Source: Terriglobales bacterium (GTDB lineage: Bacteria; Acidobacteriota; Terriglobia; Terriglobales; SCQP01). From it: a stretch of 64,000 nt of DNA. The notes beneath the pieces are model-generated. The model did not search any database. It was given only the letters and a program-made list of their open reading frames with translations, and had not been told where the DNA came from. Below are positions 1 through 64,000 of this stretch, piece after piece. The first letter of the stretch is position 1. The number at the start of each line of letters is the position of its first letter. The position numbers were made by a program, and so were the translations under genes. The stretch spans positions 69,734-133,733 of the forward strand of contig JBOGKM010000086.1 of assembly GCA_050747745.1 (NCBI GenBank), given 5' to 3'.

Positions 1-64
1 CGCTGGCGCCGCAGCAGGAGGGGCAGGCGCGGAAGGCGGGCAAACGCCAGCAGGTGGGGGCGGC

Positions 65-877
65 ATGAGCGGGGGGCGGTGGCAAGTACGGGTGCTGGTG
101 CCGGGGCTGCCGCTGCAGGCGTGTTCGGTGCTGCTGACGCGGGCGCGGGAGGGAGGCGGGAAGGCGGAGCAGATCATCGTGGACACGTGTTTTCCGCAGC
201 ACGACACGCTGCTGCAGGACGGGCTGGCGCGGATGCGGGTGGCGCCGGGGGAGATCACGGGGATCATCAACACGCACTATCACCTGGACCATTGCGGCGG
301 GAACTTTCTGTTTCCGCAGGCGTGGGTGTACGGATCCAAGCGGGACTGTGATTGGGCGATCTCGATTTACGAGAGCGTGAGCGGGGGGGAGACACGGCGC
401 GAGGTATTCCGGACGTTTTATCCGGAGGCGACGGACGAGGAATTCGGCCGGATGGACGAGGCGCGGGTGCTGCAACTGCTGACCTGGATGTGGGATCCGG
501 CGATCTTGGGCGAACGCGGGCGGTACCGGTGGTGGGAAGAAGGGGAGCTGGGGGTGGAGGGGCTGCGGGTGATACCGACGCCGGGGCATTCGCCGGGGCA
601 CCTAGCGGTGCAGGTGCGGGGCGAAGAGGGGCCGTATCTGCTGGCGGGAGATGCGCGGGCGTTTGCCGACGACGTGGCGGAGGGCTTCGACATGCCGCCG
701 CATAACCGGGAGCTTTTTCGGCGATCGCGGCAGCGGCTGGATCAATTCCGCGGGGTGGTGATTCCGGGCCACGATGATCCGTTTACGCAGGAGAGGGAGT
801 CGGCGGCGGCGGTGCGGAGCACGGTGCGGGCGCCGGAAGGCCGGCTGGGGCGGCGGCTGGAGAACAAGCAACCATGA
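65..877 (+). CDS. MBL-fold metallo-hydrolase (lactonase/glyoxalase II-like)
   Basis: 270-aa ORF with the metallo-beta-lactamase motif THYHLDHCGG (HxHxDH) and later TPGHSPGH and PGHDD ligand-like motifs. Its stop overlaps the next start (ATGA at 874-877). Confidence 0.8.
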   Translation: MSGGRWQVRVLVPGLPLQACSVLLTRAREGGGKAEQIIVDTCFPQHDTLLQDGLARMRVAPGEITGIINTHYHLDHCGGNFLFPQAWVYGSKRDCDWAISIYESVSGGETRREVFRTFYPEATDEEFGRMDEARVLQLLTWMWDPAILGERGRYRWWEEGELGVEGLRVIPTPGHSPGHLAVQVRGEEGPYLLAGDARAFADDVAEGFDMPPHNRELFRRSRQRLDQFRGVVIPGHDDPFTQERESAAAVRSTVRAPEGRLGRRLENKQP

Positions 878-2070
878 GCAAGCAGGGAACGGCCCCCGCC
901 GGGGCGAGGCGAGGGGTGTCGCAGCGGGTGGAAGGGTTCACCGAGAGCGTGATCCGGGAGATGACGCGGCTGGCGATGGAGTACGAGGCGGTGAACCTGT
1001 CGCAGGGATTTCCGGATTTTGCGGCGCCGGAATTCATCAAGGAAGCAGCGGTACGTGCGATCCGGGAAAACGAGAACCAGTACGCGGTGACGTGGGGGGA
1101 TCCGCGGCTGCGGCAGGCGATCGCGGCGAAATACCAGCGTTGGTACGGGATGGAGGGGGGCGAGGGGCGGGTGACGGTGTGCTGCGGGGCGACGGAGGCG
1201 ATGATCGCGACGCTGATCGCGGTGCTGAACCCGGGCGACGAGACGGTGATTTTCGAGCCTTATTACGAGAACTACGGACCGGACTCGATCCTGAGCGGGG
1301 CGGCGCCGCGGTTCGTGACGCTGCGGCGCGAGGGGGAGAGCTGGGGATTTGACCGGGAGGAGCTGGCGGGGGCATTCAACGAGCGGACGCGGGCGATCAT
1401 CGTGAACACGCCCAACAACCCGACGGGGAAGGTGTTCACGCGGGCGGAGCTGGAGTTCATCCGCGACCTGTGCGTGCAGTGGGACTGCCTGGCGATCACG
1501 GACGAGATTTACGAGCACATCCTTTATGACGGACGGAAGCACATTCCGCTGGCGACGCTGCCGGGGATGGCCGAGCGGACGGTCACGGTGAGCGGAATCT
1601 CGAAGACGTTCAGCGTGACGGGATGGAGGGTGGGCTGGGCGCTGGCGCCGGAACGGCTGGCAGGGGGAATCCGCAAGGTGCATGATTTTCTGACGGTGGG
1701 CGCGCCGGCGCCGCTGCAGATTGCGGCGGCGGAGGCGCTGGAGCAGGGCGACGCGTACTGCCGGGGGCTGGCGGGCGAGTACAACGCGCGGCGGCAGCGG
1801 CTGGTACCGGGGCTGCAGCGGTCGGGGCTGGAATGCGCGCCGCCGGAGGGCGCGTATTACGTGATGTGCGATGTGAGCCGGTACCGGGAGCGCTGCCGGG
1901 GCGAGGAGTTCGCGCGCTGGATGGTGCGGGAGCTGGGAGTGGCGGCGGTGCCGGGCGGGAGCTTTTACCACGAGGCGGGGCTGGGAGCGGACCAGATCCG
2001 GTTTTGTTTTCCGAAAGTGGATGCGACGCTGGACGCGGCAGTGCAACGCCTGCAAAAACTGAATTCCTAA
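874..2070 (+). CDS. PLP-dependent aminotransferase, class I/II (kynurenine/methionine aminotransferase-like)
   Basis: 398-aa ORF with fold-type I signatures NTPNNPTGKVF and the PLP-lysine motif SGISKTFSVTGWRVGW. Translationally coupled to the upstream gene. Confidence 0.85.
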   Translation: MSKQGTAPAGARRGVSQRVEGFTESVIREMTRLAMEYEAVNLSQGFPDFAAPEFIKEAAVRAIRENENQYAVTWGDPRLRQAIAAKYQRWYGMEGGEGRVTVCCGATEAMIATLIAVLNPGDETVIFEPYYENYGPDSILSGAAPRFVTLRREGESWGFDREELAGAFNERTRAIIVNTPNNPTGKVFTRAELEFIRDLCVQWDCLAITDEIYEHILYDGRKHIPLATLPGMAERTVTVSGISKTFSVTGWRVGWALAPERLAGGIRKVHDFLTVGAPAPLQIAAAEALEQGDAYCRGLAGEYNARRQRLVPGLQRSGLECAPPEGAYYVMCDVSRYRERCRGEEFARWMVRELGVAAVPGGSFYHEAGLGADQIRFCFPKVDATLDAAVQRLQKLNS

Positions 2071-2086
2071 GGACACAACAACAGCT

Positions 2087-3256
2087 ATGAAAGCCGCAAT
2101 TATTTCCGCGGAGTGGTCTCCGCGTCCTGGATATGCCGTAACGCCGGAAGAGAACCGCACGCACATGGCACGGGTGGGCAGCTCGTGCTGGAAACATCCG
2201 GCGGCGGCGGTGGGAACGCTGCCGGATCCGGAGCCCGGGCCCGACGATGTGATTCTGCGGGTGGGAGCGGCGGGGCTGTGCGGCAGCGACCTGCACTTTT
2301 TCGAAACCGACGGGGACGGGTACATGCAGTATCCCGGCATGGCGCGTTTTCCGAGCGTGCCCGGGCACGAGGTGTCGGGCGAGGTGGTGGCCTGCGGGGC
2401 GCAGGTGAGGTATCTGAAGGCGGGCGACCTGGTGTGCCTGGACGACATGGTGTGCTGCCACAAGTGCGAGGCGTGCCGGCGGGGATTTCCCAACCAGTGC
2501 GAGAACTTGGACGACGTGGGTTTTACCATGAACGGCGGCTGCGCCGAGCTGCTGCGGGTACCGGAGAGCAACTGCTGGAAGATCAACCAATTGGTGGAGC
2601 GGTTCGGGTCGAAGGCGAAGACGCTGGAAGCAGGAGCAGTGATCGAGCCGTTCACGGTGGGGTACAACGCACTGTTCGAGTGCGCAGCGCGGATCAAGCC
2701 AGGCGTGTACGCGACCGTGTTTGGAGCGGGATCGATCGGGCTGGCGGTGATCCAACTGCTGCGGGCGACGGGAGCGGCAAAGGTGCTGTGCTTCGAGCGC
2801 AATGCCGGGCGGCGGGAGCTGGCGAGCAAAGTGGGCGCGCATGCGGTATTCGAGGCGGGCGAAGCGGCGGCGACGGCGGCGAGGGTGATGGAGGCCACCG
2901 GCGGAGCGGGTGCGGACGTGCAGGTGGAGTGCGCGGGGGCGTTCCAGTCGAGCATCGCGGCGATGGAGGGATGCGCGGCCAACGGCAGCCAGGTGGTGGT
3001 GATTGGCCGAGATGTGGCGCGCGTGCCGGTGTTTCTGGAGACCTACCAGGTGAAGAAGGCCAACATCATTGGAGCCATGGGCAACACCGGGTATGGAACC
3101 TATCCCAACGTGCTGCGGATGATGGCGGCAGGGCTGTTGGATCCGACCTTGTTCATAACCGACCGGTACCGGCTGGAGGAATTCAACGGAGCGCTGAAGA
3201 AGGCGCAGAGCCGGGCGGGGGGGAAGGTGCTGCTGAAAATCGGGGATCAGGGATAG
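2087..3256 (+). CDS. Zinc-dependent alcohol/polyol dehydrogenase (MDR family)
   Basis: 389-aa ORF with PGHEVSGEVV (catalytic Zn), the cysteine cluster CCHKCEACRRGFPNQC (structural Zn) and a Rossmann GAGSIGLAV motif. Confidence 0.85.
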   Translation: MKAAIISAEWSPRPGYAVTPEENRTHMARVGSSCWKHPAAAVGTLPDPEPGPDDVILRVGAAGLCGSDLHFFETDGDGYMQYPGMARFPSVPGHEVSGEVVACGAQVRYLKAGDLVCLDDMVCCHKCEACRRGFPNQCENLDDVGFTMNGGCAELLRVPESNCWKINQLVERFGSKAKTLEAGAVIEPFTVGYNALFECAARIKPGVYATVFGAGSIGLAVIQLLRATGAAKVLCFERNAGRRELASKVGAHAVFEAGEAAATAARVMEATGGAGADVQVECAGAFQSSIAAMEGCAANGSQVVVIGRDVARVPVFLETYQVKKANIIGAMGNTGYGTYPNVLRMMAAGLLDPTLFITDRYRLEEFNGALKKAQSRAGGKVLLKIGDQG

Positions 3257-3259
3257 GGA

Positions 3260-5656
3260 TCACGGTTCGCGGAGGGCGAGGAGGGGGTCGACGCGGGCGG
3301 CGCGGCGGGCGGGGAGCCAACAGGCGAGGGCGGCGACTGCCAGCAGCAGGGCGGAGGCGGCGAACAAGGTGAGCGGGTCGAACGAGCTGACGGCGGGTAA
3401 GAAAGCGGCGGCGAGATGACCGAAGGCGAGCACCAGAGCCAGGCCGGCAAGGGCGCCGGCCCAGGCGGGTTGCATGCCTTGGGCGAGCAGCAGTCGTAGC
3501 AATTGGGACCGATCGGCGCCCAGAGCCATGCGCAGGCCAATTTCGCGGCGGCGCTGGGCCACGGCGAAGCTGACGGCGCTGTAAACGCCGACGGCAGCGA
3601 GCACCAAAGCCAGCAGAGCGAAGGCGAGCAGGAGGGCCAGCACCAGGCGGGGCTGAGCGAGGGTGGCGTTCACGCGCGCGGCCATGGTTTGCACTTCGGT
3701 GATGGGCTGGTTGGGATCGATGGATTGAATCTGCGCGGCGGCGGCGGGGCGGAGCGAGAGAGGATCGGCGAGACGGGTGCGCAGGACAAAGAACAGGACG
3801 TTGGTGAAGAGCTGGGCCTGGGCTTGGGGGATGTAGGCCTCCGGCGGCGGCGCGACCGGGGTGAGGCCAGACTCACGGACGTGGGCGACGACGCCGACAA
3901 TTTCGCGCCTGGAGCCGGCGAATTCAATCTGGCGGCCGAGGGCGGCCGAGAGCGGAAGCGCAGGCCAGAAATGGTGGACGAAGGCGGTGTCCACGATGGC
4001 GACCGGAGCGGCGTGGGCAGCGTCGGAGGGCGCGAAGGCGCGCCCGCTGAGCAAGTGCATGCCCATGGCGGCGAAATAATGGCCGGCAATGTTGGCGATA
4101 TCGGCGGTAGGCTGCTGGCCTTGGGGCGGGGCAGGTTGGCCGGGGATGGCGACGGGCAGGGGGATGGCGCCAGTGGCGAACGGCAGCGGGAAAGCGCCGC
4201 CGGCAGCAATGACGCCGGGCAGATGCGCCAGCTTGAGCTGAGCCTGGCGGAAAAAGGCGAGCTGGGCAGCGGGGACGGGATAGCTGGAGGTGGGCAGTCC
4301 GATGACGAAGCTTAGAGCACCATGGGGATCGAAGCCGGGATTGACAGCTTCCAGACGCGCCACACTGCGCAGCAAAAGACCGGCGCCGACGAGCAGCAGC
4401 AGGGCCAGTGCGAGCTGAGTGCCGACCAGCAGGGCGCGCAGGCGGCGATGGCCGGCAATGCCACCTGCGTCGGCGCGGGCGAGGACAGCCGCGGGCTGGA
4501 CACGGGCGGCGGCAAGCGCAGGGACCAAACCACAGAGGAGGGCGGTGAGAATCGCCAAGGCGAGGGCGGCGGCGAGCACCGGCAGATTCAAGGGGACGTG
4601 ATGGGTGCGCGGGAGGGAGGCGAGCAGGGCGGGAGCGGCGCGGAGGATCCAGAAAGCGATGCCGCAGCCGGCAGCAGCGCCGGCAAAGCCGAGGGCGAAG
4701 CTTTCGCGCAGACGGCGGCGCAGGAGGCAGGCGGGGGAAGCGCCGAGCGCAGCGCGCAGGGCATCCTCGGGGCGCTGGCGGGTGGCGCGGGCCAGCAGCA
4801 GGTTGGCGAGGTTGGCGCAGGCGAGCAACAGGAGCAGGCCGACAGCGGCGAGCAAGCCCCACAGTACCGGCTGCGCCTCACCAGCGATGCTGGCCACGAG
4901 CGGCGAGGCGAGGACGGTGATGCCGGAGTTGGAGGCGGGATAGCGGCGGGCGAGGCGAGCGGCGATGGAGTGAAGATCGGATTGAGCGGCGGCGAGGGTG
5001 ACGCCCGGGCGGAGGCGCGCGAGCACGGCCATGGCGGTGCGGGAGTTGCGCTGGTTGAGTTTGGGATGATGCGCGAGGAAGGAACCGAGCGGGGTCCAGA
5101 AGCGGGTGGGGCCGGCGGCAAGGGGAAGGTTGGGCGGCATAACGCCGACGAGGGTGCGGGCAACGCCATCGAGCTCGATGGTGCGGCCGAGCCAGGCGGG
5201 ATTCGAGCCCAGACGCCGGCGCCAGAACCTGGAGGAGACGACAACGACGGCGGGGGCGCCGGGGGCGTCGTCGGCGGGAGAGAGGGCGCGGCCCAGGGTT
5301 GGAGGCACGCCTAATAGGGAGAAATAATTCCCGCTGACGCGGAGGCCTGCGACAAAAGCAGGCGGGCCGAGGTGAGTGAGCGCCATGTCGGAGGGGCGAG
5401 CAGCGGCAATGGCGGAGAAGACGCGGTTGGAGGATTGCCAATCCAGGAAATCGGGATAGGAAACCGGGAGCACGGTCGCGGTGCGGCTGGACTCGAGCAG
5501 AGAAAGCACCTGGGCGGGGTGAGGAATCGGCAGCGGGGCGAGCAACACGGCCTGGATGACGCTGAACAAGGCAGTGGCGGCGCCGATGCCCAGGGCGAGA
5601 GTCGCCACGCCGAGGATGGCCCAACCCCAACGGCGCCACCAGGACCGCGGTTGCAT
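3260..5656 (-). CDS. MacB/FtsX-type ABC transporter permease, ADOP-like (duplicated orphan permease)
   Basis: 798-aa ORF. N-terminus ATLALGIGAATALFSVIQAVLLAPLPIP, a large periplasmic region, two FtsX-like 4-TM halves, and C-terminus LPARRAARVDPLLALREP. No ABC ATPase gene is adjacent. Confidence 0.85.
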   Translation of the reverse strand: MQPRSWWRRWGWAILGVATLALGIGAATALFSVIQAVLLAPLPIPHPAQVLSLLESSRTATVLPVSYPDFLDWQSSNRVFSAIAAARPSDMALTHLGPPAFVAGLRVSGNYFSLLGVPPTLGRALSPADDAPGAPAVVVVSSRFWRRRLGSNPAWLGRTIELDGVARTLVGVMPPNLPLAAGPTRFWTPLGSFLAHHPKLNQRNSRTAMAVLARLRPGVTLAAAQSDLHSIAARLARRYPASNSGITVLASPLVASIAGEAQPVLWGLLAAVGLLLLLACANLANLLLARATRQRPEDALRAALGASPACLLRRRLRESFALGFAGAAAGCGIAFWILRAAPALLASLPRTHHVPLNLPVLAAALALAILTALLCGLVPALAAARVQPAAVLARADAGGIAGHRRLRALLVGTQLALALLLLVGAGLLLRSVARLEAVNPGFDPHGALSFVIGLPTSSYPVPAAQLAFFRQAQLKLAHLPGVIAAGGAFPLPFATGAIPLPVAIPGQPAPPQGQQPTADIANIAGHYFAAMGMHLLSGRAFAPSDAAHAAPVAIVDTAFVHHFWPALPLSAALGRQIEFAGSRREIVGVVAHVRESGLTPVAPPPEAYIPQAQAQLFTNVLFFVLRTRLADPLSLRPAAAAQIQSIDPNQPITEVQTMAARVNATLAQPRLVLALLLAFALLALVLAAVGVYSAVSFAVAQRRREIGLRMALGADRSQLLRLLLAQGMQPAWAGALAGLALVLAFGHLAAAFLPAVSSFDPLTLFAASALLLAVAALACWLPARRAARVDPLLALREP

Positions 5657-5787
5657 GGTGAGTTAAGTATGAAGCCGGTGGGACGGCAACGCGGGAGGGT
5701 GGCGAGATTGATTCCGGGGGGAAGCGCGGAAGGACGCGCCGGGTTACGATAGGCAAACTGGTCCGTTTGCGGACCGGAAAAAACGGC

Positions 5788-7059
5788 ATGGAGAACGGGA
5801 TCGGCCGGGGGTGGATGCTGGTTTGCCTGCTGGCGTGCCCGGCGTTACTAAGCGGGCAGAGCGCAGCGACGGCGGCAACGGCAGCGAGTGCGAGCGCGGC
5901 GGTGCAGAGCACGGCCGGTACCACGGCACCGGCAGCGACGCCGGCGGCAGCACCCGCAGCGGCGTCAGCCCAGGAACAAGAGCAGGCGGGCGGGATGGCG
6001 GGCATGCCGGCGCCGCCAGCGATTGTGAAGTACCCGGCGATGACCATTCAGGGATTCGCCGACATTGACTTTTCGGCGCAGGATCAAGGCGACGAGCGGG
6101 TGGGGACCGCGACCGGATTCACGCCGCCGGGAGCGTCGAGCGGGTTCGACCTGGGGCAGTTCGTGCTGCATTTTACGGGAGCACTGTCGCCGCGGGTGAG
6201 CTATTTCGCGGAAGTGAGCTGGACGTCGGGAGCAGATGGGTTTACGACCACCATCGAGCGCTCCATCATCCAGTACGACTATAACGATTACTTCAAGATT
6301 TCGGCGGGGCGGTACCACACGCCGATCATGTACTGGAACACGGCGTTTCACCACGGACTGTGGCTGCAAACGACGATCAGCCGGCCGGAGATGATCCAGT
6401 TTGGCGGGCAATTGATTCCGGTGCATTTTATCGGGCTGCTGGCGCAAGGGACAGTTCCCGGCAGCGGGTCGCTGCACGTGCACTACGATTTGGGAGTGGG
6501 GAACGGGCGCGGCGCCAATATCGCCGAACCGGGCAACGCCGGCGACATCAACAACAATCGCGCCTGGCTGGCGACGCTGTACGCGCAACCGACGTGGGCT
6601 TACAAATGGGAGGTTGGCGGCAGCGTGTACCGGGACAAGATCGGACCGGCGACGGGGATTGTGGGCAACTACGGGGAGTGGATTGACACGGCGCGGCTGA
6701 TCTACACGGGGGAGACGCCAGAGTTTCTGGCCGAGTTCGCCAATATCCAGCACACGCGGATGGGGGCGCCGGGGATGTGGAACAGCCAGGCGGGATATGC
6801 ACAGATCGGCTACCGGCTGCCGATTTGGCAGGCGAAGTGGAAGCCGTATTACCGCTACGAGTACATTCACATACCCACCAGCGATCCGGTGTTCAACGTG
6901 CCGGGCAACACGGTGCCGTCGTTGTCGGGATCGATTTTCGGGGTGCGGTATGATTTTTCCAACTACGCGGCGCTGAAGATCGAGTACCGGAATTCGCGGC
7001 GGTTTGCCAACCAGCCGCGCATCAACGGATTGTTTGTGCAGACGGCGCTGGTGTTTTGA
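5788..7059 (+). CDS. Putative outer-membrane beta-barrel porin
   Basis: Signal peptide (WMLVCLLACPALLSGQS), an Ala/Thr-rich linker, alternating aromatic/polar beta-strand pattern, and a C-terminal OMP signature ending ...FVQTALVF. The ORF opens at TTG 5767; ATG 5788 or 5815 is a more plausible start. Confidence 0.6.
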   Translation: MENGIGRGWMLVCLLACPALLSGQSAATAATAASASAAVQSTAGTTAPAATPAAAPAAASAQEQEQAGGMAGMPAPPAIVKYPAMTIQGFADIDFSAQDQGDERVGTATGFTPPGASSGFDLGQFVLHFTGALSPRVSYFAEVSWTSGADGFTTTIERSIIQYDYNDYFKISAGRYHTPIMYWNTAFHHGLWLQTTISRPEMIQFGGQLIPVHFIGLLAQGTVPGSGSLHVHYDLGVGNGRGANIAEPGNAGDINNNRAWLATLYAQPTWAYKWEVGGSVYRDKIGPATGIVGNYGEWIDTARLIYTGETPEFLAEFANIQHTRMGAPGMWNSQAGYAQIGYRLPIWQAKWKPYYRYEYIHIPTSDPVFNVPGNTVPSLSGSIFGVRYDFSNYAALKIEYRNSRRFANQPRINGLFVQTALVF

Positions 7060-7065
7060 GGAGCT

Positions 7066-7593
7066 ATGAGCGGGCAGATGCGGCAAGGAATGCAGGGGAA
7101 GATGCGGGGGGCGGCGGTGTGGGGCGGGCTGTGGCTGGCGCTGGCGGGCGTGGTGGCGGCGCAAAAGCCGGCGCGCAAGGCGGCTAGCGCTTCGAAAGCG
7201 GTGGCGATCCTGGTGAATCCGGCGACGCCGGTGAGCAATTTGACGCTGGTGCAGTTGCGGGAAATCATGCTGGGGAACCGGCAGTTCTGGTCGAACCGGC
7301 AGCCGATCGTGCTGCTGGTGCGGGCGCCGGTGGCGCCGGAGCGAACGGCGGTACTGCAAATCATTTACCGGATGTCGGAGGCGGAATTCCGGCAATACTG
7401 GATCGCGAAGATTTTCCGGGACGAAGCGGCAACGGCGCCCAAGATCGTCTATAGCGCCAACATGACCAACGAACTGGTGGTGGCGATTCCTGGGGCGATT
7501 GGGTTTCTGGAGGCGGACCAGGTGCGGCCGGGGCCGAAGGTGCTGACCATAGATGGCAAGCGGCCGGGGGAGAAGGGCTACCCCCTGCAGTAA
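7066..7593 (+). CDS. Small periplasmic PBP-like (phosphate-binding-protein-like) domain protein
   Basis: 175-aa ORF with a GAGGAG Shine-Dalgarno just upstream and a signal peptide (AAVWGGLWLALAGVVAAQ). The segment LTLVQLREIMLGNRQFW resembles the PBP-like 'substrate-binding domain' family. The family call is by eye only. Confidence 0.55.
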   Translation: MSGQMRQGMQGKMRGAAVWGGLWLALAGVVAAQKPARKAASASKAVAILVNPATPVSNLTLVQLREIMLGNRQFWSNRQPIVLLVRAPVAPERTAVLQIIYRMSEAEFRQYWIAKIFRDEAATAPKIVYSANMTNELVVAIPGAIGFLEADQVRPGPKVLTIDGKRPGEKGYPLQ

Positions 7594-7605
7594 ACGGGCG
7601 GGGCG

Positions 7606-9216
7606 ATGACCATCCGGCGGAAGCTGAGCTTGGCGTTCACGCTGATTCTGGTGCTGTTCGGCGTGAACCTGGCGATCTATTTCTGGGGATCGGCGGAACG
7701 TGGGCGGACGGTAACGACGCTGAGCCGGGCACTGACGCGCGTGGGGCTGATGGCGGGCATCAACCAGAAGCTGGACGATCTGCACAAGCAGATCACGATT
7801 TTAAGCGGCATCAGCGTGGGAGCGGGAGCGGCGGCGGCGAGTCCGCAGGAGATCCATCAATTTACCGGCCAACTGGCGGGCGTGGGGGCCCAGGTGCGGC
7901 AGCTGGGAGCGCTGGCCGAAGACGCGAGCGAACGCAGCAGCGTGGCGGAATTTGCAGCGACCTTCCAGCAGTTGGCGCAATCGTGGACGCGCTACTACCA
8001 GGATTTCGGAGTGCACCAGGACCTGGCGGTGATCGAGCTGGCGCTGCACGGAGACCCGCTGAGCGACGAGCTATTCCAGCGGCGACTGCCGGAGCTGGAA
8101 CGCGGCGAGGAACTGCAAGTGAGCCGGGCGAAGGTGAACTTCGCGCGGATGTCGCGCATCACGGACCGGGTGAGCCTGGGGATCTTCGTGCTGACGCTGC
8201 TGGCGGCGCTGGGGATCGCGTGGGGGATGTGGCGGGAGCTGGCGGGAGCGATGGGCGAGCTGACCGGCGCGGCGGGGGAATGGGGCGGAGGGAAACTGGA
8301 CCACCGCATGCGGGCGCGGGCGGACGAATTCGGCGCGCTGGGGAGAAGTTTCAACCGCATGGCGGAGTCGCTGCAGGAGGCGCAGGCGAGCGTGCGCCAG
8401 CACGCGAAGCAGTTGGAAGCGGGCAACCGGAAACTGGCGGATACCAACCGGGAAATCGAACAACAGAAGCAGCGCGGGGACGAACTGCTGCGCAACATTT
8501 TGCCGGCGGCGATCGCGGAGGAGCTGCAAGGACACGGGAGCGTGGCGCCAAAATATTTCGAGGATGTGACGATTCTGTTCACAGATTTCGTGGGCTTTAC
8601 GCGGGCCAGCGAGAGCCTGCCGGTGGAGGAGCTGATCCGGCGGCTGCACCGGTATTTCACCCGCTTCGATGAGATCGCGGTGGCCTACGGACTGGAGAAG
8701 CTGAAGACGATCGGGGATGCGTACATGTGCGCGGGCGGGATTCCGGTGAAGAACTCGTCGCATCCGGTGGACGCGGTGCTGGCAGCGTTCGCGATGCAAG
8801 AGGCGGCAGAAGAGGAGGGTGAGATGGAGGGGTGGCCGGTGAGAATCGGGATTCACACCGGGCCGGTAGCGGCGGGAGTGGTCGGGATTCACAAATTCGC
8901 CTTCGACCTTTGGGGGGATACGGTGAACTTCGCCTCGCGACTGGAGGCGACCGGGGAAGCCAATCGCATCAACGTGTCGGCCAGCACCTGGAGCCGGATC
9001 AAGGATTTCTTTGACTGCGAAGCGCGGGGGCGGATCGCGACCAAAGAGAACAAGCAGTACGAGATGTACTTTGTGCGGGGGCTGCGGGAGGACTTGCAAA
9101 GCGGCGGGGCAGGCGATACGGCAGCAGGATTTGCGCGGCGCTACCAGATCTATTTTTCGCGGCTGCCACCGGAGCTGCCCGCGCGGCTGAAGCCGACGGT
9201 GGCAGCTTCAGAATAA
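7606..9216 (+). CDS. Membrane-bound class III adenylate/guanylate cyclase with periplasmic helical sensor and HAMP domain
   Basis: 536-aa ORF. TM1 LAFTLILVLFGVNLAIYFW and TM2 LGIFVLTLLAALGIAWGMW flank about 160 aa of helical sensor. A HAMP-like linker (FGALGRSFNRMAESL) and coiled coil follow, then cyclase motifs ILFTDFVGFT, KTIGDAYM, GIHTGPVAAGVVG and LWGDTVNFASRLE. Confidence 0.85.
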   Translation: MTIRRKLSLAFTLILVLFGVNLAIYFWGSAERGRTVTTLSRALTRVGLMAGINQKLDDLHKQITILSGISVGAGAAAASPQEIHQFTGQLAGVGAQVRQLGALAEDASERSSVAEFAATFQQLAQSWTRYYQDFGVHQDLAVIELALHGDPLSDELFQRRLPELERGEELQVSRAKVNFARMSRITDRVSLGIFVLTLLAALGIAWGMWRELAGAMGELTGAAGEWGGGKLDHRMRARADEFGALGRSFNRMAESLQEAQASVRQHAKQLEAGNRKLADTNREIEQQKQRGDELLRNILPAAIAEELQGHGSVAPKYFEDVTILFTDFVGFTRASESLPVEELIRRLHRYFTRFDEIAVAYGLEKLKTIGDAYMCAGGIPVKNSSHPVDAVLAAFAMQEAAEEEGEMEGWPVRIGIHTGPVAAGVVGIHKFAFDLWGDTVNFASRLEATGEANRINVSASTWSRIKDFFDCEARGRIATKENKQYEMYFVRGLREDLQSGGAGDTAAGFARRYQIYFSRLPPELPARLKPTVAASE

Positions 9217-9227
9217 GCTTGCAGCAC

Positions 9228-9998
9228 ATGCTGCCGTCGATTCACCCTGCCGCCGCGCGTGGTTTTGAGGCGGGCGCGAGACGCTACGCGGCTTCGCGGC
9301 CGGAGTATCCGGTGGCCGTGGAGGCATGGCTACGCGCGGAGCTGAGGCTTGGAACCGGGCGACGGGTGCTGGATTTGGGTTCGGGCACGGGCAAGTTTTT
9401 GCCGCGGCTGGAGGCGAGCGGAGCGCACGTCGTCGCGGTTGAACCGGTGGCGGCCATGTGCGCCGAGCTTGCGGCGGGGCATCCCGGGGTAAACCTGGTG
9501 CGCAGTGCGGCCACGCACATTCCGCTGCGCGACGGCTGCGCCGACGCGGTGACGTGCGCGCAATCGTTTCACTGGTTTGCGAGCGCGGAGGCGCTGGAAG
9601 AGATCCGGAGGGTGTTGCGGCCGGGCGGATGGCTGGGATTGGTGTGGAACATGCGGGATGAGCGGGTGGAGTGGGTGGCGGAACTGACTCGGCTGTTGGA
9701 GCCGTACGAGGGCGGGGCGCCGCGCTACCGCTCCGGGCAATGGCGGCAGGCATTTCCGGCGCGCGGATTCGGTTCGCTGCGGGAAGCCAGTTTTCCGCAC
9801 CAGCAGGAAGGCGAACCGGAGGTGGTGATCGTGCAGCGCATGCTGTCCACCAGCTTTGTCTCAGCGCTGCCGAAGGCACAACAGGATGACATCGCAGGCG
9901 CCATCCGGGCAGTGATCGCGCGCACGCCAGCGCTGGCCGGGAAAGCGAGGGTAAGGTTTCCTTATGTGACCGGGGCCTATTGCTGCCAGAGAGTTTAA
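9228..9998 (+). CDS. Class I SAM-dependent methyltransferase
   Basis: Motif I VLDLGSGTGKF and a post-I acidic residue (VAVEP); type-11 methyltransferase-like length. The ORF opens at TTG 9219; the first ATG is at 9228. Confidence 0.8.
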   Translation: MLPSIHPAAARGFEAGARRYAASRPEYPVAVEAWLRAELRLGTGRRVLDLGSGTGKFLPRLEASGAHVVAVEPVAAMCAELAAGHPGVNLVRSAATHIPLRDGCADAVTCAQSFHWFASAEALEEIRRVLRPGGWLGLVWNMRDERVEWVAELTRLLEPYEGGAPRYRSGQWRQAFPARGFGSLREASFPHQQEGEPEVVIVQRMLSTSFVSALPKAQQDDIAGAIRAVIARTPALAGKARVRFPYVTGAYCCQRV

Positions 9999-10027
9999 GC
10001 CTGTTAGCGGTATTGCCAACGGCCTGA

Positions 10028-10561
10028 TCAGGGTAGCTTGCGGCCCTCGCCGCGGTCCACGGCAGTCCAGTGGACGCCGTCGCGGCTGTCTTCGATGACG
10101 ACGCCAACGCGATTGGGCGGCGACCACTGATAGACGATGCGCTCGCGCGCGGTTTGGCCGGGGGCGGTGGGGGCCTGCTCGATCCAGGTATTGCCGGCGA
10201 TGGCGAGGTGAGAGACATACGGGTGAGCGCCGTGCTCGCCGCCGGCGTACAGCTCGTAATGCCAGAAGGCGTGGTCGGCTTCATTCCAGGTGTCGACGAC
10301 CAATGACTCGACCTTGCGGCCGCCCCAGACGTTGCTGAAGGTGCATTCAAGATAGAGTTGGTTGGAGGACCAGCGGCAGTTCTCTTTCCAGGTCCAGGGG
10401 ATGGGCCTGCCGGAGCGGGTGTGCAACTGCTGGCCGTGGAACACCCAACGGCCGAGGGAAACGGCGAGCTTTCCGCGGGCGGCGGAGCTTGCGCCGGCTT
10501 GCCCGAAGCTTGGGAGCGGCGCCACCGCCAATATGAGGATGACGAACAGCATCCTGGTCAT
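10028..10561 (-). CDS. Secreted hypothetical protein
   Basis: 177-aa ORF with a clear signal peptide (MTRMLFVILILAVAPLPSFGQA), good G/C third-position bias and Trp-rich beta-type composition. No motif recognised. Confidence 0.55.
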   Translation of the reverse strand: MTRMLFVILILAVAPLPSFGQAGASSAARGKLAVSLGRWVFHGQQLHTRSGRPIPWTWKENCRWSSNQLYLECTFSNVWGGRKVESLVVDTWNEADHAFWHYELYAGGEHGAHPYVSHLAIAGNTWIEQAPTAPGQTARERIVYQWSPPNRVGVVIEDSRDGVHWTAVDRGEGRKLP

Positions 10562-10600
10562 GCGCCGAGTTTAACAGCTTTGCGAGAACGAGCAGCCGTT

Positions 10601-12751
10601 TCAGTGCAGGGGAATGAAGGTGAGAGCGGAAACGGTCTGGCCGTTTCGGGTGGCTTGGGCGGGATTCACTTCGTTGGTGTCAACGCCGCCGGAGACCGCG
10701 GCGGCGCTTTGCAGCAGGCCCAAATCCACATTGAGCAGCATGGTGCCATCGGAACTCAGCTCCAAGCCGTAAGCGCGGCCATCGGAGCCAGTGTAGGCGG
10801 CGAGGGTGGGGGGCTGGGCAAGCTGGGAGTTTTGCCAGGAGACGCCGTTGGGAGCGTTGGGCACGAAGGCCCAACGGATCGGGCTGGGAGCGGCTGGAGT
10901 GCCATTGACGGCGGCCTGGGACAAACCGGCAACGGCAATGCAATTACCCAGGTTGGCGAGCCAGCCGAGGTGGCCGACCAGATCCACATCCATGCCATGC
11001 CAGGGCTGGGCGCAACCGGCAGTGATGCTGAAGGGAGCGGCAGGAGCCTGGCTGGTGCCATTGGCGGTTTTGGCGTTGTTGAGATTCAGGGCGAGATAGG
11101 CGCCGGAAACGGTATCGCCAGCACTGAGCACGCCGCTGGTTGCGTCCCAGGTGGCGGTGCCGGTGGCGGAACCGAAGAGCGAGCCGAGGGGTTCAGCCTC
11201 GCTTACGCTTACCGGGTGCAGATCAATCAGCTGGACGCCGCTGCCGCCGGAGGAAGCGTAAGGAACGAAAATGCGCTGGGTGAGCGGATCGTAGGAGAAA
11301 TTGGCGCTGGCGGGCGCGGCAATGGGGGTGGACGTGATGCCGTTGTCCAAGTTGAGGGTGAAATAACCCGCCGCCGTGTCCAGAATGGCCTCATGGCGGG
11401 CGCTGTCGACCATCAGGGCGCAAACCTTGCAGCTTAATCCGTTCACGGTGGTGGAGCTGGAGACGGGCACGGTGAACGAGCCGGTAACGGTGTTCAGGTT
11501 GGAGTTCACGATTTCGAGAATGTTGCTGTCCGTGCTGGCCACGATCACCTGATTCTCGGCCGGATCGGCGGCGGCCATGCTGGGCTGATAGCCGCTGGGC
11601 ATCAGCACGGAGGCGATTTGCTGGCTCGAATCCAGGTCCACCACCGCCAGGCTATCCGGCTGCGGCACGTAAGCCTCGGTAATCGGCAGGCTGTTGAATG
11701 CAACCGTGATCGAGCCCGCCGTGGGATAGACAGTGCACGTGAATACCGCAACGATGGTGCCAGCGGCTGGTACAGACATTGCCTGGTAGGTATCGGCGGG
11801 TGTGAATGCAAACAAGGCAGTTTCGGACGGCGCCGCGGTGCCCCCAGCCTGCACGGACTCAAGCTGCACCTGGCAGCCCAAGGGCGATCCGGTAATCCCG
11901 CTTCCGGTTACGCTGAGCACGCCGGAGGACACCTGCGCGGGCAGCTTTACACCAACGCTCGTAGCCGCAGCCGTGGCCGGCTGCGCTCCCAGCAGAGTCA
12001 GATTGGCATTAGCGTCGCTACCGGCCGATGCCACGGTAACTGCAATGGCGCTGGAGGTGGCGGGACTGGTGGGCAAGCTGCGAACCAGGAAGGAGTTGGG
12101 CGGGCCGAAGGGAAATGGGTTGACGACGCTCAGGCCGAGCATGCCGGGCTGCTCGATTTGAGCGGCAACTTGCATTTCCGTGGGGCTGATCAATTGCGTG
12201 CTGGTGATGTCGGCACCGCTCATGGACACGGTTGCGCCAGCAGCGAAATTGATTCCGGTCACGTTGAAGGTGGCAGGTTGGCCAGCGGTGACCTGAGCGG
12301 GGGTAACGTTGCTGACCAGCGCGGTCGGATTCTCGAGCGTGAAGGTCCAGGTAGCGGTGTTGGTGGGATCGACCTGGGCGGCAGCCTGGACTACAACTTC
12401 GTTGGGATTGGGCACGACCAGGGGAGCGGTGTAGTTGCCGTTCTCATCGATATAGCCGTAGATGGCGTTGCCGCCCGGGACGTAATTGCCGTCCTGGCCA
12501 ACCGAGTAAATGATGTTGGTGTTGGTGCTATTGGTGACCTGGCCTTCCAAGGGCACGGTCGAGGGAATGATCTCGCCGTTGCTGTCGAGGGAGGAGATGA
12601 CCAGGGCGCTGGTGGCGGCGGTGAGAGAGATCGCCAACGGGGGCGGTGGGATGTAGTAAGTATCGCAGGCGCCGGTGCCCAAGAGTATCAAACCGGTGAC
12701 TAGACCGACAAGCCAAAGGAGGTGTTGGCGCATACAAACAGGTCGTATCAT
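10601..12751 (-). CDS. Large secreted/lipoprotein-like protein with Ig-like (IPT/TIG-type) and beta-propeller-like repeats
   Basis: 716-aa ORF. Signal peptide ends in LLGTGAC (lipobox-like). It has Ser/Thr/Asn/Val-rich beta repeats; the segment VSNVTPAQVTAGQPATFNVTGINFAAGATVSMSG looks IPT/TIG-like. Confidence 0.6.
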   Translation of the reverse strand: MIRPVCMRQHLLWLVGLVTGLILLGTGACDTYYIPPPPLAISLTAATSALVISSLDSNGEIIPSTVPLEGQVTNSTNTNIIYSVGQDGNYVPGGNAIYGYIDENGNYTAPLVVPNPNEVVVQAAAQVDPTNTATWTFTLENPTALVSNVTPAQVTAGQPATFNVTGINFAAGATVSMSGADITSTQLISPTEMQVAAQIEQPGMLGLSVVNPFPFGPPNSFLVRSLPTSPATSSAIAVTVASAGSDANANLTLLGAQPATAAATSVGVKLPAQVSSGVLSVTGSGITGSPLGCQVQLESVQAGGTAAPSETALFAFTPADTYQAMSVPAAGTIVAVFTCTVYPTAGSITVAFNSLPITEAYVPQPDSLAVVDLDSSQQIASVLMPSGYQPSMAAADPAENQVIVASTDSNILEIVNSNLNTVTGSFTVPVSSSTTVNGLSCKVCALMVDSARHEAILDTAAGYFTLNLDNGITSTPIAAPASANFSYDPLTQRIFVPYASSGGSGVQLIDLHPVSVSEAEPLGSLFGSATGTATWDATSGVLSAGDTVSGAYLALNLNNAKTANGTSQAPAAPFSITAGCAQPWHGMDVDLVGHLGWLANLGNCIAVAGLSQAAVNGTPAAPSPIRWAFVPNAPNGVSWQNSQLAQPPTLAAYTGSDGRAYGLELSSDGTMLLNVDLGLLQSAAAVSGGVDTNEVNPAQATRNGQTVSALTFIPLH

Positions 12752-13082
12752 CAGAATTCGTTAATCGGGCTGCCGGGGCAGCATGCAGGCGGGATAGGGA
12801 AATCAGTGCTCATTATAACCAAACGCCAACCAGGGTGGCCTAGGCCGCTGGTCTTAATTTGAGATGGTCCTCAACGTGCAGGGGGAGAGGGTGGAGTGGC
12901 AGGAAATATGATCGAGGGATCGTTGACTTTGGCGTTGGCGGTCGGCGCGATCGCGTTGACCACGGGGGTTGCGTTCGTAGCCTTGCGACTTTTGTGCCTG
13001 GGGATTGAGCAAAAATTGCGCCACTGAAGTTCCGATTTGGTGTGGACGGAAGCGGTGGCAGCTTCGTTACAATCGAGAATTG

Positions 13083-14387
13083 ATGAAACCTGAATACCGG
13101 CGGTTCGCTCCATATCTGGCGGTTGTGGTTGTAGTGGGGGCCGGGGCAGCGCTGTGGGCGTGGCACAGCAAGGTGGATGCGGATGGGGTGAGCGCGCGCA
13201 AGGGGGCGATGGTGGCGCCCGTGAACCCGCCGCCAGCCGCCAGCAGCGTCAGCCGCAGCATTACCGTTCCGGCGCACAGCAATTTCATGGCGGCGATGGC
13301 GCCATTTCACCTCGCCTCCGGGGTGCTGCATGAGCTGGTAGCGGCGGCGCGGCCGGTGTACAACCTGGCCAATATCCGCGCCGGGCGGACGCTGACCCTG
13401 GTGCTGACGACGGGCGGAGAGCTGACGGCGCTGGCCTACCAAGTAGACGGGGACCACCAGCTATGGCTGAGGGCCAAACCGGCGGCCGTGGCGGGCGGAG
13501 CGCCGGTGTGGGCGGCTTCGATTGAGGCGATACCGTTTACGACGCGGCTGGTGGGAGTGTGCGGCGAGGTGCAGTCATCACTGTTTCAAGCGGTGGAAGA
13601 TGCGGGAGCGCAGGATGAGCTGGCAGTGAAGATGGCGGGCATCTTCGGCTGGGATCTGGATTTTTACACGGATACGCGGCAAGGAGATGAGTTCAAAGTT
13701 CTGGTGGAAGAGCATTTTCGGGAAGGCAAGTTTGCCGGCTATGGCCAGATTGTGGCCGCCGAGTACGTGAACGGAGGTCATCCGTACACGGCGCTGCGCT
13801 TTCATGACCGGCAGGGCTACCTGGCCTACTATCGGCCGGACGGACGGCCGATGAAGCGGGAATTCTTGAAATCGCCGCTGAAGTTCGATGCGCGCGTGAC
13901 CAGTGGGTTTAGCTATCACCGCTACCATCCCATTCTGAAGATATATCGGCCGCATCTGGGAACGGATTTGGCGGCACCGATGGGCACGCCGGTGCAGACG
14001 ATTGGTGCGGGAGTGGTGATTTATGCCGGGCGCAAGGGCGAAGACGGCAACATGGTGGAAATCCGGCACCCGCATCACTACAAGACGCTGTACTTGCACC
14101 TGTCGAAAATTCTGGTGCATGTGGGAGAGCATGTCGCGCAAGGGCAGCGCATCGGGCGGGTGGGAATGACCGGGCTGGCGACCGGGCCGCACCTGGACTT
14201 CCGCGTCGAGCACAATGGCGTGTTCAAAAACTACGAGATTTTCCGCAAGAAGCTACCGCCCGGATTGCCGATCCGGCAGCAGCTCATGCCGCAGTTCGAG
14301 GCGCTGCGAAGCACGTTGATGCCGGAGCTGAACAGGCTAGAGCCGGGGGCAGAAACCAGGACTGCGACGGCGACGACGGGGAATTAA
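13083..14387 (+). CDS. M23 family metallopeptidase (peptidoglycan DD-endopeptidase-like)
   Basis: N-terminal TM anchor (FAPYLAVVVVVGAGAALWAW) and M23 motifs HLGTDLAAPMGTPV, LYLHLSK and GPHLDFRV. The ORF opens at 13005; ATG 13083 precedes the anchor. Confidence 0.85.
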   Translation: MKPEYRRFAPYLAVVVVVGAGAALWAWHSKVDADGVSARKGAMVAPVNPPPAASSVSRSITVPAHSNFMAAMAPFHLASGVLHELVAAARPVYNLANIRAGRTLTLVLTTGGELTALAYQVDGDHQLWLRAKPAAVAGGAPVWAASIEAIPFTTRLVGVCGEVQSSLFQAVEDAGAQDELAVKMAGIFGWDLDFYTDTRQGDEFKVLVEEHFREGKFAGYGQIVAAEYVNGGHPYTALRFHDRQGYLAYYRPDGRPMKREFLKSPLKFDARVTSGFSYHRYHPILKIYRPHLGTDLAAPMGTPVQTIGAGVVIYAGRKGEDGNMVEIRHPHHYKTLYLHLSKILVHVGEHVAQGQRIGRVGMTGLATGPHLDFRVEHNGVFKNYEIFRKKLPPGLPIRQQLMPQFEALRSTLMPELNRLEPGAETRTATATTGN

Positions 14388-14446
14388 GCGGGTCAGCTTG
14401 CTGCCGCCGCGGCTCCGGATGCGGCGCCTTCAGCGATAATTAAGGC

Positions 14447-15028
14447 GTGTCGACGACGACGGTGAAGCCGGCGGTGCCGGAGTGGCGCTACCCCGCGAAC
14501 CTGCTGACGGAGCTGCGGTTGCTGGCGGTTCCGGTGATTCTGGCAGCGGTAGTGATGCGGCGGCCAGGCTGGGCTGTGGCCATATTCATAGCGGCGGCGA
14601 TCAGCGATGGCATGGACGGGTGGATCGCGCGCCATTTCAATCAGCGCTCGGCGTTAGGGATGTATCTGGATCCTGGTACGGACAAGATCCTTATCGCGGC
14701 GCTGTTTTTGGCTTTGGCAATTGTGGGCGAAATGCCGTGGGTGGTGACGATCATCGTCTACATTCGCGACATTGGGATTGTGATCGCAGCGGCGGCGCTG
14801 TATTGGGGCGGTGGATTTCGGGACTTCCGGCCAACCTGGTGGGGGAAGGTGTCGACGACAGCAGAGCTGGCGACGGTGGGAGTGGCGCTGTTGGACAATT
14901 GGTCGCCGCGGGTGTGGCTGCGCGATCTGGAACGGGTGGGGTGGGTGCTGGTAGTGGTGCTGGCGGTAGTGTCGGGGTTGCACTACGCATTTACGTCGGC
15001 GCGGCGTTTTCACGCGCAACAGGCATGA
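14447..15028 (+). CDS. pgsA: CDP-alcohol phosphatidyltransferase (PgsA-like)
   Basis: 193-aa polytopic ORF with a GTG start. It has the full CDP-alcohol motif DGMDGWIARHFNQRSALGMYLDPGTDK (D-G-x2-A-R-x8-G-x3-D-x3-D). Confidence 0.75.
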   Translation: MSTTTVKPAVPEWRYPANLLTELRLLAVPVILAAVVMRRPGWAVAIFIAAAISDGMDGWIARHFNQRSALGMYLDPGTDKILIAALFLALAIVGEMPWVVTIIVYIRDIGIVIAAAALYWGGGFRDFRPTWWGKVSTTAELATVGVALLDNWSPRVWLRDLERVGWVLVVVLAVVSGLHYAFTSARRFHAQQA

Positions 15029-15054
15029 GAGGGGCATGCATCCGACGGCGGTAG

Positions 15055-15297
15055 ATGACCAAAGAACCCATTCTAATGTTGTCGCGCCGGAAGCGGCCGA
15101 TGGAGCGAGTGGCGCAGGCGGCGGGACAATGGGCACGCCGCGGACGGGTGCAATCGGAACGGCTGAGGAAACTGCTGCGAGAGGCGCAGAGCGCGGAAGG
15201 GCGGAGGCGGCAGGTAGTGCCGCTAATGGGCATTTGCGTAGCGCTGGGCGCGCTCGTCGGGTTTGCGATCGGCTGGCACGGCCAGCGGCGAGGATAG
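15055..15297 (+). CDS. Small hypothetical C-terminally membrane-anchored protein
   Basis: 80-aa ORF with a basic helical N-terminus and a single C-terminal TM (VVPLMGICVALGALVGFAIGW). No homology recognised. Confidence 0.35.
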   Translation: MTKEPILMLSRRKRPMERVAQAAGQWARRGRVQSERLRKLLREAQSAEGRRRQVVPLMGICVALGALVGFAIGWHGQRRG

Positions 15298-15307
15298 AAC
15301 TTCCATC

Positions 15308-15541
15308 ATGCCATCACACGCGATGACGCTACCGGAACTGAACCGGCGTTTGCTGGAAGAGCGCGGGGCATTCGTGGACACCGCGGAGGCGCTGCGAAGC
15401 CGCATGCGGCAGAAGGCGCGCAATTTGCTACCGCAGCGGCAATTGCAGCGCCATCCGGAAGCGGGCCTGGTGCTGGCGCTGGGAGCGGGATTGCTGGCGG
15501 GGCGGATTGCCGGTGGCATCCTCGGGAGCCTGCTCCGCTAA
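15308..15541 (+). CDS. Small hypothetical C-terminally membrane-anchored protein
   Basis: 77-aa from ATG 15308, with a helical N-terminus and a C-terminal TM (GLVLALGAGLLAGRIAGGILGSLL). Same architecture as the preceding ORF. Confidence 0.35.
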   Translation: MPSHAMTLPELNRRLLEERGAFVDTAEALRSRMRQKARNLLPQRQLQRHPEAGLVLALGAGLLAGRIAGGILGSLLR

Positions 15542-15550
15542 GCTGAGGAA

Positions 15551-15985
15551 GTGAATTTCCGGGCACTTACGCCTGTGGACGCGGCGCAGGCCTATGAGCT
15601 GGATCAGCAGTGCTTTCCGGCCGGCATCGCTTATGCGGCGGAAGAAATTGCCGCCTACATGCAAATGCCGGGGTTTCATTTAGGGTGCGTCGATGGAGGG
15701 ATTCTGGCAGGCATGATACTGACAGTCGGGCGGCGTGGGTGCGGGCACGTGATCACGGTGGATGTGGATGCCGGATGGCGGCGGCGCGGAATCGGGCAGC
15801 ACCTGATGCGAGCGGCGGAGGACCATTATCGCCAGCAAGGGGCGCGCGGGATGCGGCTGGAAGCGGCGGTGAACAACGCTGGGGCGCTGGCATTTTATGC
15901 ACGCCTCGGCTACCGCGTTGTCGGCGCGCTTAGCGGCTACTATGCCCCCGATCTGGATGCACTGCGGCTGGAGAAGCGGTTTTAA
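15551..15985 (+). CDS. GNAT family N-acetyltransferase (RimI-like)
   Basis: 144-aa ORF with a GTG start and the acetyl-CoA binding motif RRRGIGQHLM (R/Q-x-x-G-x-G/A), followed by ALAFYARLGY. Confidence 0.8.
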   Translation: MNFRALTPVDAAQAYELDQQCFPAGIAYAAEEIAAYMQMPGFHLGCVDGGILAGMILTVGRRGCGHVITVDVDAGWRRRGIGQHLMRAAEDHYRQQGARGMRLEAAVNNAGALAFYARLGYRVVGALSGYYAPDLDALRLEKRF

Positions 15986-16839
15986 ACGAGAAAGCGCCCG
16001 TCGGGGGCGATGTGGGCGTTATCAATGAGGCGGGTGGGGCCGGCAAAGGCGGCGACGGCAAAGAGGGTGCCAGGTACAGCGGCGGGCACAGGCAGGAGGT
16101 CGTTGCCGTCCACGGCACTGAGATACTCGAGGCGGAGGCGCGGCTCGGCAGCTAGTACGGGATGTCCGCGCGCCAGCAGAGCGGCTGTGTCGCGCTCACC
16201 GGCGGCATAGCCGGCGGCGATGGCCTGCAACGCACGCGAGAGGGCAGTGGCGGCTTGGCGGTGGTCTGGACTAAGAAGACGGTTGCGGGAGCTGAGCGCA
16301 ACGCCGTCGTTTTCGCGGACGATGGGACAGACGACGAGTTCGACGGGAAGGAAGAAATCACGGACCAGGCGGCGTAGGACGGCGACCTGTGCGGCGTCTT
16401 TTTGTCCGAAGTAGGCGTGGCGGGGACGCGCGAGTTCGAACAGTTTGAGCACCACGGTGGCGACGCCGCGGAAATGACCGGGGCGGGTGGCGCCACAGAG
16501 GCGATCGCTGAGGGTGGCAACTTCCACAAGACTGGCCGCGCCAGGCGGATACATGGCGGCGTCGTCGGGCGCGAATACCAGGGCGACGCGCTCGCGTTCG
16601 AGCAGGAGGCAGTCCTGATCGAGCGTGCGGGGATAGCGGTCGAAGTCCTCATCGGGACCGAACTGGGTGGGATTGACGAAAATGGAAACCGCAGTGGCGG
16701 CATCGCGGGCGCGAGAGGCGCGCACCAGGGAACGATGGCCCGCATGCAACGCGCCCATGGTGGGGACCAAGCCCAGGCCGTGTGCCGCCAAACGAGCGCA
16801 GCGGTGCTGAAACGCGGCCGGATCGCGGATTATTTCCAC
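15982..16839 (-). CDS. panC: Pantoate--beta-alanine ligase
   Basis: 285-aa ORF with LVPTMGALHAGHRSLV (HxGH nucleotidyltransferase motif), FVNPTQFGP and FGQKDAAQ. Confidence 0.9.
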   Translation of the reverse strand: MEIIRDPAAFQHRCARLAAHGLGLVPTMGALHAGHRSLVRASRARDAATAVSIFVNPTQFGPDEDFDRYPRTLDQDCLLLERERVALVFAPDDAAMYPPGAASLVEVATLSDRLCGATRPGHFRGVATVVLKLFELARPRHAYFGQKDAAQVAVLRRLVRDFFLPVELVVCPIVRENDGVALSSRNRLLSPDHRQAATALSRALQAIAAGYAAGERDTAALLARGHPVLAAEPRLRLEYLSAVDGNDLLPVPAAVPGTLFAVAAFAGPTRLIDNAHIAPDGRFLV

Positions 16840-17696
16840 TTGGGTTCGGCCTGCGCAGCAGGCATATGGTAACTTTCACTGTCGGCGGGGAACTGACCGC
16901 TCTCGACGTCCTGGCGGTAGGACTCGGCGGCGTTGCGGATGACAGTGGCGAGATCGGCGTAAGCGCGAACGAACTTCGGGCGCGGGCGGAAGCTGAGTCC
17001 GAGCAGGTCGTGCAGGACGAGGATTTGGCCATCACATTCGGGACCGGCGCCGATGCCGATGGTGGGAATGGAAGCATCACGGGTGATGGCGGCAGCAAGC
17101 TCACGCGGAATGCCCTCCAACACAAGTGCAAACGCGCCGGCGGCCTCGACGGCGGCGGCGTCGCGGCGAATCTGATCGGCGGCTTCCGGCGAGGCGCCCT
17201 GGACGCGGTAGCCGCCGTGGCGGTTGACCGACTGCGGAGTGAGGCCGACGTGGCCCATCACGGGCACTTCGGCGGCGATCATAGCATGGACGATATCGGC
17301 GCGAGCAGCACCGCCCTCGAGTTTGACGGCTTCGGCACCGGATTCTTTGACCATGCGCAGGGCGTTGCGGACGGCCTGACGAGGGCCGAGATGATAGCTG
17401 CCGTACGGCATATCGGCGACCACGAGGGCGCGTTTGGCCGCGCGATGCACCAAACGCACGGCGATCAACATTTCTTCCATGGTCACGGCCAAGGTATTGT
17501 CTTCACCGCCGCTGGCCATGGCCCAGGAGTCGCCGACCAGAAGAATATCCATGCCGGCTTCATCCAAAAGGCGGGCGAAAGGATAATCGTAAGCGGTGAG
17601 GCAGGTGAGCTTTTCGTGGCGCTGCTTTTTAGCAGCGCAGGAAGCAACGGTGACCTTAAGCGCCGCCGCAGCCGAAGCGGAAGGATATAAGCTCAT
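16830..17696 (-). CDS. panB: 3-methyl-2-oxobutanoate hydroxymethyltransferase
   Basis: 288-aa ORF with LTCLTAYDYPFA, LLVGDS, VVADMPYGSY, VKLEGG and VMGHVGLTPQS. It overlaps the panC start by 10 nt. Confidence 0.9.
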   Translation of the reverse strand: MSLYPSASAAAALKVTVASCAAKKQRHEKLTCLTAYDYPFARLLDEAGMDILLVGDSWAMASGGEDNTLAVTMEEMLIAVRLVHRAAKRALVVADMPYGSYHLGPRQAVRNALRMVKESGAEAVKLEGGAARADIVHAMIAAEVPVMGHVGLTPQSVNRHGGYRVQGASPEAADQIRRDAAAVEAAGAFALVLEGIPRELAAAITRDASIPTIGIGAGPECDGQILVLHDLLGLSFRPRPKFVRAYADLATVIRNAAESYRQDVESGQFPADSESYHMPAAQAEPKWK

Positions 17697-17770
17697 AAGC
17701 GGGGTACCTGTCCCCGACCGGGGATCAAGTCTCCTTTCACGTTCATTGTACGCCCGAAGGGTTGTGGGGC

Positions 17771-18460
17771 CTACTCTCCCAGAGGCAGGTAATATTGAGT
17801 GCCGGAGACTGGCTCCTCCAGGCGGCGCATGAGCTCGCGCAGATCGTCAGCTTTTTCCACAAAATCAATTTCGGTGGTGTTGACCACCAGCAGGTCCGTC
17901 TGCGAGTAGCGAAAAAAGAAGTGATCGTAGGCTTTGACGACTTCGCTCAGATACTCATCCGAGACGCGCTGTTCCTGGGCAAGCTGCTTGCGTTCCACTC
18001 GCTGGCGGAGCACGGCAGGCGTGGCCTGAAGGTAGATCACCAAATCAGGTACAGCGATTTGCGGGTGGAGGAATTCGTAGTACTGGTTGTAGACCGCCAG
18101 TTCGGCATCGCTGAGGTTGATGTAGGCGAAGATCTTGTCTTTTTCGAAGATGTAATCAGCCACGAGCGGCATGTAAGGACGCCCGGGGCCGAGAGGTGCG
18201 AGTTGTTGATAGCGTTGCAGAAGGAAGTGCATCTGAGTGCGAAAGGCGGCGCCGGGTTCGCCGGCGTAAAAGCACGAAAGGTGGGGGTTGTCTTCGCACT
18301 CCAACAATAGGCGAGCACCGCTGCGCTCGGCCAGGATACGCGCCAGGCTAGATTTGCCGACGCGGATGGGGCCTTCGATGGCGATGTAGCGCGGGGGCGG
18401 ACCCTCTGCCGGGCTGGGCATCCCAGCATTGTATAGCCAAAGGACGCTGCGGCGGCGCAT
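17771..18460 (-). CDS. Deoxynucleoside kinase family protein
   Basis: P-loop IAIEGPIRVGKSSLA, dNK-like segments (FRTQMHFLLQRY, DYIFEKDKIFA) and an LID-like RQRVERK. The start is uncertain (ATG 18460 or 18421). Confidence 0.75.
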   Translation of the reverse strand: MRRRSVLWLYNAGMPSPAEGPPPRYIAIEGPIRVGKSSLARILAERSGARLLLECEDNPHLSCFYAGEPGAAFRTQMHFLLQRYQQLAPLGPGRPYMPLVADYIFEKDKIFAYINLSDAELAVYNQYYEFLHPQIAVPDLVIYLQATPAVLRQRVERKQLAQEQRVSDEYLSEVVKAYDHFFFRYSQTDLLVVNTTEIDFVEKADDLRELMRRLEEPVSGTQYYLPLGE

Positions 18461-18472
18461 CTAAGGCGAGCA

Positions 18473-20134
18473 GTGCCAGCACCACCGCCTCAGCTTCCGG
18501 AATCGTCCAGCTACGTGCGCGGCCTCAAAGGTTTCGGGGAGGCGCTCAATCCCCGCGTGGTGCGCATCGCCATGTACGCGTGCGCGGTAGGCGTCCTTGC
18601 CGGCTACGTGGCGGTGGCACTGCTGCGCGTCATCGAGTTCATCACCGGGATCCTGTTCCACGGCCAGTTCACGTTTGCGCACTGGAGCCCAGTGGGAAAC
18701 CACCTCGGCATCTGGGTGATTTTCATTCCCGTGATCGGCGGGGCGGTCGCAGGAGTGGTGATCAGGTACTGGGAGCCGGCGATCAAAGGCCACGGCATTC
18801 CCGAGGCCATGCAGGCGGTGTTGATTCAGAAGAGCCGGATCCGCAAGCGGGTGGCGATACTCAAGCCCACGGCGACAGCGGTGGCCATCGGCAGCGGCGG
18901 GCCGTTTGGGGCGGAAGGGCCGATCATTCAAACCGGCGGCGCCATCGGATCCATGTTCGGGCAAATTCTGCACCTTTCCGCCTACGACCGGCGGGTACTG
19001 CTGGCGGCGGGTGCGGGTGCGGGAATGGCGGGCACGTTCATGGCGCCGCTGACCGGACTGGCGGTAGCGATCGAACTAATCGTGCTGGAGTTTCGTGCCA
19101 GCTCGTTCGTGCCCATTGCGCTGGCATGCGCGGTTGCGGATGCGATTTCGGTGCACTATCGCGGCCGCGCGCCCATGTTTCCCATGCCGCACTTCACGCT
19201 GCAGTCGGGACACGAGTTGTGGCTGTTCGCGCTGCTGGGAGTGATCTGTGGACTGATTGCCTGGGCGTTGACCTTATCGCTATCGTGGCTGGAGGATCAT
19301 TTTGCGGCGATTCCATGGAAGCCGGTGGCGATCTGGTCTCCCATGCTGGGCGCCTTTTTCTTAGGAATCATCGGATATTTTTATCCGCGCATTTTTGGCA
19401 CCAGCTATCCGACCATTGCGGCCATTCTCAATGCCAAGCTGCCCACCTTGCGGATGTTGCAGCTCTCGATTGCCAAATTCTGGGCGCTAGTGATCTCGCT
19501 GGGTGCGGGCACGACGGGAGGCGTGTTCGCGCCTTCGCTGGTGATCGGCGGCGGCATCGGGGCGGGCTACGCCGTGCTGTGGAAGCATTGGCTGCCCTGG
19601 TTTACCTTCAGCTCTCCCGGTCTGTATGCCCTGGCTGCCATGGGCGGAGTGTTCGGCGGCATTGCCCGCGCCCCCGTCGCCTCGGTGATTTTCATGTTCG
19701 AGCTCAGCCGCAATGCCCACGTGGTGTTACCGCTGATGGTCTGCGTATTTATTGCGGACGCGTTCATGCGTCTGGTGGACGAAAACTCAATGATGACCGA
19801 TAAGCTGGCCAAACGCGGTCTGATCGTGACCCAAGATTACGTGGCGCCCACCTTCCAGCTTTGGAACATGGATGTTACAGAAATCATGCAGCCGATCCCG
19901 GCCGACAGCGACATGGCCGCGCGGTTACGGACGGGCGGACTGCTGCGCGCGCGCGCCGGCGACAGCATTGCCAATACCGCCCACCGCCTGCTGGAGCAGC
20001 AAGCCGAAGGCGCCTTGATCCTGAGCCGCGATGACCCGCCCACCACCCTCGGGCTAGTCCGCATCGCCGACATTCTTGCGCTCGAGGATGAGCGGGTGCG
20101 GCGGCACGATCTGCAAGAACGGCAAAGCCGATAG
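18473..20134 (+). CDS. ClC-family chloride channel / H+-Cl- antiporter with C-terminal CBS region
   Basis: 553-aa polytopic ORF with ClC selectivity motifs GSGGPFGAEGP and GAGTTGGVFAPSLVIGGG. The soluble tail is CBS-like. GTG start; the true start is uncertain. Confidence 0.85.
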   Translation: MPAPPPQLPESSSYVRGLKGFGEALNPRVVRIAMYACAVGVLAGYVAVALLRVIEFITGILFHGQFTFAHWSPVGNHLGIWVIFIPVIGGAVAGVVIRYWEPAIKGHGIPEAMQAVLIQKSRIRKRVAILKPTATAVAIGSGGPFGAEGPIIQTGGAIGSMFGQILHLSAYDRRVLLAAGAGAGMAGTFMAPLTGLAVAIELIVLEFRASSFVPIALACAVADAISVHYRGRAPMFPMPHFTLQSGHELWLFALLGVICGLIAWALTLSLSWLEDHFAAIPWKPVAIWSPMLGAFFLGIIGYFYPRIFGTSYPTIAAILNAKLPTLRMLQLSIAKFWALVISLGAGTTGGVFAPSLVIGGGIGAGYAVLWKHWLPWFTFSSPGLYALAAMGGVFGGIARAPVASVIFMFELSRNAHVVLPLMVCVFIADAFMRLVDENSMMTDKLAKRGLIVTQDYVAPTFQLWNMDVTEIMQPIPADSDMAARLRTGGLLRARAGDSIANTAHRLLEQQAEGALILSRDDPPTTLGLVRIADILALEDERVRRHDLQERQSR

Positions 20135-20165
20135 CGCAGGGAAGGCGCAGTGACAGAATGAAGGA

Positions 20166-20993
20166 ATGGCGGGGCAAGTCCAGGGTCAGTTACTGGCAGC
20201 GGGGGGGCATGGGTTGCCAGGGCGGCCAGTACTGCCGGTGTGGGGACGTGCTTTGGTGGTGCTGGCGCTGGCCGGGATCGCGGGTTACGTGGACGCGGTA
20301 GGGTACCTGGACTTGGTTGGGGTCTATACCTCGCACATGTCCGGAAACACCGCCGCCATAGGCCGCTATTTTGGAGTGGGGGACTGGCAGCACGCGCTGG
20401 AGCACGCGTGGCCTCTGATCGCGTTTGTGATCGGACTGATTGCCGGGGCGACGCTGACGGAACTGGCGCGGCGCCGCGGCTATCATTCGCGCATGTCGCT
20501 GGTCATGGGGATGGAGATCGTGCTGCTGGCGATCCTGGCGCGCGCCGATCCGCTCCAGGCGGCATCGACGTTGTGGCTGGGCCTGCCCGCCATCGCCATG
20601 GGGATGCAGACGGTGACGGTGACGCGGGTGGGGGAACAAAGGGTCTACTCGACTTACATCACGGGAAGCCTATCGAAGTTTGGCGAGGCACTGACCGGAT
20701 ACGGCTTTTGGCTGGTGGATCGCTGGCGCGCCCGGCAGGGAGGAAGAACAGGCGGCGAAAGCGGCTGGCTGAGCAATGCGCACCGAGGCACCATGCTGCG
20801 CCATGCCGGGCTGAACCTCGGTTTGTGGAGTTTATTTCTGCTTGGCGCAACCAGCGGAGCACTTATCTCCGGCGCCAAGGGGCTGCAGGCGTTGTGGTGG
20901 CCGATTCTCGGCCTGGTGCTGCTGGTGCTGCTGGATTGGCGGCATCCGATCGCGCCCATCGAGCCGGGCGAGCCGCTGGGATTTGACGCCTGA
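20166..20993 (+). CDS. YoaK/DUF1275 family membrane protein
   Basis: 275-aa polytopic ORF with the family-typical GYVDAVGYL...SHMSGNTA segment. Confidence 0.65.
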   Translation: MAGQVQGQLLAAGGHGLPGRPVLPVWGRALVVLALAGIAGYVDAVGYLDLVGVYTSHMSGNTAAIGRYFGVGDWQHALEHAWPLIAFVIGLIAGATLTELARRRGYHSRMSLVMGMEIVLLAILARADPLQAASTLWLGLPAIAMGMQTVTVTRVGEQRVYSTYITGSLSKFGEALTGYGFWLVDRWRARQGGRTGGESGWLSNAHRGTMLRHAGLNLGLWSLFLLGATSGALISGAKGLQALWWPILGLVLLVLLDWRHPIAPIEPGEPLGFDA

Positions 20994-20999
20994 AGCGGG

Positions 21000-22151
21000 C
21001 TAGCGCAGGATGAGTTTGGCGATGGTCTGTAGTTGCAGATTCGAGGTGCCTTCGTAGATTTTCCCGATCTTGGCGTCGCGATAATACTTTTCAACCGGGT
21101 AATCCTTGACGAAACCGTAGCCGCCATAAACCTCAACGGCGAGGGAGGCGACGTGTTCGGCCACCTGCGAAGCGTAGTATTTGGCCATGGCGCCCTGCTT
21201 GACGAAATCCGCGCCGGCATCCTTCAGGCGGGCGGCGTTGTAAACCATCAGGCGAGCGGCTTCGACTTCAATGTGCATTTGCGCCAGTTGAAATTGCAAG
21301 CCCTGAAATTCGCTGATGGCCTTACCGAATTGCTTGCGTTCCCGGGCATAGCGGGTGGCATGCTCGAGCGCGCCCTGCGCCAGGCCCAGCATCTGGGCGG
21401 CGATGCCGATGCGGCCCTCGTTCAGGGTCTCAATGGCAATCTTGTAGCCTTTGCCAACCTCACCGAGCACGTTGGCGGCTGGAACCTGGCAATCCTCGAG
21501 AATCAGTTCGGACGTGCTGGAAGCGCGGATCCCGAGCTTGTCCTCCTTTTTGCCGACGGTAAAGCCGGGGAAGCCGCGTTCGATCAGGAAGCTGGTGATG
21601 CCCCGGTAGCCAGCCTCGGGATTGGCATTGGCAAACAGAACAAACAGGCTGGCCTCCTGGCCGTTGGTGATCCACAACTTGCGCCCGTTGAGCCGGAAGC
21701 CGCCCGCCGTCTTTTCCGCGCGCGTCTGCAAGGCGAAAGCATCACTGCCCGAGCCGGGCTCGGAAAGCGCATAGGCGCCCAGCCAATCGGTTGCCATGCG
21801 CGGCAGGTACTTGTTTTTCTGCTCCTGGTTGGCCCAGCGCAGTAGAGCATTGTTGACCAGCGTGTTTTGCACATCCACCACGACGCCGGCAGAAGCATCT
21901 ACGCGGGATAGTTCCTCGACGATCAGCACAGCATCAAAGAAACTGCCGGCGCTGCCGCCGAAAGCTTCCGGGAGTTGCACCGCCATCCAACCCTGACGAA
22001 AAAATTCCTCTAGCAATCCGCCGTCAAAATGGGCGGATTCGTCCATTTCACGGACCAAAGGGCGCAAGCGGGACTCGGCCCAATCGCGCACGGATTGGCG
22101 GAGCAATTGTTCCTCTTCGGAAAGCAGAGTCAGGGGGGTGGGAGTATTCAT
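21000..22151 (-). CDS. Acyl-CoA dehydrogenase
   Basis: The ORF extends to 22391, but the ACAD-type N-terminus starts at ATG 22151 (MNTPTPLTLLSEEEQLL). Motifs: YALSEPGSGSDA and GGYGFVKDYPVEKYYRDAKIGKIYEGTSN. Confidence 0.9.
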   Translation of the reverse strand: MNTPTPLTLLSEEEQLLRQSVRDWAESRLRPLVREMDESAHFDGGLLEEFFRQGWMAVQLPEAFGGSAGSFFDAVLIVEELSRVDASAGVVVDVQNTLVNNALLRWANQEQKNKYLPRMATDWLGAYALSEPGSGSDAFALQTRAEKTAGGFRLNGRKLWITNGQEASLFVLFANANPEAGYRGITSFLIERGFPGFTVGKKEDKLGIRASSTSELILEDCQVPAANVLGEVGKGYKIAIETLNEGRIGIAAQMLGLAQGALEHATRYARERKQFGKAISEFQGLQFQLAQMHIEVEAARLMVYNAARLKDAGADFVKQGAMAKYYASQVAEHVASLAVEVYGGYGFVKDYPVEKYYRDAKIGKIYEGTSNLQLQTIAKLILR

Positions 22152-22356
22152 AAGTCTTTCATTTTCGCCGATTTGCCCGGTTCCGTAGCAAAAAGCCGCG
22201 CGGCCGGCCGGGACTGGCCAACCGCCCGGTAACGGCGCTTGCAATTTCGGGCTTCTGAGAGTACACTCTTTTCCTTCGGTGGCGGAGTTTGGCCTCCGAA
22301 TCGGGCCCGAGCCGGTGTTGCACTCTGGGGTACACCCCGAAAATTTATTTTTGACG

Positions 22357-22372
22357 TGGCAGCCGAGTGGCT
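22357..22372 (+). promoter_or_regulatory. Candidate sigma-54 (-24/-12) promoter element
   Basis: TGGCAGCCGAGTGGCT matches TGGCACG-N4-TTGCW at the invariant GG and GC with correct spacing (9 of the 12 specified consensus positions). It lies about 110 nt upstream of the zinc-ribbon ORF. Pattern match only. Confidence 0.25.
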
Positions 22373-22482
22373 GAAACTTTTGGTGTGCCAACGGCGTCCA
22401 ATGGGCAAGTTGAGTTTTGGGGAAAGCGAAAACGCAATTCTAACGATACATACATCAACGCATCCAGAAGGGAGGTGGCAGT

Positions 22483-22716
22483 ATGCCAGCAGTAATGGAA
22501 GGACTTAAAGCGAAGATTCATTGCCCCATGTGCACGCGGACGGTGGACGGGATGGCGATCCCGGAAGTGCGCTTAGGCCGGTCGCGGCTGCGGGTGATGC
22601 CGGGGCTGAAGTGCAGCCGCTGCTCGGCGTCGCTGGACGCAGGTTATGTACTGGAGCTGTTGCCGGAACCGGAGCAGCCAGTGGCTGCGACGCGGGGAAA
22701 ACATCGCGCCGCCTGA
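22483..22716 (+). CDS. Small zinc-ribbon hypothetical protein
   Basis: 77-aa ORF preceded by GGGAGGTGG about 5 nt upstream of ATG. It has two Cys pairs, CPMC and CSRC, about 34 residues apart. Confidence 0.4.
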   Translation: MPAVMEGLKAKIHCPMCTRTVDGMAIPEVRLGRSRLRVMPGLKCSRCSASLDAGYVLELLPEPEQPVAATRGKHRAA

Positions 22717-22804
22717 GCGTACCATCCATCCGTACTATTCCTAGTTGCCAGTTGTGACCAGCATGGAAATGGTCGCGGCTGGCAATTTGGTTTTGTGAGG
22801 TGCT

Positions 22805-23416
22805 GTGAGCGAGGTGGCATGTGTCATTTTCGACCTGGGACGAACGCTCATTCCGTTCAACCTGGAGTCGCTGGAGGCAAGGCTGGAGGCACCGGGCGCG
22901 AAGATGGCGGCGCAGCGGCTGTTCCGTCAGTTCGAAACTGGATGGTTGAGGGCAGAGGAGTTTGAAGCAGCGATTTGCGTGTTGACGCGGCTGCGGCGCG
23001 CGGAATTCGCGCCCTGGTGGAATTCGATTTTCGAGCGGCGCTGGCTGATTCCAGAACCCTGGGTGCGCGCGCTACTGGCGCGGTTTCGCTGCGGACTGCT
23101 GTCGAACACGAATGTGCTGCACTTTGAATTCTTGGCTGCGGAGCAGCCGCTGCTGAGGGAATTTGCCTTCCGCGTCTTGTCCCATGAAGTGGGCGCAGTC
23201 AAGCCGGAGGCGCGCATTTACGAGGCGGCGGAAGCGGCGGCGGGCTGCGCCCCGGAGGCGATTTTGTATTTCGACGATGTGCCCGGATTTGTCGCCGCAG
23301 CGCGAGCGCGAGGATGGCAAGCGCACACGTTCACTGGAGCCGGAGCGCTGACGGACCATCTGTCTTCCTACGGTTTGCAGCTTAATGGCGGGCGGCGGCC
23401 TCGCGCGCGAAGCTGA
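22805..23416 (+). CDS. HAD superfamily hydrolase (subfamily IA-like)
   Basis: 203-aa ORF with a GTG start. Motif I variant VIFDLGRTL, motif II LLSNTN, motif III/IV region KPEARIY...FDDV. Confidence 0.7.
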   Translation: MSEVACVIFDLGRTLIPFNLESLEARLEAPGAKMAAQRLFRQFETGWLRAEEFEAAICVLTRLRRAEFAPWWNSIFERRWLIPEPWVRALLARFRCGLLSNTNVLHFEFLAAEQPLLREFAFRVLSHEVGAVKPEARIYEAAEAAAGCAPEAILYFDDVPGFVAAARARGWQAHTFTGAGALTDHLSSYGLQLNGGRRPRARS

Positions 23417-24449
23417 GGTCCTGCTGGCCCTCGGCCGCGTCCACGACGATGCGATCGCAACTGCCGACCTGGTGCGTGGCCAGCAGGCTGGCGAGCGGAG
23501 CGACCAGGCGGCGCTCGATGGCGCGTTTCAGGTGGCGCGCGCCGAACTTCAGGTCGGCGCCCTCGCGCAGCAGCGCGGCGCGCGCGGCGGCGGTGCAGCG
23601 GAACTGTACCGGCTCCTGGCGGACGTCGGTGAGGGAAGCGGCGATGCGCGCGCGCACGGCGTTCAGCTCCAAATCGAGCACCTGTTCCAGTTGCGCCGCT
23701 TCCAGCGGTTGGAACACTACCACGTGATCGAGGCGGTTAAAAAACTCCGGCGAAAATTTGCGCTTGGCGGCGGCGAGGGCCGCCAGTTCCAGGCGCCGCT
23801 GCACCGGGCCGGTGGGATGAGCGGTCCGGGCGCCGGGTCCGGGCGCGAAGCCGAAACCGGGCTGGAGCAGCGACTGCATCTCGCCCGCACCCAGATTGCT
23901 GGTGAGGAAAATCATGCAACGCGCGAAGCTGACGCGGTGATTATCGCCGAGGGTGAGTGTGGCCTTGTCGAGAATGCCCAGTAAGAGCTGCCAGAGGGCG
24001 TCACTGGCCTTTTCGATCTCGTCAAATAGCACCAGGCTGAGCTGCACCTCGGGCGTTTGATGCTGGTCCAATGCCTCCTGGGTGAGCACCGGGTGGGTTT
24101 CGCGATGGCCGAGATAACCAGGAGGCGAACCCACCAGCTTGGCGATTTCGTGGCTATGCTGGAACTCGCCGCAATCCACTTTGACGAGCGCTTGTGGATT
24201 TTGGAAAAGCGCTTCCGCCAGCGATTCCACCACGTGGGTCTTGCCAGAGCCGGTCGGTCCTAAAAACAAAAAATTCGCCAAAGGCCGCTGCCGGGAATTC
24301 AAACCCGCCAGCAGGGTCTGATAGGTGTCCACCACACGCTCCAGCGCCGGCCGCTGTCCGACCACGCGCGCCTGCAAGGCTTCCAGCAGGGCCGCCGCTT
24401 GACTGCTGCGGCGCTGGGGATTGAGCACTACTCGCACCGCCGTCGCCAT
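23382..24449 (-). CDS. Stand-alone AAA+ ATPase resembling the D2 module of ClpA/ClpB/ClpC
   Basis: 355-aa ORF with a strong SD (GGGGAGGAG). Walker A FLGPTGSGKT, Walker B LVLFDEIEKA, GSPPGYLG, sensor-1 IFLTSNLG, FSPEFFNRLD and sensor-2 GARHLKRAIE. It has no N-domain, D1 or middle domain. Confidence 0.8.
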   Translation of the reverse strand: MATAVRVVLNPQRRSSQAAALLEALQARVVGQRPALERVVDTYQTLLAGLNSRQRPLANFLFLGPTGSGKTHVVESLAEALFQNPQALVKVDCGEFQHSHEIAKLVGSPPGYLGHRETHPVLTQEALDQHQTPEVQLSLVLFDEIEKASDALWQLLLGILDKATLTLGDNHRVSFARCMIFLTSNLGAGEMQSLLQPGFGFAPGPGARTAHPTGPVQRRLELAALAAAKRKFSPEFFNRLDHVVVFQPLEAAQLEQVLDLELNAVRARIAASLTDVRQEPVQFRCTAAARAALLREGADLKFGARHLKRAIERRLVAPLASLLATHQVGSCDRIVVDAAEGQQDLSFAREAAARH

Positions 24450-24883
24450 ATTCTCCTCCCCAACCTCTTGCTAAGGGGATGAGCCAGCCGGGGCGGGGGA
24501 TGCAAAAACTAAAGGCCCCGTGCCTGCGGGTGAACGCAGCCACCAGGCGCCGGGGCGTCCTCAGTTTCCGTCAGCGGTCAGCAGTCGCTGCGTTAACGAC
24601 ACGCCATGATGTGACTACACTACCCATGGTTCGCGCCCAAATTCAGCTCACAGAGCAGCAGGCGCGTGCGCTGCGGCAACAGGCCCACTTGCGCTACGTG
24701 CCGCCCGCGCGGCGGGCATGCTCAAGACGCGGCGTGGAGAGCGTCACATTTTCGTAAATCACGACTGCTATCTCAACCAGGATTCCCGCGGGTGATGGTG
24801 CCGGTAACGATCCCCGGGCACGGCCAGTGCAAACAGAGCCGATGTATCTACCAGGAGGGTTTTCGCCTGCTGACGTGAATGGC

Positions 24884-27295
24884 TTATTCGTGGCGCAGGA
24901 TTTCAGCGGTGGCAATGCGGGCGGCACGGAGGGCGGGGATTGCGCCTGCGGCCAGGGAGACGAAGCATACGCAGGCAACCGCCGTGGCCCACAGGCCCAA
25001 ATCGAGCGGACTGATGCCATAGAGCACGCTGCCAAGGAGCGCCTTTTCCATCGGGCTCAGCATCAGAGCCAGTCCCGCCGCCGCCGCCAGAAGGAGCGCC
25101 ATGCGGGCGAGGACGGTGCGAGCCATCGCTTGCGGGCTCGCGCCCAGTGCCAGGCGGACGGCGATCTCGTGCCGCCGCGCGTCGACCCAATGAGCCAGCA
25201 ACCCCAGCACGCCGAGCGCGACCAGCAGCAGAGCCAAGCCGGAAAACATCGCCAGCACCAGCGCGCTGAAGCGTTGCGGCGCCAGAGCCTTCGCCGCCGC
25301 CGCGGTTAAGGTGGTGCTGTCCAGCACCTCCACGCCGCTCACCGGGGCGAGCCTCGCGGCGATGAGACCTGCCGGCGCGCGCGCCAGCAAGGTCATCTGC
25401 TGCGATGGCTGATGATTGTAGGGCTGCTGCGAAGGCATATAGATTTGGCCAGTGCCAAACGGCTCCTGGCCCGGGCCGTCCGGAAGTACATCGGCAGCCT
25501 CACCGATCACTGTGCGCGGGCGGGTCTCATTTCCAACTCGCATTCGACGGCCGATTGGATTGGCGCTGCCCCAGAGCGCCTGAGCGACGGCGCGGCTGAC
25601 GATGATCACCGGAGGCGCGCCTTGCGCGGCGCTCACGGTGAAGCTGCGCCCCCGCAGCAGCGGGATGCCCAGCAAAGAAAAATAGTCGCCGCTGATATTA
25701 CTGAAGACGGCCTCGGCAGATCGCCCGGGCGGGCCAGGAGTCGCCCACATGAAAAGCCCAGCGGACTCGGACAGTAGCGGCGGATTGCTGCTGGCCGCTA
25801 CCGGTCCTCGCGCAGCCTTATCCGCTGCGCGGCGCGCACTTTGTTCCACTCGGACGCCACGTGCAACCGCTGCTTGTAGAAGAGCTTCGCGTCCCGCGCC
25901 GCCCGCGGCACGGGCCTTGCGCAGCAGCGGCAACATCGCGGGCAGGGCGGTGTAGGTCACTGTACTCACGCCCGCGGGATTGAAGCCCAGGTTCACGCGC
26001 GTGAGCTTGCCGTAGCTGGCGAGCAACAGCGTCGCAGACGCGGTCAACACCAGCGCCAGCGTAAGCTCGGCGACCACCAGCACCGGCCACAGCACCGAAG
26101 CCCGCACTTTACCATAAAACGCCGACTGCAGCATTTCCGCGGGCGGGCGCAGCCGCAGCGTGCTCAGCGCCGGGGGCACGGCGGTTACGATCAGCGCCAC
26201 CAGAGACAGTCCGGCCAGCGCGCCCCAGTCCTCCCCGCGCGGGTGCAGCAGGTCCAGCCCCAGCATGCCGGCCGGCGCGCCGCGCCGCAGCGCCGCCATG
26301 AGCGCCGCAGCTACACCCGCCGCGGCCAGCGCCGCCGGCACGATCAGCACCAGTACTTCCCAAATCCATTGTGCGGCCAGGCGCCGCCGCCGCGCGCCCA
26401 GCGCCAACCGCGTAGCCATTTCTTTCTGGTCCGCCAGCGACCGCGCGACCAGCACGCCGCCAACAGCGAAGCACGCCACCAACCAGAGCACCCCGGCGGC
26501 CGCCAGCAGCAGATCCACAGTCGTCCGCGAGCGCTGCGCCCAGTTTTTGACCACCGAGACGGCAAACACCGAACTGATACCGAATTTCTGGCCGGGATGG
26601 GCGGCCTCGAGCGCCGCAATTTGACGCTGCATTTCGGCTTCCACCTGGGCGCTTGCCTGCTGCAGGCTCACTCCCCTCCTCAGGCGCCCGATCAAGCCGC
26701 CGTACACGGCCCCGTTCTGCAGCGCCAGATACTTCTGACCAGCGTTGTAGGGGATCCAGACGGAGGTGCCAGCAGGAAATTCGAACCCTGCCGGCATCAC
26801 GCCGATGATGGTAAAGCGTACGCCGCCGAGGGAGAGTGCGCGGCCGACCGCGGCGCCGTGGAATCCGCCGCCGGCCAACCCGCTGCTGATGATCGCCACG
26901 CGGTCGCCGCTATCGAGTTCGCCCGCGCTGAATTGGCGTCCGGCACGCGGCACGGTCCCGGCGACACCGAAGAAGCCCCGGGTGACAGCGGCGACGTACT
27001 CACGCCCGCGCAGCCCACCCGCCGCCAGGGTCAGCGCTCCGGTACCGTATCCAGCCACCGCGGCGAAGGCCGGCAGCGGAGCGTACGCCGCTACCGTGGC
27101 CGGATCGCGGCCAGCGTAGATGTGCACCACGCGCTGCGGCTGCGGCAGGCCAATCGGGTTCACCAGCACGCGGTTGGCCAGCGCTAGGATGGCGGTGGCC
27201 CCGCCCAGCCCCAGTGCCAGCGCGGCGATCAGAGCCACACTCAGGCCCTTCTGCCGTCCTGCCCGGCGAATGGCAAAGCTGAGGCCTGCGGTCAT
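24884..27295 (-). CDS. MacB/FtsX-type ABC transporter permease, ADOP-like (second copy)
   Basis: 803-aa ORF with the same architecture as 3260-5656: N-terminus LSVALIAALALGLGGATAILALANRVL and C-terminus IPALRAARIATAEILRHE. No ATPase gene is adjacent. Confidence 0.85.
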   Translation of the reverse strand: MTAGLSFAIRRAGRQKGLSVALIAALALGLGGATAILALANRVLVNPIGLPQPQRVVHIYAGRDPATVAAYAPLPAFAAVAGYGTGALTLAAGGLRGREYVAAVTRGFFGVAGTVPRAGRQFSAGELDSGDRVAIISSGLAGGGFHGAAVGRALSLGGVRFTIIGVMPAGFEFPAGTSVWIPYNAGQKYLALQNGAVYGGLIGRLRRGVSLQQASAQVEAEMQRQIAALEAAHPGQKFGISSVFAVSVVKNWAQRSRTTVDLLLAAAGVLWLVACFAVGGVLVARSLADQKEMATRLALGARRRRLAAQWIWEVLVLIVPAALAAAGVAAALMAALRRGAPAGMLGLDLLHPRGEDWGALAGLSLVALIVTAVPPALSTLRLRPPAEMLQSAFYGKVRASVLWPVLVVAELTLALVLTASATLLLASYGKLTRVNLGFNPAGVSTVTYTALPAMLPLLRKARAAGGAGREALLQAAVARGVRVEQSARRAADKAARGPVAASSNPPLLSESAGLFMWATPGPPGRSAEAVFSNISGDYFSLLGIPLLRGRSFTVSAAQGAPPVIIVSRAVAQALWGSANPIGRRMRVGNETRPRTVIGEAADVLPDGPGQEPFGTGQIYMPSQQPYNHQPSQQMTLLARAPAGLIAARLAPVSGVEVLDSTTLTAAAAKALAPQRFSALVLAMFSGLALLLVALGVLGLLAHWVDARRHEIAVRLALGASPQAMARTVLARMALLLAAAAGLALMLSPMEKALLGSVLYGISPLDLGLWATAVACVCFVSLAAGAIPALRAARIATAEILRHE

Positions 27296-27589
27296 CGCTG
27301 CTTGCGCCTGTGCGGGTGCGCCGCCTGCCGCAGCAGTCGCTTCAGATCCGCGGCTGCCTTGACCCGCGCTTTCCGCATCGCCGCCGGATTAGTCAAGGGG
27401 GAAATAATCATATTGGCGGCCCACGCGCACCGGGACGAATTGTGCGGCGGTGCAGAGCCGTTCATACCCAGACAGACTCCGGGCGGGTTGGATTCGTTCT
27501 GAAAAATGCAGCCAGGATCGCGGCGGCAGCAACGGCTGGCCCCCCGCCCCATTATGCGCACGGCTTCCGGGCCGCGCAAGGCGGCGGCT

Positions 27590-28348
27590 TCAGGGTTTCA
27601 CCGCGGCCAGGAGAACCTCGTCCTTGTCGCGGAGGAGCACGTCGAGAGACTCGAATCCGGCGTTGCGGAGGGCCGCCATCCAGGCGGATACCGGCATTTC
27701 GCCGGCACCAGGCGCACGCGCGATGGGCGAGCGGAGAAAGGGGATGTGGTTGTAGCCGAGAATTTCGTTGGCGCGATCCCAGAACCGCTGCCAGTTCTCG
27801 CGGCAATAACGGCTGGGCTGGCGTGACTTCCACTGCGCGAAGCAGGCGGCGAAGGCAGGCTCGGCTTCGGATGGCTCGACGGCGATAAAAACACCCCCGG
27901 AGCGGAGAAGCCGAAACACGTCCCGGCAAACCTCTTGAATGCGCTGCGCGCCGAGCCAGTGCAAGGTGTTGGCGGCGGCGGCCACGTCGTAGCCAGGCTG
28001 AAGATCCGTACTCCAGGACTCGTCCCACAAATCTCGGACCAGGTGACTGCCGGGGATGGCGGCGCGGCGGTTGACGGCGGCGCACATTGCCAGCAAGAAG
28101 ACGTCCCGATCGAGGCAATCTATTTTGGAGCCGCTATAGCGCGCATGCACGGCGCGCCCGGCATCGCCGGGGCCGCAGCCCAGATCCAGAACGCGGAGCC
28201 TTGCGCCTTGGGGAAACGGGAGGGTCGCGGCCAGCAAATCGAGGTCGCGGCCTTTTTCGGCGCCCTGCTCCGCCTGCCACAAGGCCAGCAGTTCATCGAG
28301 AACGGCCGGGCTGAGCCTGGCCTCGATCTTTTCCTGGGCGAGGGGCAT
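27590..28348 (-). CDS. Class I SAM-dependent methyltransferase (last gene of the lipid-like operon)
   Basis: 252-aa ORF with motif I VLDLGCGPGDAG and an acidic post-I residue (IDCLD). Its start lies 5 nt after the upstream stop. Confidence 0.8.
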   Translation of the reverse strand: MPLAQEKIEARLSPAVLDELLALWQAEQGAEKGRDLDLLAATLPFPQGARLRVLDLGCGPGDAGRAVHARYSGSKIDCLDRDVFLLAMCAAVNRRAAIPGSHLVRDLWDESWSTDLQPGYDVAAAANTLHWLGAQRIQEVCRDVFRLLRSGGVFIAVEPSEAEPAFAACFAQWKSRQPSRYCRENWQRFWDRANEILGYNHIPFLRSPIARAPGAGEMPVSAWMAALRNAGFESLDVLLRDKDEVLLAAVKP

Positions 28349-28353
28349 CGAGC

Positions 28354-29607
28354 TTACAAGCGTGACGCGCCCTGAGCGACCTTGCGAATCGCTTCACCGT
28401 AGGCGTGCATGAGCGCTTCCGGCTGGGCGTAGATCGGGAACTCGTCGTTGGTCAGGCAGAACGAGTTGGCGAACATGGCCACGGTGTTGGGGTAATTGTC
28501 CGCGCGGTCGCTGGGGTTGCGCGCCTGGATCATGGGGTGGGCGCACAGTGGCGCCGAACCCCACAGATCCACATCCACGCCCTCGGCGGCGAGCGCCCGC
28601 ATGAAGGCGTCGCGCAGGGCGGCGCCGCGCAGTTTGGTGTCGAGTTCCTCGGGTGCCAGCCTAATGCGGTACTTGTGGTAGACAGAAACGCAGTCCTTGG
28701 GGATATACGGCGCTTTCACGCCGGGCAGATCGCGCAAGTAGCCATCCAGGATGGCGGCGTTGTGCTGCCCCGTGGCGTTGACCTGCTTCAGCCGCGCGAG
28801 CTGGCTGCGGCCGAAGGCGCTGGGCAGCTCCTGCGTACGGTAATTCCAGGCGAGCAGGTGCTGAAATTCCATGGTGCGGTCGCTCGCGGGCAGAACTTCG
28901 CCGACTTGCTTGAGCCAATTGCCGCGGAAGTAAACTTCGTCCTCATTGGTGACCATGAAGCCGCCCTCGCCCACCGCGAAGTTCTTGGTGCCGTTGACGC
29001 TGAAGCCGGCGGCGGCGCCGAACGTACCGGCGGCGCGGCCCTGGTAGGTGGCGCCGGGCGCCTGGCAGGCATCCTCGGTTAGGATCAGGTTGTGTTTGCG
29101 GGCGATCGCCAGGATGGGACCGAAATCGGCGCACAGGCCGTGGATATCCACCACCATGAGGGCACGCGTGCGGGGCGTGATTTTGGCTTCGATCTGTGCG
29201 GGGTCGAGATTGAAGGTGCGTGGATCAATATCGACGAAGACGGGTTTGGCGCCCGCGTGGAGAATGGCCGCGGGCGTAGCCAGAAACGAAAATGCGGAAG
29301 TGATGACCTCGTCGCCGGATTCGACGCCGGCGGCGACCAGCGCCATATGCAGGCCGGCGGTGCCGCCGTTGACCGCGAGCGCATGGCGTACGCCGAGGAA
29401 GGCGGCGAACTCCTGTTCCAGCGCTGACTGTTCGGGCGCGTAGAGGCCTTCGGGGCGGGTCTGCGCCCATAGAATTTTGCGATCGATCACGCGCAACACC
29501 GCGGCGCGGTCGGCTTCGGTCACGATCGGCCAGGAAATTTTGGGCAAAGAGGCTGCCACCGCCGGCTCGCCGCCATGGACAGCCAGTTCCGTCACAAATG
29601 CTTTCAT
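28354..29607 (-). CDS. DegT/DnrJ/EryC1/StrS-family PLP aminotransferase
   Basis: 417-aa ORF. It has the family pattern DACQAPGATYQGRAAGTFGAAAGFSVNGTKNFAVGEGGFMVTN with the PLP lysine in FS-x-x-x-TKN. A GAGGA SD lies just upstream. Confidence 0.85.
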   Translation of the reverse strand: MKAFVTELAVHGGEPAVAASLPKISWPIVTEADRAAVLRVIDRKILWAQTRPEGLYAPEQSALEQEFAAFLGVRHALAVNGGTAGLHMALVAAGVESGDEVITSAFSFLATPAAILHAGAKPVFVDIDPRTFNLDPAQIEAKITPRTRALMVVDIHGLCADFGPILAIARKHNLILTEDACQAPGATYQGRAAGTFGAAAGFSVNGTKNFAVGEGGFMVTNEDEVYFRGNWLKQVGEVLPASDRTMEFQHLLAWNYRTQELPSAFGRSQLARLKQVNATGQHNAAILDGYLRDLPGVKAPYIPKDCVSVYHKYRIRLAPEELDTKLRGAALRDAFMRALAAEGVDVDLWGSAPLCAHPMIQARNPSDRADNYPNTVAMFANSFCLTNDEFPIYAQPEALMHAYGEAIRKVAQGASRL

Positions 29608-29629
29608 TCCTCAAATCCTTTCGCTGGAG

Positions 29630-30967
29630 TTAATCGCCCCAGGCCTGTGCCCGGGCGTCAATGAGCCGCCGCAGCTTGCGTCCGCCGCTGAGCGTGCGGG
29701 GCGGATGGAAACGGAAATCAAACTCAAAAAATTTCTTGGTGTAGTAGCGCCAACAGTCGGGAAAGCGCTCCTGGATGTTGCGGAACAGTTGCTCCTGCAC
29801 CGCCTGCGCATCGCCGCCGGGCCGCAGTTCCATGTTGAATTCAATGCGGTCGTCGCGATCGCCGCGGCGTACGATGACCTGCCAGTCGTCGGTGATTTGA
29901 GGGATATCGCGCAGCATCTCCTCGAACCAGTAGGGGCTGATGTTGCCCATCGAGCAGTTGATGAGCTCATCGCTGCGGCCGACGATTTTGGCGATGCGCG
30001 GGGTGAACCGCAGCAGGCAGTTGCACGTGCCGTCCGTGGCCCAACGGGTGATGTCGGCGGAGCGGTAACGCAGCAGCGGCATGACGGTGCGGTTGAGGGT
30101 GGAATAGGTGAGCTCGCCGTAGCCTTCCTCGTTGGCGCTGCTGATTTCGCTCACCAGGCTCAGGTGGCTCAGATGATAACCACCTTTGTCGGGGCATTCG
30201 ATGCCGTTGCAGCCGAACGCCTCGGTCTGGCCATAGCTGAGATAGACTTTGGCGTTCCAAACCGATTCGATGTATTTACGGGTGCGCTCGCTCAGGTTCT
30301 CGCCGCCCAGCAGCAGAAACTTGACCGGCCAGACGCCGTCCTGTTCGGCGACCTCGGTCACCCGCACCAGGTGGGTGGGCACGCCCATGATCACTGTCGG
30401 TTTGTAGCCGCGGATGCGCTCGTAAAACTCGCGCGGCTCGACGAAGGCGCCGATGACGTGGAACGAACCCATGGCCTGCACCGTGTAATAGGCGGTAAAC
30501 GGAGCGTTCCAGAAGGAGTAATCGAAACCATCAGCGACCACGTCGTCTGGACGCAGGCCCAGGTTCCACATTCCTACCGCGCCGTCGCGGCCGTACTCCA
30601 TCATCTCGGCATAGGAGAAGTAGACGCGTTTGTTGACGCCGAGCGTGGTGCCGGTGGTTTCAAAGCCGAATTCGGGGCGGTCACAGAGAAAATCCTCAAT
30701 CGGCCGCTGGCGCAGGTCATCGGAGGTGGTGTAGAAATCGCCCAGATCGGCGTGGCTATGGACCTTGCTCCAGTCAATGCCGCACTCGCGGAATTTTTCC
30801 TGGTAGAACTTCGAGCGCTTCGCCAAATGGCTGACCAGATGGCGGAATTTGGCGTGCTGGAGGGTGTTAATGGTGCGGGGAGAAAGATGGCGGGCGATGC
30901 GCACCCGGCTGGAGGTGGAGCGCAGGAAATGATGATCAAAGAAGCCGAAGAGAGTATCGATGTTCAT
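29630..30967 (-). CDS. PaaK / coenzyme F390 synthetase-like adenylate-forming enzyme (copy 1)
   Basis: 445-aa ORF. Motifs: P-loop-like FETTGTTLGVNKR, YGQTEAFG, YRSADIT, GRSDELI and a C-terminal K in GGRKLRRLID. Its ATGA overlaps the upstream KS stop. It is a paralog of 39791-41203. Confidence 0.8.
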   Translation of the reverse strand: MNIDTLFGFFDHHFLRSTSSRVRIARHLSPRTINTLQHAKFRHLVSHLAKRSKFYQEKFRECGIDWSKVHSHADLGDFYTTSDDLRQRPIEDFLCDRPEFGFETTGTTLGVNKRVYFSYAEMMEYGRDGAVGMWNLGLRPDDVVADGFDYSFWNAPFTAYYTVQAMGSFHVIGAFVEPREFYERIRGYKPTVIMGVPTHLVRVTEVAEQDGVWPVKFLLLGGENLSERTRKYIESVWNAKVYLSYGQTEAFGCNGIECPDKGGYHLSHLSLVSEISSANEEGYGELTYSTLNRTVMPLLRYRSADITRWATDGTCNCLLRFTPRIAKIVGRSDELINCSMGNISPYWFEEMLRDIPQITDDWQVIVRRGDRDDRIEFNMELRPGGDAQAVQEQLFRNIQERFPDCWRYYTKKFFEFDFRFHPPRTLSGGRKLRRLIDARAQAWGD

Positions 30968-32226
30968 GGTTCACTTGCCGCGCGGCGCAGGATGAGGCTG
31001 GAGTTCTGGCCGCCAAAACCGAACCCGTTGGACATGGCGGTTGCCAGCCGCGCGTGCTGGCCGGCGCGGGTAATCAGCTGCAGCCGGCAGTCGGGGTCGG
31101 GATGAGCGTGGTTGAGATTGGGCGGAAGCAACTGCTCCTGCAGCGCGATGAGGCTGAAGACCGCCTCGACGGCAGAGGCGGCAATCAGCAGGTGGCCGGT
31201 CATGGCCTTAGTCGAGCTCACCGGGAGCTGATCGGTGCCGTCGCCCCAGATGTTCCAAATGGCGGCGGCCTCGGCCTGATCGTTGAGCACGGTGCCGGTG
31301 CCGTGGGCGTTGAGGTAGTCAATCTCGCGTGGCTCCAGGCCGGCGTCGGCCAGGGCAGCCTGGATGGCCAGCACTGCACCGCGGCCCTGGGGATGGCACT
31401 TGGTCAGTCCAAATGCATCCATGGAGCTGCCGTAGCCGGCCAGCTCGGCCAGCACGGTGGCGCCGCGGCGGCGGGCATGGTCGGCCGATTCCAGCACCAG
31501 CGCCGCGGCGCCCTCGCCCACCACAAAGCCGGAGCGCTTGCGGTCGAAGGGACGGCAGGCGGTGGCGGCGGGTTCGCGCGACAGCGCCGACAGCATCTCA
31601 TACTCGAGCATGCTGAGCGGATGCACCTGGGAATCGGTGCCGCCGACGATGACCACTTCCGCCTCGCCGCGTTCGATGAGGCGCTTGCCCATGCCGATGG
31701 CATCGTTGCCGCTGGCGCAAGCGGTGTAGCAGGAGTAGCGCGGTCCGGCGGCCTGCGCCTGCGCCGCCAGCCGTTCCAGCACGGCGCTGATGTCGTAGTA
31801 TTCCCGATGCTGCTCGAGCTCGGGGAAATGGCGCAGCAAATTGGCGGGATCGAGCTGTTCGACTCCCAAGGCGGTGGCATCCTGGGCGCAGCGCGCGGCG
31901 AGCGGTTCCAACTCGAGCGTGGCCTTGCCGATGGCGAACGAGACTGCGCGAGCGGGGTCGGGGCCTTCCGCCGGCGGCAGTTGCGCCGCCGCCATCGCTT
32001 CCGCGATCGCCAGCCGCGCCATCGCGTCCATGCGCGGGGCGCCCCGCGGGACCGCGGCGTCGCGCACCTCGCCGGCGCAACTGATGGGAAATCCCTGGGC
32101 AGGGAAGGCGGAAATGGGCCCAATGCCGTTGACGCCCTGCTCCAGCGCAGCCCGCGTGGCGGCCATGCCCCGGCCCAGCGGTGACACGATCCCCGCGCCA
32201 GTAATGACGCAAGCCGAGGCCGTCAC
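30964..32226 (-). CDS. Beta-ketoacyl-ACP synthase (FabF/KS-alpha type, catalytic)
   Basis: Cys-His-His triad motifs YTACASGNDAIG, YLNAHGTGT and KAMTGHLLIAASAVE. The N-terminus [18 protein letters not shown] starts at GTG 32226, which forms a GTGA overlap with the upstream stop. The ORF-track extension to 32553 is not supported. Confidence 0.85.
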   Translation of the reverse strand: MTASACVITGAGIVSPLGRGMAATRAALEQGVNGIGPISAFPAQGFPISCAGEVRDAAVPRGAPRMDAMARLAIAEAMAAAQLPPAEGPDPARAVSFAIGKATLELEPLAARCAQDATALGVEQLDPANLLRHFPELEQHREYYDISAVLERLAAQAQAAGPRYSCYTACASGNDAIGMGKRLIERGEAEVVIVGGTDSQVHPLSMLEYEMLSALSREPAATACRPFDRKRSGFVVGEGAAALVLESADHARRRGATVLAELAGYGSSMDAFGLTKCHPQGRGAVLAIQAALADAGLEPREIDYLNAHGTGTVLNDQAEAAAIWNIWGDGTDQLPVSSTKAMTGHLLIAASAVEAVFSLIALQEQLLPPNLNHAHPDPDCRLQLITRAGQHARLATAMSNGFGFGGQNSSLILRRAASEP

Positions 32227-33098
32227 CGGTGCGCCTCCAGCAGCGCCGGAGCGGCGACGGCGGTGCGGGCCAGCTCGGCCAGCTCGATGCAGCCTCCCCC
32301 AGCCAGGCGCAGCAGCGCCGCGATCAGTTCCGGCGCCGGTTCGAATCCGGTCGGAGCTGGGGGCAGCGCTGCCGAGCTGTAGCTGACTTCCGCCAATACC
32401 GTCGCGCCGCGCCGGTGCGCCCTCTGCCAATCTTCCAGCACCACGGCGCCGCTGATTTCCGGCCATTGCGTCGAGGTGTAGGACTGCTCGGGCGAGCTGG
32501 CGGACTGGGCCAACATGAGATCGGCGCGGCCTTGGGCCACCGTCCACCAGCATTCGCTCAGCGCCTGCATGCCCGCCCCAGCGCCGGAGGTAAACGAAAA
32601 GCCCGGCCCTTGCAGGCCCAGCAGCAGCGAGGTGTGGCCGACGGCCATGTTGGCCAGCAGCGCCAGACGGCGGAACGGATGCAACTCGCGCGCCCCCAGC
32701 TCGGCGAAGCGCGCCCAGCCATCGGGCCCGCAGCCCATGTGCGGCGCGACGGCGGCGAGAACGCGCAACAGGTCGGGGGTAACCGGGGAAATATCGGCCA
32801 GTGCCGTGGCCAAACCCGCTCGTTCCGGCGCCACGCCCATGGCTTGTACTCCGCCCTCGGCGGGCATGCCCGCCGCTTCCATGGCCATCACCGCCGCTGC
32901 GGTGACCAGTTGGAACGTGCGATGCATGGTGCGCAGGCGGCGGGGATTGCGGATGAAGGCGGCAGGATTAAAATCGGGCACCAGACCGGCTTGGCTGGAA
33001 TGGGAGGCGGCCCACTGCTGCAGCGCGGCCACACCCGTGCCGCCGGGGGAAAACGCGCCCAGGCCGGTGACAGCAACCCGGCGGAGAGGGGCGCTCAT
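32223..33098 (-). CDS. Truncated KS-like protein lacking the catalytic residues (chain-length-factor-like partner)
   Basis: 291-aa ORF with a KS-type N-terminus [15 protein letters not shown]. The active-site region reads [12 protein letters not shown], with no Cys at the canonical position. The His-containing C-terminal half is absent. ATGA overlaps occur at both ends. Confidence 0.7.
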
Positions 33099-33844
33099 GC
33101 GCGCAGTCCTCCGTCCACGTTGAGGATGTGGCCGGTGATGTAGGCGGCATCGGGGGAGAGCAAAAACGCCACCGCGGCGGCGACTTCGTCGGGATGGCCG
33201 TAGCGGCGGAGCGCGATGGCGGCCAAAATTTGTTCACCCGCCAGTGCCCGCACCTGGGCGCTCATTTCGGTTTCGATCATGCCCGGCGCAACCGCGTTTA
33301 CGGTGATGTTGCGCGGCGCCAGCTCTTGCGCCAGCGCCTTGGTCAGGGCGTTGACACCGCCCTTGGAGGCCGCGTAGTTCACTTGGCCGCGGTTGGGGCG
33401 ATCGCCGGAGCTGGAGGAAAGATTGACGATGCGTCCGTGGCGCTGACGCACCATGAGCTTGGCCGCGGCCTGGCAGCAATGAAACATGCCGCCGAGGTTG
33501 GTGGCCAGCACCTGGTTCCATTCCTGCTCGCCCATGCCCAGCAACAGGTTATCGCGCACAATGCCCGCGTTATTGATCAGGGCGTCGAGGCGGCCGAGTT
33601 TTTGGTGGGCGCCCGCGACCAGTTCGTGCGCGGCGGCGGCATCGGCCACGTCGCCGGCGAGGGCCCAGGCCAGCCCGCCGCGGGCGGTAATCTCCTCCAC
33701 CACGTGTTCGGCGGCCGTGGCGTCGGCCCGGTAGTTGATAGCCACGTGCGCGCCTTCGGCGGCGAGGCGCATGGCGATAGCGCGGCCGATGCCGCGGCTG
33801 GCGCCGGTGATCAGCACAACCTGACCTTGCAGACGGTCAGGCAC
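33095..33844 (-). CDS. 3-oxoacyl-ACP reductase (FabG-type SDR)
   Basis: [20 protein letters not shown] and S...YAASKGG (Y-x3-K) motifs. Three starts are possible: ATG 33922 (59-nt overlap), TTG 33871 and GTG 33844. GTG 33844 gives the typical FabG N-terminal length of about 249 aa. Confidence 0.8.
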
Positions 33845-33863
33845 GGGCGCGGGGGTGCTGCTT

Positions 33864-35162
33864 TCAGGCAAGACTGCGATCCACCAACAGCGAGGCCGTG
33901 TTGCCACCCAGCCCGCTGGCATTGAGCAGCAAGCGGCGGTAAGAGCCAGGGCGCGCCTCGCCGCGCACCAGGTCCAGTCCCAGGTCAGGATCGGGAAGTT
34001 CGCAATTCAAGATCGGCGGCACGAAGCCAGGCTCCGCCAGCGCCCCCAGAGCGGCGATCAGCTCCAGCGGGCCAGAGCCAGCCAAAAGATTGCCGCTCAA
34101 CGACTTAACGGCAGTTACCGGCGTATGCGGCACACGCTCGCCCAACAGGCGGGCTATGGCTTCGGCTTCGGCGCGGTCGCCAGCAGGCGTGGCCAGGCCA
34201 TTGGCATAGATGGCTCCGATCTGGCCGGGAGCGAGCCCGGCATCGTCTAAAGCTGCCTCCATGGCGCCCAGGTACTCCTCAGCGCTCTCGTTGGGTCGCT
34301 CCGTGAGGCCGCTGCTGGCATTGCCGTAGCCGCGAATTTCGCCGTAAATGCGCGCTCCGCGGGCGCGCGCGTGCTCGCGTTCCTCCAGCACCACGAAGGC
34401 GCCGCCTTCGGCGGCTACAAAGCCTGCGCGACTGCGGTCAAAGGGGCGGCTGGCGGAAGCTCCATTGCCATCGCCCATGTACAGCAAGCCGGTCGGTTCG
34501 AAGCTTTCCAGCCGCTCCTCGTCTAGCAGGGACTCGTAACCGCCCGCAACGGCCAGATCCACGCGCCCACTGCGGATGGCGTGGAACGCCTCCCCCACTG
34601 CCATGCTGCCTCCGGCGCCGCTCATGCAGATGTTGGCATTGGGCCCCTGCGCCCCCAGCCGCATGCTGACGAAATAGAGCACCAGGTTCGCCAGGCTCTT
34701 CAGCAGCCAGAGGGGATTAATGATGGGGATGCCTTCGGCGCCGAAGCGTTGCAGATCCAGGCCGCTGCCGCCGTAGGACAGTTCCAGGGCCGGCAGCAGT
34801 TCATCGCGATCGCCGGCGTGCCCGGGCGAGCCGACGTAGCTGCCGACCCGTTCGGGAGCCAGCCCGGCACGCCTCTCGTCCAGACCGGCATCCTGTACCG
34901 CCAGTTCCACCGCCGCCACGCCCAGACGCACCGGGCGGGTCATCAGCTTCAAGGCCTTGGCGTCCTTAATAAATTGCCGGGGTTGAAAATCGCGCACGGC
35001 GCCGCCCACGTGCGTGCGGTACGCCTCCAGCGACATGTGCGGCACAGTCCCGACGCCGCTCTGGCCGGCGCGCAGCGCCGCCCAGACCGCGGGAACGGAA
35101 TTGCCCAACGGCGACACCGTTCCGGCGCCGGTAATGACCGCCCGCCGGGGTTCAGGATGCAT
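33864..35162 (-). CDS. Full-length KS-like protein with degenerate active site (partner subunit)
   Basis: KS fold throughout ([15 protein letters not shown] ... GGNTASLLV). Both catalytic His are Asn ([12 protein letters not shown]; [11 protein letters not shown]). Ungapped spacing places Gly at the nucleophile position ([10 protein letters not shown]). ATG 35162 overlaps the upstream stop by 11 nt. Confidence 0.75.
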
Positions 35163-36450
35163 AGGCGCGCAAGACCAGGCTCCCATTGGAGCCGCCGAAA
35201 CCGAAGGAATTGGAGACCACGGTGCGCACCGTTTGCTCGCGGCCGTGATTGGGCACGTAGTCGAGGTCGCAGACCGGATCGGGGTGTTCGTAATTGATGG
35301 TCGGCGGGATAAAGCCGCGTCCGATCACCAGGGTCGAGATGATGGCTTCGATGGCGCCGGCCGCGTTGACCATGTGCCCGGTCATCGATTTGGTCGAGCT
35401 GATCGGAATTTTGGCGGCGTATTCCCCGAAGCAGCGCTTGATGGCCATGGTTTCGCTGGAATCGTTTTGCAGCGTCGAAGTGCCATGGGCGTTGATGTAG
35501 TCCACCTCGGCGGCAGCGATGCCGGCGTCGGCCAGGGCGGCCTGCATGGCCAGCATGGGACCCTGTCCGTCGGGCGGAGAATCGGTAATGCGGTAGGCGT
35601 TGATGGAGGCGCCAAAGCCAGCCAGTTCGGCATAGATACGGGCGCCGCGGCGGCGGGCGTGCTGTTCTTCTTCCAGCACCAGCATGGCGCCGCCCTCGGC
35701 GAGCACGAAGCCATCGCGCTCGCGGTCGAAGGGCCGGGAGGCTTGCTGGGGATGGTCGTTATTTTTCGACAGGGCACCCAGCAAAATGAATCCGGCGACC
35801 ATGGTCGGCTCCATCAGGCACTCGGCCCCGCCCGCGAGCATGACATCGGCTGCGCCGTTGCGGATGGTGTCAAGCGCGTAACCAAGGGCCTGGGAGCTGG
35901 AGGTGCAGGCGGTGGAAATGGTGGCCATGGGACCGCGCGCCTGCAATTCAGCCGCCAACACGTAGCCCAGCCCGTAGGGCGAGTAGCGCAAATACTCCCA
36001 ACTGGGAACCGCGGCCAGTACTTTGCGGCGCTCGCTCAAGCCGGGCGGACGCAGTTTGCGTTCGGCGAGTTCGGGCAGGAGACTGTCGCGGCGGCCTTCC
36101 GTGCCCAGGGCAATGCCCAGCCGTCTGGGATCCACCCCGGCAGCATCGCCCGGCTTCAGACCTGCATCCGCGAAAGCGGCACGGGCGGCGAACCAGCCGA
36201 AGGAGTTTTTGCGGTCCAGGGCTTCGGCGATAGGCGGCCGCGCCTGGGCGCGGGCATGCTCGGGATCGAAGCCTTTTACTTCACCGCCGATGCGTGTCTC
36301 AAACGTCGATGCATCGAATAGCGTGAGCGGACCGATGCCGCAGCGGCCGGCCCGCAGACCCTCCCAGGTGGACTCGTGCGTGTGCCCCAGCGGCGTAATG
36401 GCCCCCAGTCCAGTGATGACCACGCGGCGGCGATGGCCGTTGCCGTTCAT
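35152..36450 (-). CDS. Beta-ketoacyl-ACP synthase II (FabF type, catalytic)
   Basis: ISTACTSSSQALG, YINAHGTSTLQND and KSMTGHMVNAAGAIE. N-terminus MNGNGHRRRVVITGLGAITPLG at ATG 36450 forms an ATGA overlap with the dehydratase stop. Confidence 0.9.
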   Translation of the reverse strand: MNGNGHRRRVVITGLGAITPLGHTHESTWEGLRAGRCGIGPLTLFDASTFETRIGGEVKGFDPEHARAQARPPIAEALDRKNSFGWFAARAAFADAGLKPGDAAGVDPRRLGIALGTEGRRDSLLPELAERKLRPPGLSERRKVLAAVPSWEYLRYSPYGLGYVLAAELQARGPMATISTACTSSSQALGYALDTIRNGAADVMLAGGAECLMEPTMVAGFILLGALSKNNDHPQQASRPFDRERDGFVLAEGGAMLVLEEEQHARRRGARIYAELAGFGASINAYRITDSPPDGQGPMLAMQAALADAGIAAAEVDYINAHGTSTLQNDSSETMAIKRCFGEYAAKIPISSTKSMTGHMVNAAGAIEAIISTLVIGRGFIPPTINYEHPDPVCDLDYVPNHGREQTVRTVVSNSFGFGGSNGSLVLRAYAS

Positions 36451-36956
36451 GCCGGTTCTCCCGGGCGAGAGCCAATTTCCAAGCCCTGGAGCAGGCTTCG
36501 GTTCACCTGCTCCGCCCACAGGTCGAGTTGAGCCCGCGCGGCCGGCGGAATCACCTGGTTCTGCCCAGAGTCATAACCGAGCATCAATTCCGCTGAAGCC
36601 ACCGGTTTGCCAGCTACCTTGGCGGTGCAGCGGCAACGCCCGGCGCCATCCACTAGTCCCATCATTTCCGCACGCAGCTCAACAGTGTCCCCGGGGCGGA
36701 CAAAATGGCGGAAACGGGCGTTTTGGATGGTGAGGAGCACTGGCAGCACCTTTTCACCCCCCTCGGCAGCGACCGAGTAAGTAATCAGGCGTCCCGCCAG
36801 TTGCGCCATGGCTTCCACCAGCAGCACCCCGGGCACCACCGGGAAACCGGGGAAATGATCGTTGAAGTAATCCTCGCTGAGGGCGACACACTTATGCCCC
36901 ACTGCGTGCGAACCCGGCTGCAGTTCAGTGATCCGATCGAGGAGCAGATAGCGCAT
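36447..36956 (-). CDS. 3-hydroxyacyl-ACP dehydratase (FabZ/FabA hot-dog fold)
   Basis: From ATG 36956: MRYLLLDRITELQPG...AVGHKCVALSEDYFNDHFPGFPVVPGVLLVEAMAQLAG, the canonical FabZ active-site His region. Confidence 0.9.
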   Translation of the reverse strand: MRYLLLDRITELQPGSHAVGHKCVALSEDYFNDHFPGFPVVPGVLLVEAMAQLAGRLITYSVAAEGGEKVLPVLLTIQNARFRHFVRPGDTVELRAEMMGLVDGAGRCRCTAKVAGKPVASAELMLGYDSGQNQVIPPAARAQLDLWAEQVNRSLLQGLEIGSRPGEPA

Positions 36957-36958
36957 GC

Positions 36959-37444
36959 CTAGTGGACGGCAGCTTTTTCCGCCTCCAACTCGCCGATGCG
37001 CCACGCCACCAGCCGGGCAAAGGTCTCGGGCGTAAAGAGGGCGGGAATTTCCCTCGAGGTGAGGCCAACGTGCAGCTTGGCGGGGTTGACCTCAGGCATC
37101 AGAACGCGCAGCCGCTCCAGGGCGGCTGCGGTGAGCACGCCATTTTGCTGGAATTCGGCTTCGGTGAGCGAACCCTGGGTGGCGCGCTGAATGCCGCCGC
37201 GTGGGATCTTGATGCCGAAGGCGGACTCGAGCCGGAACAGCAGGTCGAGGAAATCCAGCGATTCGGCGTTGAGATCGTTCATGAGGCTGCTGGAGGGCTG
37301 GACTTCGCTTTCCTCCCGGCCCAAAACTTCGGCCACGGCGCTGCGCACCGTGCCCAGAATCTCGTCGTGCCGGCTAGCCAGCACACGATCGGCGGTTTCG
37401 CGAATCTTGACAACTTCCAAGGCACTGGCACTTGCTTCAGGCAT
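36959..37444 (-). CDS. Acyl carrier protein with an ~80-aa C-terminal extension
   Basis: ATG 37444 is preceded by an AAGGAG SD. The phosphopantetheine-site motif is LNAESLDFLDLLFRLESAFGIKI (DSL-type Ser). At 161 aa it is about twice normal ACP length. Confidence 0.75.
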   Translation of the reverse strand: MPEASASALEVVKIRETADRVLASRHDEILGTVRSAVAEVLGREESEVQPSSSLMNDLNAESLDFLDLLFRLESAFGIKIPRGGIQRATQGSLTEAEFQQNGVLTAAALERLRVLMPEVNPAKLHVGLTSREIPALFTPETFARLVAWRIGELEAEKAAVH

Positions 37445-37476
37445 AGGCAGGAGCTCCTTGCGTGAATTTTCAACTT

Positions 37477-38262
37477 CTAGCTGACGCTCAGCAGCGATAA
37501 GCCGCCGTCGGCGATGATAGTCTGTCCGTAAATCCAATTGGCTGCGTCCGAACACAAAAAGGCCGCGACTTCGGCCAGATCCTCGGGCGTGCCGATGCGC
37601 CCGGCAGGTGAAATCTTCTCACACGCTTCCTTCATTTGGGCGTAATTGGCGAACAATTTGAGGGCATCGGTATCGATCGGTCCGCCCGAGAGCGTGTTGC
37701 AGTTGATACCCTCCTTGCCTAGCTCCACGGCCATATAGCGGGTCAGGGCCTCGGTGGCGGCTTTGGTGACGCCGATGGAGGCGTAGCCGGGAATGTAGTA
37801 CTGGGAACCGAGGCTGGAGAGGCTCAAAATTTTCCCCCGGCGGCCTTTCATCAGCGGCACTGCCTTTTGGGTACTGAGCAGCAGAGCGTTGGTATTGCCA
37901 TTGATCGTGTGATCCCAGCCCGCCAGGCGCTGGCGCAGGACGGGGCCGTAGGTGCCAACGTCAATGGCGTTATTCACGAAGATGTCGAGCACGCCGAAAT
38001 GCTCCTGCACCGCGCCGAACAACTTGGCGATGCCCTCGGCGCTGGTCGCGTCGGCGTTGACGGTTTCCGCTCGCCGGCCCAGGGCGCGAATTTCCTCCGC
38101 CAGTTTCGCCGCCGCATCTCCGCTGGTGACAAAGTTGATCACCACGTCGGCGCCGCCCTGCGCCAAGCGCAGTGCGATGGCGCGGCCGATGCCGCGCGCC
38201 GCGCCCGTGATGAGCGCAACTTTCCCACTTAGTCCGTTACTTTCCCCCATTGCCTCCCCCAC
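37477..38262 (-). CDS. fabL: Enoyl-ACP reductase, FabL-type SDR
   Basis: Close by-eye match to B. subtilis FabL blocks: LSSLGSQYYIPGYASIGVTKAATEALTRYMAVEL (Y-x6-K), LSGGPIDTDALKLF and GQTIIADGGLSLLS. The cofactor motif is [13 protein letters not shown]. The start is GTG 38262 or ATG 38250. Confidence 0.8.
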   Translation of the reverse strand: MGEAMGESNGLSGKVALITGAARGIGRAIALRLAQGGADVVINFVTSGDAAAKLAEEIRALGRRAETVNADATSAEGIAKLFGAVQEHFGVLDIFVNNAIDVGTYGPVLRQRLAGWDHTINGNTNALLLSTQKAVPLMKGRRGKILSLSSLGSQYYIPGYASIGVTKAATEALTRYMAVELGKEGINCNTLSGGPIDTDALKLFANYAQMKEACEKISPAGRIGTPEDLAEVAAFLCSDAANWIYGQTIIADGGLSLLSVS

Positions 38263-38291
38263 GCTCTGCGGTGCAACTCCGCCGAGGCCGT

Positions 38292-39587
38292 CTACGACCG
38301 TACCGCCTGGGCCACCGGCTGCAGTTTGGGCGCCAGACGATGGAAGGCCTGCTGCAGATGCTGATACTGCGCTCCCAAGTCATGCTCGGGACGGCCATGC
38401 AGCGTCTGCGGGCTCTTGAAGTAGAAGCCCAGCCACTCCAGCGCGCCCTTTTCTCCCGCCCGCTGCGCCGCCGCGCTTAGCAGCGCCAGATCGAGCAGCA
38501 GCGGAGCCGCCAGAATGCTATCCCGGCAGAGAAAGTTGATCTTGATCTGCATGGGGTAACCCAGCCATCCGATTATGTCGATGTTGTCCCAGCTTTCCTT
38601 GTTGTCGCCGCGGGGCGGGTAGTAGTTGATCTTCACCTGGTGCGAGAGCTTGCCGTATAGCTCCGGGTAGCATTCTGGCTGCAGGATGTGATTCAGCGCC
38701 GACAGCTTGGATTCCTCCTTGGTGCGGAAGGCGGCGGGATCGTCCAGCGTGGCGCCATCGCCATTGCCCAAAATGTTGGTCGAAAACCACCCCGCCAGAC
38801 CCAGCATGCGCTGCTTGATGCCGGGCGCGAGGATGGTTTTCAGCAGCGTCTGGCCGGTCTTGAGATCCTTGCCGCTTACCGGGCAGCCCTGGGCTTCTGC
38901 CAGTTCGATCATCACCGGCATATCCACCGTCAGGGTAGGTGTGGCGTTCACAAAGCCGCACTTTTCCTTCAGCGCCGCATAGGCATAGACCATGCTGGGT
39001 GCGATGGTGGGTTCGTTCTCCTTCATCGCGGTCTCAAAAATCTTGAGGCTCTGATGGGCTGGGCCGATGGGCAGGAAAACTTCAGTGGAACCGCACCACA
39101 TTACCACCACCTGCTCCAGCCGGTGCTGCGTCTTAAAGGCGCGGATGTCTTCGCGCAGCGCTTCCGCCTGCTCGAACTTGTTGGTTTGCGCCTTGAGGTG
39201 GCGCCCTTCGCTGCGGCGCAGATACTGCGGATCGTGGATGCCGGGCAGCGACTTAATGGCCTCGAGCGCGGGGCGCACTGCGGCCAACTGCATCGGTTCC
39301 AGAACCGCTGCCGCCACCGCCATCTCATAGGCGTTGCCGGCGTGGATATCCCAGCCGCCGAACACCAGATCTTCCAGAGCCGTCAGTTGCAGATACTCGC
39401 TCAGGCTGACGCTTTTTCGTGCGCCCGCAGGCGTAATTTGCGCCAACTGCGTCAGCGACCCGAACGGCCGTGCCGAGCCCTGGCGGATGGCCTCGACGCC
39501 CGCAATCAGCGTCGTCGAGATGGCGCCCATGCCGACCAGCATTACTCCCAGACGGGACGAACCTGCATTCCTCGTAGTAGTACTCAT
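38292..39587 (-). CDS. ino1: myo-Inositol-1-phosphate synthase family enzyme
   Basis: ATG 39587 has a GGGGAGGG SD. Blocks match archaeal/bacterial MIPS: VMLVGMGAISTTLIAGVEAIRQG, MVYAYAALKEKCGFVNATP, GKDLKTGQTLLKTILAPG...AGWFSTNILGNGDG, ILAAPLLLDLALL and FYFKSP. Confidence 0.85.
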   Translation of the reverse strand: MSTTTRNAGSSRLGVMLVGMGAISTTLIAGVEAIRQGSARPFGSLTQLAQITPAGARKSVSLSEYLQLTALEDLVFGGWDIHAGNAYEMAVAAAVLEPMQLAAVRPALEAIKSLPGIHDPQYLRRSEGRHLKAQTNKFEQAEALREDIRAFKTQHRLEQVVVMWCGSTEVFLPIGPAHQSLKIFETAMKENEPTIAPSMVYAYAALKEKCGFVNATPTLTVDMPVMIELAEAQGCPVSGKDLKTGQTLLKTILAPGIKQRMLGLAGWFSTNILGNGDGATLDDPAAFRTKEESKLSALNHILQPECYPELYGKLSHQVKINYYPPRGDNKESWDNIDIIGWLGYPMQIKINFLCRDSILAAPLLLDLALLSAAAQRAGEKGALEWLGFYFKSPQTLHGRPEHDLGAQYQHLQQAFHRLAPKLQPVAQAVRS

Positions 39588-39790
39588 GCTTAGCCCTCCC
39601 CTTCTTTTTTTACGCAACCGCCGCGTCCGGCTAACGCCGGCTCCGTTGGGCGGCCAGGAGCTTTGCTCCCGCAGCTTGCGAACAACATGCCCGCAAGCCC
39701 TGATTTTGGGAAACTGCCAATTAATCGTCCGTTAAAAAATGATTAAACAGATTTAACCGTGAAATCGAACCCGTTGCCCTAGAGAACTGG
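39588..39790 (-). promoter_or_regulatory. AT-rich, hairpin-rich leader / internal promoter region ahead of the MIPS gene
   Basis: This is the only sizeable gap in the operon. An AT-rich island at ~39715-39770 contains the palindrome TTAAATCTGTTTAA. Three perfect stem-loops follow on the transcribed strand: 39674-39698 (7-bp stem), 39657-39669 (5 bp) and 39627-39640 (5 bp). An A-run and the SD come next. Confidence 0.35.
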
Positions 39791-41203
39791 CTAGAGACGC
39801 GCATGCTCCGGGCGCGGTAGTGCTTCTTTCGCCATCCTCTCGTCCACGACGCGGCGGAGCTTGTGGCGGCGGGAATCGCCGGAGTCGCGAAGCGCCCCAT
39901 GCGGCATCCAGCGAAGCTGCAGTTCAAACAAACCCATTTGCAGGTTCTTCTGGTAGTAGGGAAAAATTTCAGCGAAACGCTGGCGGAGACGGGCTTCGCG
40001 TTCGAGCAAGCTGGCGCGAGGATCGGCAGCCTCGCCATCCCGCAGCTCCAGCCGGGCTTCAATCAGGTCGCGGGATTCTGGCTGGAGCACGGCCACTTGC
40101 CATTCGCCGATGCCGGCATCCTCCTCAAGCCAGGTTTCGAAAATCCAGGGGCTGATCATGCCCATGCCGCAGGAGATGATTTCATCGCCGCGGCCCTGAA
40201 TACGATCAATGCGCCGCATTTTCTGCAGGATGCAGCCGCAAGGTTCGTCCAGAAAGCGGGTGATGTCGTTGGAGCGGTAACGGATCAGCGGCATCACCTT
40301 GCGGGTGATGGTGCTGAAAACCAGCTCGCCGAAGCCAGCCTGGTTGGGGTGGAGAATTTCGAAGATAAAGTTGGGTTCGTTGAGGTGATAGCCCTTTTGC
40401 GCGGGGCATTCAATGGCGCTGGCGCCCAGCGATTCGGTTTGGCCGTAGGCTTGATAGACTTTCGTGTTCCAGACGCCTTCGATCCATTTGCGGGTGCGCT
40501 CGCTCATGTTCTCGCTGCCGGCCAGAATGAACTTCACCGGCCAGGCGCCTTGGCGTTCAGCGATTTCCGTCAAGCTCACCAGCCAGGAGGTGTCCACCAC
40601 CATCACGTTGAACTCGTAATCGCGGACGCGGCGGTAGAACTCGGAGGGCTCGAGTTTGGAGGCGATCATGTGGAAACAGCCGACGGCGTTGAGCGAGTGC
40701 AGGAGGCTGATGCCCGCGTTCCAGAAGGCGTAATCGAAAGCGTCCACGACGCGGTCCTCGGGCCGCAGGCCGAGGTTCCACAACCCCACGGCGCCTTCGA
40801 AGCCGATGTCGTGGACTTCCTCGTTGGAAAAGTAGAGGCGCTTGTTGCGGGCGGTAGTGCCCGTGGTTTCAAAACCGGCTTGGGGCGGAGCGCACAAGAA
40901 CTCGCGCGTATCGCGCTCCCGCAGGTCGGCGGAAGTGGTGTAGAAATCGCCCAGGCCCTCGGGGCGTCGAATGCGGGAAATATCCAAACCCAACTCCGCG
41001 AAGCGCTGCCGATAGAAGGGGCTGTGAGCGTTGACACGTTCCAGGGTGGTCTGGAATTCGGCCAACTGCACGCGCTCGATCCAACTGCGCGGTGCGCGCT
41101 GGGCCAACTTGGCGCGCCGCGGCACACTGGGGCCGAGAAATAGTTTCTCCAGCAGCGTGGGAACTTGGTCGAGCATAGGCAACGGCGCCGTGCGCGCAGG
41201 CAC
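39791..41203 (-). CDS. PaaK / coenzyme F390 synthetase-like adenylate-forming enzyme (copy 2)
   Basis: 470-aa ORF with FETTGTTARNKR, YGQTESLG, YRSNDIT, GRGDEII and a C-terminal RRHKLRRVVD. It is collinear with copy 1 along its whole length. Confidence 0.8.
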   Translation of the reverse strand: MPARTAPLPMLDQVPTLLEKLFLGPSVPRRAKLAQRAPRSWIERVQLAEFQTTLERVNAHSPFYRQRFAELGLDISRIRRPEGLGDFYTTSADLRERDTREFLCAPPQAGFETTGTTARNKRLYFSNEEVHDIGFEGAVGLWNLGLRPEDRVVDAFDYAFWNAGISLLHSLNAVGCFHMIASKLEPSEFYRRVRDYEFNVMVVDTSWLVSLTEIAERQGAWPVKFILAGSENMSERTRKWIEGVWNTKVYQAYGQTESLGASAIECPAQKGYHLNEPNFIFEILHPNQAGFGELVFSTITRKVMPLIRYRSNDITRFLDEPCGCILQKMRRIDRIQGRGDEIISCGMGMISPWIFETWLEEDAGIGEWQVAVLQPESRDLIEARLELRDGEAADPRASLLEREARLRQRFAEIFPYYQKNLQMGLFELQLRWMPHGALRDSGDSRRHKLRRVVDERMAKEALPRPEHARL

Positions 41204-41256
41204 GACGCCTTCATCATATCTCCAGACGCTGCGAACGCCAACGGGCGTACGGCCGC

Positions 41257-41805
41257 TTGACGATGGGCGGCGCTTTGCCGCCTAATACTGCCATGAGCAC
41301 TGCAGCACGATCCACCGATCCACAGTATCAAACCATGCTGGAGCAATATACCGCCGGCATGAAGATGTACAGCCAGCAGAAGTTTGAACGCGCCAAAGCG
41401 CTTCTGGAAAAAGTCTGCGATAGCCCTTACCGCGAACTCGCCGAGCGCGCCGGGATACACGTGAATGCCTGCAACGGCCGGCTGCAGGTAGGCGTGGCCA
41501 AGCCGAGCACGCCGGAAGAATGTTACCAGGCGGCGATTGTGAAGCTCAACGCGGCCCAGTATCAGGACGCCGAGGAACTGCTGGCCAAGGCGCTGCGCGG
41601 GGGCTATAAAGGCGCCGATGTTGCCTATGCGCTGGCGTGCCTGCGCGCCCAGACCCACGAGCCCGAAGCCGCGCTCACGCATTTGCGCGAGGCGATCCGC
41701 GGCGACTCGTTTTGCCGGGTGCTGGCGCGTCAGGATCATGATTTCGAGCCGCTGATGGAAGACCCGCGTTTCACCGAAATCCTTTACCCGGAGTCCAGGG
41801 CCTGA
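41257..41805 (+). CDS. TPR-like helical hypothetical protein
   Basis: 182-aa ORF with helical-repeat composition (YQDAEELLAKALRGGYKGADVAYALACL...). Its stop abuts the glmU GTG. The start is uncertain (TTG 41257, ATG 41263 or ATG 41293). Confidence 0.5.
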   Translation: MTMGGALPPNTAMSTAARSTDPQYQTMLEQYTAGMKMYSQQKFERAKALLEKVCDSPYRELAERAGIHVNACNGRLQVGVAKPSTPEECYQAAIVKLNAAQYQDAEELLAKALRGGYKGADVAYALACLRAQTHEPEAALTHLREAIRGDSFCRVLARQDHDFEPLMEDPRFTEILYPESRA

Positions 41806-43221
41806 GTGGCCTCCAAGCGTGCACTCGCGGTGTTGGTGCTGGCCGCGGGGCGTGGCACGCGCATGCGTTCGGAGCTGCCCAAGGTCCTGCACCCCGCCGG
41901 CGGACGCACGCTGCTGGCGCACGTGCTAGCGGCAGTGACGAGCACCGGGATTCCGGCGGCGGCAATCGCCGTGGTGGCCGGTTATCGCGCGGAAGCGGTC
42001 CGGGTCGCGGTGCAAGGACTGGGAATGGAAGTTTTGATCCAGGAGCCGCAGCTCGGCACCGGGCATGCGCTGCGGGCGACGGAAGCCTGGTGGCGCGGCT
42101 ATGAGCGCCTGATCGTAGTCCACGGCGATATGCCCTTGCTTTCCGCCGCTACCGTGCGCGGTCTGGCGCACCGGCAGCAGGAGACCGGCGCGGCGGCAGT
42201 GCTGGCCACCGCCGCACCCTCCGAGCCGCGCGCCTATGGCCGCATTCTGCGCGATCCTGCCCGGCCCGAGCGCATCATCGGCATCGTCGAAGCGCGCCAA
42301 GCCACGCCCGAGCAGTTGTGCATCCGCGAGCTCAACGCCGGCTTCTACTGCTTTCAAACCGCGCCGCTGACCCGCGCGCTCGCACAACTGGGCACCGACA
42401 ACCCCCACGGCGAGTATTACCTTACCGACGCCATCGCCCGGCTCGCCGCCGCCGGCGAGACGGTTGCCGCCTTGCCGCTGGCGGATGAGCGCGAATGCCT
42501 GGGCGTGAACGATCAGCTGGAGCTGGCAGAGCTGGACCGCGATCTGCGCCGCCGCAAAGCCGAGGCGCTGCTGCGCACGGGCGTGAGCATTCAGTTCCCG
42601 GACACACTGGTGATCGATCCCGAGGTCACCGTCGGCGCCGACACGGTGCTCGAGGCCGGGGTGCAATTGCTGGGCGCGACCCGCATCGGGGCGCGCTGCC
42701 GCATCCGCTCCTACACCATTTGTGAGAATTCGGTGGTCGGCGATGGCGTGCTGGTGCGCCCGCACTGCGTGCTGGAAAACGCGCACGTGGACGAGTCCGC
42801 GCTGCTCGGCCCGTTCACGCGCCTGCGCGAAGGCTCGCACATTGGCGAAGGCGCTCACGTCGGCAATTTTGTCGAGGTCAAAAAGACGCGCCTGGGACGA
42901 GGCAGCAAGGCCAATCACCTCGCCTACCTGGGCGATGCCACCATCGGGGATGGCGCCAACGTCGGCGCCGGCACCATCACCTGCAATTACGACGGCGTGC
43001 TCAAGCACCCGACCCAGATCGGCGATGGTGCCTTCATCGGCAGCAATTCGACACTGGTGGCGCCGGTCGAGATCGGCGCGGGCGCCTACGTGGCGGCCGG
43101 CAGCGTGATCACCGAATCCGTTCCTGCCGATGCGCTGGCGCTGGGACGCGGACGCCAGACCGTGAAACCCGGTTGGTCCGCGGCGCGGCGCGCCAGCCGC
43201 GCCAAACCCGCCCCGCACTAA
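41806..43221 (+). CDS. glmU: Bifunctional UDP-N-acetylglucosamine diphosphorylase / glucosamine-1-phosphate N-acetyltransferase
   Basis: 471-aa ORF with a GTG start. It has the N-terminal LAAGRGTRMRSELPKVLH nucleotidyltransferase motif and a C-terminal left-handed beta-helix of hexapeptide repeats (GDGANVGAGTITCNYDG...). Confidence 0.9.
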   Translation: MASKRALAVLVLAAGRGTRMRSELPKVLHPAGGRTLLAHVLAAVTSTGIPAAAIAVVAGYRAEAVRVAVQGLGMEVLIQEPQLGTGHALRATEAWWRGYERLIVVHGDMPLLSAATVRGLAHRQQETGAAAVLATAAPSEPRAYGRILRDPARPERIIGIVEARQATPEQLCIRELNAGFYCFQTAPLTRALAQLGTDNPHGEYYLTDAIARLAAAGETVAALPLADERECLGVNDQLELAELDRDLRRRKAEALLRTGVSIQFPDTLVIDPEVTVGADTVLEAGVQLLGATRIGARCRIRSYTICENSVVGDGVLVRPHCVLENAHVDESALLGPFTRLREGSHIGEGAHVGNFVEVKKTRLGRGSKANHLAYLGDATIGDGANVGAGTITCNYDGVLKHPTQIGDGAFIGSNSTLVAPVEIGAGAYVAAGSVITESVPADALALGRGRQTVKPGWSAARRASRAKPAPH

Positions 43222-43231
43222 GGCGGCTTCA

Positions 43232-43871
43232 TGGGGCGCCGGGCGCCGCCTTCGCCGCTCGCCGTGATTCGCACTGGCCGTGGCCGCCACGCTGGCGCTC
43301 GGGGTGGGCGCAGCAACGGCGGCGTGGCTGGATCCACTGCCCTACCCGCATAGCCGGCAATTGGTGAATCTCTGGCTGCGCAATCGGCGCTATCCGGACT
43401 TGTATCTCGGGCTGAGCCAGCCGCCCGCAACTCTGGCCCGCGCGCTGCTGGCGCTGAGCCCGGTCGCGACTTATGAATGCGGCTATGCGGAGTGGAGGGT
43501 GTATAGGCACCGGCAAAAATTGGGCACGGCGCTGGTGTCGCAAAGATTATCCCGTACGCTCGGATTGCCGCCCGTCCGCGGGCGCTGGCCGGCGATGTGC
43601 CGCTCACCTGGCTGCGGCCGCTGGAGAGCTCCGTGGCGGCTGCGCGCGCCGGGCCGCGCTTCCGCGCCGGCGTGCTGCTCGCACTGGCGCTGGGTGCCCG
43701 GCCGGGCCACATCACGGGCTGCGCGCCGCCGTGCCGGGCATCAGCAGCAACGGCGCCATCGCGCTGGCGGCCGCTCCGGTGCTGCTGGCGCTCACCGCCT
43801 TGGCCACCTCTTGCGGACCGGCCTGCCGCGCCGCTGCTGCGGATCCAGCCCGCACCTTGCACCAACTGTAG
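43232..43871 (+). pseudogene. Decayed remnant of an ADOP/MacB-type permease gene
   Basis: The N-terminal ADOP signature RRLRRSP*FALAVAATLALGVGAATAAWLDPLPYP has an in-frame TGA at 43265-43267 where intact copies have Gly. It continues to ...LSRTLGLPPVRGRW (compare FSLLGVPPTLGR in 3260-5656). The family C-terminus LALTALATSCGPACRAAAADPARTLHQL* then appears in another frame, ending at 43871. About 0.64 kb remains versus about 2.4 kb intact. Confidence 0.6.
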
Positions 43872-43932
43872 GCGGCCGCGGCGCGGTTTGACACTCACCG
43901 GGACCTAAGCTACCGTCAGGCCTGTGTGAGAG

Positions 43933-46551
43933 ATGTCTGACTTGGACCATGCCGCGCCGGCGCTGCACGCCTGGTGGCCCGCCACGGAGCCGCAACTGCG
44001 GGCCGACTTGGTGGCGGCCGCCGAAACCGATGCTGGACTGGCGAATCGGCTGCTGCGCTACACCGCCCAAAAATTGAACGTGCGCGAGAGCTGGCTGCGG
44101 CGCCAGACGGGAGGGTGGCAGGCCCGCGCCGTCCGGCTCCCGGCGCTGCCGGAGAGCCTGGCAAGCGAGTTGGCGGCACATTTTCTGCGGGAACGGCACC
44201 GCCCCATGCTCGCCGCCTTCCTGGACAGCCTGGGCATCGCAAGCAATTTCGGTTTTCTGGACCACCACCCTCCGCCGCCGGAACCAGAGCGGCTGGGCAA
44301 GGCGGTGCATTCCCTGCTGGAACGGTATCCGGACGGGGTCGTGCGGCTGTATCTGCTGGCACTGTACTGGCAGAGCGAGGCATGGGCGGGACTGGCGCCG
44401 TGGCTGAGCGCGCCCCCAACCTCTGCGGACGCGCCCGTGCCGGCTGCGGCGCCCGCGCCCGAGCCCACCGGAGGCGAACAGCTTTCGCCGCTCGACAAGG
44501 TGTTGACGCTGGCAATCGTGGCCAGCGTGCAGGGAATCGAGGGGGCTCTGAGCGCCGAGGAGATGGACGACATCGTCGACGAAGTGGTCCACCTCAACCT
44601 GGCGCGGCACCGCAGCTACTTCCATTTGGGCCATCTGCATGCCCTCCGTCATCAGCCGCTGGCCGCGACCCTGGCGGGCGGGAATCCCGACCGCCGGCTC
44701 TGGTATCTCACCGGCGCGTTCGTCGGCTACGCCCGGGAGTGCAACTGGGATGCGATTTTGGCCATGCTCGACGCCGAGGATCTGTTGCCACTGGGCCAAG
44801 TGTGCGATGCGCGTGCCCTGCAAGCCGGTCCGCACATTCTGGCCGCGATGATCGAGCGCGGCCAGGCCGCCCGCATCACCTCGTTTTTCCGTCCCGGGGT
44901 GCTGCTGGCCTGCGGCGGCGTGCATCAGGTTTTTGCCTGCGCCCGCCAGCTGTTTCAGGACCAACGTTTGCAGGAAGCCGACAAACTGCTGGAGCTGGTG
45001 CTGCTGGCCTGCGGCGAGGGATTGCCCGACACGGAGTTGGAGACCATGGCGCTGCGGCTGCGCGCCCACTGCATGCAGTGGCGCGGCGACTTCTCCGGCG
45101 CCCGCCTGCACCTGCAGGCGCTGCTCGAGGACAGTAGCACCCACGATCGCGCCGGCATTCTGACCGATCTGGCCATGGGGCGGGCGGGGTTGCGGCGCCT
45201 GGCGGAGGTTGAGGTCCCGGCGGTTCGTGAAAGCGCGGCCGCGTTACGGCGGAATCTGGAAGACATCCGGGAGCTGCTGCTGGAGGCGGCGCGCGCGCCG
45301 GGCCGTCAGGGGCATGCCCACTACTGCCTGGGCGTGCTGGCGCTGCTGCAGGAGCAACATCGGGAGGCCGTTTTGCATCTCGAGCTGGCGCTGGCCGAGT
45401 TCCAGCGCGGCGATCGCCTCTACCGCGCCTTCCAGTTGGAAGAGCGCTGCTCGTTTTATCTGGGGGTGGCGCTGCTCGGCGATTTAGATGCAGCCCGGGT
45501 CAGCTATGCGCTGGAGCGGATCGAATCTGGTCTGCGCGGCGGCCTGCGACCGCCGCCAGCCCTGCTGCTAACCGCCGCCGAGGGACTGGACGCGATTGAC
45601 CGCCAGTCGGGCCTGCAAAACCTGGCGGAGCTGGTGGCCGAGACGCTCGGCGAAGAGGCACTGGACTCCCTTGTCGTTCCCGGGCGCAGCATGTGCCTGC
45701 CGGTGCTGAAGCGTATCCACCGGCGCGCCCTCGACGGCGCCCGGCCAGCACAGGAGCGCATGCGCGACCTGCTACGGGTTGCCCGCGCCGCGCCCCAGGT
45801 GCGGGGGGCGGCCGGGCTGCAAGCCGAGGCCCTCGATGGGCTGCAAACCCTGTCGCGCGGTCTCCCGCACTCGGCCGCGGCCGATGAATTTCTGGATTTC
45901 CTTGAGGATCAGAAGGCGGCTGCCTACGATCCGGCATGGAAAAACACCGATGCGCTCGCCGCCGCTGCGCTGCTGCGCGAATGCCGCGGCGAACTCGATC
46001 GCGCGGCAGGCTTGCTGGAAGCATTGGCGCAGGCGCTGCTCAGCCAGAACGTGTACGGTGCCGAGCACGAGGCCCTGGATATCGCGGAACGGATCGAAGC
46101 CTACGGCGCCGGGCGCGATACCACGCCCATCCGTAGCCGCCTGCACGCCGGTTCCGCTCAGCCGCCGGCCTCGCCCGTGCGCAAGACACGGCCGGCGTCC
46201 ATCGCCGTCATCGGCGGAGACGAGGGGCTCGCGGGGATGGAGGAACAAATCCGAACTCAGGTCGGCAAACTCGATGCCGCAATAACACTGGAATTGATTC
46301 ACACCGATTGGTCCAGCAATGGCGGCGAGCAGTTCGATCGCCTCCGGTCCTCGTTGGCAACCTTCGACGCCATCGTAGTCATGCGCCTCATCCGGACGCA
46401 CCTCGGCCGCATGTTGCGGGCCGGGCATCCGCGCTGGATCGGGTGCAGCGGCTGCAGCGCCAGCTCGATTGTGCGCGCCGTCCTGCTCGCCGCCGAGCGC
46501 AGCCGCGAAAAAGCGCCCGCGCGGGCCCGCGCGCGCGCCGCTGGCCGATGA
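43933..46551 (+). CDS. Large helical-repeat (TPR-like) protein with DUF2325-like C-terminal domain
   Basis: 872-aa ORF with strong G/C third-position bias and Leu/Ala/Glu/Arg-rich helical repeats; no NTPase or nuclease motif was seen. The last ~100 aa (SIAVIGGDEG...FDAIVVMRLIRTHLGRML...CSGCSASSIVRAVL) resemble my recollection of the DUF2325 pattern (IGG ... D-x-V ... H ... SSS). Confidence 0.65.
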   Translation: MSDLDHAAPALHAWWPATEPQLRADLVAAAETDAGLANRLLRYTAQKLNVRESWLRRQTGGWQARAVRLPALPESLASELAAHFLRERHRPMLAAFLDSLGIASNFGFLDHHPPPPEPERLGKAVHSLLERYPDGVVRLYLLALYWQSEAWAGLAPWLSAPPTSADAPVPAAAPAPEPTGGEQLSPLDKVLTLAIVASVQGIEGALSAEEMDDIVDEVVHLNLARHRSYFHLGHLHALRHQPLAATLAGGNPDRRLWYLTGAFVGYARECNWDAILAMLDAEDLLPLGQVCDARALQAGPHILAAMIERGQAARITSFFRPGVLLACGGVHQVFACARQLFQDQRLQEADKLLELVLLACGEGLPDTELETMALRLRAHCMQWRGDFSGARLHLQALLEDSSTHDRAGILTDLAMGRAGLRRLAEVEVPAVRESAAALRRNLEDIRELLLEAARAPGRQGHAHYCLGVLALLQEQHREAVLHLELALAEFQRGDRLYRAFQLEERCSFYLGVALLGDLDAARVSYALERIESGLRGGLRPPPALLLTAAEGLDAIDRQSGLQNLAELVAETLGEEALDSLVVPGRSMCLPVLKRIHRRALDGARPAQERMRDLLRVARAAPQVRGAAGLQAEALDGLQTLSRGLPHSAAADEFLDFLEDQKAAAYDPAWKNTDALAAAALLRECRGELDRAAGLLEALAQALLSQNVYGAEHEALDIAERIEAYGAGRDTTPIRSRLHAGSAQPPASPVRKTRPASIAVIGGDEGLAGMEEQIRTQVGKLDAAITLELIHTDWSSNGGEQFDRLRSSLATFDAIVVMRLIRTHLGRMLRAGHPRWIGCSGCSASSIVRAVLLAAERSREKAPARARARAAGR

Positions 46552-46580
46552 GCTTGCGCCGTGCGACGCGAAAGAAGTTG

Positions 46581-46609
46581 TTCCAACTCCTAAAGTTGGG
46601 CATTAAAAT
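46581..46609 (+). promoter_or_regulatory. Candidate sigma-70-type promoter for the BNR-repeat gene
   Basis: TTCCAA-N17-TAAAAT lies in a locally AT-rich patch about 50 nt upstream of ATG 46662. The spacer contains a 6-bp inverted repeat, CCAACT/AGTTGG. Pattern match only. Confidence 0.25.
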
Positions 46610-46661
46610 GAATCGGAGAATGTGCATCGTGCAGTGATGAGCGTGGCGGGGGTGACTGAGA

Positions 46662-49600
46662 ATGCGTAAGGAAAGTTATTTTCTGGCGGCGGTCGCGGTT
46701 CTGGCCCTGGTGATCAGGGTACCGAATGCAGTCGCTGCCTCGGTTCCGGCTACCGCGCTGACCCGCGCGCTGCGCTGGCGCAACGTAGGCCCCTACGTGG
46801 GCGGGCGCGTCACCTCGGTGGCGGGCGTGGCTCAGAACCCCAACCTCTACTACATGGCCACCGCCGGCGGCGGCGTATGGGAAACCAAAAACGCCGGGCA
46901 CAACTGGAGGAACATTTCCGACAAGTACTTCAAGACTGGGAATATCGGCGCCATCGCCGTCTCACCCTCCAATCCCAGCATCATTTATGTAGGCACCGGA
47001 GACTCGGCGCCTCGCAACACGGTCCTGACGACCGGCGGAGACAATGGCGGGATGTACAAAACCACCGATGGCGGCCAGACCTGGACGCAAATCGGACTGG
47101 AACAGACGCATTCCATCAGTTGGATCGTCGTGGATCCGAGTAACCCGGACGTGGTCTACGTCGCGGCTTTGGGCCATATCTTTGCTCCCAATCCCGCCCG
47201 CGGCGTCTACAAGACTACCGATGGGGGTCAGACGTGGCAAAAGATTCTTTATGTGAATGACTACACCGGCGCCGTCACTCTCGCGATGGACCCACAAAAT
47301 CCACAGGTGCTGTACGCCACCATGTGGCAGTTCTACCGCCGGCCGTGGACGCTCTCCAGCGGAGGACCCGGCAGCGGCCTCTATAAGACCACCGACGGCG
47401 GTGCGCACTGGACCAACCTCAGCCAAAACCCCGGGTTGCCGAGCGGCATTTGGGGCAATGTGGGTGTCGCCCTCGCCCCCAGCGAGCCCAATGTGGTGTA
47501 CGTGCTGATTCAGGCGAATTATAAACCTGGGCTTCCGGGCGGCTTGTTCCGCTCCGACAACGGCGGGCAGAGCTGGCAGTTGATGAGCGACAGCCTCGAC
47601 ATCACCCAGCGCGCCTATTACTACATGCGCGTCTATGTCGATCCGACCGATGCCAACACGATCTATTTGCCCAACGTCGGCGTTTACGCCTCCCACGACG
47701 CGGGCAAATCCCTGATCGCGCTGCATCCTCCCCACGGCGACAACCATGCCTTCTGGATCAATCCGAACCACCCCAATGACCTGATCGAGGGAAATGACGG
47801 CGGTGCGACGGTCTCTCTGAACGGCGGAAAAACCTGGAGCACCGAGCACAATCAACCCACCGGGCAGGTTTATCACGCCAATCTCGACAACCAGTTTCCA
47901 TTCCATATTTACGGCGCGCAGCAGGACGAGGATTCCTCCGAAGGCCCCAGCGCCGTACCTGCCGGCGCGATTCCCGCCGTGTGGACCTCGGTGCGCGGCG
48001 GCGAGGAGTGCTGGGTCGTGCCGGTGCCGGATCAGCCCTGGATCACGTACACCTGCGATGAATTCAGCGTCAACACCAAGTTCAACCGGAGGACGGGTGA
48101 GGACGACAATGTGAGCCCATGGCCCGCGGACAAAAACGGCTCTGCCGGATATGAAATCAAATACCGCTACGGCTGGAACCACCATGCCGCTGCCACCAGT
48201 CCCGACAATCCCAACGAGTTCCTGCTGGGCGCCAACGTGCTCTTCAAGACCCTCGACGGAGGCGTGGACTGGCAAGTCATCAGCCCGGATCTGACCCGCA
48301 ACGACAAGAGCAAACAAGTCCGGTCCGGCGGGCCAATCAGCAAAGACCAGACTGGCGAGGAAATGTATGACACCATTTCCGCGATTCGTGTCTCTCCGCT
48401 GAACGGCCAGATCATCTGGGTAGGTTCCGACGACGGCTTGGTGCATGTGACCAGCGATGGCGGAGCGCACTGGAGCAACGTGACCCCGCCCGGTCTTCCT
48501 GCCTGGGCCGTCATCACCAGCGTGGAACCCTCGCACGTGGCCAAAGGCGCAGCCTACGTTTCCGCCAGCCGCTACATGATGGACGACTTCCATCCCTACG
48601 TGTACAAGACCAGCGATTTTGGCCAGCACTGGATCCCCATCACCCACGGCCTGCCTTCCGATGAATACATCAACAGCGTGAGGCAGGACCCGAGCGATCC
48701 GAACCTACTGCTCGCCGGCTCGAGCCTGAGCGTGTATTTCAGTGAGGATGGCGGCAGCCACTGGATGCCTCTCCGTCTCAATTTGCCCCCCGTGCGCGTC
48801 AACGACATCGAGTTCCAGCCCGAGCAGCATGCGGTCGTGCTGGCCACCTTCGGCCGCGCCTACTGGGTGCTGGACAACCTCCAGTTCCTGGAACAGCTCG
48901 GCAGGGCGAACGTATCGAGCACCGCACCCTATCTGTTCCAACCCCAGCAAACTTGGCTGGTCAAGCGCAGGACGTTCAGTTTCGGTGGAAGAGGTTCCGG
49001 AGGGACGAATCTCGCGCCCGGCGCGACGGTCTTCTTCTATCTGCCATCGAGTTACTCCCGTGGAAACCCCGTGAAGCTGAGCTTCACGACCGCCGCCGGC
49101 AAGCTAATCCGCAGGTTTAGCCTGCCGCAGGCTCCCCCGGTGCGTCACTCCGCATTCCGCGCAGCGGCCCGCAGGCCGCCCAGCCTTCACCCCGGCGTGA
49201 ACCGCTTCCAGTGGGATCTGCGCTATCCCGATGCCGTGGACGTCAATGGCGTCCTCTGGTCGGAAAATGGCGCCAGTGAACCGGTGGGGCCGCAAGTCGT
49301 CCCCGGCACCTATTACGTGCTACTCAGTGATGCCGGCAATACGCAGAAGCAGCCCTTCATAGTGAAACTCGACCCGCGTCTCAGCGCCTCGCAGGCCGCC
49401 TTGCGGCAGCGTTTCGATCTGATGGTGCGGATCGACCATGCGCTCGATCAGCTTGATACGCTCCTGGACCAGTCTTTGCACGTGCAAACCGAGCTGCAAA
49501 AGGCCATTGCCGCCAACCGCGTTTCCGGCCAGGCCGCACAGCTGGCCGAGTCGAACCTGAGCCAAAACATTGACAGCCTGGTGAACCTCAAAATCCAGTC

Positions 49601-49796
49601 CTCCGAGGGCGGGCTGATGTTCCGTGCCCGGCTGCATGCCTGGCTGACGAACATTGACCAGCACGTGGATGGTCAGTACGAGGCTCCTACGCCGGGCATG
49701 GTCCGTGTCGCCAACATGTATATGCAACAGGCCCGTGAAGGAGTCGCACACCTGAAGGCCGCTCTCGCAGCGGCGCAAGCAGCCTTGAAGGGCTGA
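46662..49796 (+). CDS. Secreted sortilin/VPS10-type BNR (Asp-box) repeat protein, glycoside-hydrolase-like
   Basis: 1044-aa ORF with a signal peptide (FLAAVAVLALVIRVPNAVAA). It has at least 8 Asp-box repeats (S/T-x-D-x-G-x-x-W), for example TTDGGQTW twice, TTDGGAHW, SDNGGQSW, TSDGGAHW and SEDGGSHW. Confidence 0.8.
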   Translation: MRKESYFLAAVAVLALVIRVPNAVAASVPATALTRALRWRNVGPYVGGRVTSVAGVAQNPNLYYMATAGGGVWETKNAGHNWRNISDKYFKTGNIGAIAVSPSNPSIIYVGTGDSAPRNTVLTTGGDNGGMYKTTDGGQTWTQIGLEQTHSISWIVVDPSNPDVVYVAALGHIFAPNPARGVYKTTDGGQTWQKILYVNDYTGAVTLAMDPQNPQVLYATMWQFYRRPWTLSSGGPGSGLYKTTDGGAHWTNLSQNPGLPSGIWGNVGVALAPSEPNVVYVLIQANYKPGLPGGLFRSDNGGQSWQLMSDSLDITQRAYYYMRVYVDPTDANTIYLPNVGVYASHDAGKSLIALHPPHGDNHAFWINPNHPNDLIEGNDGGATVSLNGGKTWSTEHNQPTGQVYHANLDNQFPFHIYGAQQDEDSSEGPSAVPAGAIPAVWTSVRGGEECWVVPVPDQPWITYTCDEFSVNTKFNRRTGEDDNVSPWPADKNGSAGYEIKYRYGWNHHAAATSPDNPNEFLLGANVLFKTLDGGVDWQVISPDLTRNDKSKQVRSGGPISKDQTGEEMYDTISAIRVSPLNGQIIWVGSDDGLVHVTSDGGAHWSNVTPPGLPAWAVITSVEPSHVAKGAAYVSASRYMMDDFHPYVYKTSDFGQHWIPITHGLPSDEYINSVRQDPSDPNLLLAGSSLSVYFSEDGGSHWMPLRLNLPPVRVNDIEFQPEQHAVVLATFGRAYWVLDNLQFLEQLGRANVSSTAPYLFQPQQTWLVKRRTFSFGGRGSGGTNLAPGATVFFYLPSSYSRGNPVKLSFTTAAGKLIRRFSLPQAPPVRHSAFRAAARRPPSLHPGVNRFQWDLRYPDAVDVNGVLWSENGASEPVGPQVVPGTYYVLLSDAGNTQKQPFIVKLDPRLSASQAALRQRFDLMVRIDHALDQLDTLLDQSLHVQTELQKAIAANRVSGQAAQLAESNLSQNIDSLVNLKIQSSEGGLMFRARLHAWLTNIDQHVDGQYEAPTPGMVRVANMYMQQAREGVAHLKAALAAAQAALKG

Positions 49797-49809
49797 GCGC
49801 GCGCCCGCT

Positions 49810-50553
49810 TCAGGCGATTTTCTTCTGGTGCCGTTCGTGCTCGGCGTCTGATTCCGTGCCCAGCCGCGCCGCCTTGCCGGCCAACCGCTGCCGGTGCGCC
49901 TCCAACAGCGTTCCCCGCAGCTCCACCGGACCCATGCCGCGGCTGAGATCGAACTCGCTCTGCGGTGTACCCGGCTCGCGCTTCACCACCGTCCCCTGCT
50001 GGCCGGGGTTGGGAATCGTGGATTCGACCTTGGGCGCGGGCTGGCGCGGCGGCGGCTCGATGGGCGCCGGGGGGACAGGAGTGACCACCGTGGTGGTTTC
50101 CGCCTCGCGCGGCAGCGTGGAGCGCCCGCTGCCTGAGGTGGCGGGATTTTCGGCCGCCGAATCACCCCCGCACTCCACCAGCGTGCGCCGCGCCTGCTGC
50201 CACCGGTCTGCCGGCGCCTGCACCGTCACCAGCACGCCGTTGTGCTCCAGCCGGTCGCGATAGTTGCTCGCCTGGTGCTCGGACAAATTCGCGGCCAGCA
50301 GCGTGCCGTGTACGTCCATGATGCTGGCATAGTCGCTTTCTTCATCCGTGCGCTCCAGTGTGCCGACGTTGGCGCTGGTGGCCATGCCCGGCTTAGTTTC
50401 GGTCTTTTCCGCCAGCTGGCGTTCCTGGTTGTCGTCGTGCGAGGCGACGCCGATCTGGGCGAAGCCGGCCTGCCGCAGCTCTGCAATGGCGTTCTGCGCG
50501 TCCGAAGATTTGCCGAAAAAAGCCGCTGCCAGGTGTTGCAGTTGGGGTGACAT
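49810..50553 (-). CDS. Hypothetical protein (N-terminal stress-protein-like domain, Pro-rich linker)
   Basis: ATG 50553 has an AAGGAGG SD. The N-terminal ~120 aa are globular, followed by a Pro/Thr-rich low-complexity stretch and a charged tail. No confident family assignment. Confidence 0.5.
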   Translation of the reverse strand: MSPQLQHLAAAFFGKSSDAQNAIAELRQAGFAQIGVASHDDNQERQLAEKTETKPGMATSANVGTLERTDEESDYASIMDVHGTLLAANLSEHQASNYRDRLEHNGVLVTVQAPADRWQQARRTLVECGGDSAAENPATSGSGRSTLPREAETTTVVTPVPPAPIEPPPRQPAPKVESTIPNPGQQGTVVKREPGTPQSEFDLSRGMGPVELRGTLLEAHRQRLAGKAARLGTESDAEHERHQKKIA

Positions 50554-50612
50554 GAGATCCTCCTTGCTTGACTTGGATGCGGCGGCTGGTTCCGCGGCTA
50601 AACTAAAGAGCA

Positions 50613-51896
50613 ATGCTCGACCGCAATTTTGTTCGCGCCCATCTGGGCGAAATCGCCGCGATGCTGGAGTGGCGGCGCATGAGCCTGGACCTCAACCGGT
50701 TCCGCGATCTCGACCAGCGCCGGCGCGAGCTGATCCAGCACTCCGACGCGCTGAAGCAGGAGCGCAATCAGGCTTCCGAACGCGTGGCCGAACTGAAGCG
50801 CGGATCCGGCCGCGATGGCCCCGAAGCCGCTCAACTCGTCGCCTCCACGCGAACGCTGGGAGAGCGCATCGCCGCGCTCGACGCGGAAGCCAAATCCCTG
50901 GACCAGGAACTTGATCCCATCCTGCTCAGCCTTCCCAATCTGCCTTCCGCCGCCACTCCCCTCGGTTCCTCCGAAGCCGACAACGTCGAGATCCGGCGCT
51001 GGGGCCAGCCGCGCACGTTCGGCTTCACGCCCCAGCCGCACTGGGAGTTGGGCGCGCGGCTGGGCATTCTCGATCTCGACGCCGCCGCCCGCATCTCCGG
51101 CGCGCGCTTTGCCGTCTACCGCGGCCTGGGCGCGCGGCTGGAACGCGCGCTGGCCAACTTCATGCTCGACCGTCACACTGCCCGGCACGGCTACACCGAA
51201 GTGCTGCCGCCCGTGCTGGTCAACAGCCAGAGCATGCGCGGCACCGGACAGTTGCCCAAGTTTGCCGCCGATCTGTTTAAGTGCGAAGGCACCGACCTCT
51301 GGCTGATCCCGACCGCCGAAGTCCCTCTCATCAACTTGTTTGCGGGTCAGGTGCTCGACGCCGCTGCGCTGCCGGTGAGCGTGACCGGCTACACGCCGTG
51401 CTTCCGCGGCGAAGCCGGCTCCTACGGCAAAGACGTCCGCGGCATCATCCGCCAGCATCAGTTTCAGAAAGTCGAGCTGGTGAAAATTGCCCATCCCGAC
51501 CACTCCGCCCAGGATCACGAACAGCTCACCCGCGATGCCGAAGCCATTTTGCAGGAACTCGAACTCCCCTACCGGGTTATGAACCTGTGTACCGCCGATC
51601 TGGGCTTCAGCGCCGCCCAGACCTACGACCTGGAAGTGTGGCTGCCCGGCCAGAATCAGTTCCGCGAGATCAGCTCCTGCTCCAACTGCGGCGACTTCCA
51701 GGCGCGGCGCGCCAACATCCGCTGCCGCGAGGGCAAGAAAACGGCGCTGGCTCATACCCTCAACGGCAGCGGGCTGGCGATCGGACGGACCTGGATTGCG
51801 ATCCTGGAAAATTTCCAGCAGGCGGACGGCTCGGTCTTCATTCCCCGCGCCCTGCAAGCCTACATGGATACGGATCGTATCCCGGCGGAGTCCTGA
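50613..51896 (+). CDS. serS: Serine--tRNA ligase
   Basis: 427-aa ORF with an N-terminal coiled-coil arm, class II motif 2 TPCFRGEAGSYGKDVRGIIRQHQFQKVE and motif 3 GSGLAIGRTWIAILEN. Confidence 0.92.
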   Translation: MLDRNFVRAHLGEIAAMLEWRRMSLDLNRFRDLDQRRRELIQHSDALKQERNQASERVAELKRGSGRDGPEAAQLVASTRTLGERIAALDAEAKSLDQELDPILLSLPNLPSAATPLGSSEADNVEIRRWGQPRTFGFTPQPHWELGARLGILDLDAAARISGARFAVYRGLGARLERALANFMLDRHTARHGYTEVLPPVLVNSQSMRGTGQLPKFAADLFKCEGTDLWLIPTAEVPLINLFAGQVLDAAALPVSVTGYTPCFRGEAGSYGKDVRGIIRQHQFQKVELVKIAHPDHSAQDHEQLTRDAEAILQELELPYRVMNLCTADLGFSAAQTYDLEVWLPGQNQFREISSCSNCGDFQARRANIRCREGKKTALAHTLNGSGLAIGRTWIAILENFQQADGSVFIPRALQAYMDTDRIPAES

Positions 51897-53164
51897 TGCA
51901 TTCCACCATGAACATGCCCATCCATCATCCCATCGTTTTCAAGCATGCCAAGGTCTTCGACGGCGAATCCCCCGAGTTGCGCGCCGGGCAGATGGTGCGC
52001 GTGGTGGGCGACGCCATCGAAGCCGTCGGACCGCACGTCCCGACTGCCGATGCCGAGGTCGTCGACTGCGGCGGACGCGTGCTCATGCCCGGCCTTATCG
52101 ATGCCCATGTGCACGTGTACGCCGCCAGCCTCAACGTCGGGCGCCTTGCGCGCACGCCCCATTCCTACCTGGCGCTGTTTGCCCTGCGTTCGCTGCGCTC
52201 CAGCCTCGACCGCGGCTTCACCACCATTCGCGACGTGGGCGGCGCCGATGTGGGCTTGGCGACCGCCCTGCGCGAGGGCCTGGGGGGGCTGGTGCCGCGC
52301 CTGTTTTACGGCGGCCGCGTGATCAGCCAGACCGGCGGGCACGGCGACTTCCGACCCGGAGATCATCAACTCGACGATGCCATTCCCTGCGGCTGCGCCG
52401 CTCACGCCGACGTCATGGCCGTGATCGCCGATGGGGCCGATGCGGTCCGCCGCGCCGTGCGCGAGGAGCTGCGCCGCGGCGCCAGCCACATCAAGCTCAT
52501 GGGCTCCGGCGGCGTCGTCTCGCCCACCGATCCGCTCGAACGCTGCCAGTATTCCGATGAGGAAATCCGCGCCGCCGTCGAGGAAGCCACGCGCGCCGGC
52601 GCCTATGTCGCCACCCATTGCCATCCCGCCGCCGCGGTGCGCCGCTCGGCCGCGCTGGGCGTGCGCTCCATTGAGCACGCCACCCTGGTCGACGCCCCCA
52701 CCGCCGACTTTGTCGCCGAACGCGGCGCCTTCGTCGTCCCGACCATGGCCACCGTGGTGGCGCTGGCCGAGGAGGGCGCCAACCTCGGTCTGCCCGCTCC
52801 CAGCCTGGCCAAGCTGCACCGCATCGCCGATCGCGCCCGGGGATCGCTCGCCATCCTCCAGTCTGCGGGCGTGAAGCTGGGCTTTGGCACCGATCTGCTC
52901 GGCCGTTTGCAGGAGCGCCAAGGCAGCGAGTTCACCCTCCGCGCCCAGGCCCTGCCCACGCTCGAGGTTTTACGCTCCGCCACCAGCACCAACGCCGAAC
53001 TGCTGGGCCAGGCGGGCAAACTCGGTTGCATCCGCCCCGGCGCCGCCGCCGACCTGCTGCTGGTAAACGGCAACCCGCTCGAGGACATTTCCCTCCTGGC
53101 TCACAACGGCGCCGCCCTGGCGGTGATCCTCGCCCAGGGCCAGTTCCACAAGCACACCTCGTAG
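51896..53164 (+). CDS. Amidohydrolase family metal-dependent hydrolase
   Basis: ATG 51896 shares one nucleotide with the serS stop (TGATG). It has MPGLIDAHVHV (HxH) and later HIKLMGSGG, ATHCH and FGTDL metal/ligand blocks. The ORF-track extension back to 51281 runs out of frame through serS and is rejected. Confidence 0.85.
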   Translation: MHSTMNMPIHHPIVFKHAKVFDGESPELRAGQMVRVVGDAIEAVGPHVPTADAEVVDCGGRVLMPGLIDAHVHVYAASLNVGRLARTPHSYLALFALRSLRSSLDRGFTTIRDVGGADVGLATALREGLGGLVPRLFYGGRVISQTGGHGDFRPGDHQLDDAIPCGCAAHADVMAVIADGADAVRRAVREELRRGASHIKLMGSGGVVSPTDPLERCQYSDEEIRAAVEEATRAGAYVATHCHPAAAVRRSAALGVRSIEHATLVDAPTADFVAERGAFVVPTMATVVALAEEGANLGLPAPSLAKLHRIADRARGSLAILQSAGVKLGFGTDLLGRLQERQGSEFTLRAQALPTLEVLRSATSTNAELLGQAGKLGCIRPGAAADLLLVNGNPLEDISLLAHNGAALAVILAQGQFHKHTS

Positions 53165-53180
53165 CAGATAAACTGAAGAG

Positions 53181-55085
53181 GTGAGTGAGAGCTACGATGT
53201 CGCCGTCATCGGCGGCGGACACGCCGGCGTTGAGGCCGCGCACGCAGCCGCGCGCCTCGGCCTGCGTACGGCCTTGTTCACCATCCGGATTGAGCTCATT
53301 GCTCAGATGTCCTGCAATCCCGCCATCGGCGGCATTGCCAAAGGCCACCTGGTGCGCGAAGTGGATGCGCTCGGCGGCCTCATGGGCGTGGTCACCGACG
53401 CGGTGGGGATTCAATTCCGCCTCCTGAACACCAGCCGCGGTCCGGCGGTCTGGTCGCCCCGCGCCCAGGCCGACAAAAAGCTCTATCGCCAGCGCGTGCA
53501 GCAGGTGCTGGCCGAGGTGCCCCATCTCACCCTGCGCGAAGGCGAAGTTGCCGATCTGGTGATCGAGACCGCGCCCGGCGGAGCGCGCCGCGTGCGCGGC
53601 CTCAAGCTGCGCGATGGATCCGTGGTCGCGGCCGAGACCGTGGTCATCACTACCGGAACCTTCCTCAACGGCCTCATCCACGTCGGCGAAACCACCTACC
53701 CCGCCGGCCGCGGCGGCGAACCCGCGGCCCAGCTTTTGGGCGAATCTCTCAAGCTGCTCGGCTTCACCTGCGGCCGCTTGAAAACCGGCACGCCCCCGCG
53801 CCTGGATGCCCGCACCATTGACTGGTCGCAGTTCACCCCCCAGCCCGGCGACGCCGAGCCCACGCCGTTTTCCTTCCAAACGCGCCGCATCGAGCGCGAA
53901 CAGGTGCTGTGCTATTCCACCTTCACCAACCAGCGCACCCACCGCGCCATCCGCGACAACATTCATCGCAGTCCGCTCTATTCCGGCCAGATCGCCGGCA
54001 TCGGTCCGCGCTACTGCCCCAGCATTGAAGACAAAGTCGTCAAGTTCCCCGAAAAGGAACGGCACCAGATCTTCCTCGAGCCCGAGGGTCTGGACACCAT
54101 CGAAACCTACCCCAACGGTCTGTCCACGTCCATGCCGCTCGATGTACAGCAAGCCATGGTAGCCAGCATTCCCGGCCTCGAAAAGGCGGTGATGCTGCGT
54201 CCCGGCTACGCCATCGAGTATGATTTTGTGCAACCCACCGAATTGCGGCCGACGCTGGAAACCAAAAAAATTGCCGGCCTCTTTCTGGGCGGCCAGATCA
54301 ACGGCACTTCCGGCTACGAGGAAGCCGCTTGCCAGGGCCTGATCGCCGGCGTCAACGCCGCGCTCCAGGTGAAAGGCGAGCCGCCCTTAGTGCTCAGCCG
54401 CACCGAGGCCTACACCGGCATTCTCGTGGACGATCTCATCGCCCGCGGCGTCGATGAACCCTATCGCATGTTCACCTCTCGCGCCGAGTTCCGCCTGCAC
54501 CTGCGCATTGACAACGCCGACGCCCGTCTCACGCCGCACGGCCGCCGTATCGGCCTGGCCGACGAGGACCGCTGGCGCCGGTTGGAGGCCAAGCAGCGCC
54601 GCCTCGACTCGCTCACGGCATTCCTGGTTTCCGCCACGCGTCCCGGCGATCCGGCTCCAGCAGCGCAAATGCTCAAGCGGCCCGAGCTCACGCTCCCGGA
54701 TTTCGCGCCCTGGCTACACCAGTGCCTGCCGGAACTGATGACCGCTCAGCAGCAGGCCGATCCGGCCGGATGGGAGCTGAAAACAGTCGAGACCGCGATT
54801 AAGTTCGAGGGCTATCTGGCGCAGCAGCGCCGGCACATGGAGCAGCTGCGTGAGGCCGAGGGCAAAACCATTCCCGATGGTTTCAACTACCGCGACCTCG
54901 CCGGACTCTCACGCGAAATGAGGGACAAGCTTTCCCGCATCCGCCCCGTCTCGCTTGGCCAGGCCTCCCGCATCCCCGGCGTCACCCCCGCCGCCCTGTC
55001 GCTGCTGCTGGTTCACCTCGAGCTGCGCCAGCGCCAGTCCACCCCGACCGCACGGGCCGCTAAGCTGCCAGGTCGGCTCGGGTGA
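53181..55085 (+). CDS. mnmG: tRNA uridine 5-carboxymethylaminomethyl modification enzyme MnmG (GidA)
   Basis: 634-aa ORF with a GTG start. It has the FAD motif [16 protein letters not shown], and [34 protein letters not shown] and [12 protein letters not shown]. Confidence 0.92.
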
Positions 55086-56373
55086 TACGAAGCCCGTTGA
55101 GGTTGCCGAGCACCGTCAGGCCCATGCGCGCCGGGTCGAAGCCCTCCCCGGTAATGCGTTCCAGATCTTCCGCGCTCACCCGCTCGATGCGCTCCAGCAG
55201 CTCGTTCAGTCCAATATAGCGCCCGAAGTAGATCTGCTGCCGCGCCAGATTGGACATGCGCGCGCCGGTCGATTCCAGCCCCAGCATCAGGCTGCCCTTA
55301 AGGTTATCTTTGGCGCGCCGCAGCTCTTCTGCCGGCACCGGCGCGTGCCGCAACTCGCGCAACTCCTTCAAAATCGAGTCCACCACTTGCCGCACGGTGC
55401 GGTTGCTGGTGCCGGCGTAAATGCCGAACATGCCGGTGTCGCTATACGGGCTGAGGTCGCTGAACACGGCGTAGGCCAGCCCTTGCCGTTCGCGTATGTT
55501 CTGGAACAGCCGCGACGACATCCCGCCCCCCACCACCGTGTTCAGCACCGACCACGGGTACCGCTGCTCGCTCATCAGCGACTCGGCCGGCATGCCCAGG
55601 CAAATCTGCACCTGTTCCAACTGTTTCTTGTTGCGCATCACAATGCGCGCATGCGTGGCTGGGGCGATGTCACGATGGCCGTTAGGCTGCGCCTTCATGT
55701 CGGCGAACCAACGTTGCGCCAACTCGACCAGCCGGCGGTGCTGGAGATTTCCCGCGGCGGCAATGAGCAGATTGCCGGGTGAAAAGCAGGCATGGTAGTA
55801 ATCAAATAGCGCCGTCTGCTGCAGCCGCTTGATGGTTTCCTTGGTCCCGAGAATCGGACGGCCCAGCGGGTGATCCTTCCAGAAGTTCTGCGTGAAGATT
55901 TCATGCACGAGGTAGTCGGGATTGTCCTCGTCCATTTTGAGCTCCTGCAGGATCACTCCCTGCTCGCGCGCGATGTCCTCATTGCGAAACAGGGGATTCC
56001 GCACCAGGTCGGCCAGCACCTCCAGCGCCAAGGGCACGTGCTCGTCCAAGACCTTCGCGCTGAAACAAACATTTTCCTTCGACGTAAACGCATCCAGGTT
56101 GCCGCCGATGGAATCCACCGAGCGCGCAATCTCTTCCGCGGAACGGTGGCTGGTGCCTTTGAACACCATGTGCTCAATGAAATGCGTAATCCCATTGAGC
56201 TCAGCCGTCTCCCGCCGCGAGCCGTTCAGCACCCAGATGCCCATAGTCACCGAGCGCACGTGCGGCATGCACTCGCTTATAATGGTTAAGCCGTTGTCCA
56301 GAACCGTGCGTTCAACCTGCTGGAACTCACCGGCGCCAGGACAAACAAGTGGTTGAGTGCTGGGGCTCGACAC
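55060..56373 (-). CDS. M16 family zinc peptidase (insulinase/pitrilysin-like)
   Basis: Inverted zinc motif [14 protein letters not shown] (HxxEH). GTG 56373 has a GGGAGG SD 6 nt upstream; the ORF itself opens at GTG 56415. Confidence 0.85.
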
Positions 56374-56437
56374 GTGCGTCCTCCCTCTGGTGCTGCGCTT
56401 CCAATATTGTTGCACAATCAGCGGCAGTAAACCGACG

Positions 56438-57691
56438 ATGCCGCTGTCTCAACAAGACGCTGAAAACAAGGCACTTAGCCTTGGCGCCATGGCGCTCGAA
56501 GAGGCAGAGTGGAAGCAACTGGCGCTCGATTGGGGCTGGCCAGCCTACCGTGGCAGCCAGATTTTTACGGCGTTGCAACGCGGCCAGCCTCACGACTGGA
56601 ACGCTGTCCGCCAGATCAAACCACAAGAGCGCGAGCGGCTGGCAGCGGCAATGCCCATGCGCTGGCCCGAGATTGTCAGACGGATCGAATCCAGCGACGG
56701 CACTGTGCGCTACTTGCTCGCGCTGGCCGATGACGAACAGGTCGAAGCTGTTTACCTGCCCGACGAGGTTTTTGACGGCGAAGGAGGTAAGCTGCATCGG
56801 CGTACCACGTTTTGCATTTCCAGCCAGGTGGGTTGCGCGGTGAACTGCCAGTTCTGCTTCACGGCTACGCTCGGACTGAAGCGCAGCTTGAGCGCCGCGG
56901 AAATTGTGGCGCAGGTGCAGGCCCTGCTGGCTGAACACAACTTAGCTCCAGGCGGCAGGCAGGGGGGGAGCGATCGCGTGAACCTGGTGTTCATGGGGCA
57001 GGGCGAGCCGTTCCTCAATTACGCCAACCTGGTGCGCGCCTTGCGCGTCCTCACCTCGCCCCGCGGCGCGGGGCTGGCGGCACGGCGCATCACCGTTTCC
57101 ACCAGCGGCATCGTCGAGAAAATCCGCTGCTGGAGCAGCGAGCCGTTTTCGCACGGGCGGCCGCGGCTGGCGATCTCGCTCAATGCCACCAGCGATGAGC
57201 AGCGGCAGCGGCTCATGCCGCTGCATCTTGGCCAGGGCGGCATGGCGGCGCTGTTTGCCGCCATCGATGGTTACGCTTACCAGCCGCGTGAGTATTTGAC
57301 CTTTGAATATGTGCTCCTGGCTGGCATCAACGACCAGCCCGACGACGCCGACCGCTTGCTGCATTTTCTGGCGCCTCGCCGCGCCAAGCTCAACCTGATC
57401 GCCTGGAACGGGGGCGAGGGACTGGCGTTCCATGCGCCGGAGCCCCGCCGGGTATTGGCATTTCAGGCGCATCTGGTGGCAGGCGGCATCCGTACCTATA
57501 TTCGGCGTCCGCGCGGACGCGACATTTACGCTGCCTGTGGTCAGCTCGCCGCAGCCGGCCGGACTTCGCCGGACACTACGGTGCGCAACTCCCCTGTGGC
57601 GGTGCGTACCCGCAAAAATCCCTCCTCGTCCAGTCCTTCAGTCACGCCTTCCCAGCTCCCGCCCACACGCACCCTCAGCCCGCGCGCGTAA
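56438..57691 (+). CDS. rlmN: 23S rRNA/tRNA (adenine-C2)-methyltransferase RlmN (radical SAM)
   Basis: Motifs YRGSQIFTAL, the radical-SAM cluster CISSQVGCAVNCQFCFT, FMGQGEP and the C-terminal catalytic ACGQL. The last ~47 aa are a Ser/Pro/Thr/Arg-rich tail antisense to birA. The start is ATG 56438 or 56489. Confidence 0.85.
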   Translation: MPLSQQDAENKALSLGAMALEEAEWKQLALDWGWPAYRGSQIFTALQRGQPHDWNAVRQIKPQERERLAAAMPMRWPEIVRRIESSDGTVRYLLALADDEQVEAVYLPDEVFDGEGGKLHRRTTFCISSQVGCAVNCQFCFTATLGLKRSLSAAEIVAQVQALLAEHNLAPGGRQGGSDRVNLVFMGQGEPFLNYANLVRALRVLTSPRGAGLAARRITVSTSGIVEKIRCWSSEPFSHGRPRLAISLNATSDEQRQRLMPLHLGQGGMAALFAAIDGYAYQPREYLTFEYVLLAGINDQPDDADRLLHFLAPRRAKLNLIAWNGGEGLAFHAPEPRRVLAFQAHLVAGGIRTYIRRPRGRDIYAACGQLAAAGRTSPDTTVRNSPVAVRTRKNPSSSSPSVTPSQLPPTRTLSPRA

Positions 57692-58314
57692 CCGCTGCGC
57701 CGCTCCCAATCCCGCCGCAGCGCGGCATCATCGCCTTGCTGCCAGGCGGCGTATCGCCGCAGCAGCGCCTCGACGGCGGCAATGCACAGCCGGTCGCGCC
57801 GGCACGGGGCGGCGGTGTGTTGATCCAGCGCCGTTGCGGTAGGGCTCAGCTCTGCCGGCAGTGCGCTGCCGGCGACATTGATGCCGAATCCAAGCGCCGC
57901 CGCCATGTCCACGCCCTCGCCAGAGCATTCGAGCAGGATGCCGCAGAACTTTTTTCCCTGCAGCAGCAAATCGTTGGGCCAGCGAAGGTCGGACTGCAGC
58001 CCGCACACGGCCTGCACCGCGTCGGCCAGCGCCAGTCCTGCCGCCAGCGTCAGCCACGGCAGCTTGGCGGCGGGGCGGCGCGGGTGCAGCAGCAGGCTGG
58101 CGTAAATACCCGCGCCCGGCGGCGAACTCCACTGGTGTCCGTGGCGTCCGCGCCCGGCGGTTTGCTGTTCGGCGGCGAACAGCGAGCCCTCCTCGGCTCC
58201 CTCACGCGCCGCCGCCATCGCCGCCTGTTGGGTCGAATCCACCTGCTCGAAGAAGCGCAAGGCGGCGCCAAACCTGGTTCGCAGCCCCGCCGCGAACCCC
58301 TGGTCTGCGGTCAA
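57541..58314 (-). CDS. birA: Biotin--[acetyl-CoA-carboxylase] ligase
   Basis: Motifs FFEQVDSTQQ, AEQQTAGRGRHGHQWSSPPGAGIYASLLL and LRWPNDLLL. No in-frame ATG precedes the conserved region. TTG 58314 forms a TTGA overlap with the nadC stop and gives a typical group I length of about 257 aa. Confidence 0.75.
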   Translation of the reverse strand: MTADQGFAAGLRTRFGAALRFFEQVDSTQQAAMAAAREGAEEGSLFAAEQQTAGRGRHGHQWSSPPGAGIYASLLLHPRRPAAKLPWLTLAAGLALADAVQAVCGLQSDLRWPNDLLLQGKKFCGILLECSGEGVDMAAALGFGINVAGSALPAELSPTATALDQHTAAPCRRDRLCIAAVEALLRRYAAWQQGDDAALRRDWERRSGYARGLRVRVGGSWEGVTEGLDEEGFLRVRTATGELRTVVSGEVRPAAAS

Positions 58315-59210
58315 GCCCCCGCCCCACCCAACGGCACGATCCGCATGGACAGATCCGCCGCCGGGGCGGAATGCGTCAACGCTCCCACGCTGATGAAATC
58401 GGCCCCGGCTTCCGCATAGGCGCGCACCGTGGCCAGCTTCACCCCGCCGGAGACTTCCACCGGAACCCTGCCCGCCACCGCCGCCACCGCCGCGGCCACC
58501 TGCGGGGGCGTCATGTTGTCCAACAGCAGCCGCTCGGCGCCCCCGGCCAGCGCTTGTTGCAGTTCCTCGGGGTTGCGCACTTCGATTTCGATGGCTTGTC
58601 CGGGGCGGCGGCGCTGCCGCGCCCGCTCCAGCACCGCCCTCACCCCACCCGCCATTCGGATGTGGTTGTTCTTGATCAAAATCGCATCCGAAAGGTCCGC
58701 CCGATGGTTCCACCCACCCCCGCAGGTCACTGCGTATTTATCCAGCCGGCGCAAGCCGGGCGCGGTTTTGCGTGTATCCAGAATCTTTACCGGCAGCCCC
58801 GCCACCGCATCCACAAACTGCCGCGTCAGGGTGGCAATGCCGCTCAATCGCTGCAGCAAATTGAGCATCACGCGCTCGCAGGAAAGCAGCGGCTGCGCCG
58901 GCCCGCGCAGCACCGCCACGGTCTGCCCGGCATGCACGCGCACGCCGTCGAAGAATTCTGGCGTGTGGGACACTATGACGGGCGGCAGACTGGGCGCTGC
59001 ATCCATTTGGGTGCTCATAGCGGCAAAGCAGTCCAAGACGCGGGACACGAGTTGCAGTCCCGCCAGCACGCAATCGTGTTTGGCCAGGATTTCGGCTTGT
59101 GCCTCCCGATCCGCCGCCACCGTGAGCAGCGTGGTGGTGTCGGCGAGGGCGTGATCCTCCGTCAGCGCGCGCTCCAGCAGCGAGGTGATGCGAGGGCTAT
59201 TCCAATCCAT
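58311..59210 (-). CDS. nadC: Nicotinate-nucleotide diphosphorylase (carboxylating) / quinolinate phosphoribosyltransferase
   Basis: 299-aa ORF with ILDTRKTAPGLRRLDKYAVTCGGGWNHRADLSDAILIKNNH and a C-terminal SVGALTHS. Confidence 0.9.
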   Translation of the reverse strand: MDWNSPRITSLLERALTEDHALADTTTLLTVAADREAQAEILAKHDCVLAGLQLVSRVLDCFAAMSTQMDAAPSLPPVIVSHTPEFFDGVRVHAGQTVAVLRGPAQPLLSCERVMLNLLQRLSGIATLTRQFVDAVAGLPVKILDTRKTAPGLRRLDKYAVTCGGGWNHRADLSDAILIKNNHIRMAGGVRAVLERARQRRRPGQAIEIEVRNPEELQQALAGGAERLLLDNMTPPQVAAAVAAVAGRVPVEVSGGVKLATVRAYAEAGADFISVGALTHSAPAADLSMRIVPLGGAGA

Positions 59211-59229
59211 GCGTGATCGTGGACGAGGA

Positions 59230-59303
59230 TGGCTGCCGGGCAGGGACTCGAACCCCGATAGGCAGATCCAGAGTCTGCTGTCCTACCATTGAACGACCCG
59301 GCA
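59230..59303 (-). tRNA. tRNA-Gln (anticodon CUG), CCA encoded
   Basis: Folded by hand (74 nt). Acceptor stem TGCCGGG/CCCGGCA with the U1-A72 pair and G73 discriminator typical of bacterial tRNA-Gln. D arm GTTC/GGAC with an AATGGTA loop; anticodon stem GCAGA/TCTGC with loop CT-CTG-GA; T arm CGGGG/CCCTG with a TTCGAGT loop; terminal CCA. Confidence 0.88.
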
Positions 59304-59317
59304 GGGTTCGCTTGACA

Positions 59318-59323
59318 ATTATA
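59318..59323 (-). promoter_or_regulatory. Candidate -10 box for the tRNA-Gln gene
   Basis: A perfect TATAAT on the minus strand lies 14 nt upstream of the mature tRNA 5' end. There is no convincing -35. Confidence 0.3.
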
Positions 59324-59411
59324 CTTGATGCCCCTAGCCCGCCTTGCGGCCCCAGCGTGTGCGCGGACTGCGGTGCAGTTTCCGTTGATTGCACCCCGGG
59401 CAGGCTTGCAT

Positions 59412-61997
59412 CTAGAGCCGCATTTTAAACCATTGCTCCAGCCGGTCTGTAATCTCTTCAGCGCTTTCGCTGGGGAAATGCATCATCGGTCCAAACCGCA
59501 CACTCGCCGGTCCGCGATGCACGCGGCGCGCCTTGTCCGGCAGAATTTCGTACAGTCCACCCAATTGGATGGGCACCATGGGGAGCCGCAGCGCAGCCGC
59601 AAATACGCCGATACCGGGACGGAATGGGTGCAGCTTGCCATCGGGGGTGCGCATGCCTTCCGGAAAGATCAGGGGGCAGTAGCCTTGATCGGCTAACCGC
59701 CCGCTGTGGCGCAGCGATGCGGCGACGGCGCCGAAGGGAGTAAGCAGGTAGCCGTTGAAGAACAGTTGCGACAATTGCAGCCGCCAGCGGTCGCGAAAGC
59801 GCCGCCAGTGGGAGGCGCGGGGGTCAAAAGCCCCGGCATAGGGATCAATGCCCATGGCGGGCGCGAGCCAGGGGCGCCAGGAGCGCGGCATGGCGCGCAA
59901 GATGAGGGGCACATCCAGCAGGCTCTGGTGGTTGGCGACGAAAAAAATGGGTCGCTGCCAGTGGTCGAACTGCTCGGCTCCCTCGACCGTGCGGTGCGAA
60001 ACGGCGGTCGCCAACACCGGAAACACGATGCTGGTGAACAGACCGGAGCGCAGATGCCGCATTCCCGGCCGCAAGGGCCAGGTTTTCTCGTGCGCCGGTA
60101 CGAGCAGCGCCGGCGGGGAGCCGGAGATCGAGGGAGCGGCATCCCGGGGCGAGGAAGCGGGCGCCCGCCCGCCCGCCGCAGGCGCCAGCAGGGTGTCGAC
60201 GTCGGCCACAGTTTGCGCCAGGACCAGGGCGGTTTCGCCCAAACCGCCGGCGGCGTGCGATTCCATCCAACTGAACAGTTCCACGCGGTCCAGCGAGGAC
60301 AGTCCCAGGTCCGTGTCCAGGCGCGCTTGCGGTTGCAGGCGGGAGGCAGCTATGCCCCAGCGCTGTTCCACAAATTGCTTCCAGGTCTCGGCCGACTCGC
60401 TCGCCGAACGCTCCGGGGTGGCCGGCTCTCCCTGATTCAGCCAGCGGGCAATGGCCATGCGCTGGAGCTTGTGGGTGGAGGTGGTGCGCGGCAAATGCGG
60501 CTGCGGCCAACGCGAGGCAGCCCGCACCCGCTGGTGCGGTTCAAGTTGGGCGTTGGCGGCGGCCACGGCGGCATCCAGCGCCGACGCGGAAGCGCCGTCC
60601 TGCGCCACCAGCACCGCGTGGACCTTGCTCCCACCGTTGCGGTGGTCCTCGACGGCCGCGGCTTCGCTGATGGCGGGCTGCAGCAGCAGGGCACGCTCGA
60701 CGTCCTCGGGATAGACGTTGAGACCGTCGGCGGTCACGATCATTTCTTTTTTGCGCCCGAGAAAGACCAGGTTCTTATTGGCCTCCATGCGGCCTAAATC
60801 GCCGGTGTGCAGCCAGCCATCGGAGAAGGTCTGCCGGGTCGCTTCGGGATTCTTGTAATATCCGGGCGAAACGTTGCCCCCGCGGACCAAGATTTCCCCG
60901 TCCGGGGCGATTTTGACTTCGACTCCTTCCAGCGTCTGCCCCACCGCCCCGCGCCGGATCTTAAAAGGATGGGTAATGGCGATGGCGGGTGCGGTTTCGG
61001 TGAGCCCATATCCCTGCACGACGGCATAGCCGAGCGCATGCCAGCCCTCTTCCAGCTCCGCCGAAAGGGCCGCCCCGCCGACGATATAGGCCCACATTTT
61101 CCAGCCCAGCCGCCGGTGCAGCTTGCGCCAGCGCCAAAAGCGCCAGAGCAGGCCGTGGCCGTGGCCGATGCCAATGGCTTCGTTGAAACTCACGCCAATC
61201 TCCGCCGTCACCCATTGGCTGAACAAGTGCAGCTGCTGCGGCACCGCGACCAGAGCCGAGGCGCGATAGCGCTTCATCAGACGCGCCCACTGAGCGGGCG
61301 ACTGCGATTCCGGGTAGATTACGGTGCTGTCCACCATCTGGGGAATCAGCAAACCCATGATCTGCCCAAATAAATGGCTCAGCGGAATCAAGTGGATAAA
61401 GCCCAGCGGCAGCAGGATGCGCAGGCGCGCCTTGTATTTTTTCACCTCGTTGGCCACCGGGCGAAGGTTGGCGAGCACGTTGGCGTGGGTGATCATCACG
61501 CCTTTGGGATCAGCGGTAGCTCCCGACGTATAGACGATTTCCAAAAGCGTGCCGGGCAGTGGCAGGGGCGCTTCGGCCGGAATGGGGGCGGGCGCCAGCG
61601 CGCGAATCTGTTCAAAGCTCAACACGGCCGTGTCCAGCGTCTCGGTATGGTCGCTACACAGCAGCACCGCTTCGGTCTGTTGGCGCACGCGCGCCGCCAG
61701 CTCGGCGGAAAAAGCAGCATCCAGCGGCACCATCACTGCGCCGGCCAGCACGCAACCGTAAAACACCACGGCCCAGGCCTCTCCCGCCTGTCCCCACAGC
61801 ATGACGCGATCGCCGCTGTGCACCCCGCGGCGTTCCAACTCCTGTTTCAAAGCGCAAGCCTTGCCGATCAGCTCGGCGTAGCTCAGCCGATGGGAGCGAT
61901 ACAGATGCTGCTCGACCAGAGCGGTACGCCGTCCCAAGCGGGCCAGGCTGAGGATGTAGCCGGGCAGGGAGTTGAGCGTGGGGGAGTCGTTCGGCAT
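59412..61997 (-). CDS. Tri-domain protein: acyl-AMP/CoA ligase - carrier (PP-binding) - lysophospholipid/glycerol-3-phosphate acyltransferase (PlsC/LPLAT)
   Basis: 861-aa ORF. Adenylation motifs YTSGATADPKGV, QGYGLTETAP, GWLHTGDLGRME and GRKKEMIV. Carrier motif DLGLSSLDRVELFSWME. Acyltransferase blocks FVANHQSLLDVP (H-x4-D) and IFPEGMRTPDG. Confidence 0.85.
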   Translation of the reverse strand: MPNDSPTLNSLPGYILSLARLGRRTALVEQHLYRSHRLSYAELIGKACALKQELERRGVHSGDRVMLWGQAGEAWAVVFYGCVLAGAVMVPLDAAFSAELAARVRQQTEAVLLCSDHTETLDTAVLSFEQIRALAPAPIPAEAPLPLPGTLLEIVYTSGATADPKGVMITHANVLANLRPVANEVKKYKARLRILLPLGFIHLIPLSHLFGQIMGLLIPQMVDSTVIYPESQSPAQWARLMKRYRASALVAVPQQLHLFSQWVTAEIGVSFNEAIGIGHGHGLLWRFWRWRKLHRRLGWKMWAYIVGGAALSAELEEGWHALGYAVVQGYGLTETAPAIAITHPFKIRRGAVGQTLEGVEVKIAPDGEILVRGGNVSPGYYKNPEATRQTFSDGWLHTGDLGRMEANKNLVFLGRKKEMIVTADGLNVYPEDVERALLLQPAISEAAAVEDHRNGGSKVHAVLVAQDGASASALDAAVAAANAQLEPHQRVRAASRWPQPHLPRTTSTHKLQRMAIARWLNQGEPATPERSASESAETWKQFVEQRWGIAASRLQPQARLDTDLGLSSLDRVELFSWMESHAAGGLGETALVLAQTVADVDTLLAPAAGGRAPASSPRDAAPSISGSPPALLVPAHEKTWPLRPGMRHLRSGLFTSIVFPVLATAVSHRTVEGAEQFDHWQRPIFFVANHQSLLDVPLILRAMPRSWRPWLAPAMGIDPYAGAFDPRASHWRRFRDRWRLQLSQLFFNGYLLTPFGAVAASLRHSGRLADQGYCPLIFPEGMRTPDGKLHPFRPGIGVFAAALRLPMVPIQLGGLYEILPDKARRVHRGPASVRFGPMMHFPSESAEEITDRLEQWFKMRL

Positions 61998-62055
61998 GCG
62001 GCCGGAGCAGCGGCGAATGGCTCGCTGCCTTCCCAGTGTAAGCGATCCACCCAGC

Positions 62056-63450
62056 TCACACCGGCGTGGGATACAGACCTGTGTAGCAGGCTTTGCAGAA
62101 CTGGTCTTCGCGATTCTCCACGGCTTGGTCCAGACCCTCCAGCGACAGATAGGCGAGGCTATCGGCGCCGATGGCGGCGCGAATTTGCTCGACGCTTTGG
62201 TTGGCGGCGATCAGTTCGTGCCGCGAAGGCGTATCCACGCCGTAAAAGCAGGGAGCGATCGTGGGCGGGCAACTGATGCGCAGGTGCACCTCGCTCGCGC
62301 CGGCATCGCGAATCATGTGAACGATTTTGCGGCTGGTCGTGCCCCGCACGATGGAGTCGTCCACCAGGACAATGCGCTGCCCTTCCAGCAACTGCCGCAC
62401 CGGATTGAGCTTCAGCTTCACGCCAAAGTCGCGAATCTGCTGCGACGGCTCGATGAACGTCCGGCCCACATAGTGGCTGCGGATCAGCCCGAAGCGAAAC
62501 GGCATTCCCGCCTCTTCGGCGAAACCGACCGCCGCGGCTACTCCGGAATCCGGCACCGGGACCACGATATCAGCCGCAACCGGAGCCTGGCGCGCCAGAA
62601 TGCGCCCCAGGTTCTCGCGGCTCTGGTGCACGCTGCGCCCAAATACCAGGCTATCGGGCCGAGCAAAATAGACGTGCTCGAAAATGCACTGGCGCAAGGG
62701 CCGTGGCGCGCCAAAATGGTGCGAGGAAATCTCAGGCTGAGTCGAGCTGCCGCACACCTTGATCCACTCCCCTGCGGCGACTTCCCGCACGTAGCGCGCC
62801 CCGACCAGATCGAAGGCGCAGGTCTCGCTGGCAAAAATCACGCCGCCGTTTTCCAGCCGCCCCATGGCCAGGGGGCGGAAGCCCCAGGGGTCGCGGATCG
62901 CGTACACGCTATCCGGAGTGAGCAAGACCAGTGAGTAGGCTCCCTCGATGTGGGCCAGCGCCCCGGTCAGGGCCGCATCGAAATCCGCCGCCTGAGACTG
63001 AGCCAGCAAATGCAGGATGACTTCCGTATCGCTGGTGGTCTGGAAGATGGACCCTTGCGCCTCCAGGCGGGCGTGGATGGCAACCGCGTTGGTTAAATTG
63101 CCGTTGTGGGCAATGGCGAGGGTGCCCTTGTTGCAATCCACCGTCAGTGGCTGAGCATTGTTGACGCCGCTGTCGCCGCAGGTGGAATAGCGGGTATGGC
63201 CGATGGCAGCGCGTCCAGGCAGCTTCTGCAGCCAGCGGGGGGTGAAGATATCGGCCACCTGACCCATTGCGCGGCGGGCGTGGATCACCTCGCCGGGGCC
63301 GCGCGCCTCGCTGGAGGCGATGCCGGCCGACTCCTGGCCGCGATGTTGCAGGGCATACAAACCGAGGTAAGCCAGATTGGCGGCTTCCGGATGCCCCCAC
63401 ACTCCCACAACGCCGCACTTTTCTTTCAGCTTGTCCCAGGGAAGCTTCAT
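62056..63450 (-). CDS. purF: Amidophosphoribosyltransferase
   Basis: ATG 63450 has a GAGGAGGGGG SD. An 11-residue propeptide precedes the Ntn Cys (KEKCGVVGVWG). It has HRGQESAG, the PRPP loop VLVDDSIVRGTT, and Fe-S type cysteines (CPPTIAPCFYG, FCKACYTG). ATGA overlaps the purL stop. Confidence 0.92.
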   Translation of the reverse strand: MKLPWDKLKEKCGVVGVWGHPEAANLAYLGLYALQHRGQESAGIASSEARGPGEVIHARRAMGQVADIFTPRWLQKLPGRAAIGHTRYSTCGDSGVNNAQPLTVDCNKGTLAIAHNGNLTNAVAIHARLEAQGSIFQTTSDTEVILHLLAQSQAADFDAALTGALAHIEGAYSLVLLTPDSVYAIRDPWGFRPLAMGRLENGGVIFASETCAFDLVGARYVREVAAGEWIKVCGSSTQPEISSHHFGAPRPLRQCIFEHVYFARPDSLVFGRSVHQSRENLGRILARQAPVAADIVVPVPDSGVAAAVGFAEEAGMPFRFGLIRSHYVGRTFIEPSQQIRDFGVKLKLNPVRQLLEGQRIVLVDDSIVRGTTSRKIVHMIRDAGASEVHLRISCPPTIAPCFYGVDTPSRHELIAANQSVEQIRAAIGADSLAYLSLEGLDQAVENREDQFCKACYTGLYPTPV

Positions 63451-64000
63451 GGTTCCCCCTCCTCGCTCAGCCAACGCTCCAGGCCCGGCTCCCAGGCCGC
63501 GGTCAGCTCCTCCCGGCTCAGTTCCGCGATCACCTGCCCCTGCCAGCGCACCTGCACGCCCGCGGCGGCGGGCAGCGTTGTTCCCAGCCGATGCGCCCGC
63601 AAGGCGGCACGCTCCGCCTCAGCGCGCAGCCGCTCCCAATCCTGCGGCCGGCAACTGATCAGCACAGTCGAGGCCGGTTCGGCAAACAACGCCAGCACTG
63701 GTTCGGGTCCGCTCACTTCGACAGCCGCTCCGCAACCAGCTCCCGGAGGCTCCTCGGCCCTGCGCGCGAGGCAACATTCGGTCAGGCAGGCGGCCAGCCC
63801 TGCGGTCGAGACCTGGTGAGCCGAGGCCAGCCAGTGGTGTCGCCAGGCGGCGTGCAGAAGCGACAGCAGCCGCTGTTCCGCCTCCAGATCGAGCGCCGGC
63901 GGCATACCCCAGGGGCAGCCCAAAATCGCCGCTGCGTACTCGCTCGATCCCAGCCGCTGCTGGAGTTCCGGCAGGGCCGCCGGCGGAGCGCCGCTCAGGA
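63447..64000 (-). CDS. purL: Phosphoribosylformylglycinamidine synthase subunit PurL, 3' end (gene continues beyond the window)
   Basis: The C-terminal PurL pattern is present: PALDLEAEQRLLSLL...SAHQVSTAGLAACLTECC (HD-x-S-x-GGL-type block), then LFAEPASTVLISC. The frame is still open at the window edge. Confidence 0.8.
   Translation of the reverse strand, partial: LSGAPPAALPELQQRLGSSEYAAAILGCPWGMPPALDLEAEQRLLSLLHAAWRHHWLASAHQVSTAGLAACLTECCLARRAEEPPGAGCGAAVEVSGPEPVLALFAEPASTVLISCRPQDWERLRAEAERAALRAHRLGTTLPAAAGVQVRWQGQVIAELSREELTAAWEPGLERWLSEEGEP

Follow-up and report, generated by a model that had tools for sequence, protein, structure and literature searches.

A conserved 11-gene operon of uncultured Terriglobales, proposed to make a lipid with an inositol-derived aminocyclitol head group

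Introduction

What would a bacterium make with a private set of fatty-acid elongation genes laid end to end with an inositol-phosphate synthase, an aminotransferase and two adenylate-forming ligases? The question is raised by a 64-kb stretch of DNA (hereafter, the window) from an uncultured soil acidobacterium. A first-pass annotation of the window proposed a 13-gene operon that builds a specialised acyl chain and uses an adenylating enzyme to attach it to a head group derived from inositol, aminated and possibly methylated. Here we consider which of these genes belong together and what their products might assemble.

Results

Gene order and the conserved core

The ORF listing of the window contains 13 successive ORFs, all on the minus strand and running head to tail from 41203 to 27590, as the first-pass annotation had described; both ORF coordinates and domain searches bear this out (Table 1). 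Pfam and NCBIfam agree on the predicted domains of all 13 proteins, and catalytic motifs are intact in both ketosynthases (KSa, KSb), the reductases (KR, ER), the dehydratase (DH), the acyl carrier protein (ACP), the DegT aminotransferase and the methyltransferase. The 4-nt stop/start overlaps at 30964-30967, 32223-32226 (GTGA), 33095-33098 and 36447-36450 match ORF coordinates and translations, so that tKSL shares such overlaps with both KR and KSb. The 11-nt overlap at 35152-35162 also holds if the KS-like ORF begins at its second Met, where NCBI starts P0001, and the other gaps measure the 2-32 nt reported when internal starts are chosen for KR (GTG 33844) and ACP (ATG 37444). The ORF coordinates likewise confirm a 203-nt gap at 39588-39790. 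Its description as an AT-rich, hairpin-rich leader fits less well: AT-richness does not extend beyond the 5′ half, predicted folding is modest (-73.8 kcal/mol, z = -2.35), and an Rfam search of the leader returned no family match.

Table 1. Features of the window discussed in the text, with positions, strands and supporting evidence.
Feature	Position	Strand	Evidence or remark
PaaK-like adenylate-forming ligase 1	39791..41203	-	Pfam AMP-binding; accessory paralogue
Intergenic leader, ligase 1/MIPS	39588..39790	-	AT-rich 5′ half, GC-rich hairpins in 3′ half
Conserved 28-nt element TTTAATCATTTTTTAACGGACGATTAAT	39720..39747	-	three kTTAAy repeats, 11-nt register
Myo-inositol-3-phosphate synthase (MIPS)	38292..39587	-	Pfam NAD_binding_5 274 bits, Inos-1-P_synth 108 bits
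FabL-type enoyl-ACP reductase (ER; SDR)	37477..38262	-	NCBIfam FabL 284.5 bits (cut-off 328)
161-aa dedicated acyl carrier protein (ACP)	36959..37444	-	Pfam PP-binding, only first 50 of the profile's 67 positions
FabZ/ApeI-like 3-hydroxyacyl-ACP dehydratase (DH)	36447..36956	-	Pfam FabA 75.8 bits; NCBIfam fabZ 117 bits (cut-off 155)
Ketosynthase KSa	35152..36450	-	Pfam ketoacyl-synt and C-terminal domain; NCBIfam fabF subfamily model 445 bits (cut-off 387)
Full-length KS-like partner KSLa	33864..35162	-	overlaps KSa by 11 nt
FabG-type 3-ketoacyl-ACP reductase (KR)	33095..33844	-	NCBIfam 3oxo_ACP_reduc 290.5 bits (cut-off 297.75)
Truncated KS-like partner tKSL	32223..33098	-	Pfam ketoacyl-synt N-domain only, 40.9 bits
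Ketosynthase KSb	30964..32226	-	Pfam/NCBIfam and alignment
PaaK-like adenylate-forming ligase 2 (core gene)	29630..30967	-	Pfam AMP-binding and AMP-binding_C_2
DegT/DnrJ/EryC1/StrS-family PLP aminotransferase (DegT)	28354..29607	-	Pfam 283.6 bits; lysine motif NGTKNFAVGEGG
SAM-dependent methyltransferase	27590..28348	-	Pfam Methyltransf_12/25; 5 nt after DegT
Possible trans-acting helper operon	65..3256	+	24 kb from the 11-gene operon
MBL-fold hydrolase (helper operon)	65-877	+	33% identical to class B in-cluster MBL
Class I/II aminotransferase (helper operon)	874-2070	+	
IolM-type Zn dehydrogenase (helper operon)	2087-3256	+	NCBIfam equivalog scyllo-inosose 3-dehydrogenase IolM, 463.7 bits (cut-off 450)

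Comparison across genomes narrows the run to 11 genes. The order MIPS, FabL-type ER, long ACP, DH, KS, dead KS partner, KR, truncated dead KS partner, KS, ligase 2, DegT is identical in all Terriglobales/Acidobacteria contigs of sufficient length (17 genome loci and about nine metagenome loci; class A), all of them in uncultured MAGs or metagenome contigs. The flanks vary, from GlmU, TPR and ligase 1 genes to ALAD/poly-A polymerase (L012), ThiF (L021) and TetR/methyltransferase genes (L001), so the constant block acts as one unit. Ligase 1 can part from it in both directions: it is missing upstream of MIPS in L001, L012, L020 and L021 and stands without the core operon in L085. A promoter-like site at 41213-41241 suggests that it is probably its own transcription unit. 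The proposed 13-gene operon thus stands for MIPS to DegT, with ligase 1 and the methyltransferase outside the conserved unit.

The core has its own upstream signature. A 28-nt element recurs 51-160 nt upstream of MIPS in each of the 26 distinct class A regions compared, with 17-20 of its 20 fixed positions matched; shuffled sequences score at most 13. Each class A locus carries one copy; within the window the element is single even at three mismatches (0 expected), and it is absent from the class B and class C intergenic regions searched. We presume that TTTAATCATTTTTTAACGGACGATTAAT is the promoter or operator of the MIPS-to-DegT genes, and we treat the conserved unit as an 11-gene operon.

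Some of the conservation inside Terriglobales is owed to common ancestry and synteny. All class A carriers come from a single order-level lineage, and synteny extends outside the core to GlmU-TPR-ligase 1 upstream and an AAA ATPase downstream, as would be expected if FAS-like genes, MIPS and DegT were neighbours by a lineage-specific accident and shared no product. We nevertheless regard such an accident as scarcely credible, the least probable of the readings weighed here, because the block edges differ in several genomes, its junctions are coupled by 4-nt overlaps, and the same gene families re-associate in another arrangement in class B (see below), for example in a Betaproteobacteria MAG (L039).

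Acyl-chain genes

The private elongation cycle of KS, KR, DH, ER and ACP claimed for the locus is confirmed at the level of domains and motifs. KSa and KSb both retain the Cys-His-His triad in alignments (A2 for KSa) and are predicted to be active. In KSLa, Gly/Asn/Asn replace Cys/His/His (alignment A2); its orthologues, 52-81% identical, occur only in Terriglobales/Acidobacteria MAGs. The other partner, tKSL, has lost the C-domain and aligns an Ala with Cys163 of E. coli FabF. KR passes the subfamily model NF009466 (261 bits, cut-off 222) and has a YAASK motif, and DH has its His and Glu motifs (DHFPG, LVEAMAQ). The best PDB match of ER is B. subtilis FabL (3OIC, 209 bits, versus 150 for the best FabG), its Tyr-x6-Lys (Y-x6-K) motif is kept, and an SDR of the same type (42-43% identical) stands beside the KS module in two MIPS-less class D loci (L100, L112). 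The ACP carries its serine in AESLD. Structurally characterised ACPs in the PDB align with its N-terminal part only (profile positions 17-88), and the remaining C-terminal part of about 70 aa is a conserved feature shared by classes A and B and an unrelated multi-KS cluster. The ACP gene of L001 is followed directly by an inserted PPTase gene.

Several of these genes recall pigment biosynthesis: DH orthologues have a precomputed ApeI-like match, the truncated KS partner is reminiscent of ApeC, and KR is near FlxB (254 bits). It is very improbable, however, that the module is a type II PKS cluster for an aryl-polyene, a flexirubin-like compound or another polyene pigment and that its neighbours are unrelated to it. 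The module has a conserved FabL-type ER, its KS proteins resemble FabF most closely, neither FlxB nor FlxY reaches its cut-off, and domain searches found no ammonia lyase, chorismate lyase, LolA/MMPL, LPLAT, glycosyltransferase or thioesterase; the first-pass annotation had set aside a canonical aryl-polyene cluster on the same ER and LolA/MMPL grounds.

Head-group genes

MIPS looks genuine: it shares 57-60% identity with the stand-alone MIPS that are widespread in bacteria, and its best PDB match is the inositol-3-phosphate synthase 7nwr (468 bits). The match to 6k96, a five-membered-cyclitol synthase, reaches only 68 bits. The PDB matches of DegT include Gln:scyllo-inosose and 2-deoxy-scyllo-inosose aminotransferases and also sugar-nucleotide enzymes (perosamine synthetase 190 bits, scyllo-inosose transaminase 173 bits), a span that leaves its substrate undecidable from sequence alone. 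MIPS and DegT are conserved together with the KS genes. The methyltransferase is not: a search of the other loci found no homologue at E < 1e-10, which makes it a window-specific tailoring gene and methylation no trait of the family, contrary to its earlier inclusion in the pathway. An unrelated methyltransferase lies upstream of MIPS in L001.

Domain searches of the class A operon found no malonyl transferase, thioesterase or exporter, in agreement with the first-pass annotation, and no inositol dehydrogenase or phosphatase. The last two appear elsewhere, for the ligase family, MIPS and DegT occur together in three architectures. In class B (L039, L040, L059, L065, L067, L072), an arm of MIPS-ER-ACP-(MBL)-DH-KS-KSL-KR-KSL-KS diverges from an arm of ligase-DegT-IolM-type ADH-IMPase (inositol monophosphatase). 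In class C (at least 10 loci), a patatin-ligase pair converges with Gfo/Idh/MocA-DegT, MIPS lies beyond DegT, and neither KS nor ACP was found. The window's DegT is 55-58% identical to its class B counterpart and 45% to that of class C. With MIPS and DegT, the class B dehydrogenase (an IolM-type Zn-ADH, 485 bits, cut-off 450) and monophosphatase supply the steps required for inosamine. Two unrelated dehydrogenase families thus occupy one slot beside DegT, which argues for oxidation before transamination (inositol to inosose to inosamine). We therefore propose DegT as an inosose aminotransferase. In these architectures free fatty acid is also likely to be available, either from a patatin lipase or from a FAS-like module, accompanied in some cases by an MBL hydrolase.

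A possible trans-acting counterpart lies on the plus strand of the window. Aligned over its full length, the IolM-type dehydrogenase of this helper operon shares 48% identity with the ADH of the class B ligase-DegT operon. A functional link to the 11-gene operon is possible, and the enzyme may simply be catabolic; nothing comparable was found in the other class A loci at distances of up to 10 kb from the operon.

The missing dehydrogenase and phosphatase, the equal similarity of DegT to sugar-nucleotide and inosose aminotransferases, and the nearby GlmU would all suit a product in which chain and cyclitol are joined without an N-acyl inosamine, as an inositol(-phosphate) ester or ether lipid, with DegT aminating, for example, a keto group of the chain or a sugar nucleotide. 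We judge such a product improbable. DegT is tied to MIPS and a dehydrogenase even in the KS-less class C, it shares an operon with IolM-type ADH and IMPase in class B, no NDP-sugar enzymes or glycosyltransferases were found in classes A, B or C, and GlmU belongs to the conserved flanking synteny and is missing from L012 and L021.

The two PaaK-like ligases

Ligase 1 and ligase 2 share 46% identity. In the tree, ligase 1 groups with class C and D ligases, and ligase 2 is sister to the ligases of the class B ligase-DegT-IolM-IMPase operon; ligase 1 is an old, anciently diverged paralogue. Its best NCBIfam match is the DVU_1553 family (175 bits, cut-off 300), ahead of PaaK (110 bits, cut-off 646). 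An AF2 model of ligase 2 (pLDDT 78) matches BT_0428, PaaK1/2, NatL2, AjiA1 and ClxA in Foldseek, which indicates a PaaK fold. This family includes CoA-independent ester and amide ligases, among them NatL2, AjiA1 and ClxA (PMC7204872, PMC12519233).

The ligase family adjoins an aminotransferase in every architecture, and ligase 2 always adjoins DegT. We compared the surroundings of 50 distinct ligase genes flanked on both sides by 3 kb of sequence or more: in 35 cases a DegT or class III aminotransferase lies no further than 3 kb away, and the remaining 15 are all ligase 1 copies. The ligase beside DegT most likely joins a fatty acid to an amine.

It could instead load a starter acid onto the ACP. 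The ligases would then be priming enzymes like ApeH/FlxY of aryl-polyene and flexirubin pathways, adenylating the starter acid for the dedicated ACP, and the aminocyclitol would be attached otherwise (by acyl-ACP aminolysis or an unlinked acyltransferase, for instance) or lie within the starter. We consider this unlikely but worth keeping in view. The best NCBIfam matches of the ligases are CoA-ligase families and FlxY (93-112 bits), the two ligases flank an ACP-centred module, and class A has no thioesterase to release an acid for re-activation. All of these scores nonetheless fall far under their cut-offs (520 for FlxY), class C retains ligase, DegT, dehydrogenase and MIPS although it lacks both ACP and KS, and an aminotransferase adjoins every sufficiently flanked ligase gene except the class A ligase 1 copies.

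Discussion

On balance, we lean towards the view that the 11-gene operon makes a lipid with an inositol-derived aminocyclitol (inosamine) head group. The core of the first-pass proposal, an acyl chain joined by an adenylating enzyme to an aminated, inositol-derived head, is upheld on comparative context only, through the association of MIPS, DegT and the ligase family in three architectures; genes for oxidation and dephosphorylation are absent from this operon and present in class B.

Judged by domains and motifs, the tail would be built by two ketosynthases and the catalytically dead KS-like partner that accompanies each of them, with one FabG-type KR, one FabZ/ApeI-type DH and one FabL-type ER finishing the cycle while the chain is elongated and reduced on the unusual long ACP. 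Housekeeping enzymes would supply malonyl transfer and phosphopantetheinylation. For the head, family membership and context suggest that MIPS converts glucose-6-phosphate to inositol-3-phosphate, which would be dephosphorylated, oxidised to inosose and transaminated by DegT to inosamine, with phosphatase and dehydrogenase encoded outside the operon, the latter perhaps by the IolM-type gene 24 kb away. Ligase 2, by analogy with other PaaK-family enzymes, would act as a CoA-independent amide ligase, adenylating the released fatty acid and passing the acyl group to the amine. The window's private methyltransferase may add a methyl group, and the upstream ligase 1 may add or load another acyl group.

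We found no description of such a lipid, or of this gene combination, in the literature that could be searched, and to that extent the earlier statement that the combination is not a described pathway holds; it needs qualifying in view of hygromycin A, a partial precedent. The aminocyclitol of hygromycin A is N-acylated, and its cluster also has FAS-like genes. That aminocyclitol is made by MIPS, a phosphatase, an inositol dehydrogenase, an aminotransferase and a methyltransferase (PMC10949010). The operon described here has neither dehydrogenase nor phosphatase. Hyg18/25/17/8 follow the same oxidation-before-transamination logic as the dehydrogenase-DegT slot of classes B and C (PMC10949010).

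An 11-gene core within a 13-gene run

The first-pass annotation described 13 consecutive minus-strand genes from 41203 to 27590, and the ORF listing bears this out. Its junctions are also correct: four 4-nt overlaps, one 11-nt overlap, gaps of 2–32 nt at the remaining junctions when internal starts are used, and a single gap of 203 nt. Its domain calls for all 13 genes are each upheld by Pfam and NCBIfam. The extent of the unit, however, requires revision. A tblastn survey with all 13 proteins, covering 28 genome and 72 metagenome loci (handles beginning with L), recovered one gene order for 11 of them in every Terriglobales/Acidobacteria contig of sufficient length: MIPS, ER, ACP, DH, KSa, KSLa, KR, tKSL, KSb, ligase 2, DegT. 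This arrangement, here class A, was seen at 17 genome-collection loci and about nine metagenome loci, all gaps falling at contig ends. MIPS to DegT are thereby co-conserved, but ligase 1 and the methyltransferase (g13), which had been counted as members, lie outside the conserved unit.

At most class A loci the core is flanked upstream by GlmU-TPR-ligase 1 and downstream by an AAA ATPase. The upstream flank is instead ALAD and poly-A polymerase in L012 and ThiF in L021; L001 is flanked by TetR and an unrelated methyltransferase, with a PPTase (ACPS) gene inserted after the ACP. The ATPase is small and ClpB-D2-like, and at many class A loci its gene comes immediately after DegT (L001, L007, L009, L021–L025, L043, L048, L049, L052); in the window, the methyltransferase and a permease separate the two. 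It may belong to the system or may simply have been retained next to it. All carriers are uncultured organisms.

All 26 distinct class A upstream regions that were inspected carry a 28-nt element 51–160 nt ahead of MIPS. The consensus, TTTAATnnTnnTTTAACnnnnGrTTAAT, consists of three kTTAAy repeats at 11-nt spacing, matched at 17–20 of 20 fixed positions per locus (shuffled sequences, 13 or fewer). With such an element conserved ahead of MIPS, the block from MIPS to DegT would have a control region to itself; ligase 1 has a separate promoter-like site and is probably transcribed on its own. The 203-nt leader gave no Rfam match to a riboswitch or known RNA and folds only modestly better than shuffled sequence.

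Coordinates of features in the window
Feature	Coordinates	Strand	Remark
13-gene run	27590-41203	-
Ligase 1	39791-41203	-	PaaK-like
Leader	39588-39790		203-nt gap
28-nt element	39720-39747		single in window
ACP	36959-37444	-
4-nt overlaps	30964-30967, 32223-32226, 33095-33098, 36447-36450
11-nt overlap	35152-35162
Ligase 2	29630-30967	-	PaaK-like
Methyltransferase g13	27590-28348	-
ADOP/MacB-type permease	24884-27295	-	294 nt downstream of methyltransferase
AAA ATPase	23382-24449	-	355 aa
MBL-fold hydrolase (65-877), class I/II aminotransferase, IolM-type Zn dehydrogenase (2087-3256)	65-3256	+	three-gene operon 24 kb from cluster
ADOP/MacB-type permease	3260-5656	-	directly after IolM-type dehydrogenase
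tRNA gene	59233-59303
AMP-binding + PlsC-type acyltransferase fusion	59412-61997	-	861 aa

A putative tail-building module with two ketosynthase pairs

The Cys-His-His triad is intact in both KSa (TACTS/NAHGT/GHM) and KSb (TACAS/NAHGT/GHL; alignment A2). Pfam finds both KS domains, which are FabF-like, not aromatic-PKS-like. KSLa carries Gly/Asn/Asn at the catalytic sites, and in tKSL the Cys is replaced by Ala and the C-terminal domain is missing; each shares overlapping stop/start codons with its KS neighbours. Judged by their residues, each ketosynthase and its dead partner would form a KS-CLF-type pair, a putative heterodimer. The KR keeps YAASK, the DH keeps the FabZ His and Glu, and the ACP has a PP-binding domain with its serine in AESLD. 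KR, DH, ER and ACP are separate proteins, as in a dissociated type II FAS or highly reducing type II PKS. The ER is FabL-type (Bacillus subtilis FabL is the top match at 209 bits vs 150 for the best FabG) and the module that includes it is therefore expected to build a largely saturated chain. We also considered this SDR as the missing inositol dehydrogenase. That assignment is out, since Tyr-x6-Lys is kept, FabL is the best PDB match, and the protein keeps company with KS modules that have no MIPS.

In agreement with the first-pass annotation, this is not a housekeeping layout: PlsX, FabH and FabD are absent, the ACP has 161 aa and is not a 75–80-aa AcpP, and MIPS and DegT lie inside the operon. 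Neither malonyl-CoA:ACP transacylase nor PPTase is encoded (Acyl_transf_1 and ACPS domains are absent from the operon and from its flanks), and the lack of a thioesterase and an exporter also holds for the class A operon.

The ~70-residue C-terminal part of the ACP is strongly conserved (KIPRGGIQ...ALERLRxLMPEV...IPxLFTxETFxRLVAWR; compared in L001, L003, L036, L039, L040 and L006) and has no sequence match among solved ACPs; a single-sequence AF2 model (pLDDT 52.7) was too low in confidence for use. L006, a multi-KS cluster that is unrelated and lacks MIPS, has an ACP of the same long type. More distant relatives of the dead KS partner, at 35–46% identity, are found in other multi-KS clusters (L006, L030, L031, L004/L005); MIPS is absent from the clusters holding such relatives at 46% identity or less. 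In one of these clusters, five KS genes occur together with a shikimate-dehydrogenase-like gene, an ACPS and multiple FabA/ApeI-like dehydratases, and one holds a malonyl transferase.

Two ligase paralogues and the wider ligase family

At least four loci that carry the core lack ligase 1 (L001, L012, L020, L021), and in L085 it stands in its customary position next to GlmU-TPR with the core operon missing; the genes that come next in place of the operon encode a sortilin/BNR protein and an outer-membrane barrel of large size (L085:9872-21063). In a neighbour-joining tree, ligase 2 groups with the ligases of class B and ligase 1 with those of classes C and D, and these separate positions indicate old paralogues.

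The ligase AF2 model (pLDDT 78) has the PaaK fold, with Foldseek matches to BT_0428, PaaK1/2, NatL2, AjiA1 and ClxA; the comparison confirms the fold and has no power to separate a CoA ligase from an amide ligase. Phenylacetate-CoA ligase PaaK itself was rejected for both proteins: TIGR02155 scores 110 and 96 bits against a cut-off of 646, no paa genes lie nearby, and only the fold is common. The PaaK-fold family includes CoA-independent ester and amide ligases (PMC7204872, PMC12519233). Five cysteines are invariant across the ligase family (C95, C258, C315, C317, C338 in ligase 2 numbering; alignment A3), including a CxC pair, and might constitute a metal site; model confidence is low near 329–343.

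Searches with ligase 2 revealed a family of about 443-aa proteins, 43–55% identical, outside Terriglobales, in three further architectures. Class B (L039, a Betaproteobacteria MAG, and L040, L059, L065, L067, L072) has one arm of MIPS-ER-long ACP-(MBL hydrolase)-DH-KS-KSL-KR-KSL-KS and a divergent arm of ligase-DegT-Zn-ADH-IMPase, in which the Zn-ADH scores 485 bits (cut-off 450) with the NCBIfam equivalog for scyllo-inosose 3-dehydrogenase IolM. Beyond the last KS, at the locus edge in L039:1-288 and L040:1-136, is a 545-aa radical SAM gene, which hints at chain modification. In class C, comprising at least 10 loci, a patatin-like lipase and the ligase converge on a Gfo/Idh/MocA oxidoreductase and DegT, with MIPS beyond DegT; no KS or ACP was found in these loci.

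Class D combines a KS module with HAD, a class III aminotransferase and the ligase. MIPS is absent, and the architecture looks like a different amino-lipid pathway. L041 and L074, which carry an MBL gene, have the order KS-KS-FabA-radical SAM-polysaccharide deacetylase-ABC transporter-MGDG-synthase-like glycosyltransferase-HAD-class III aminotransferase-ligase-MBL; L099, L100, L103, L104 and L112 share the KS-HAD-aminotransferase-ligase part.

A proposed inosamine route from MIPS and DegT

By sequence, the MIPS is ordinary (274 bits with Pfam, 468 bits with the solved MIPS 7nwr, 57–60% identity to stand-alone bacterial MIPS). The match to the five-membered cyclitol synthase reaches 68 bits, against 468 for genuine MIPS, and an Ari2-like identity was rejected. 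DegT family membership and the PLP lysine were confirmed; the best PDB match is 8GYH, and PDB relatives named Gln:scyllo-inositol transaminase score 173 bits. An inosose is the proposed substrate, to which genomic context points, the choice being undecidable from the DegT sequence.

The class A operon has no inositol/inosose dehydrogenase, and tblastn with the class B inositol monophosphatase found none in the window. A dehydrogenase adjoins DegT in both class B (IolM-type) and class C (Gfo/Idh/MocA), drawn from two unrelated families, and the monophosphatase is present in class B loci L039, L040, L065, L066 and L072. In the order proposed for hygromycin A, MIPS, phosphatase, dehydrogenase and aminotransferase yield an inosamine, which then meets a methyltransferase (PMC10949010). 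On these grounds, MIPS and DegT are read as an inosamine route. Methylation of the head group, raised as a possibility in the first-pass annotation, fares less well: a SAM methyltransferase gene is present in the window, but methylation is not conserved, and g13 has no homologue in any other locus surveyed.

The window has an IolM-type Zn-ADH of its own (NCBIfam 463.7 bits, cut-off 450), in an operon with an MBL-fold hydrolase and a class I/II aminotransferase. It is 48% identical to the class B ADH, and the two MBL proteins are 33% identical; the other class A loci have nothing comparable in the 10 kb around the operon. A functional tie of this trio to the operon is only suggestive. A histidine-kinase gene precedes the trio, and only its C-terminus lies upstream, with no hidden cluster to the left.

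Two duplicated permeases of the ADOP/MacB type, a family greatly expanded in Acidobacteria, are possible exporters. Elsewhere in the window are a tRNA gene and an AMP-binding–acyltransferase fusion, which we take to resemble a bifunctional acyl-ACP synthetase/lysophospholipid acyltransferase. GC skew is strongly positive (0.09–0.28) to about 24 kb, near zero over the operon and negative past about 46 kb, so that the cumulative maximum falls inside the window.

Proposed product and significance

An aminocyclitol lipid, the product first suggested, is still the best-supported reading, and we lean slightly towards it; the revisions concern the 11-gene unit, the unconserved methylation and the precedents for the pathway. 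In the most economical model, the ligase would join a fatty acid to an inosamine. Three observations argue for this step. Of the 50 distinct ligase genes flanked by 3 kb or more of sequence at each end, 35 lie no farther than 3 kb from an aminotransferase gene, and the other 15 are all class A copies of ligase 1, so that with this exception the ligase always accompanies an amine-forming enzyme; a likely source of free fatty acid is present in the architectures with MIPS and DegT; and CoA-independent ester and amide ligases are known in the PaaK family.

More tentatively, and with rather less assurance than for the reading itself, we suggest that N-acyl-inosamines (aminocyclitol lipids) may be an unrecognised class of bacterial lipid, for which several phyla would share a modular pathway. 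Four parts would be invariant: MIPS, an inositol dehydrogenase, a DegT aminotransferase and, as a CoA-independent amide synthetase, a PaaK-family ligase. The source of the fatty acid would vary, being either a dedicated FAS with two KS and the unusual long ACP (Terriglobales, class B) or membrane lipids cleaved by the patatin lipase (class C). The gene combination itself is fairly widespread in soil Acidobacteria and reaches one further phylum or more.

Few soil bacteria are more abundant than Terriglobales, yet little is known of the lipids of their envelope or of their secondary metabolites. Should the model hold, it would describe a new lipid head-group chemistry, an aminocyclitol amide instead of glycerol phosphate or a sugar; it would give a role to a large branch of the PaaK ligases that lacks annotation; and it would make class C a five-gene minimal module (patatin, ligase, Gfo/Idh/MocA, DegT, MIPS). 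If it fails, this is another orphan FAS/PKS-like cluster from MAGs. The 28-nt upstream element offers a handle on regulation.

Comparison with known systems

Aryl-polyene and flexirubin clusters share with the operon a discrete KS, a shortened inactive KS-like partner, a FabG-like KR, an ApeI-like DH, a dedicated ACP and an adenylating enzyme, but the operon differs in having an ER, MIPS and DegT. We agree with the earlier view that it is not a canonical aryl-polyene cluster. The FabL-type ER is conserved, the Flx models fall below cut-off (FlxY 93 and 112 bits vs 520; FlxB 253.8 vs 340), and the accessory genes are absent: no aryl-starter enzymes, LolA/MMPL, LPLAT, glycosyltransferase or thioesterase were found among the 13 genes or their neighbours. 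Ring formation of the cispentacin/coronafacic-acid kind (AmcE/F, Cfa1-5) was likewise rejected, the matches being generic (AmcF 148–229 bits vs 325, AmcE 45.9 vs 140).

A private ACP, paired KS and a dehydratase serve a dedicated lipid in the rhizobial acpXL-fabZXL-fabF2XL-fabF1XL set (very-long-chain lipid A) and in mycobacterial KasA/KasB-AcpM, and AcpM is a weak NCBIfam match for the ACP. The acceptor there, however, is lipid A or mycolate, and those sets have no cyclitol, aminotransferase or PaaK-like ligase.

For the ligation, ATP-dependent ligases link a polyketide acid with an amino-carbocycle in the three-enzyme C5N amide-forming system. In the benzoxazole pathways, NatL2, AjiA1 and ClxA adenylate an acid and hand it to an O or N nucleophile without an intermediate carrier (PMC7204872, PMC12519233); they share the fold of the present ligases at 18–25% identity, but their substrates are aryl acids.

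For the head group, rhizopine (scyllo-inosamine, 3-O-methyl-scyllo-inosamine) and streptomycin/spectinomycin employ a DegT/StsC/MosB-type aminotransferase on an inosose from myo-inositol, methylation being optional. Their products, in contrast, are free or glycosylated aminocyclitols, without linked fatty-acid machinery or a PaaK-like ligase. In hygromycin A the inosamine is N-acylated by an acid from discrete FAS-like enzymes and a CoA ligase. Its enzymes in Streptomyces hygroscopicus are Hyg18 (MIPS), Hyg25 (phosphatase), Hyg17 (inositol dehydrogenase), Hyg8 (aminotransferase) and Hyg6 (methyltransferase) (PMC10949010). The dehydrogenase and phosphatase lie inside that cluster but are absent from the class A operon; its acyl part is a short aryl-methacrylate, whereas the chain here comes from two KS/dead-KS pairs and an ER; and organism, gene order and ligase family differ, the furanose part being absent here.

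The first-pass annotation recognised no described pathway. The gene set itself was not found in the literature searched (subscription journals lay outside its coverage), but the pathway logic has precedents. By analogy, the head group would follow hygromycin A and rhizopine, the tail would follow the aryl-polyene and AcpXL-type private FAS sets, and the ligation would follow NatL2/ClxA. The operon is a new combination of known kinds of enzyme.

Follow-up and report, generated by a model that had tools for sequence, protein, structure and literature searches.

Inositol synthesis in bacteria is usually tied to phosphatidylinositol, to mycothiol or to the aminoglycoside-type antibiotics of actinomycetes. 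The locus described here comes from Terriglobales, a lineage that ranks among the dominant ones in soil and is mostly uncultured, and raises the question of why a gene for myo-inositol-1-phosphate synthase (MIPS) should lie within an operon that resembles a fatty acid synthase (FAS). We analysed the whole 64-kb stretch of DNA around this gene (the window) and compared it with homologous loci from genomes and metagenomes. MIPS is a constant member of a conserved FAS-like operon in soil Acidobacteria, and no chance insertion. As to what it does there, MIPS probably feeds an aminocyclitol head group that would be joined to a chain made by a dedicated type II FAS or polyketide synthase (PKS). No description of a MIPS/FAS-like cluster was found in the literature, which yielded only generic surveys of biosynthetic gene clusters and a paper on the hygromycin A dehydrogenase.

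The gene itself (38292..39587, minus strand) lies in an open reading frame that spans 38292..39617 on that strand. The ATG at 39587, which is preceded by GGGGAGGG, gives a protein of 431 residues identical to NCBI MGH9487603.1, 'inositol-3-phosphate synthase [Terriglobales bacterium]'. A first-pass annotation of this DNA had considered the MIPS assignment strong, and our searches agree. Both Pfam domains are present, PF07994 (NAD_binding_5; E 2.4e-81, 274 bits against a cut-off of 25) and PF01658 (Inos-1-P_synth; E 3.8e-31, 108 bits against a cut-off of 27), and the best match among solved structures is 7nwr (E 2.2e-139, residues 10-423), the structure of BT_1526 MIPS, a characterised Bacteroides enzyme that feeds inositol lipids (PMC9246714). 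The yeast, human and A. fulgidus enzymes match at E 1e-39 to 1e-53. Numbered by the columns of the window protein, and not by published catalytic numbering, the enzyme retains 135 of 161 positions at which 69 other bacterial MIPS hardly vary, K240, D241, K243, K250, N271, D277, K290, K294, D328, K330, D356 and D366 among them, and is altered at others (K317Q, R276G, R159Q, D372A and N218T). Judged from these matches the gene is predicted to encode a canonical, normal-looking MIPS, and no second one is found within the 64-kb window. Taken alone the gene is unremarkable, and it is the conserved system to which it belongs that deserves attention.

The operon consists of 13 co-oriented minus-strand genes, tightly packed from 41203 to 27590, in which MIPS stands between a PaaK-like ligase and a FabL-type enoyl reductase, flanks that the first-pass annotation had read correctly as an adenylating enzyme and an enoyl-ACP reductase. 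The upstream neighbour and first gene of the operon, A1 (39791..41203), carries the Pfam AMP-binding domain of adenylate-forming ligases; its best NCBIfam matches (the DVU_1553 family, PaaK and FlxY) are all under cut-off, and it is a paralogue, at about 46-49% identity, of a second ligase, A2, encoded farther down. It lies upstream of MIPS in most loci with the operon order of the window (type I, see below), is missing from L003, and in L134 stands alone beside the TPR-GlmU gene. The downstream neighbour (ER, 37477..38262, with a start at 38262 or 38250) is a short-chain dehydrogenase/reductase (SDR) that scores highest in NCBIfam with the FabL model, at 284.5 bits (cut-off 328), the runner-up family giving 198, and its translation contains the enoyl-reductase motif Y-x6-K as GYASIGVTK. 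This SDR was considered as the missing inositol dehydrogenase and rejected: it is FabL-like, has the Y-x6-K motif and follows the ACP and FAS genes, not MIPS, being present with them in loci that are long enough and absent from loci that have MIPS and no FAS genes (type III, see below).

The core of the operon, all on the minus strand, continues with an acyl carrier protein of 161 residues (ACP, 36959..37444; Pfam PP-binding, serine motif ESLD), which has a C-terminal extension of ~70 residues and orthologues called at 151-163 residues, and a FabZ/ApeI-like 3-hydroxyacyl-ACP dehydratase (DH, 36447..36956; Pfam FabA, NCBIfam FabZ 117 bits), whose start was reported as overlapping the ACP stop and whose orthologues carry PF22818 (ApeI-like). 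Two ketosynthases follow, each with a partner. KS1 (35152..36450; Pfam ketoacyl-synt N and C domains) is FabF-like (448 bits, NCBIfam) and predicted to be active, with its Cys-His-His in the motifs TACTSS, NAHGT and TGH; its full-length ketosynthase-like partner CLF2 (33864..35186; Pfam and sequence reading) lacks the catalytic residues, the Cys being replaced by Gly and both His by Asn. After a FabG-type 3-ketoacyl-ACP reductase (KR, 33095..33871, start candidates 33922, 33871 or 33844) with the motif Y-x3-K and NCBIfam matches to 3oxo_ACP_reduc (290 bits) and FlxB (254 bits) comes KSN3 (32223..33098), a Cys-less protein of 291 residues with only the N-terminal ketosynthase domain (Pfam ketoacyl-synt), which from its sequence is a second subunit of chain-length-factor type. 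Type I loci long enough to include this position keep it at 40-72% identity, and a full-length CLF-like gene takes its place in type II. Its stop is overlapped by the GTG start, at 32226, of KS4 (30964..32226; Pfam and NCBIfam), a second ketosynthase predicted to be active, with orthologues of 404-420 residues.

The last three genes encode A2 (29630..30967; Pfam AMP-binding and AMP-binding_C_2), whose P-loop TTGT and C-terminal Lys431 are invariant in 12 homologues and whose best PDB match is PaaK (4r1l, 5e-32); a pyridoxal phosphate aminotransferase of the DegT/DnrJ/EryC1/StrS family (28354..29607; Pfam 3.4e-84), the proposed inosose aminotransferase; and a class I SAM methyltransferase (27590..28348; Pfam Methyltransf_12/25) that starts 5 nt past the DegT stop. 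All junctions from the ACP to the methyltransferase overlap or measure at most 30 nt. With discrete KS, KR, DH, ER and ACP the operon has the composition of a type II FAS or a highly reducing type II PKS. It encodes no FabD or PPTase (an ACPS is present in L003), and no thioesterase, acyltransferase or condensation enzyme, which counts against the coupling proposed below. A sigma-70-like promoter match (TTGGCG-17-TATGAT; 41213..41241, minus) lies upstream of A1 in the divergent intergenic region. Scanning for promoters and terminators gave no more matches there than expected by chance, and only the position of this one is suggestive. An Rfam scan found no riboswitch or other RNA element near the operon.

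The unusual context of the gene, on which the first-pass annotation had remarked, is kept in every close orthologue. The order MIPS-ER-ACP-DH-KS-CLF-KR-CLF'-KS-ligase-DegT (type I) is found in all of the 15 genome loci in which MIPS shares 72% identity or more with that of the window, while none of the 69 loci with a MIPS of 53-58% identity carries any of these operon genes; one relative of 58% identity (L158) adjoins a CDP-alcohol transferase. Within Terriglobales, MIPS keeps its position and the genes keep their order as MIPS identity falls from 89% to 69-72%, and a rearranged MIPS cluster is conserved again at 53-58% in other lineages. Every carrier of the cluster is a metagenome-assembled genome (MAG) or a metagenome contig. 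The synteny extends to metagenome loci: of the 15 with 3 kb or more to each side of the ligase, 12 contain MIPS. On four short contigs (L102, L125, L150 and L152) the ER lies directly beside the ligase with no MIPS between them, a point against the reading given below. Type I operons lacking MIPS, which had been named beforehand as an argument for fortuitous insertion, were not found. Phylogenetic placement, also proposed at that stage, put the cluster-linked MIPS in clades of their own with 100% bootstrap support, apart from relatives linked to CDP-alcohol transferases.

Two further architectures, from a Betaproteobacteria MAG and from soil metagenomes, extend this picture. Type II clusters (L085-087, L104, L110, L112 and L117) include the Betaproteobacteria MAG. 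One arm reads MIPS-ER-ACP-(MBL)-DH-KS-CLF-KR-CLF-KS, where MBL is an MBL-fold hydrolase, and a divergent arm reads ligase-DegT-ADH-IMPase. The alcohol dehydrogenase (ADH) is above the cut-off for IolM (NF041097, 478 against 450 bits), and the last gene of the divergent arm encodes a SuhB-like inositol monophosphatase (IMPase; 215 bits, PF00459); an IMPase is present in cis in L085-087, L110, L111 and L117. Type III loci (L129 and others) contain the ligase, a Gfo/Idh/MocA dehydrogenase, DegT and MIPS with no FAS genes, ACP or KS, and since DegT and ligase stay with MIPS in these loci without a FAS, both appear to be tied to the cyclitol. The association of MIPS, ligase and DegT is thus conserved across three architectures and two phyla, and we regard it, like the identities of the genes and the structure of the operon, as directly observed. 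None of the loci examined, of whichever type, encodes a CDP-alcohol transferase. The methyltransferase is a lineage-specific tailoring gene outside this conserved core. It is missing after DegT in L088/93/94/97 and L156 and non-homologous to a methyltransferase upstream of MIPS in L003, and the idea that it is a conserved core step comparable to Hyg6 of the hygromycin A cluster was dropped.

In line with the first-pass annotation, the operon of the window contains no Pfam domain of a CDP-alcohol transferase, an inositol monophosphatase or a Gfo/Idh-type dehydrogenase, and the missing steps were supposed to be either skipped or encoded elsewhere. The second option is the better one, given that distant clusters carry an IolM-type ADH and an IMPase in cis and that an IolM-type ADH is encoded in the window as well. 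This Zn-dependent cyclitol (scyllo-inosose 3-) dehydrogenase (2087..3256, plus) scores 463.7 bits with NF041097, above the cut-off of 450, and shares 46% identity with the ADH encoded inside the L085 cluster; among the matches listed, its nearest relatives outside Terriglobales include at least two type II cluster ADHs. The model is the equivalog of the Thermotoga maritima catabolic IolM, in contrast to which the setting here is biosynthetic, with DegT, MIPS and IMPase as neighbours in type II; no iolG, iolN or iolO neighbour was identified among the genes examined. In the window the ADH is the last gene of a helper locus (65-3256) that starts with an MBL-fold hydrolase, possibly a thioesterase (65..877, plus; Pfam Lactamase_B). 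This is a homologue of the MBL embedded in type II clusters: in tblastn, the MBL of L085 matches the window at 65..877 with 33% identity and E 1e-35. Between the two lies a class I/II aminotransferase (874..2070, plus; Pfam Aminotran_1_2, 1.2e-59). The trio is conserved in GCA_004299485.1, the closest long-contig relative. The ADH lies 35 kb from the operon in the window and on a different contig from the cluster in GCA_004299485.1, so its link to the cluster rests on homology to the type II in-cluster enzymes. The ADH is a candidate for the missing inositol oxidation step, its substrate being perhaps myo-inositol, an inosose or an inosamine, and the MBL hydrolase is a candidate trans-encoded partner of the operon. 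Whether the aminotransferase at 874..2070 takes part is uncertain; its position is kept in L157, and weak counterparts (27-28%) lie beside the ADH in L104/L106/L112.

Several other genes were considered and set aside. The only CDP-alcohol transferase of the window, placed about 23 kb from MIPS by the first-pass annotation, does lie there (14444-15028). With 91 bits it is PgsA-like, whereas its PIPSynth score of 25.9 bits falls far under the cut-off of 170, so that it is no PIP synthase. An ADOP permease (24884-27295) was rejected as an exporter, as other loci run straight from DegT to an AAA gene and the permease is not conserved beside the cluster. For the upstream GlmU/TPR gene, a true GlmU (511 bits) and syntenic neighbour, no evidence of a role in the pathway was found. 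In L156 a Zn-ADH is encoded 4 kb downstream of DegT; as it shares no more than 28% identity with the IolM-type enzyme, it was rejected as the orthologue of the latter.

How these enzymes could work together is suggested by their families. By homology, MIPS would cyclise glucose-6-phosphate to inositol-3-phosphate and a monophosphatase would remove the phosphate. Such an enzyme is encoded in cis in distant clusters; none is matched in the 64-kb window (tblastn with the IMPase of L085), where this part of an inosamine cassette is therefore missing, a point against the route. A cyclitol dehydrogenase would then produce an inosose; the candidate is outside the operon here, whereas types II (IolM-type) and III (Gfo/Idh/MocA) encode one in cis. 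DegT would convert the inosose to an inosamine. MIPS and a DegT/StrS aminotransferase in one cluster, the pairing expected of an inosamine cassette, occur in the operon of the window and in all three types of locus. In the PDB, DegT matches 8gyh (1.8e-70), for which no literature was found, the scyllo-inositol transaminase 7b0d (6.6e-50) and the 2-deoxy-scyllo-inosose aminotransferase 5w70 (4e-44); perosamine synthases and an uncharacterised entry of the DegT family are better matches than the scyllo-inositol transaminase, which weighs against the inosose role, and DegT is under every NCBIfam cut-off. The first-pass annotation had not linked this gene to MIPS, and that link is the key to the aminocyclitol reading.

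The cluster ACP, for its part, would carry an acyl chain built by the two KS/CLF pairs, the FabG-type KR, the FabZ-type DH and the FabL-type ER, and given the presence of the ER this chain is probably largely reduced. A PaaK-like ligase would couple the chain to the head group; most likely the acid would first be set free by hydrolysis, and the ligase would then N-acylate the inosamine with it. The candidate is A2, since it adjoins DegT in types I and II and lies at most 1.1 kb from it in type III. CoA-independent formation of ester or amide bonds has been described for ligases of the PaaK fold (NatL2, ClxA; PMC12519233). Both A1 and A2 are far closer to PaaK CoA ligases (5e-32) than to the amide/ester ligases NatL2 and AjiA1 (~1e-7), and might just as well serve to charge the ACP with a starter acid. 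The methyltransferase may add a further decoration in the window genome. We infer from this assembly of enzymes what they act on, in which order the steps run, that the linkage is an amide, and what kind of product results.

In hygromycin A, from Streptomyces hygroscopicus, an aminocyclitol ends up in amide linkage with an acid that the same cluster produces. The proposed route to that aminocyclitol comprises the MIPS Hyg18, the phosphatase Hyg25, the Gfo/Idh/MocA myo-inositol dehydrogenase Hyg17, the aminotransferase Hyg8 and the methyltransferase Hyg6 (PMC10949010), the same ring enzyme logic as proposed here, the likeness being one of enzyme families. The differences lie in the acid, a cinnamate-type unit in hygromycin A and here the presumed product of a complete type II FAS-like set; in the dehydrogenase, which only type III takes from the Gfo/Idh/MocA family, types I and II having a Zn-ADH of IolM type; in the phosphatase and dehydrogenase, which in the window are outside the operon; and in the hosts, here Acidobacteriota and Betaproteobacteria.

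Other explanations have to be weighed against this. The inositol phosphate might be used directly for an inositol phospholipid, by a PI/PIP or CDP-inositol route whose transferases are encoded elsewhere, MIPS being merely co-regulated with the FAS. The lack of a phosphatase in the operon would fit, as would the CDP-alcohol transferase beside a MIPS of 58% identity and the role of BT_1526, the closest solved relative, in feeding inositol lipids (PMC9246714). We nevertheless find this unlikely. In the inositol lipid cluster of Bacteroides thetaiotaomicron (BT_1522-BT_1526), MIPS is alike, but of the genes of that cluster and of the mycobacterial-type PIP pathway (PIP synthase, PIP phosphatase, NTP transferase/HAD and sphingolipid genes) none lies beside the window MIPS, which adjoins FAS-like, ligase and aminotransferase genes instead. 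MIPS is accompanied by DegT and ligase in all three architectures, where CDP-alcohol transferases are absent, and the one in the window is PgsA-like and distant. It also co-occurs with cyclitol dehydrogenases and with an IMPase, which would destroy the very phosphate that PIP synthesis requires. A similarly low probability attaches to the idea that the cyclitol is turned into a ring-bearing carboxylic acid, activated by the PaaK-like ligase as a starter and extended by KS/CLF in the manner of aryl polyenes and flexirubin. Certainly, the operon shares with those systems (ApeO/ApeC, ApeR, ApeI/ApeP, ApeQ, ApeH; FlxY, FlxB) discrete KS with Cys-less CLFs, one of them short, an ApeI-like DH, a FabG-type KR that matches FlxB, and ligases of the PaaK/FlxY family, whose members activate aryl and alicyclic acids, and it has no obvious enzyme for chain release or coupling. 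However, all Flx matches are under the NCBIfam cut-offs, and the operon is set apart from aryl polyene synthases by its FabL-type ER and by the absence of an aryl-acid-forming enzyme, an LPLAT acyltransferase, a glycosyltransferase, a thioesterase and MMPL/LolA export genes. Moreover, inositol and inosamine have no carboxyl group, the type I operon has no carboxylating or C-C-forming enzyme, and type III keeps ligase, DegT, dehydrogenase and MIPS without ACP or KS.

The product of the cyclase itself had been left in doubt by the first-pass annotation, members of the MIPS family being able to form other cyclitol phosphates. The family includes Ari2 (6k96), a five-membered cyclitol-phosphate synthase, and the cluster MIPS share changes at near-invariant columns: A116G, A216T, N218T/S and F242L throughout the three types, and K317Q in all but type III, which has Arg at that position. 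An enzyme acting on another sugar phosphate, or releasing an inosose phosphate intermediate or a non-inositol ring, is still more improbable in our view than the two readings above, as Ari2 matches the window protein only in part (residues 198-421) and at E 6.2e-18, which places the latter far nearer BT_1526, while almost all conserved Lys and Asp are among the columns kept and the partners belong to the inositol-specific families IolM, SuhB-like IMPase and Gfo/Idh/MocA. The doubt is thus weakened. Least probable of all, and by our estimate very much so, is a housekeeping MIPS whose place in the operon is accidental and which is functionally unconnected to the genes beside it. In favour of this, the 11 species-representative cluster MAGs show no other close MIPS among the best 80 matches; against it stand the gene order, conserved from 89% to 69-72% identity and rearranged at 53-58%, and the separate, fully supported MIPS clades.

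The aminocyclitol reading, if true, would define a new class of lipid or natural product with an aminocyclitol head group, whose product could be a biomarker or a membrane or signalling molecule in soil. In any case MIPS is hard-wired into a FAS-like operon in Terriglobales, with a rearranged form in Betaproteobacteria, and the cluster is compact (13.6 kb plus the 3.2-kb helper locus), which makes it amenable to heterologous expression. More tentatively, these loci may belong to a modular family, each combining a dedicated FAS, a PaaK-like ligase and an exchangeable head-group module, that would make a new class of bacterial amphiphiles, N-acyl-inosamines or 'aminocyclitol lipids', in the abundant uncultured Terriglobales and Betaproteobacteria of soil; we think this possible, though on balance doubtful. 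The head-group role would be filled here by MIPS, DegT, dehydrogenase and IMPase, and in a Blastocatellia relative (L160) by a glycosyltransferase, a deacetylase, a HAD protein and a class III aminotransferase.

The gene for inositol-3-phosphate synthase (MIPS) lies on a MAG fragment of a Terriglobales bacterium (Acidobacteriota) with a GC content of about 65%. Its reading frame spans 38292-39617 (-), and a well-positioned ATG at 39587, preceded by GGGGAGGG, reproduces exactly the coordinates proposed in the first-pass annotation (38292-39587). The 431-aa product is identical to NCBI MGH9487603.1 and carries the Pfam domains NAD_binding_5 (E 2.4e-81) and Inos-1-P_synth (E 3.8e-31). Its best structure match, aligned end to end (E 2.2e-139), is 7nwr, the crystal structure of Bacteroides thetaiotaomicron BT_1526 MIPS (PMC9246714); eukaryotic and archaeal MIPS structures match at E 1e-39 to 1e-53. 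In an alignment with 69 other bacterial MIPS, the protein retains 135 of 161 near-invariant columns, nearly all conserved Lys and Asp among them. The domains, the structure matches and the retained columns together make the MIPS call sound, as the first-pass annotation had held, and by its sequence the protein is a canonical enzyme and an ordinary family member.

MIPS is the second of 13 genes, all on the minus strand. The PaaK-like adenylating ligase A1 (39791-41203) lies upstream and a FabL-type enoyl-ACP reductase (ER, 37477-38262; FabL 284 bits versus 198 for the next family, Y-x6-K motif) downstream, the two flanks given in the initial reading. There follow an acyl carrier protein (ACP, 36959-37444), a FabZ/ApeI-like dehydratase (DH, 36447-36956), a ketosynthase predicted to be active (KS1, 35152-36450), its KS-like, catalytically dead partner CLF2 (33864-35186; Gly for the KS Cys, Asn for both His), a FabG-type ketoreductase (KR, 33095 to about 33871; Y-x3-K motif), a short protein with only the KS N domain and without the Cys (KSN3, 32223-33098), a second ketosynthase predicted to be active (KS4, 30964-32226), a second PaaK-like ligase (A2, 29630-30967), a DegT-family aminotransferase (DegT, 28354-29607) and a SAM methyltransferase (MT, 27590-28348). 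From ACP to A2 the genes overlap, and the other junctions measure at most 30 nt, except that A1 and MIPS are 203 nt apart. Directly upstream of A1 lies a statistically unremarkable sigma-70-like match, and an Rfam scan found no RNA element near the operon. The assignments of all 13 genes bear out the earlier remark that the operon contains no CDP-alcohol transferase, inositol monophosphatase (IMPase) or inositol dehydrogenase. The CDP-alcohol transferase at 14444-15028 was rejected as a PIP synthase, being PgsA-like. With its 161 aa, the ACP is roughly double the normal size and has a conserved C-terminal extension past the PP-binding domain.

The conservation of this arrangement was observed directly, as were the gene identities and the operon structure. 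We scanned one genome per GTDB species, obtaining 80 loci among the matches listed, plus four by exact look-up. As far as the contigs extend, the order MIPS-ER-ACP-DH-KS1-CLF2-KR-KSN3-KS4-A2-DegT (type I) is kept in 15 of 15 loci, namely the 11 whose MIPS is 72-89% identical and the four look-ups, and the cluster genes are absent from all 69 listed loci with a MIPS 53-58% identical (Bacteroidota, Ignavibacteriota and others). One such MIPS, 58% identical and outside the clade, sits directly after a CDP-OH_P_transf gene, the canonical context. Starting from the A2 family, a scan of metagenomes added 68 loci. In 15 of these the ligase is flanked by at least 3 kb on each side, and 12 of the 15 contain MIPS; one of the other three is an incomplete locus. 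Four short contigs (L102, L125, L150, L152) have the ER directly beside the ligase without an intervening MIPS, which could sit elsewhere. A chance insertion of MIPS into the operon is effectively excluded. All carriers found are MAGs or metagenome contigs.

Homologues of A2 at about 50% identity revealed a second architecture, type II (L085-087, L104, L110, L112, L117), one locus of which belongs to a Betaproteobacteria MAG (GCA_050257855.1). One arm reads KS-CLF-KR-CLF-KS-DH, an MBL-fold hydrolase in opposite orientation, then ACP-ER-MIPS; the other, divergent arm reads ligase-DegT-Zn-ADH-IMPase. The Zn-ADH scores 478 bits against a curated cut-off of 450 for IolM (scyllo-inosose 3-dehydrogenase), and the last gene is SuhB-like (PF00459, 215 bits). 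The ACP extension recurs in these clusters (151-161 aa), which are closed, after the last KS, by a 545-aa radical SAM protein (L085/L086 1-288) with no type I counterpart. Type III loci (L129, L131, L137, L138, L143) are entirely without FAS genes: a patatin-like lipase and a ligase on one strand, a Gfo/Idh/MocA dehydrogenase and DegT on the other, then MIPS on the first. In L129 this mini-cluster (3836-10552) adjoins an RND efflux system (OEP, AcrB). MIPS, DegT and the PaaK-like ligase thus recur across architectures with interchangeable dehydrogenases, and nothing else speaks as strongly for amination of the ring and for a ligase that acts with it. Neighbour-joining with 200 bootstraps gave 100% support to the splits that set off each cluster-linked MIPS group and the other group, and the type I and II enzymes are sisters in 66% of replicates. 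Relative to the 69 other bacterial MIPS, all three cluster-linked clades share A116G, A216T, N218T/S and F242L; K317 is replaced by Gln in types I and II and by Arg in type III, and NGAPNL becomes NATPTL in type I. These changes may be ancestral or may reflect functional adaptation.

Searching the window by tblastn with type II proteins gave two homologues, grouped at its far left: an MBL hydrolase (65-877, +; 33% identity, E 1e-35) and a Zn-ADH (2087-3256, +; 46% identity; above the IolM cut-off with 464 bits), with a class I/II aminotransferase between them (874-2070, +). The three genes form an operon. The type II IMPase found no counterpart in the 64 kb. GCA_004299485.1, the nearest relative with a long contig, also keeps the trio, but its trio and its MIPS operon lie on different contigs. 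Beyond Terriglobales, relatives of the Zn-ADH reach at most 49% identity, and at least two (P0317, P0292) were judged, because their contigs agree in length, to be type II in-cluster ADHs. The trio at 65-3256 and the MIPS operon are read as a putative split cluster. A second ADOP-family permease lies at 3260-5656.

We infer all substrates, the order of the steps and the linkage as follows. MIPS would make inositol-3-phosphate, to be dephosphorylated by an enzyme for which no gene was found in the 64 kb; the ring would be oxidized by the IolM-type ADH and aminated by DegT. The type II FAS/PKS would assemble a reduced chain on its own ACP, a hydrolase, perhaps the MBL protein acting as a thioesterase, would release it, a PaaK-like ligase would adenylate the acid and acylate the inosamine, and in the window lineage the methyltransferase would decorate the product. 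The PaaK-fold ligases NatL2 and ClxA form esters or amides independently of CoA (PMC12519233). A1 and A2 are far closer to PaaK CoA ligases than to these; the adenylation P-loop and C-terminal Lys are invariant in the family alignment. Also invariant are the cysteines C258, C315-x-C317 and C338 of A2, which could form a metal site. We know of no such site in PaaK.

Direct use of the inositol phosphate for a phospholipid is unlikely. In the membership tests the system falls outside the inositol-phospholipid pathway. We consider a cyclitol-derived starter unit for the chain improbable. Very improbable is a MIPS product other than inositol phosphate; Ari2 (6k96), a five-membered-cyclitol synthase, matches the window protein at just E 6e-18. 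The proposed aminocyclitol route of hygromycin A, in which Hyg18/25/17/8/6 are MIPS, phosphatase, dehydrogenase, aminotransferase and methyltransferase (PMC10949010), uses precisely the set found in the relatives, with or without the methyltransferase. The whole system resembles that branch fused to an aryl-polyene-like synthase, but the type II synthase here is fully reducing, and the membership tests also place the system outside the aryl polyene synthases. Literature searches turned up no description of such a cluster. We regard it as a concrete lead to a candidate aminocyclitol conjugate in dominant soil bacteria.

Some genes at the borders vary. In L088, L093, L094 and L097 DegT is directly followed by an orthologue of the window's AAA_2/ClpB-like gene (23382-24449), and in L156 by a PIN/RHH pair; in the window, MT and an ADOP-family duplicated permease (together 24884-28348, -) lie between DegT and the AAA gene, and the two look like an insertion specific to the window lineage. 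A1 is present in most clusters. L003 has a TetR regulator and an unrelated methyltransferase in its place upstream of MIPS, and ACPS after ACP. Since an A1 orthologue (73% identity; L134, 9944-11296) also stands beside TPR-GlmU, as in the window, with no MIPS/FAS operon after it, A1 can be assigned to the cluster less securely than A2, and may be a member of the GlmU-TPR neighbourhood rather than strictly of the cluster. Finally, a Blastocatellia locus (L160 = L119, 1-12120) has KS-KS-DH, radical SAM, PaaK-like ligase and MBL genes with neither MIPS nor DegT, and a polar module of MGDG-synthase-like GT, polysaccharide deacetylase, HAD, class III aminotransferase and ABC transporter; the same core with a sugar-type module is consistent with the MIPS genes serving as a modular head-group unit. 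Downstream of GlmU, an 872-aa ORF (43933-46551, +) matches no Pfam family; its coding statistics are good.
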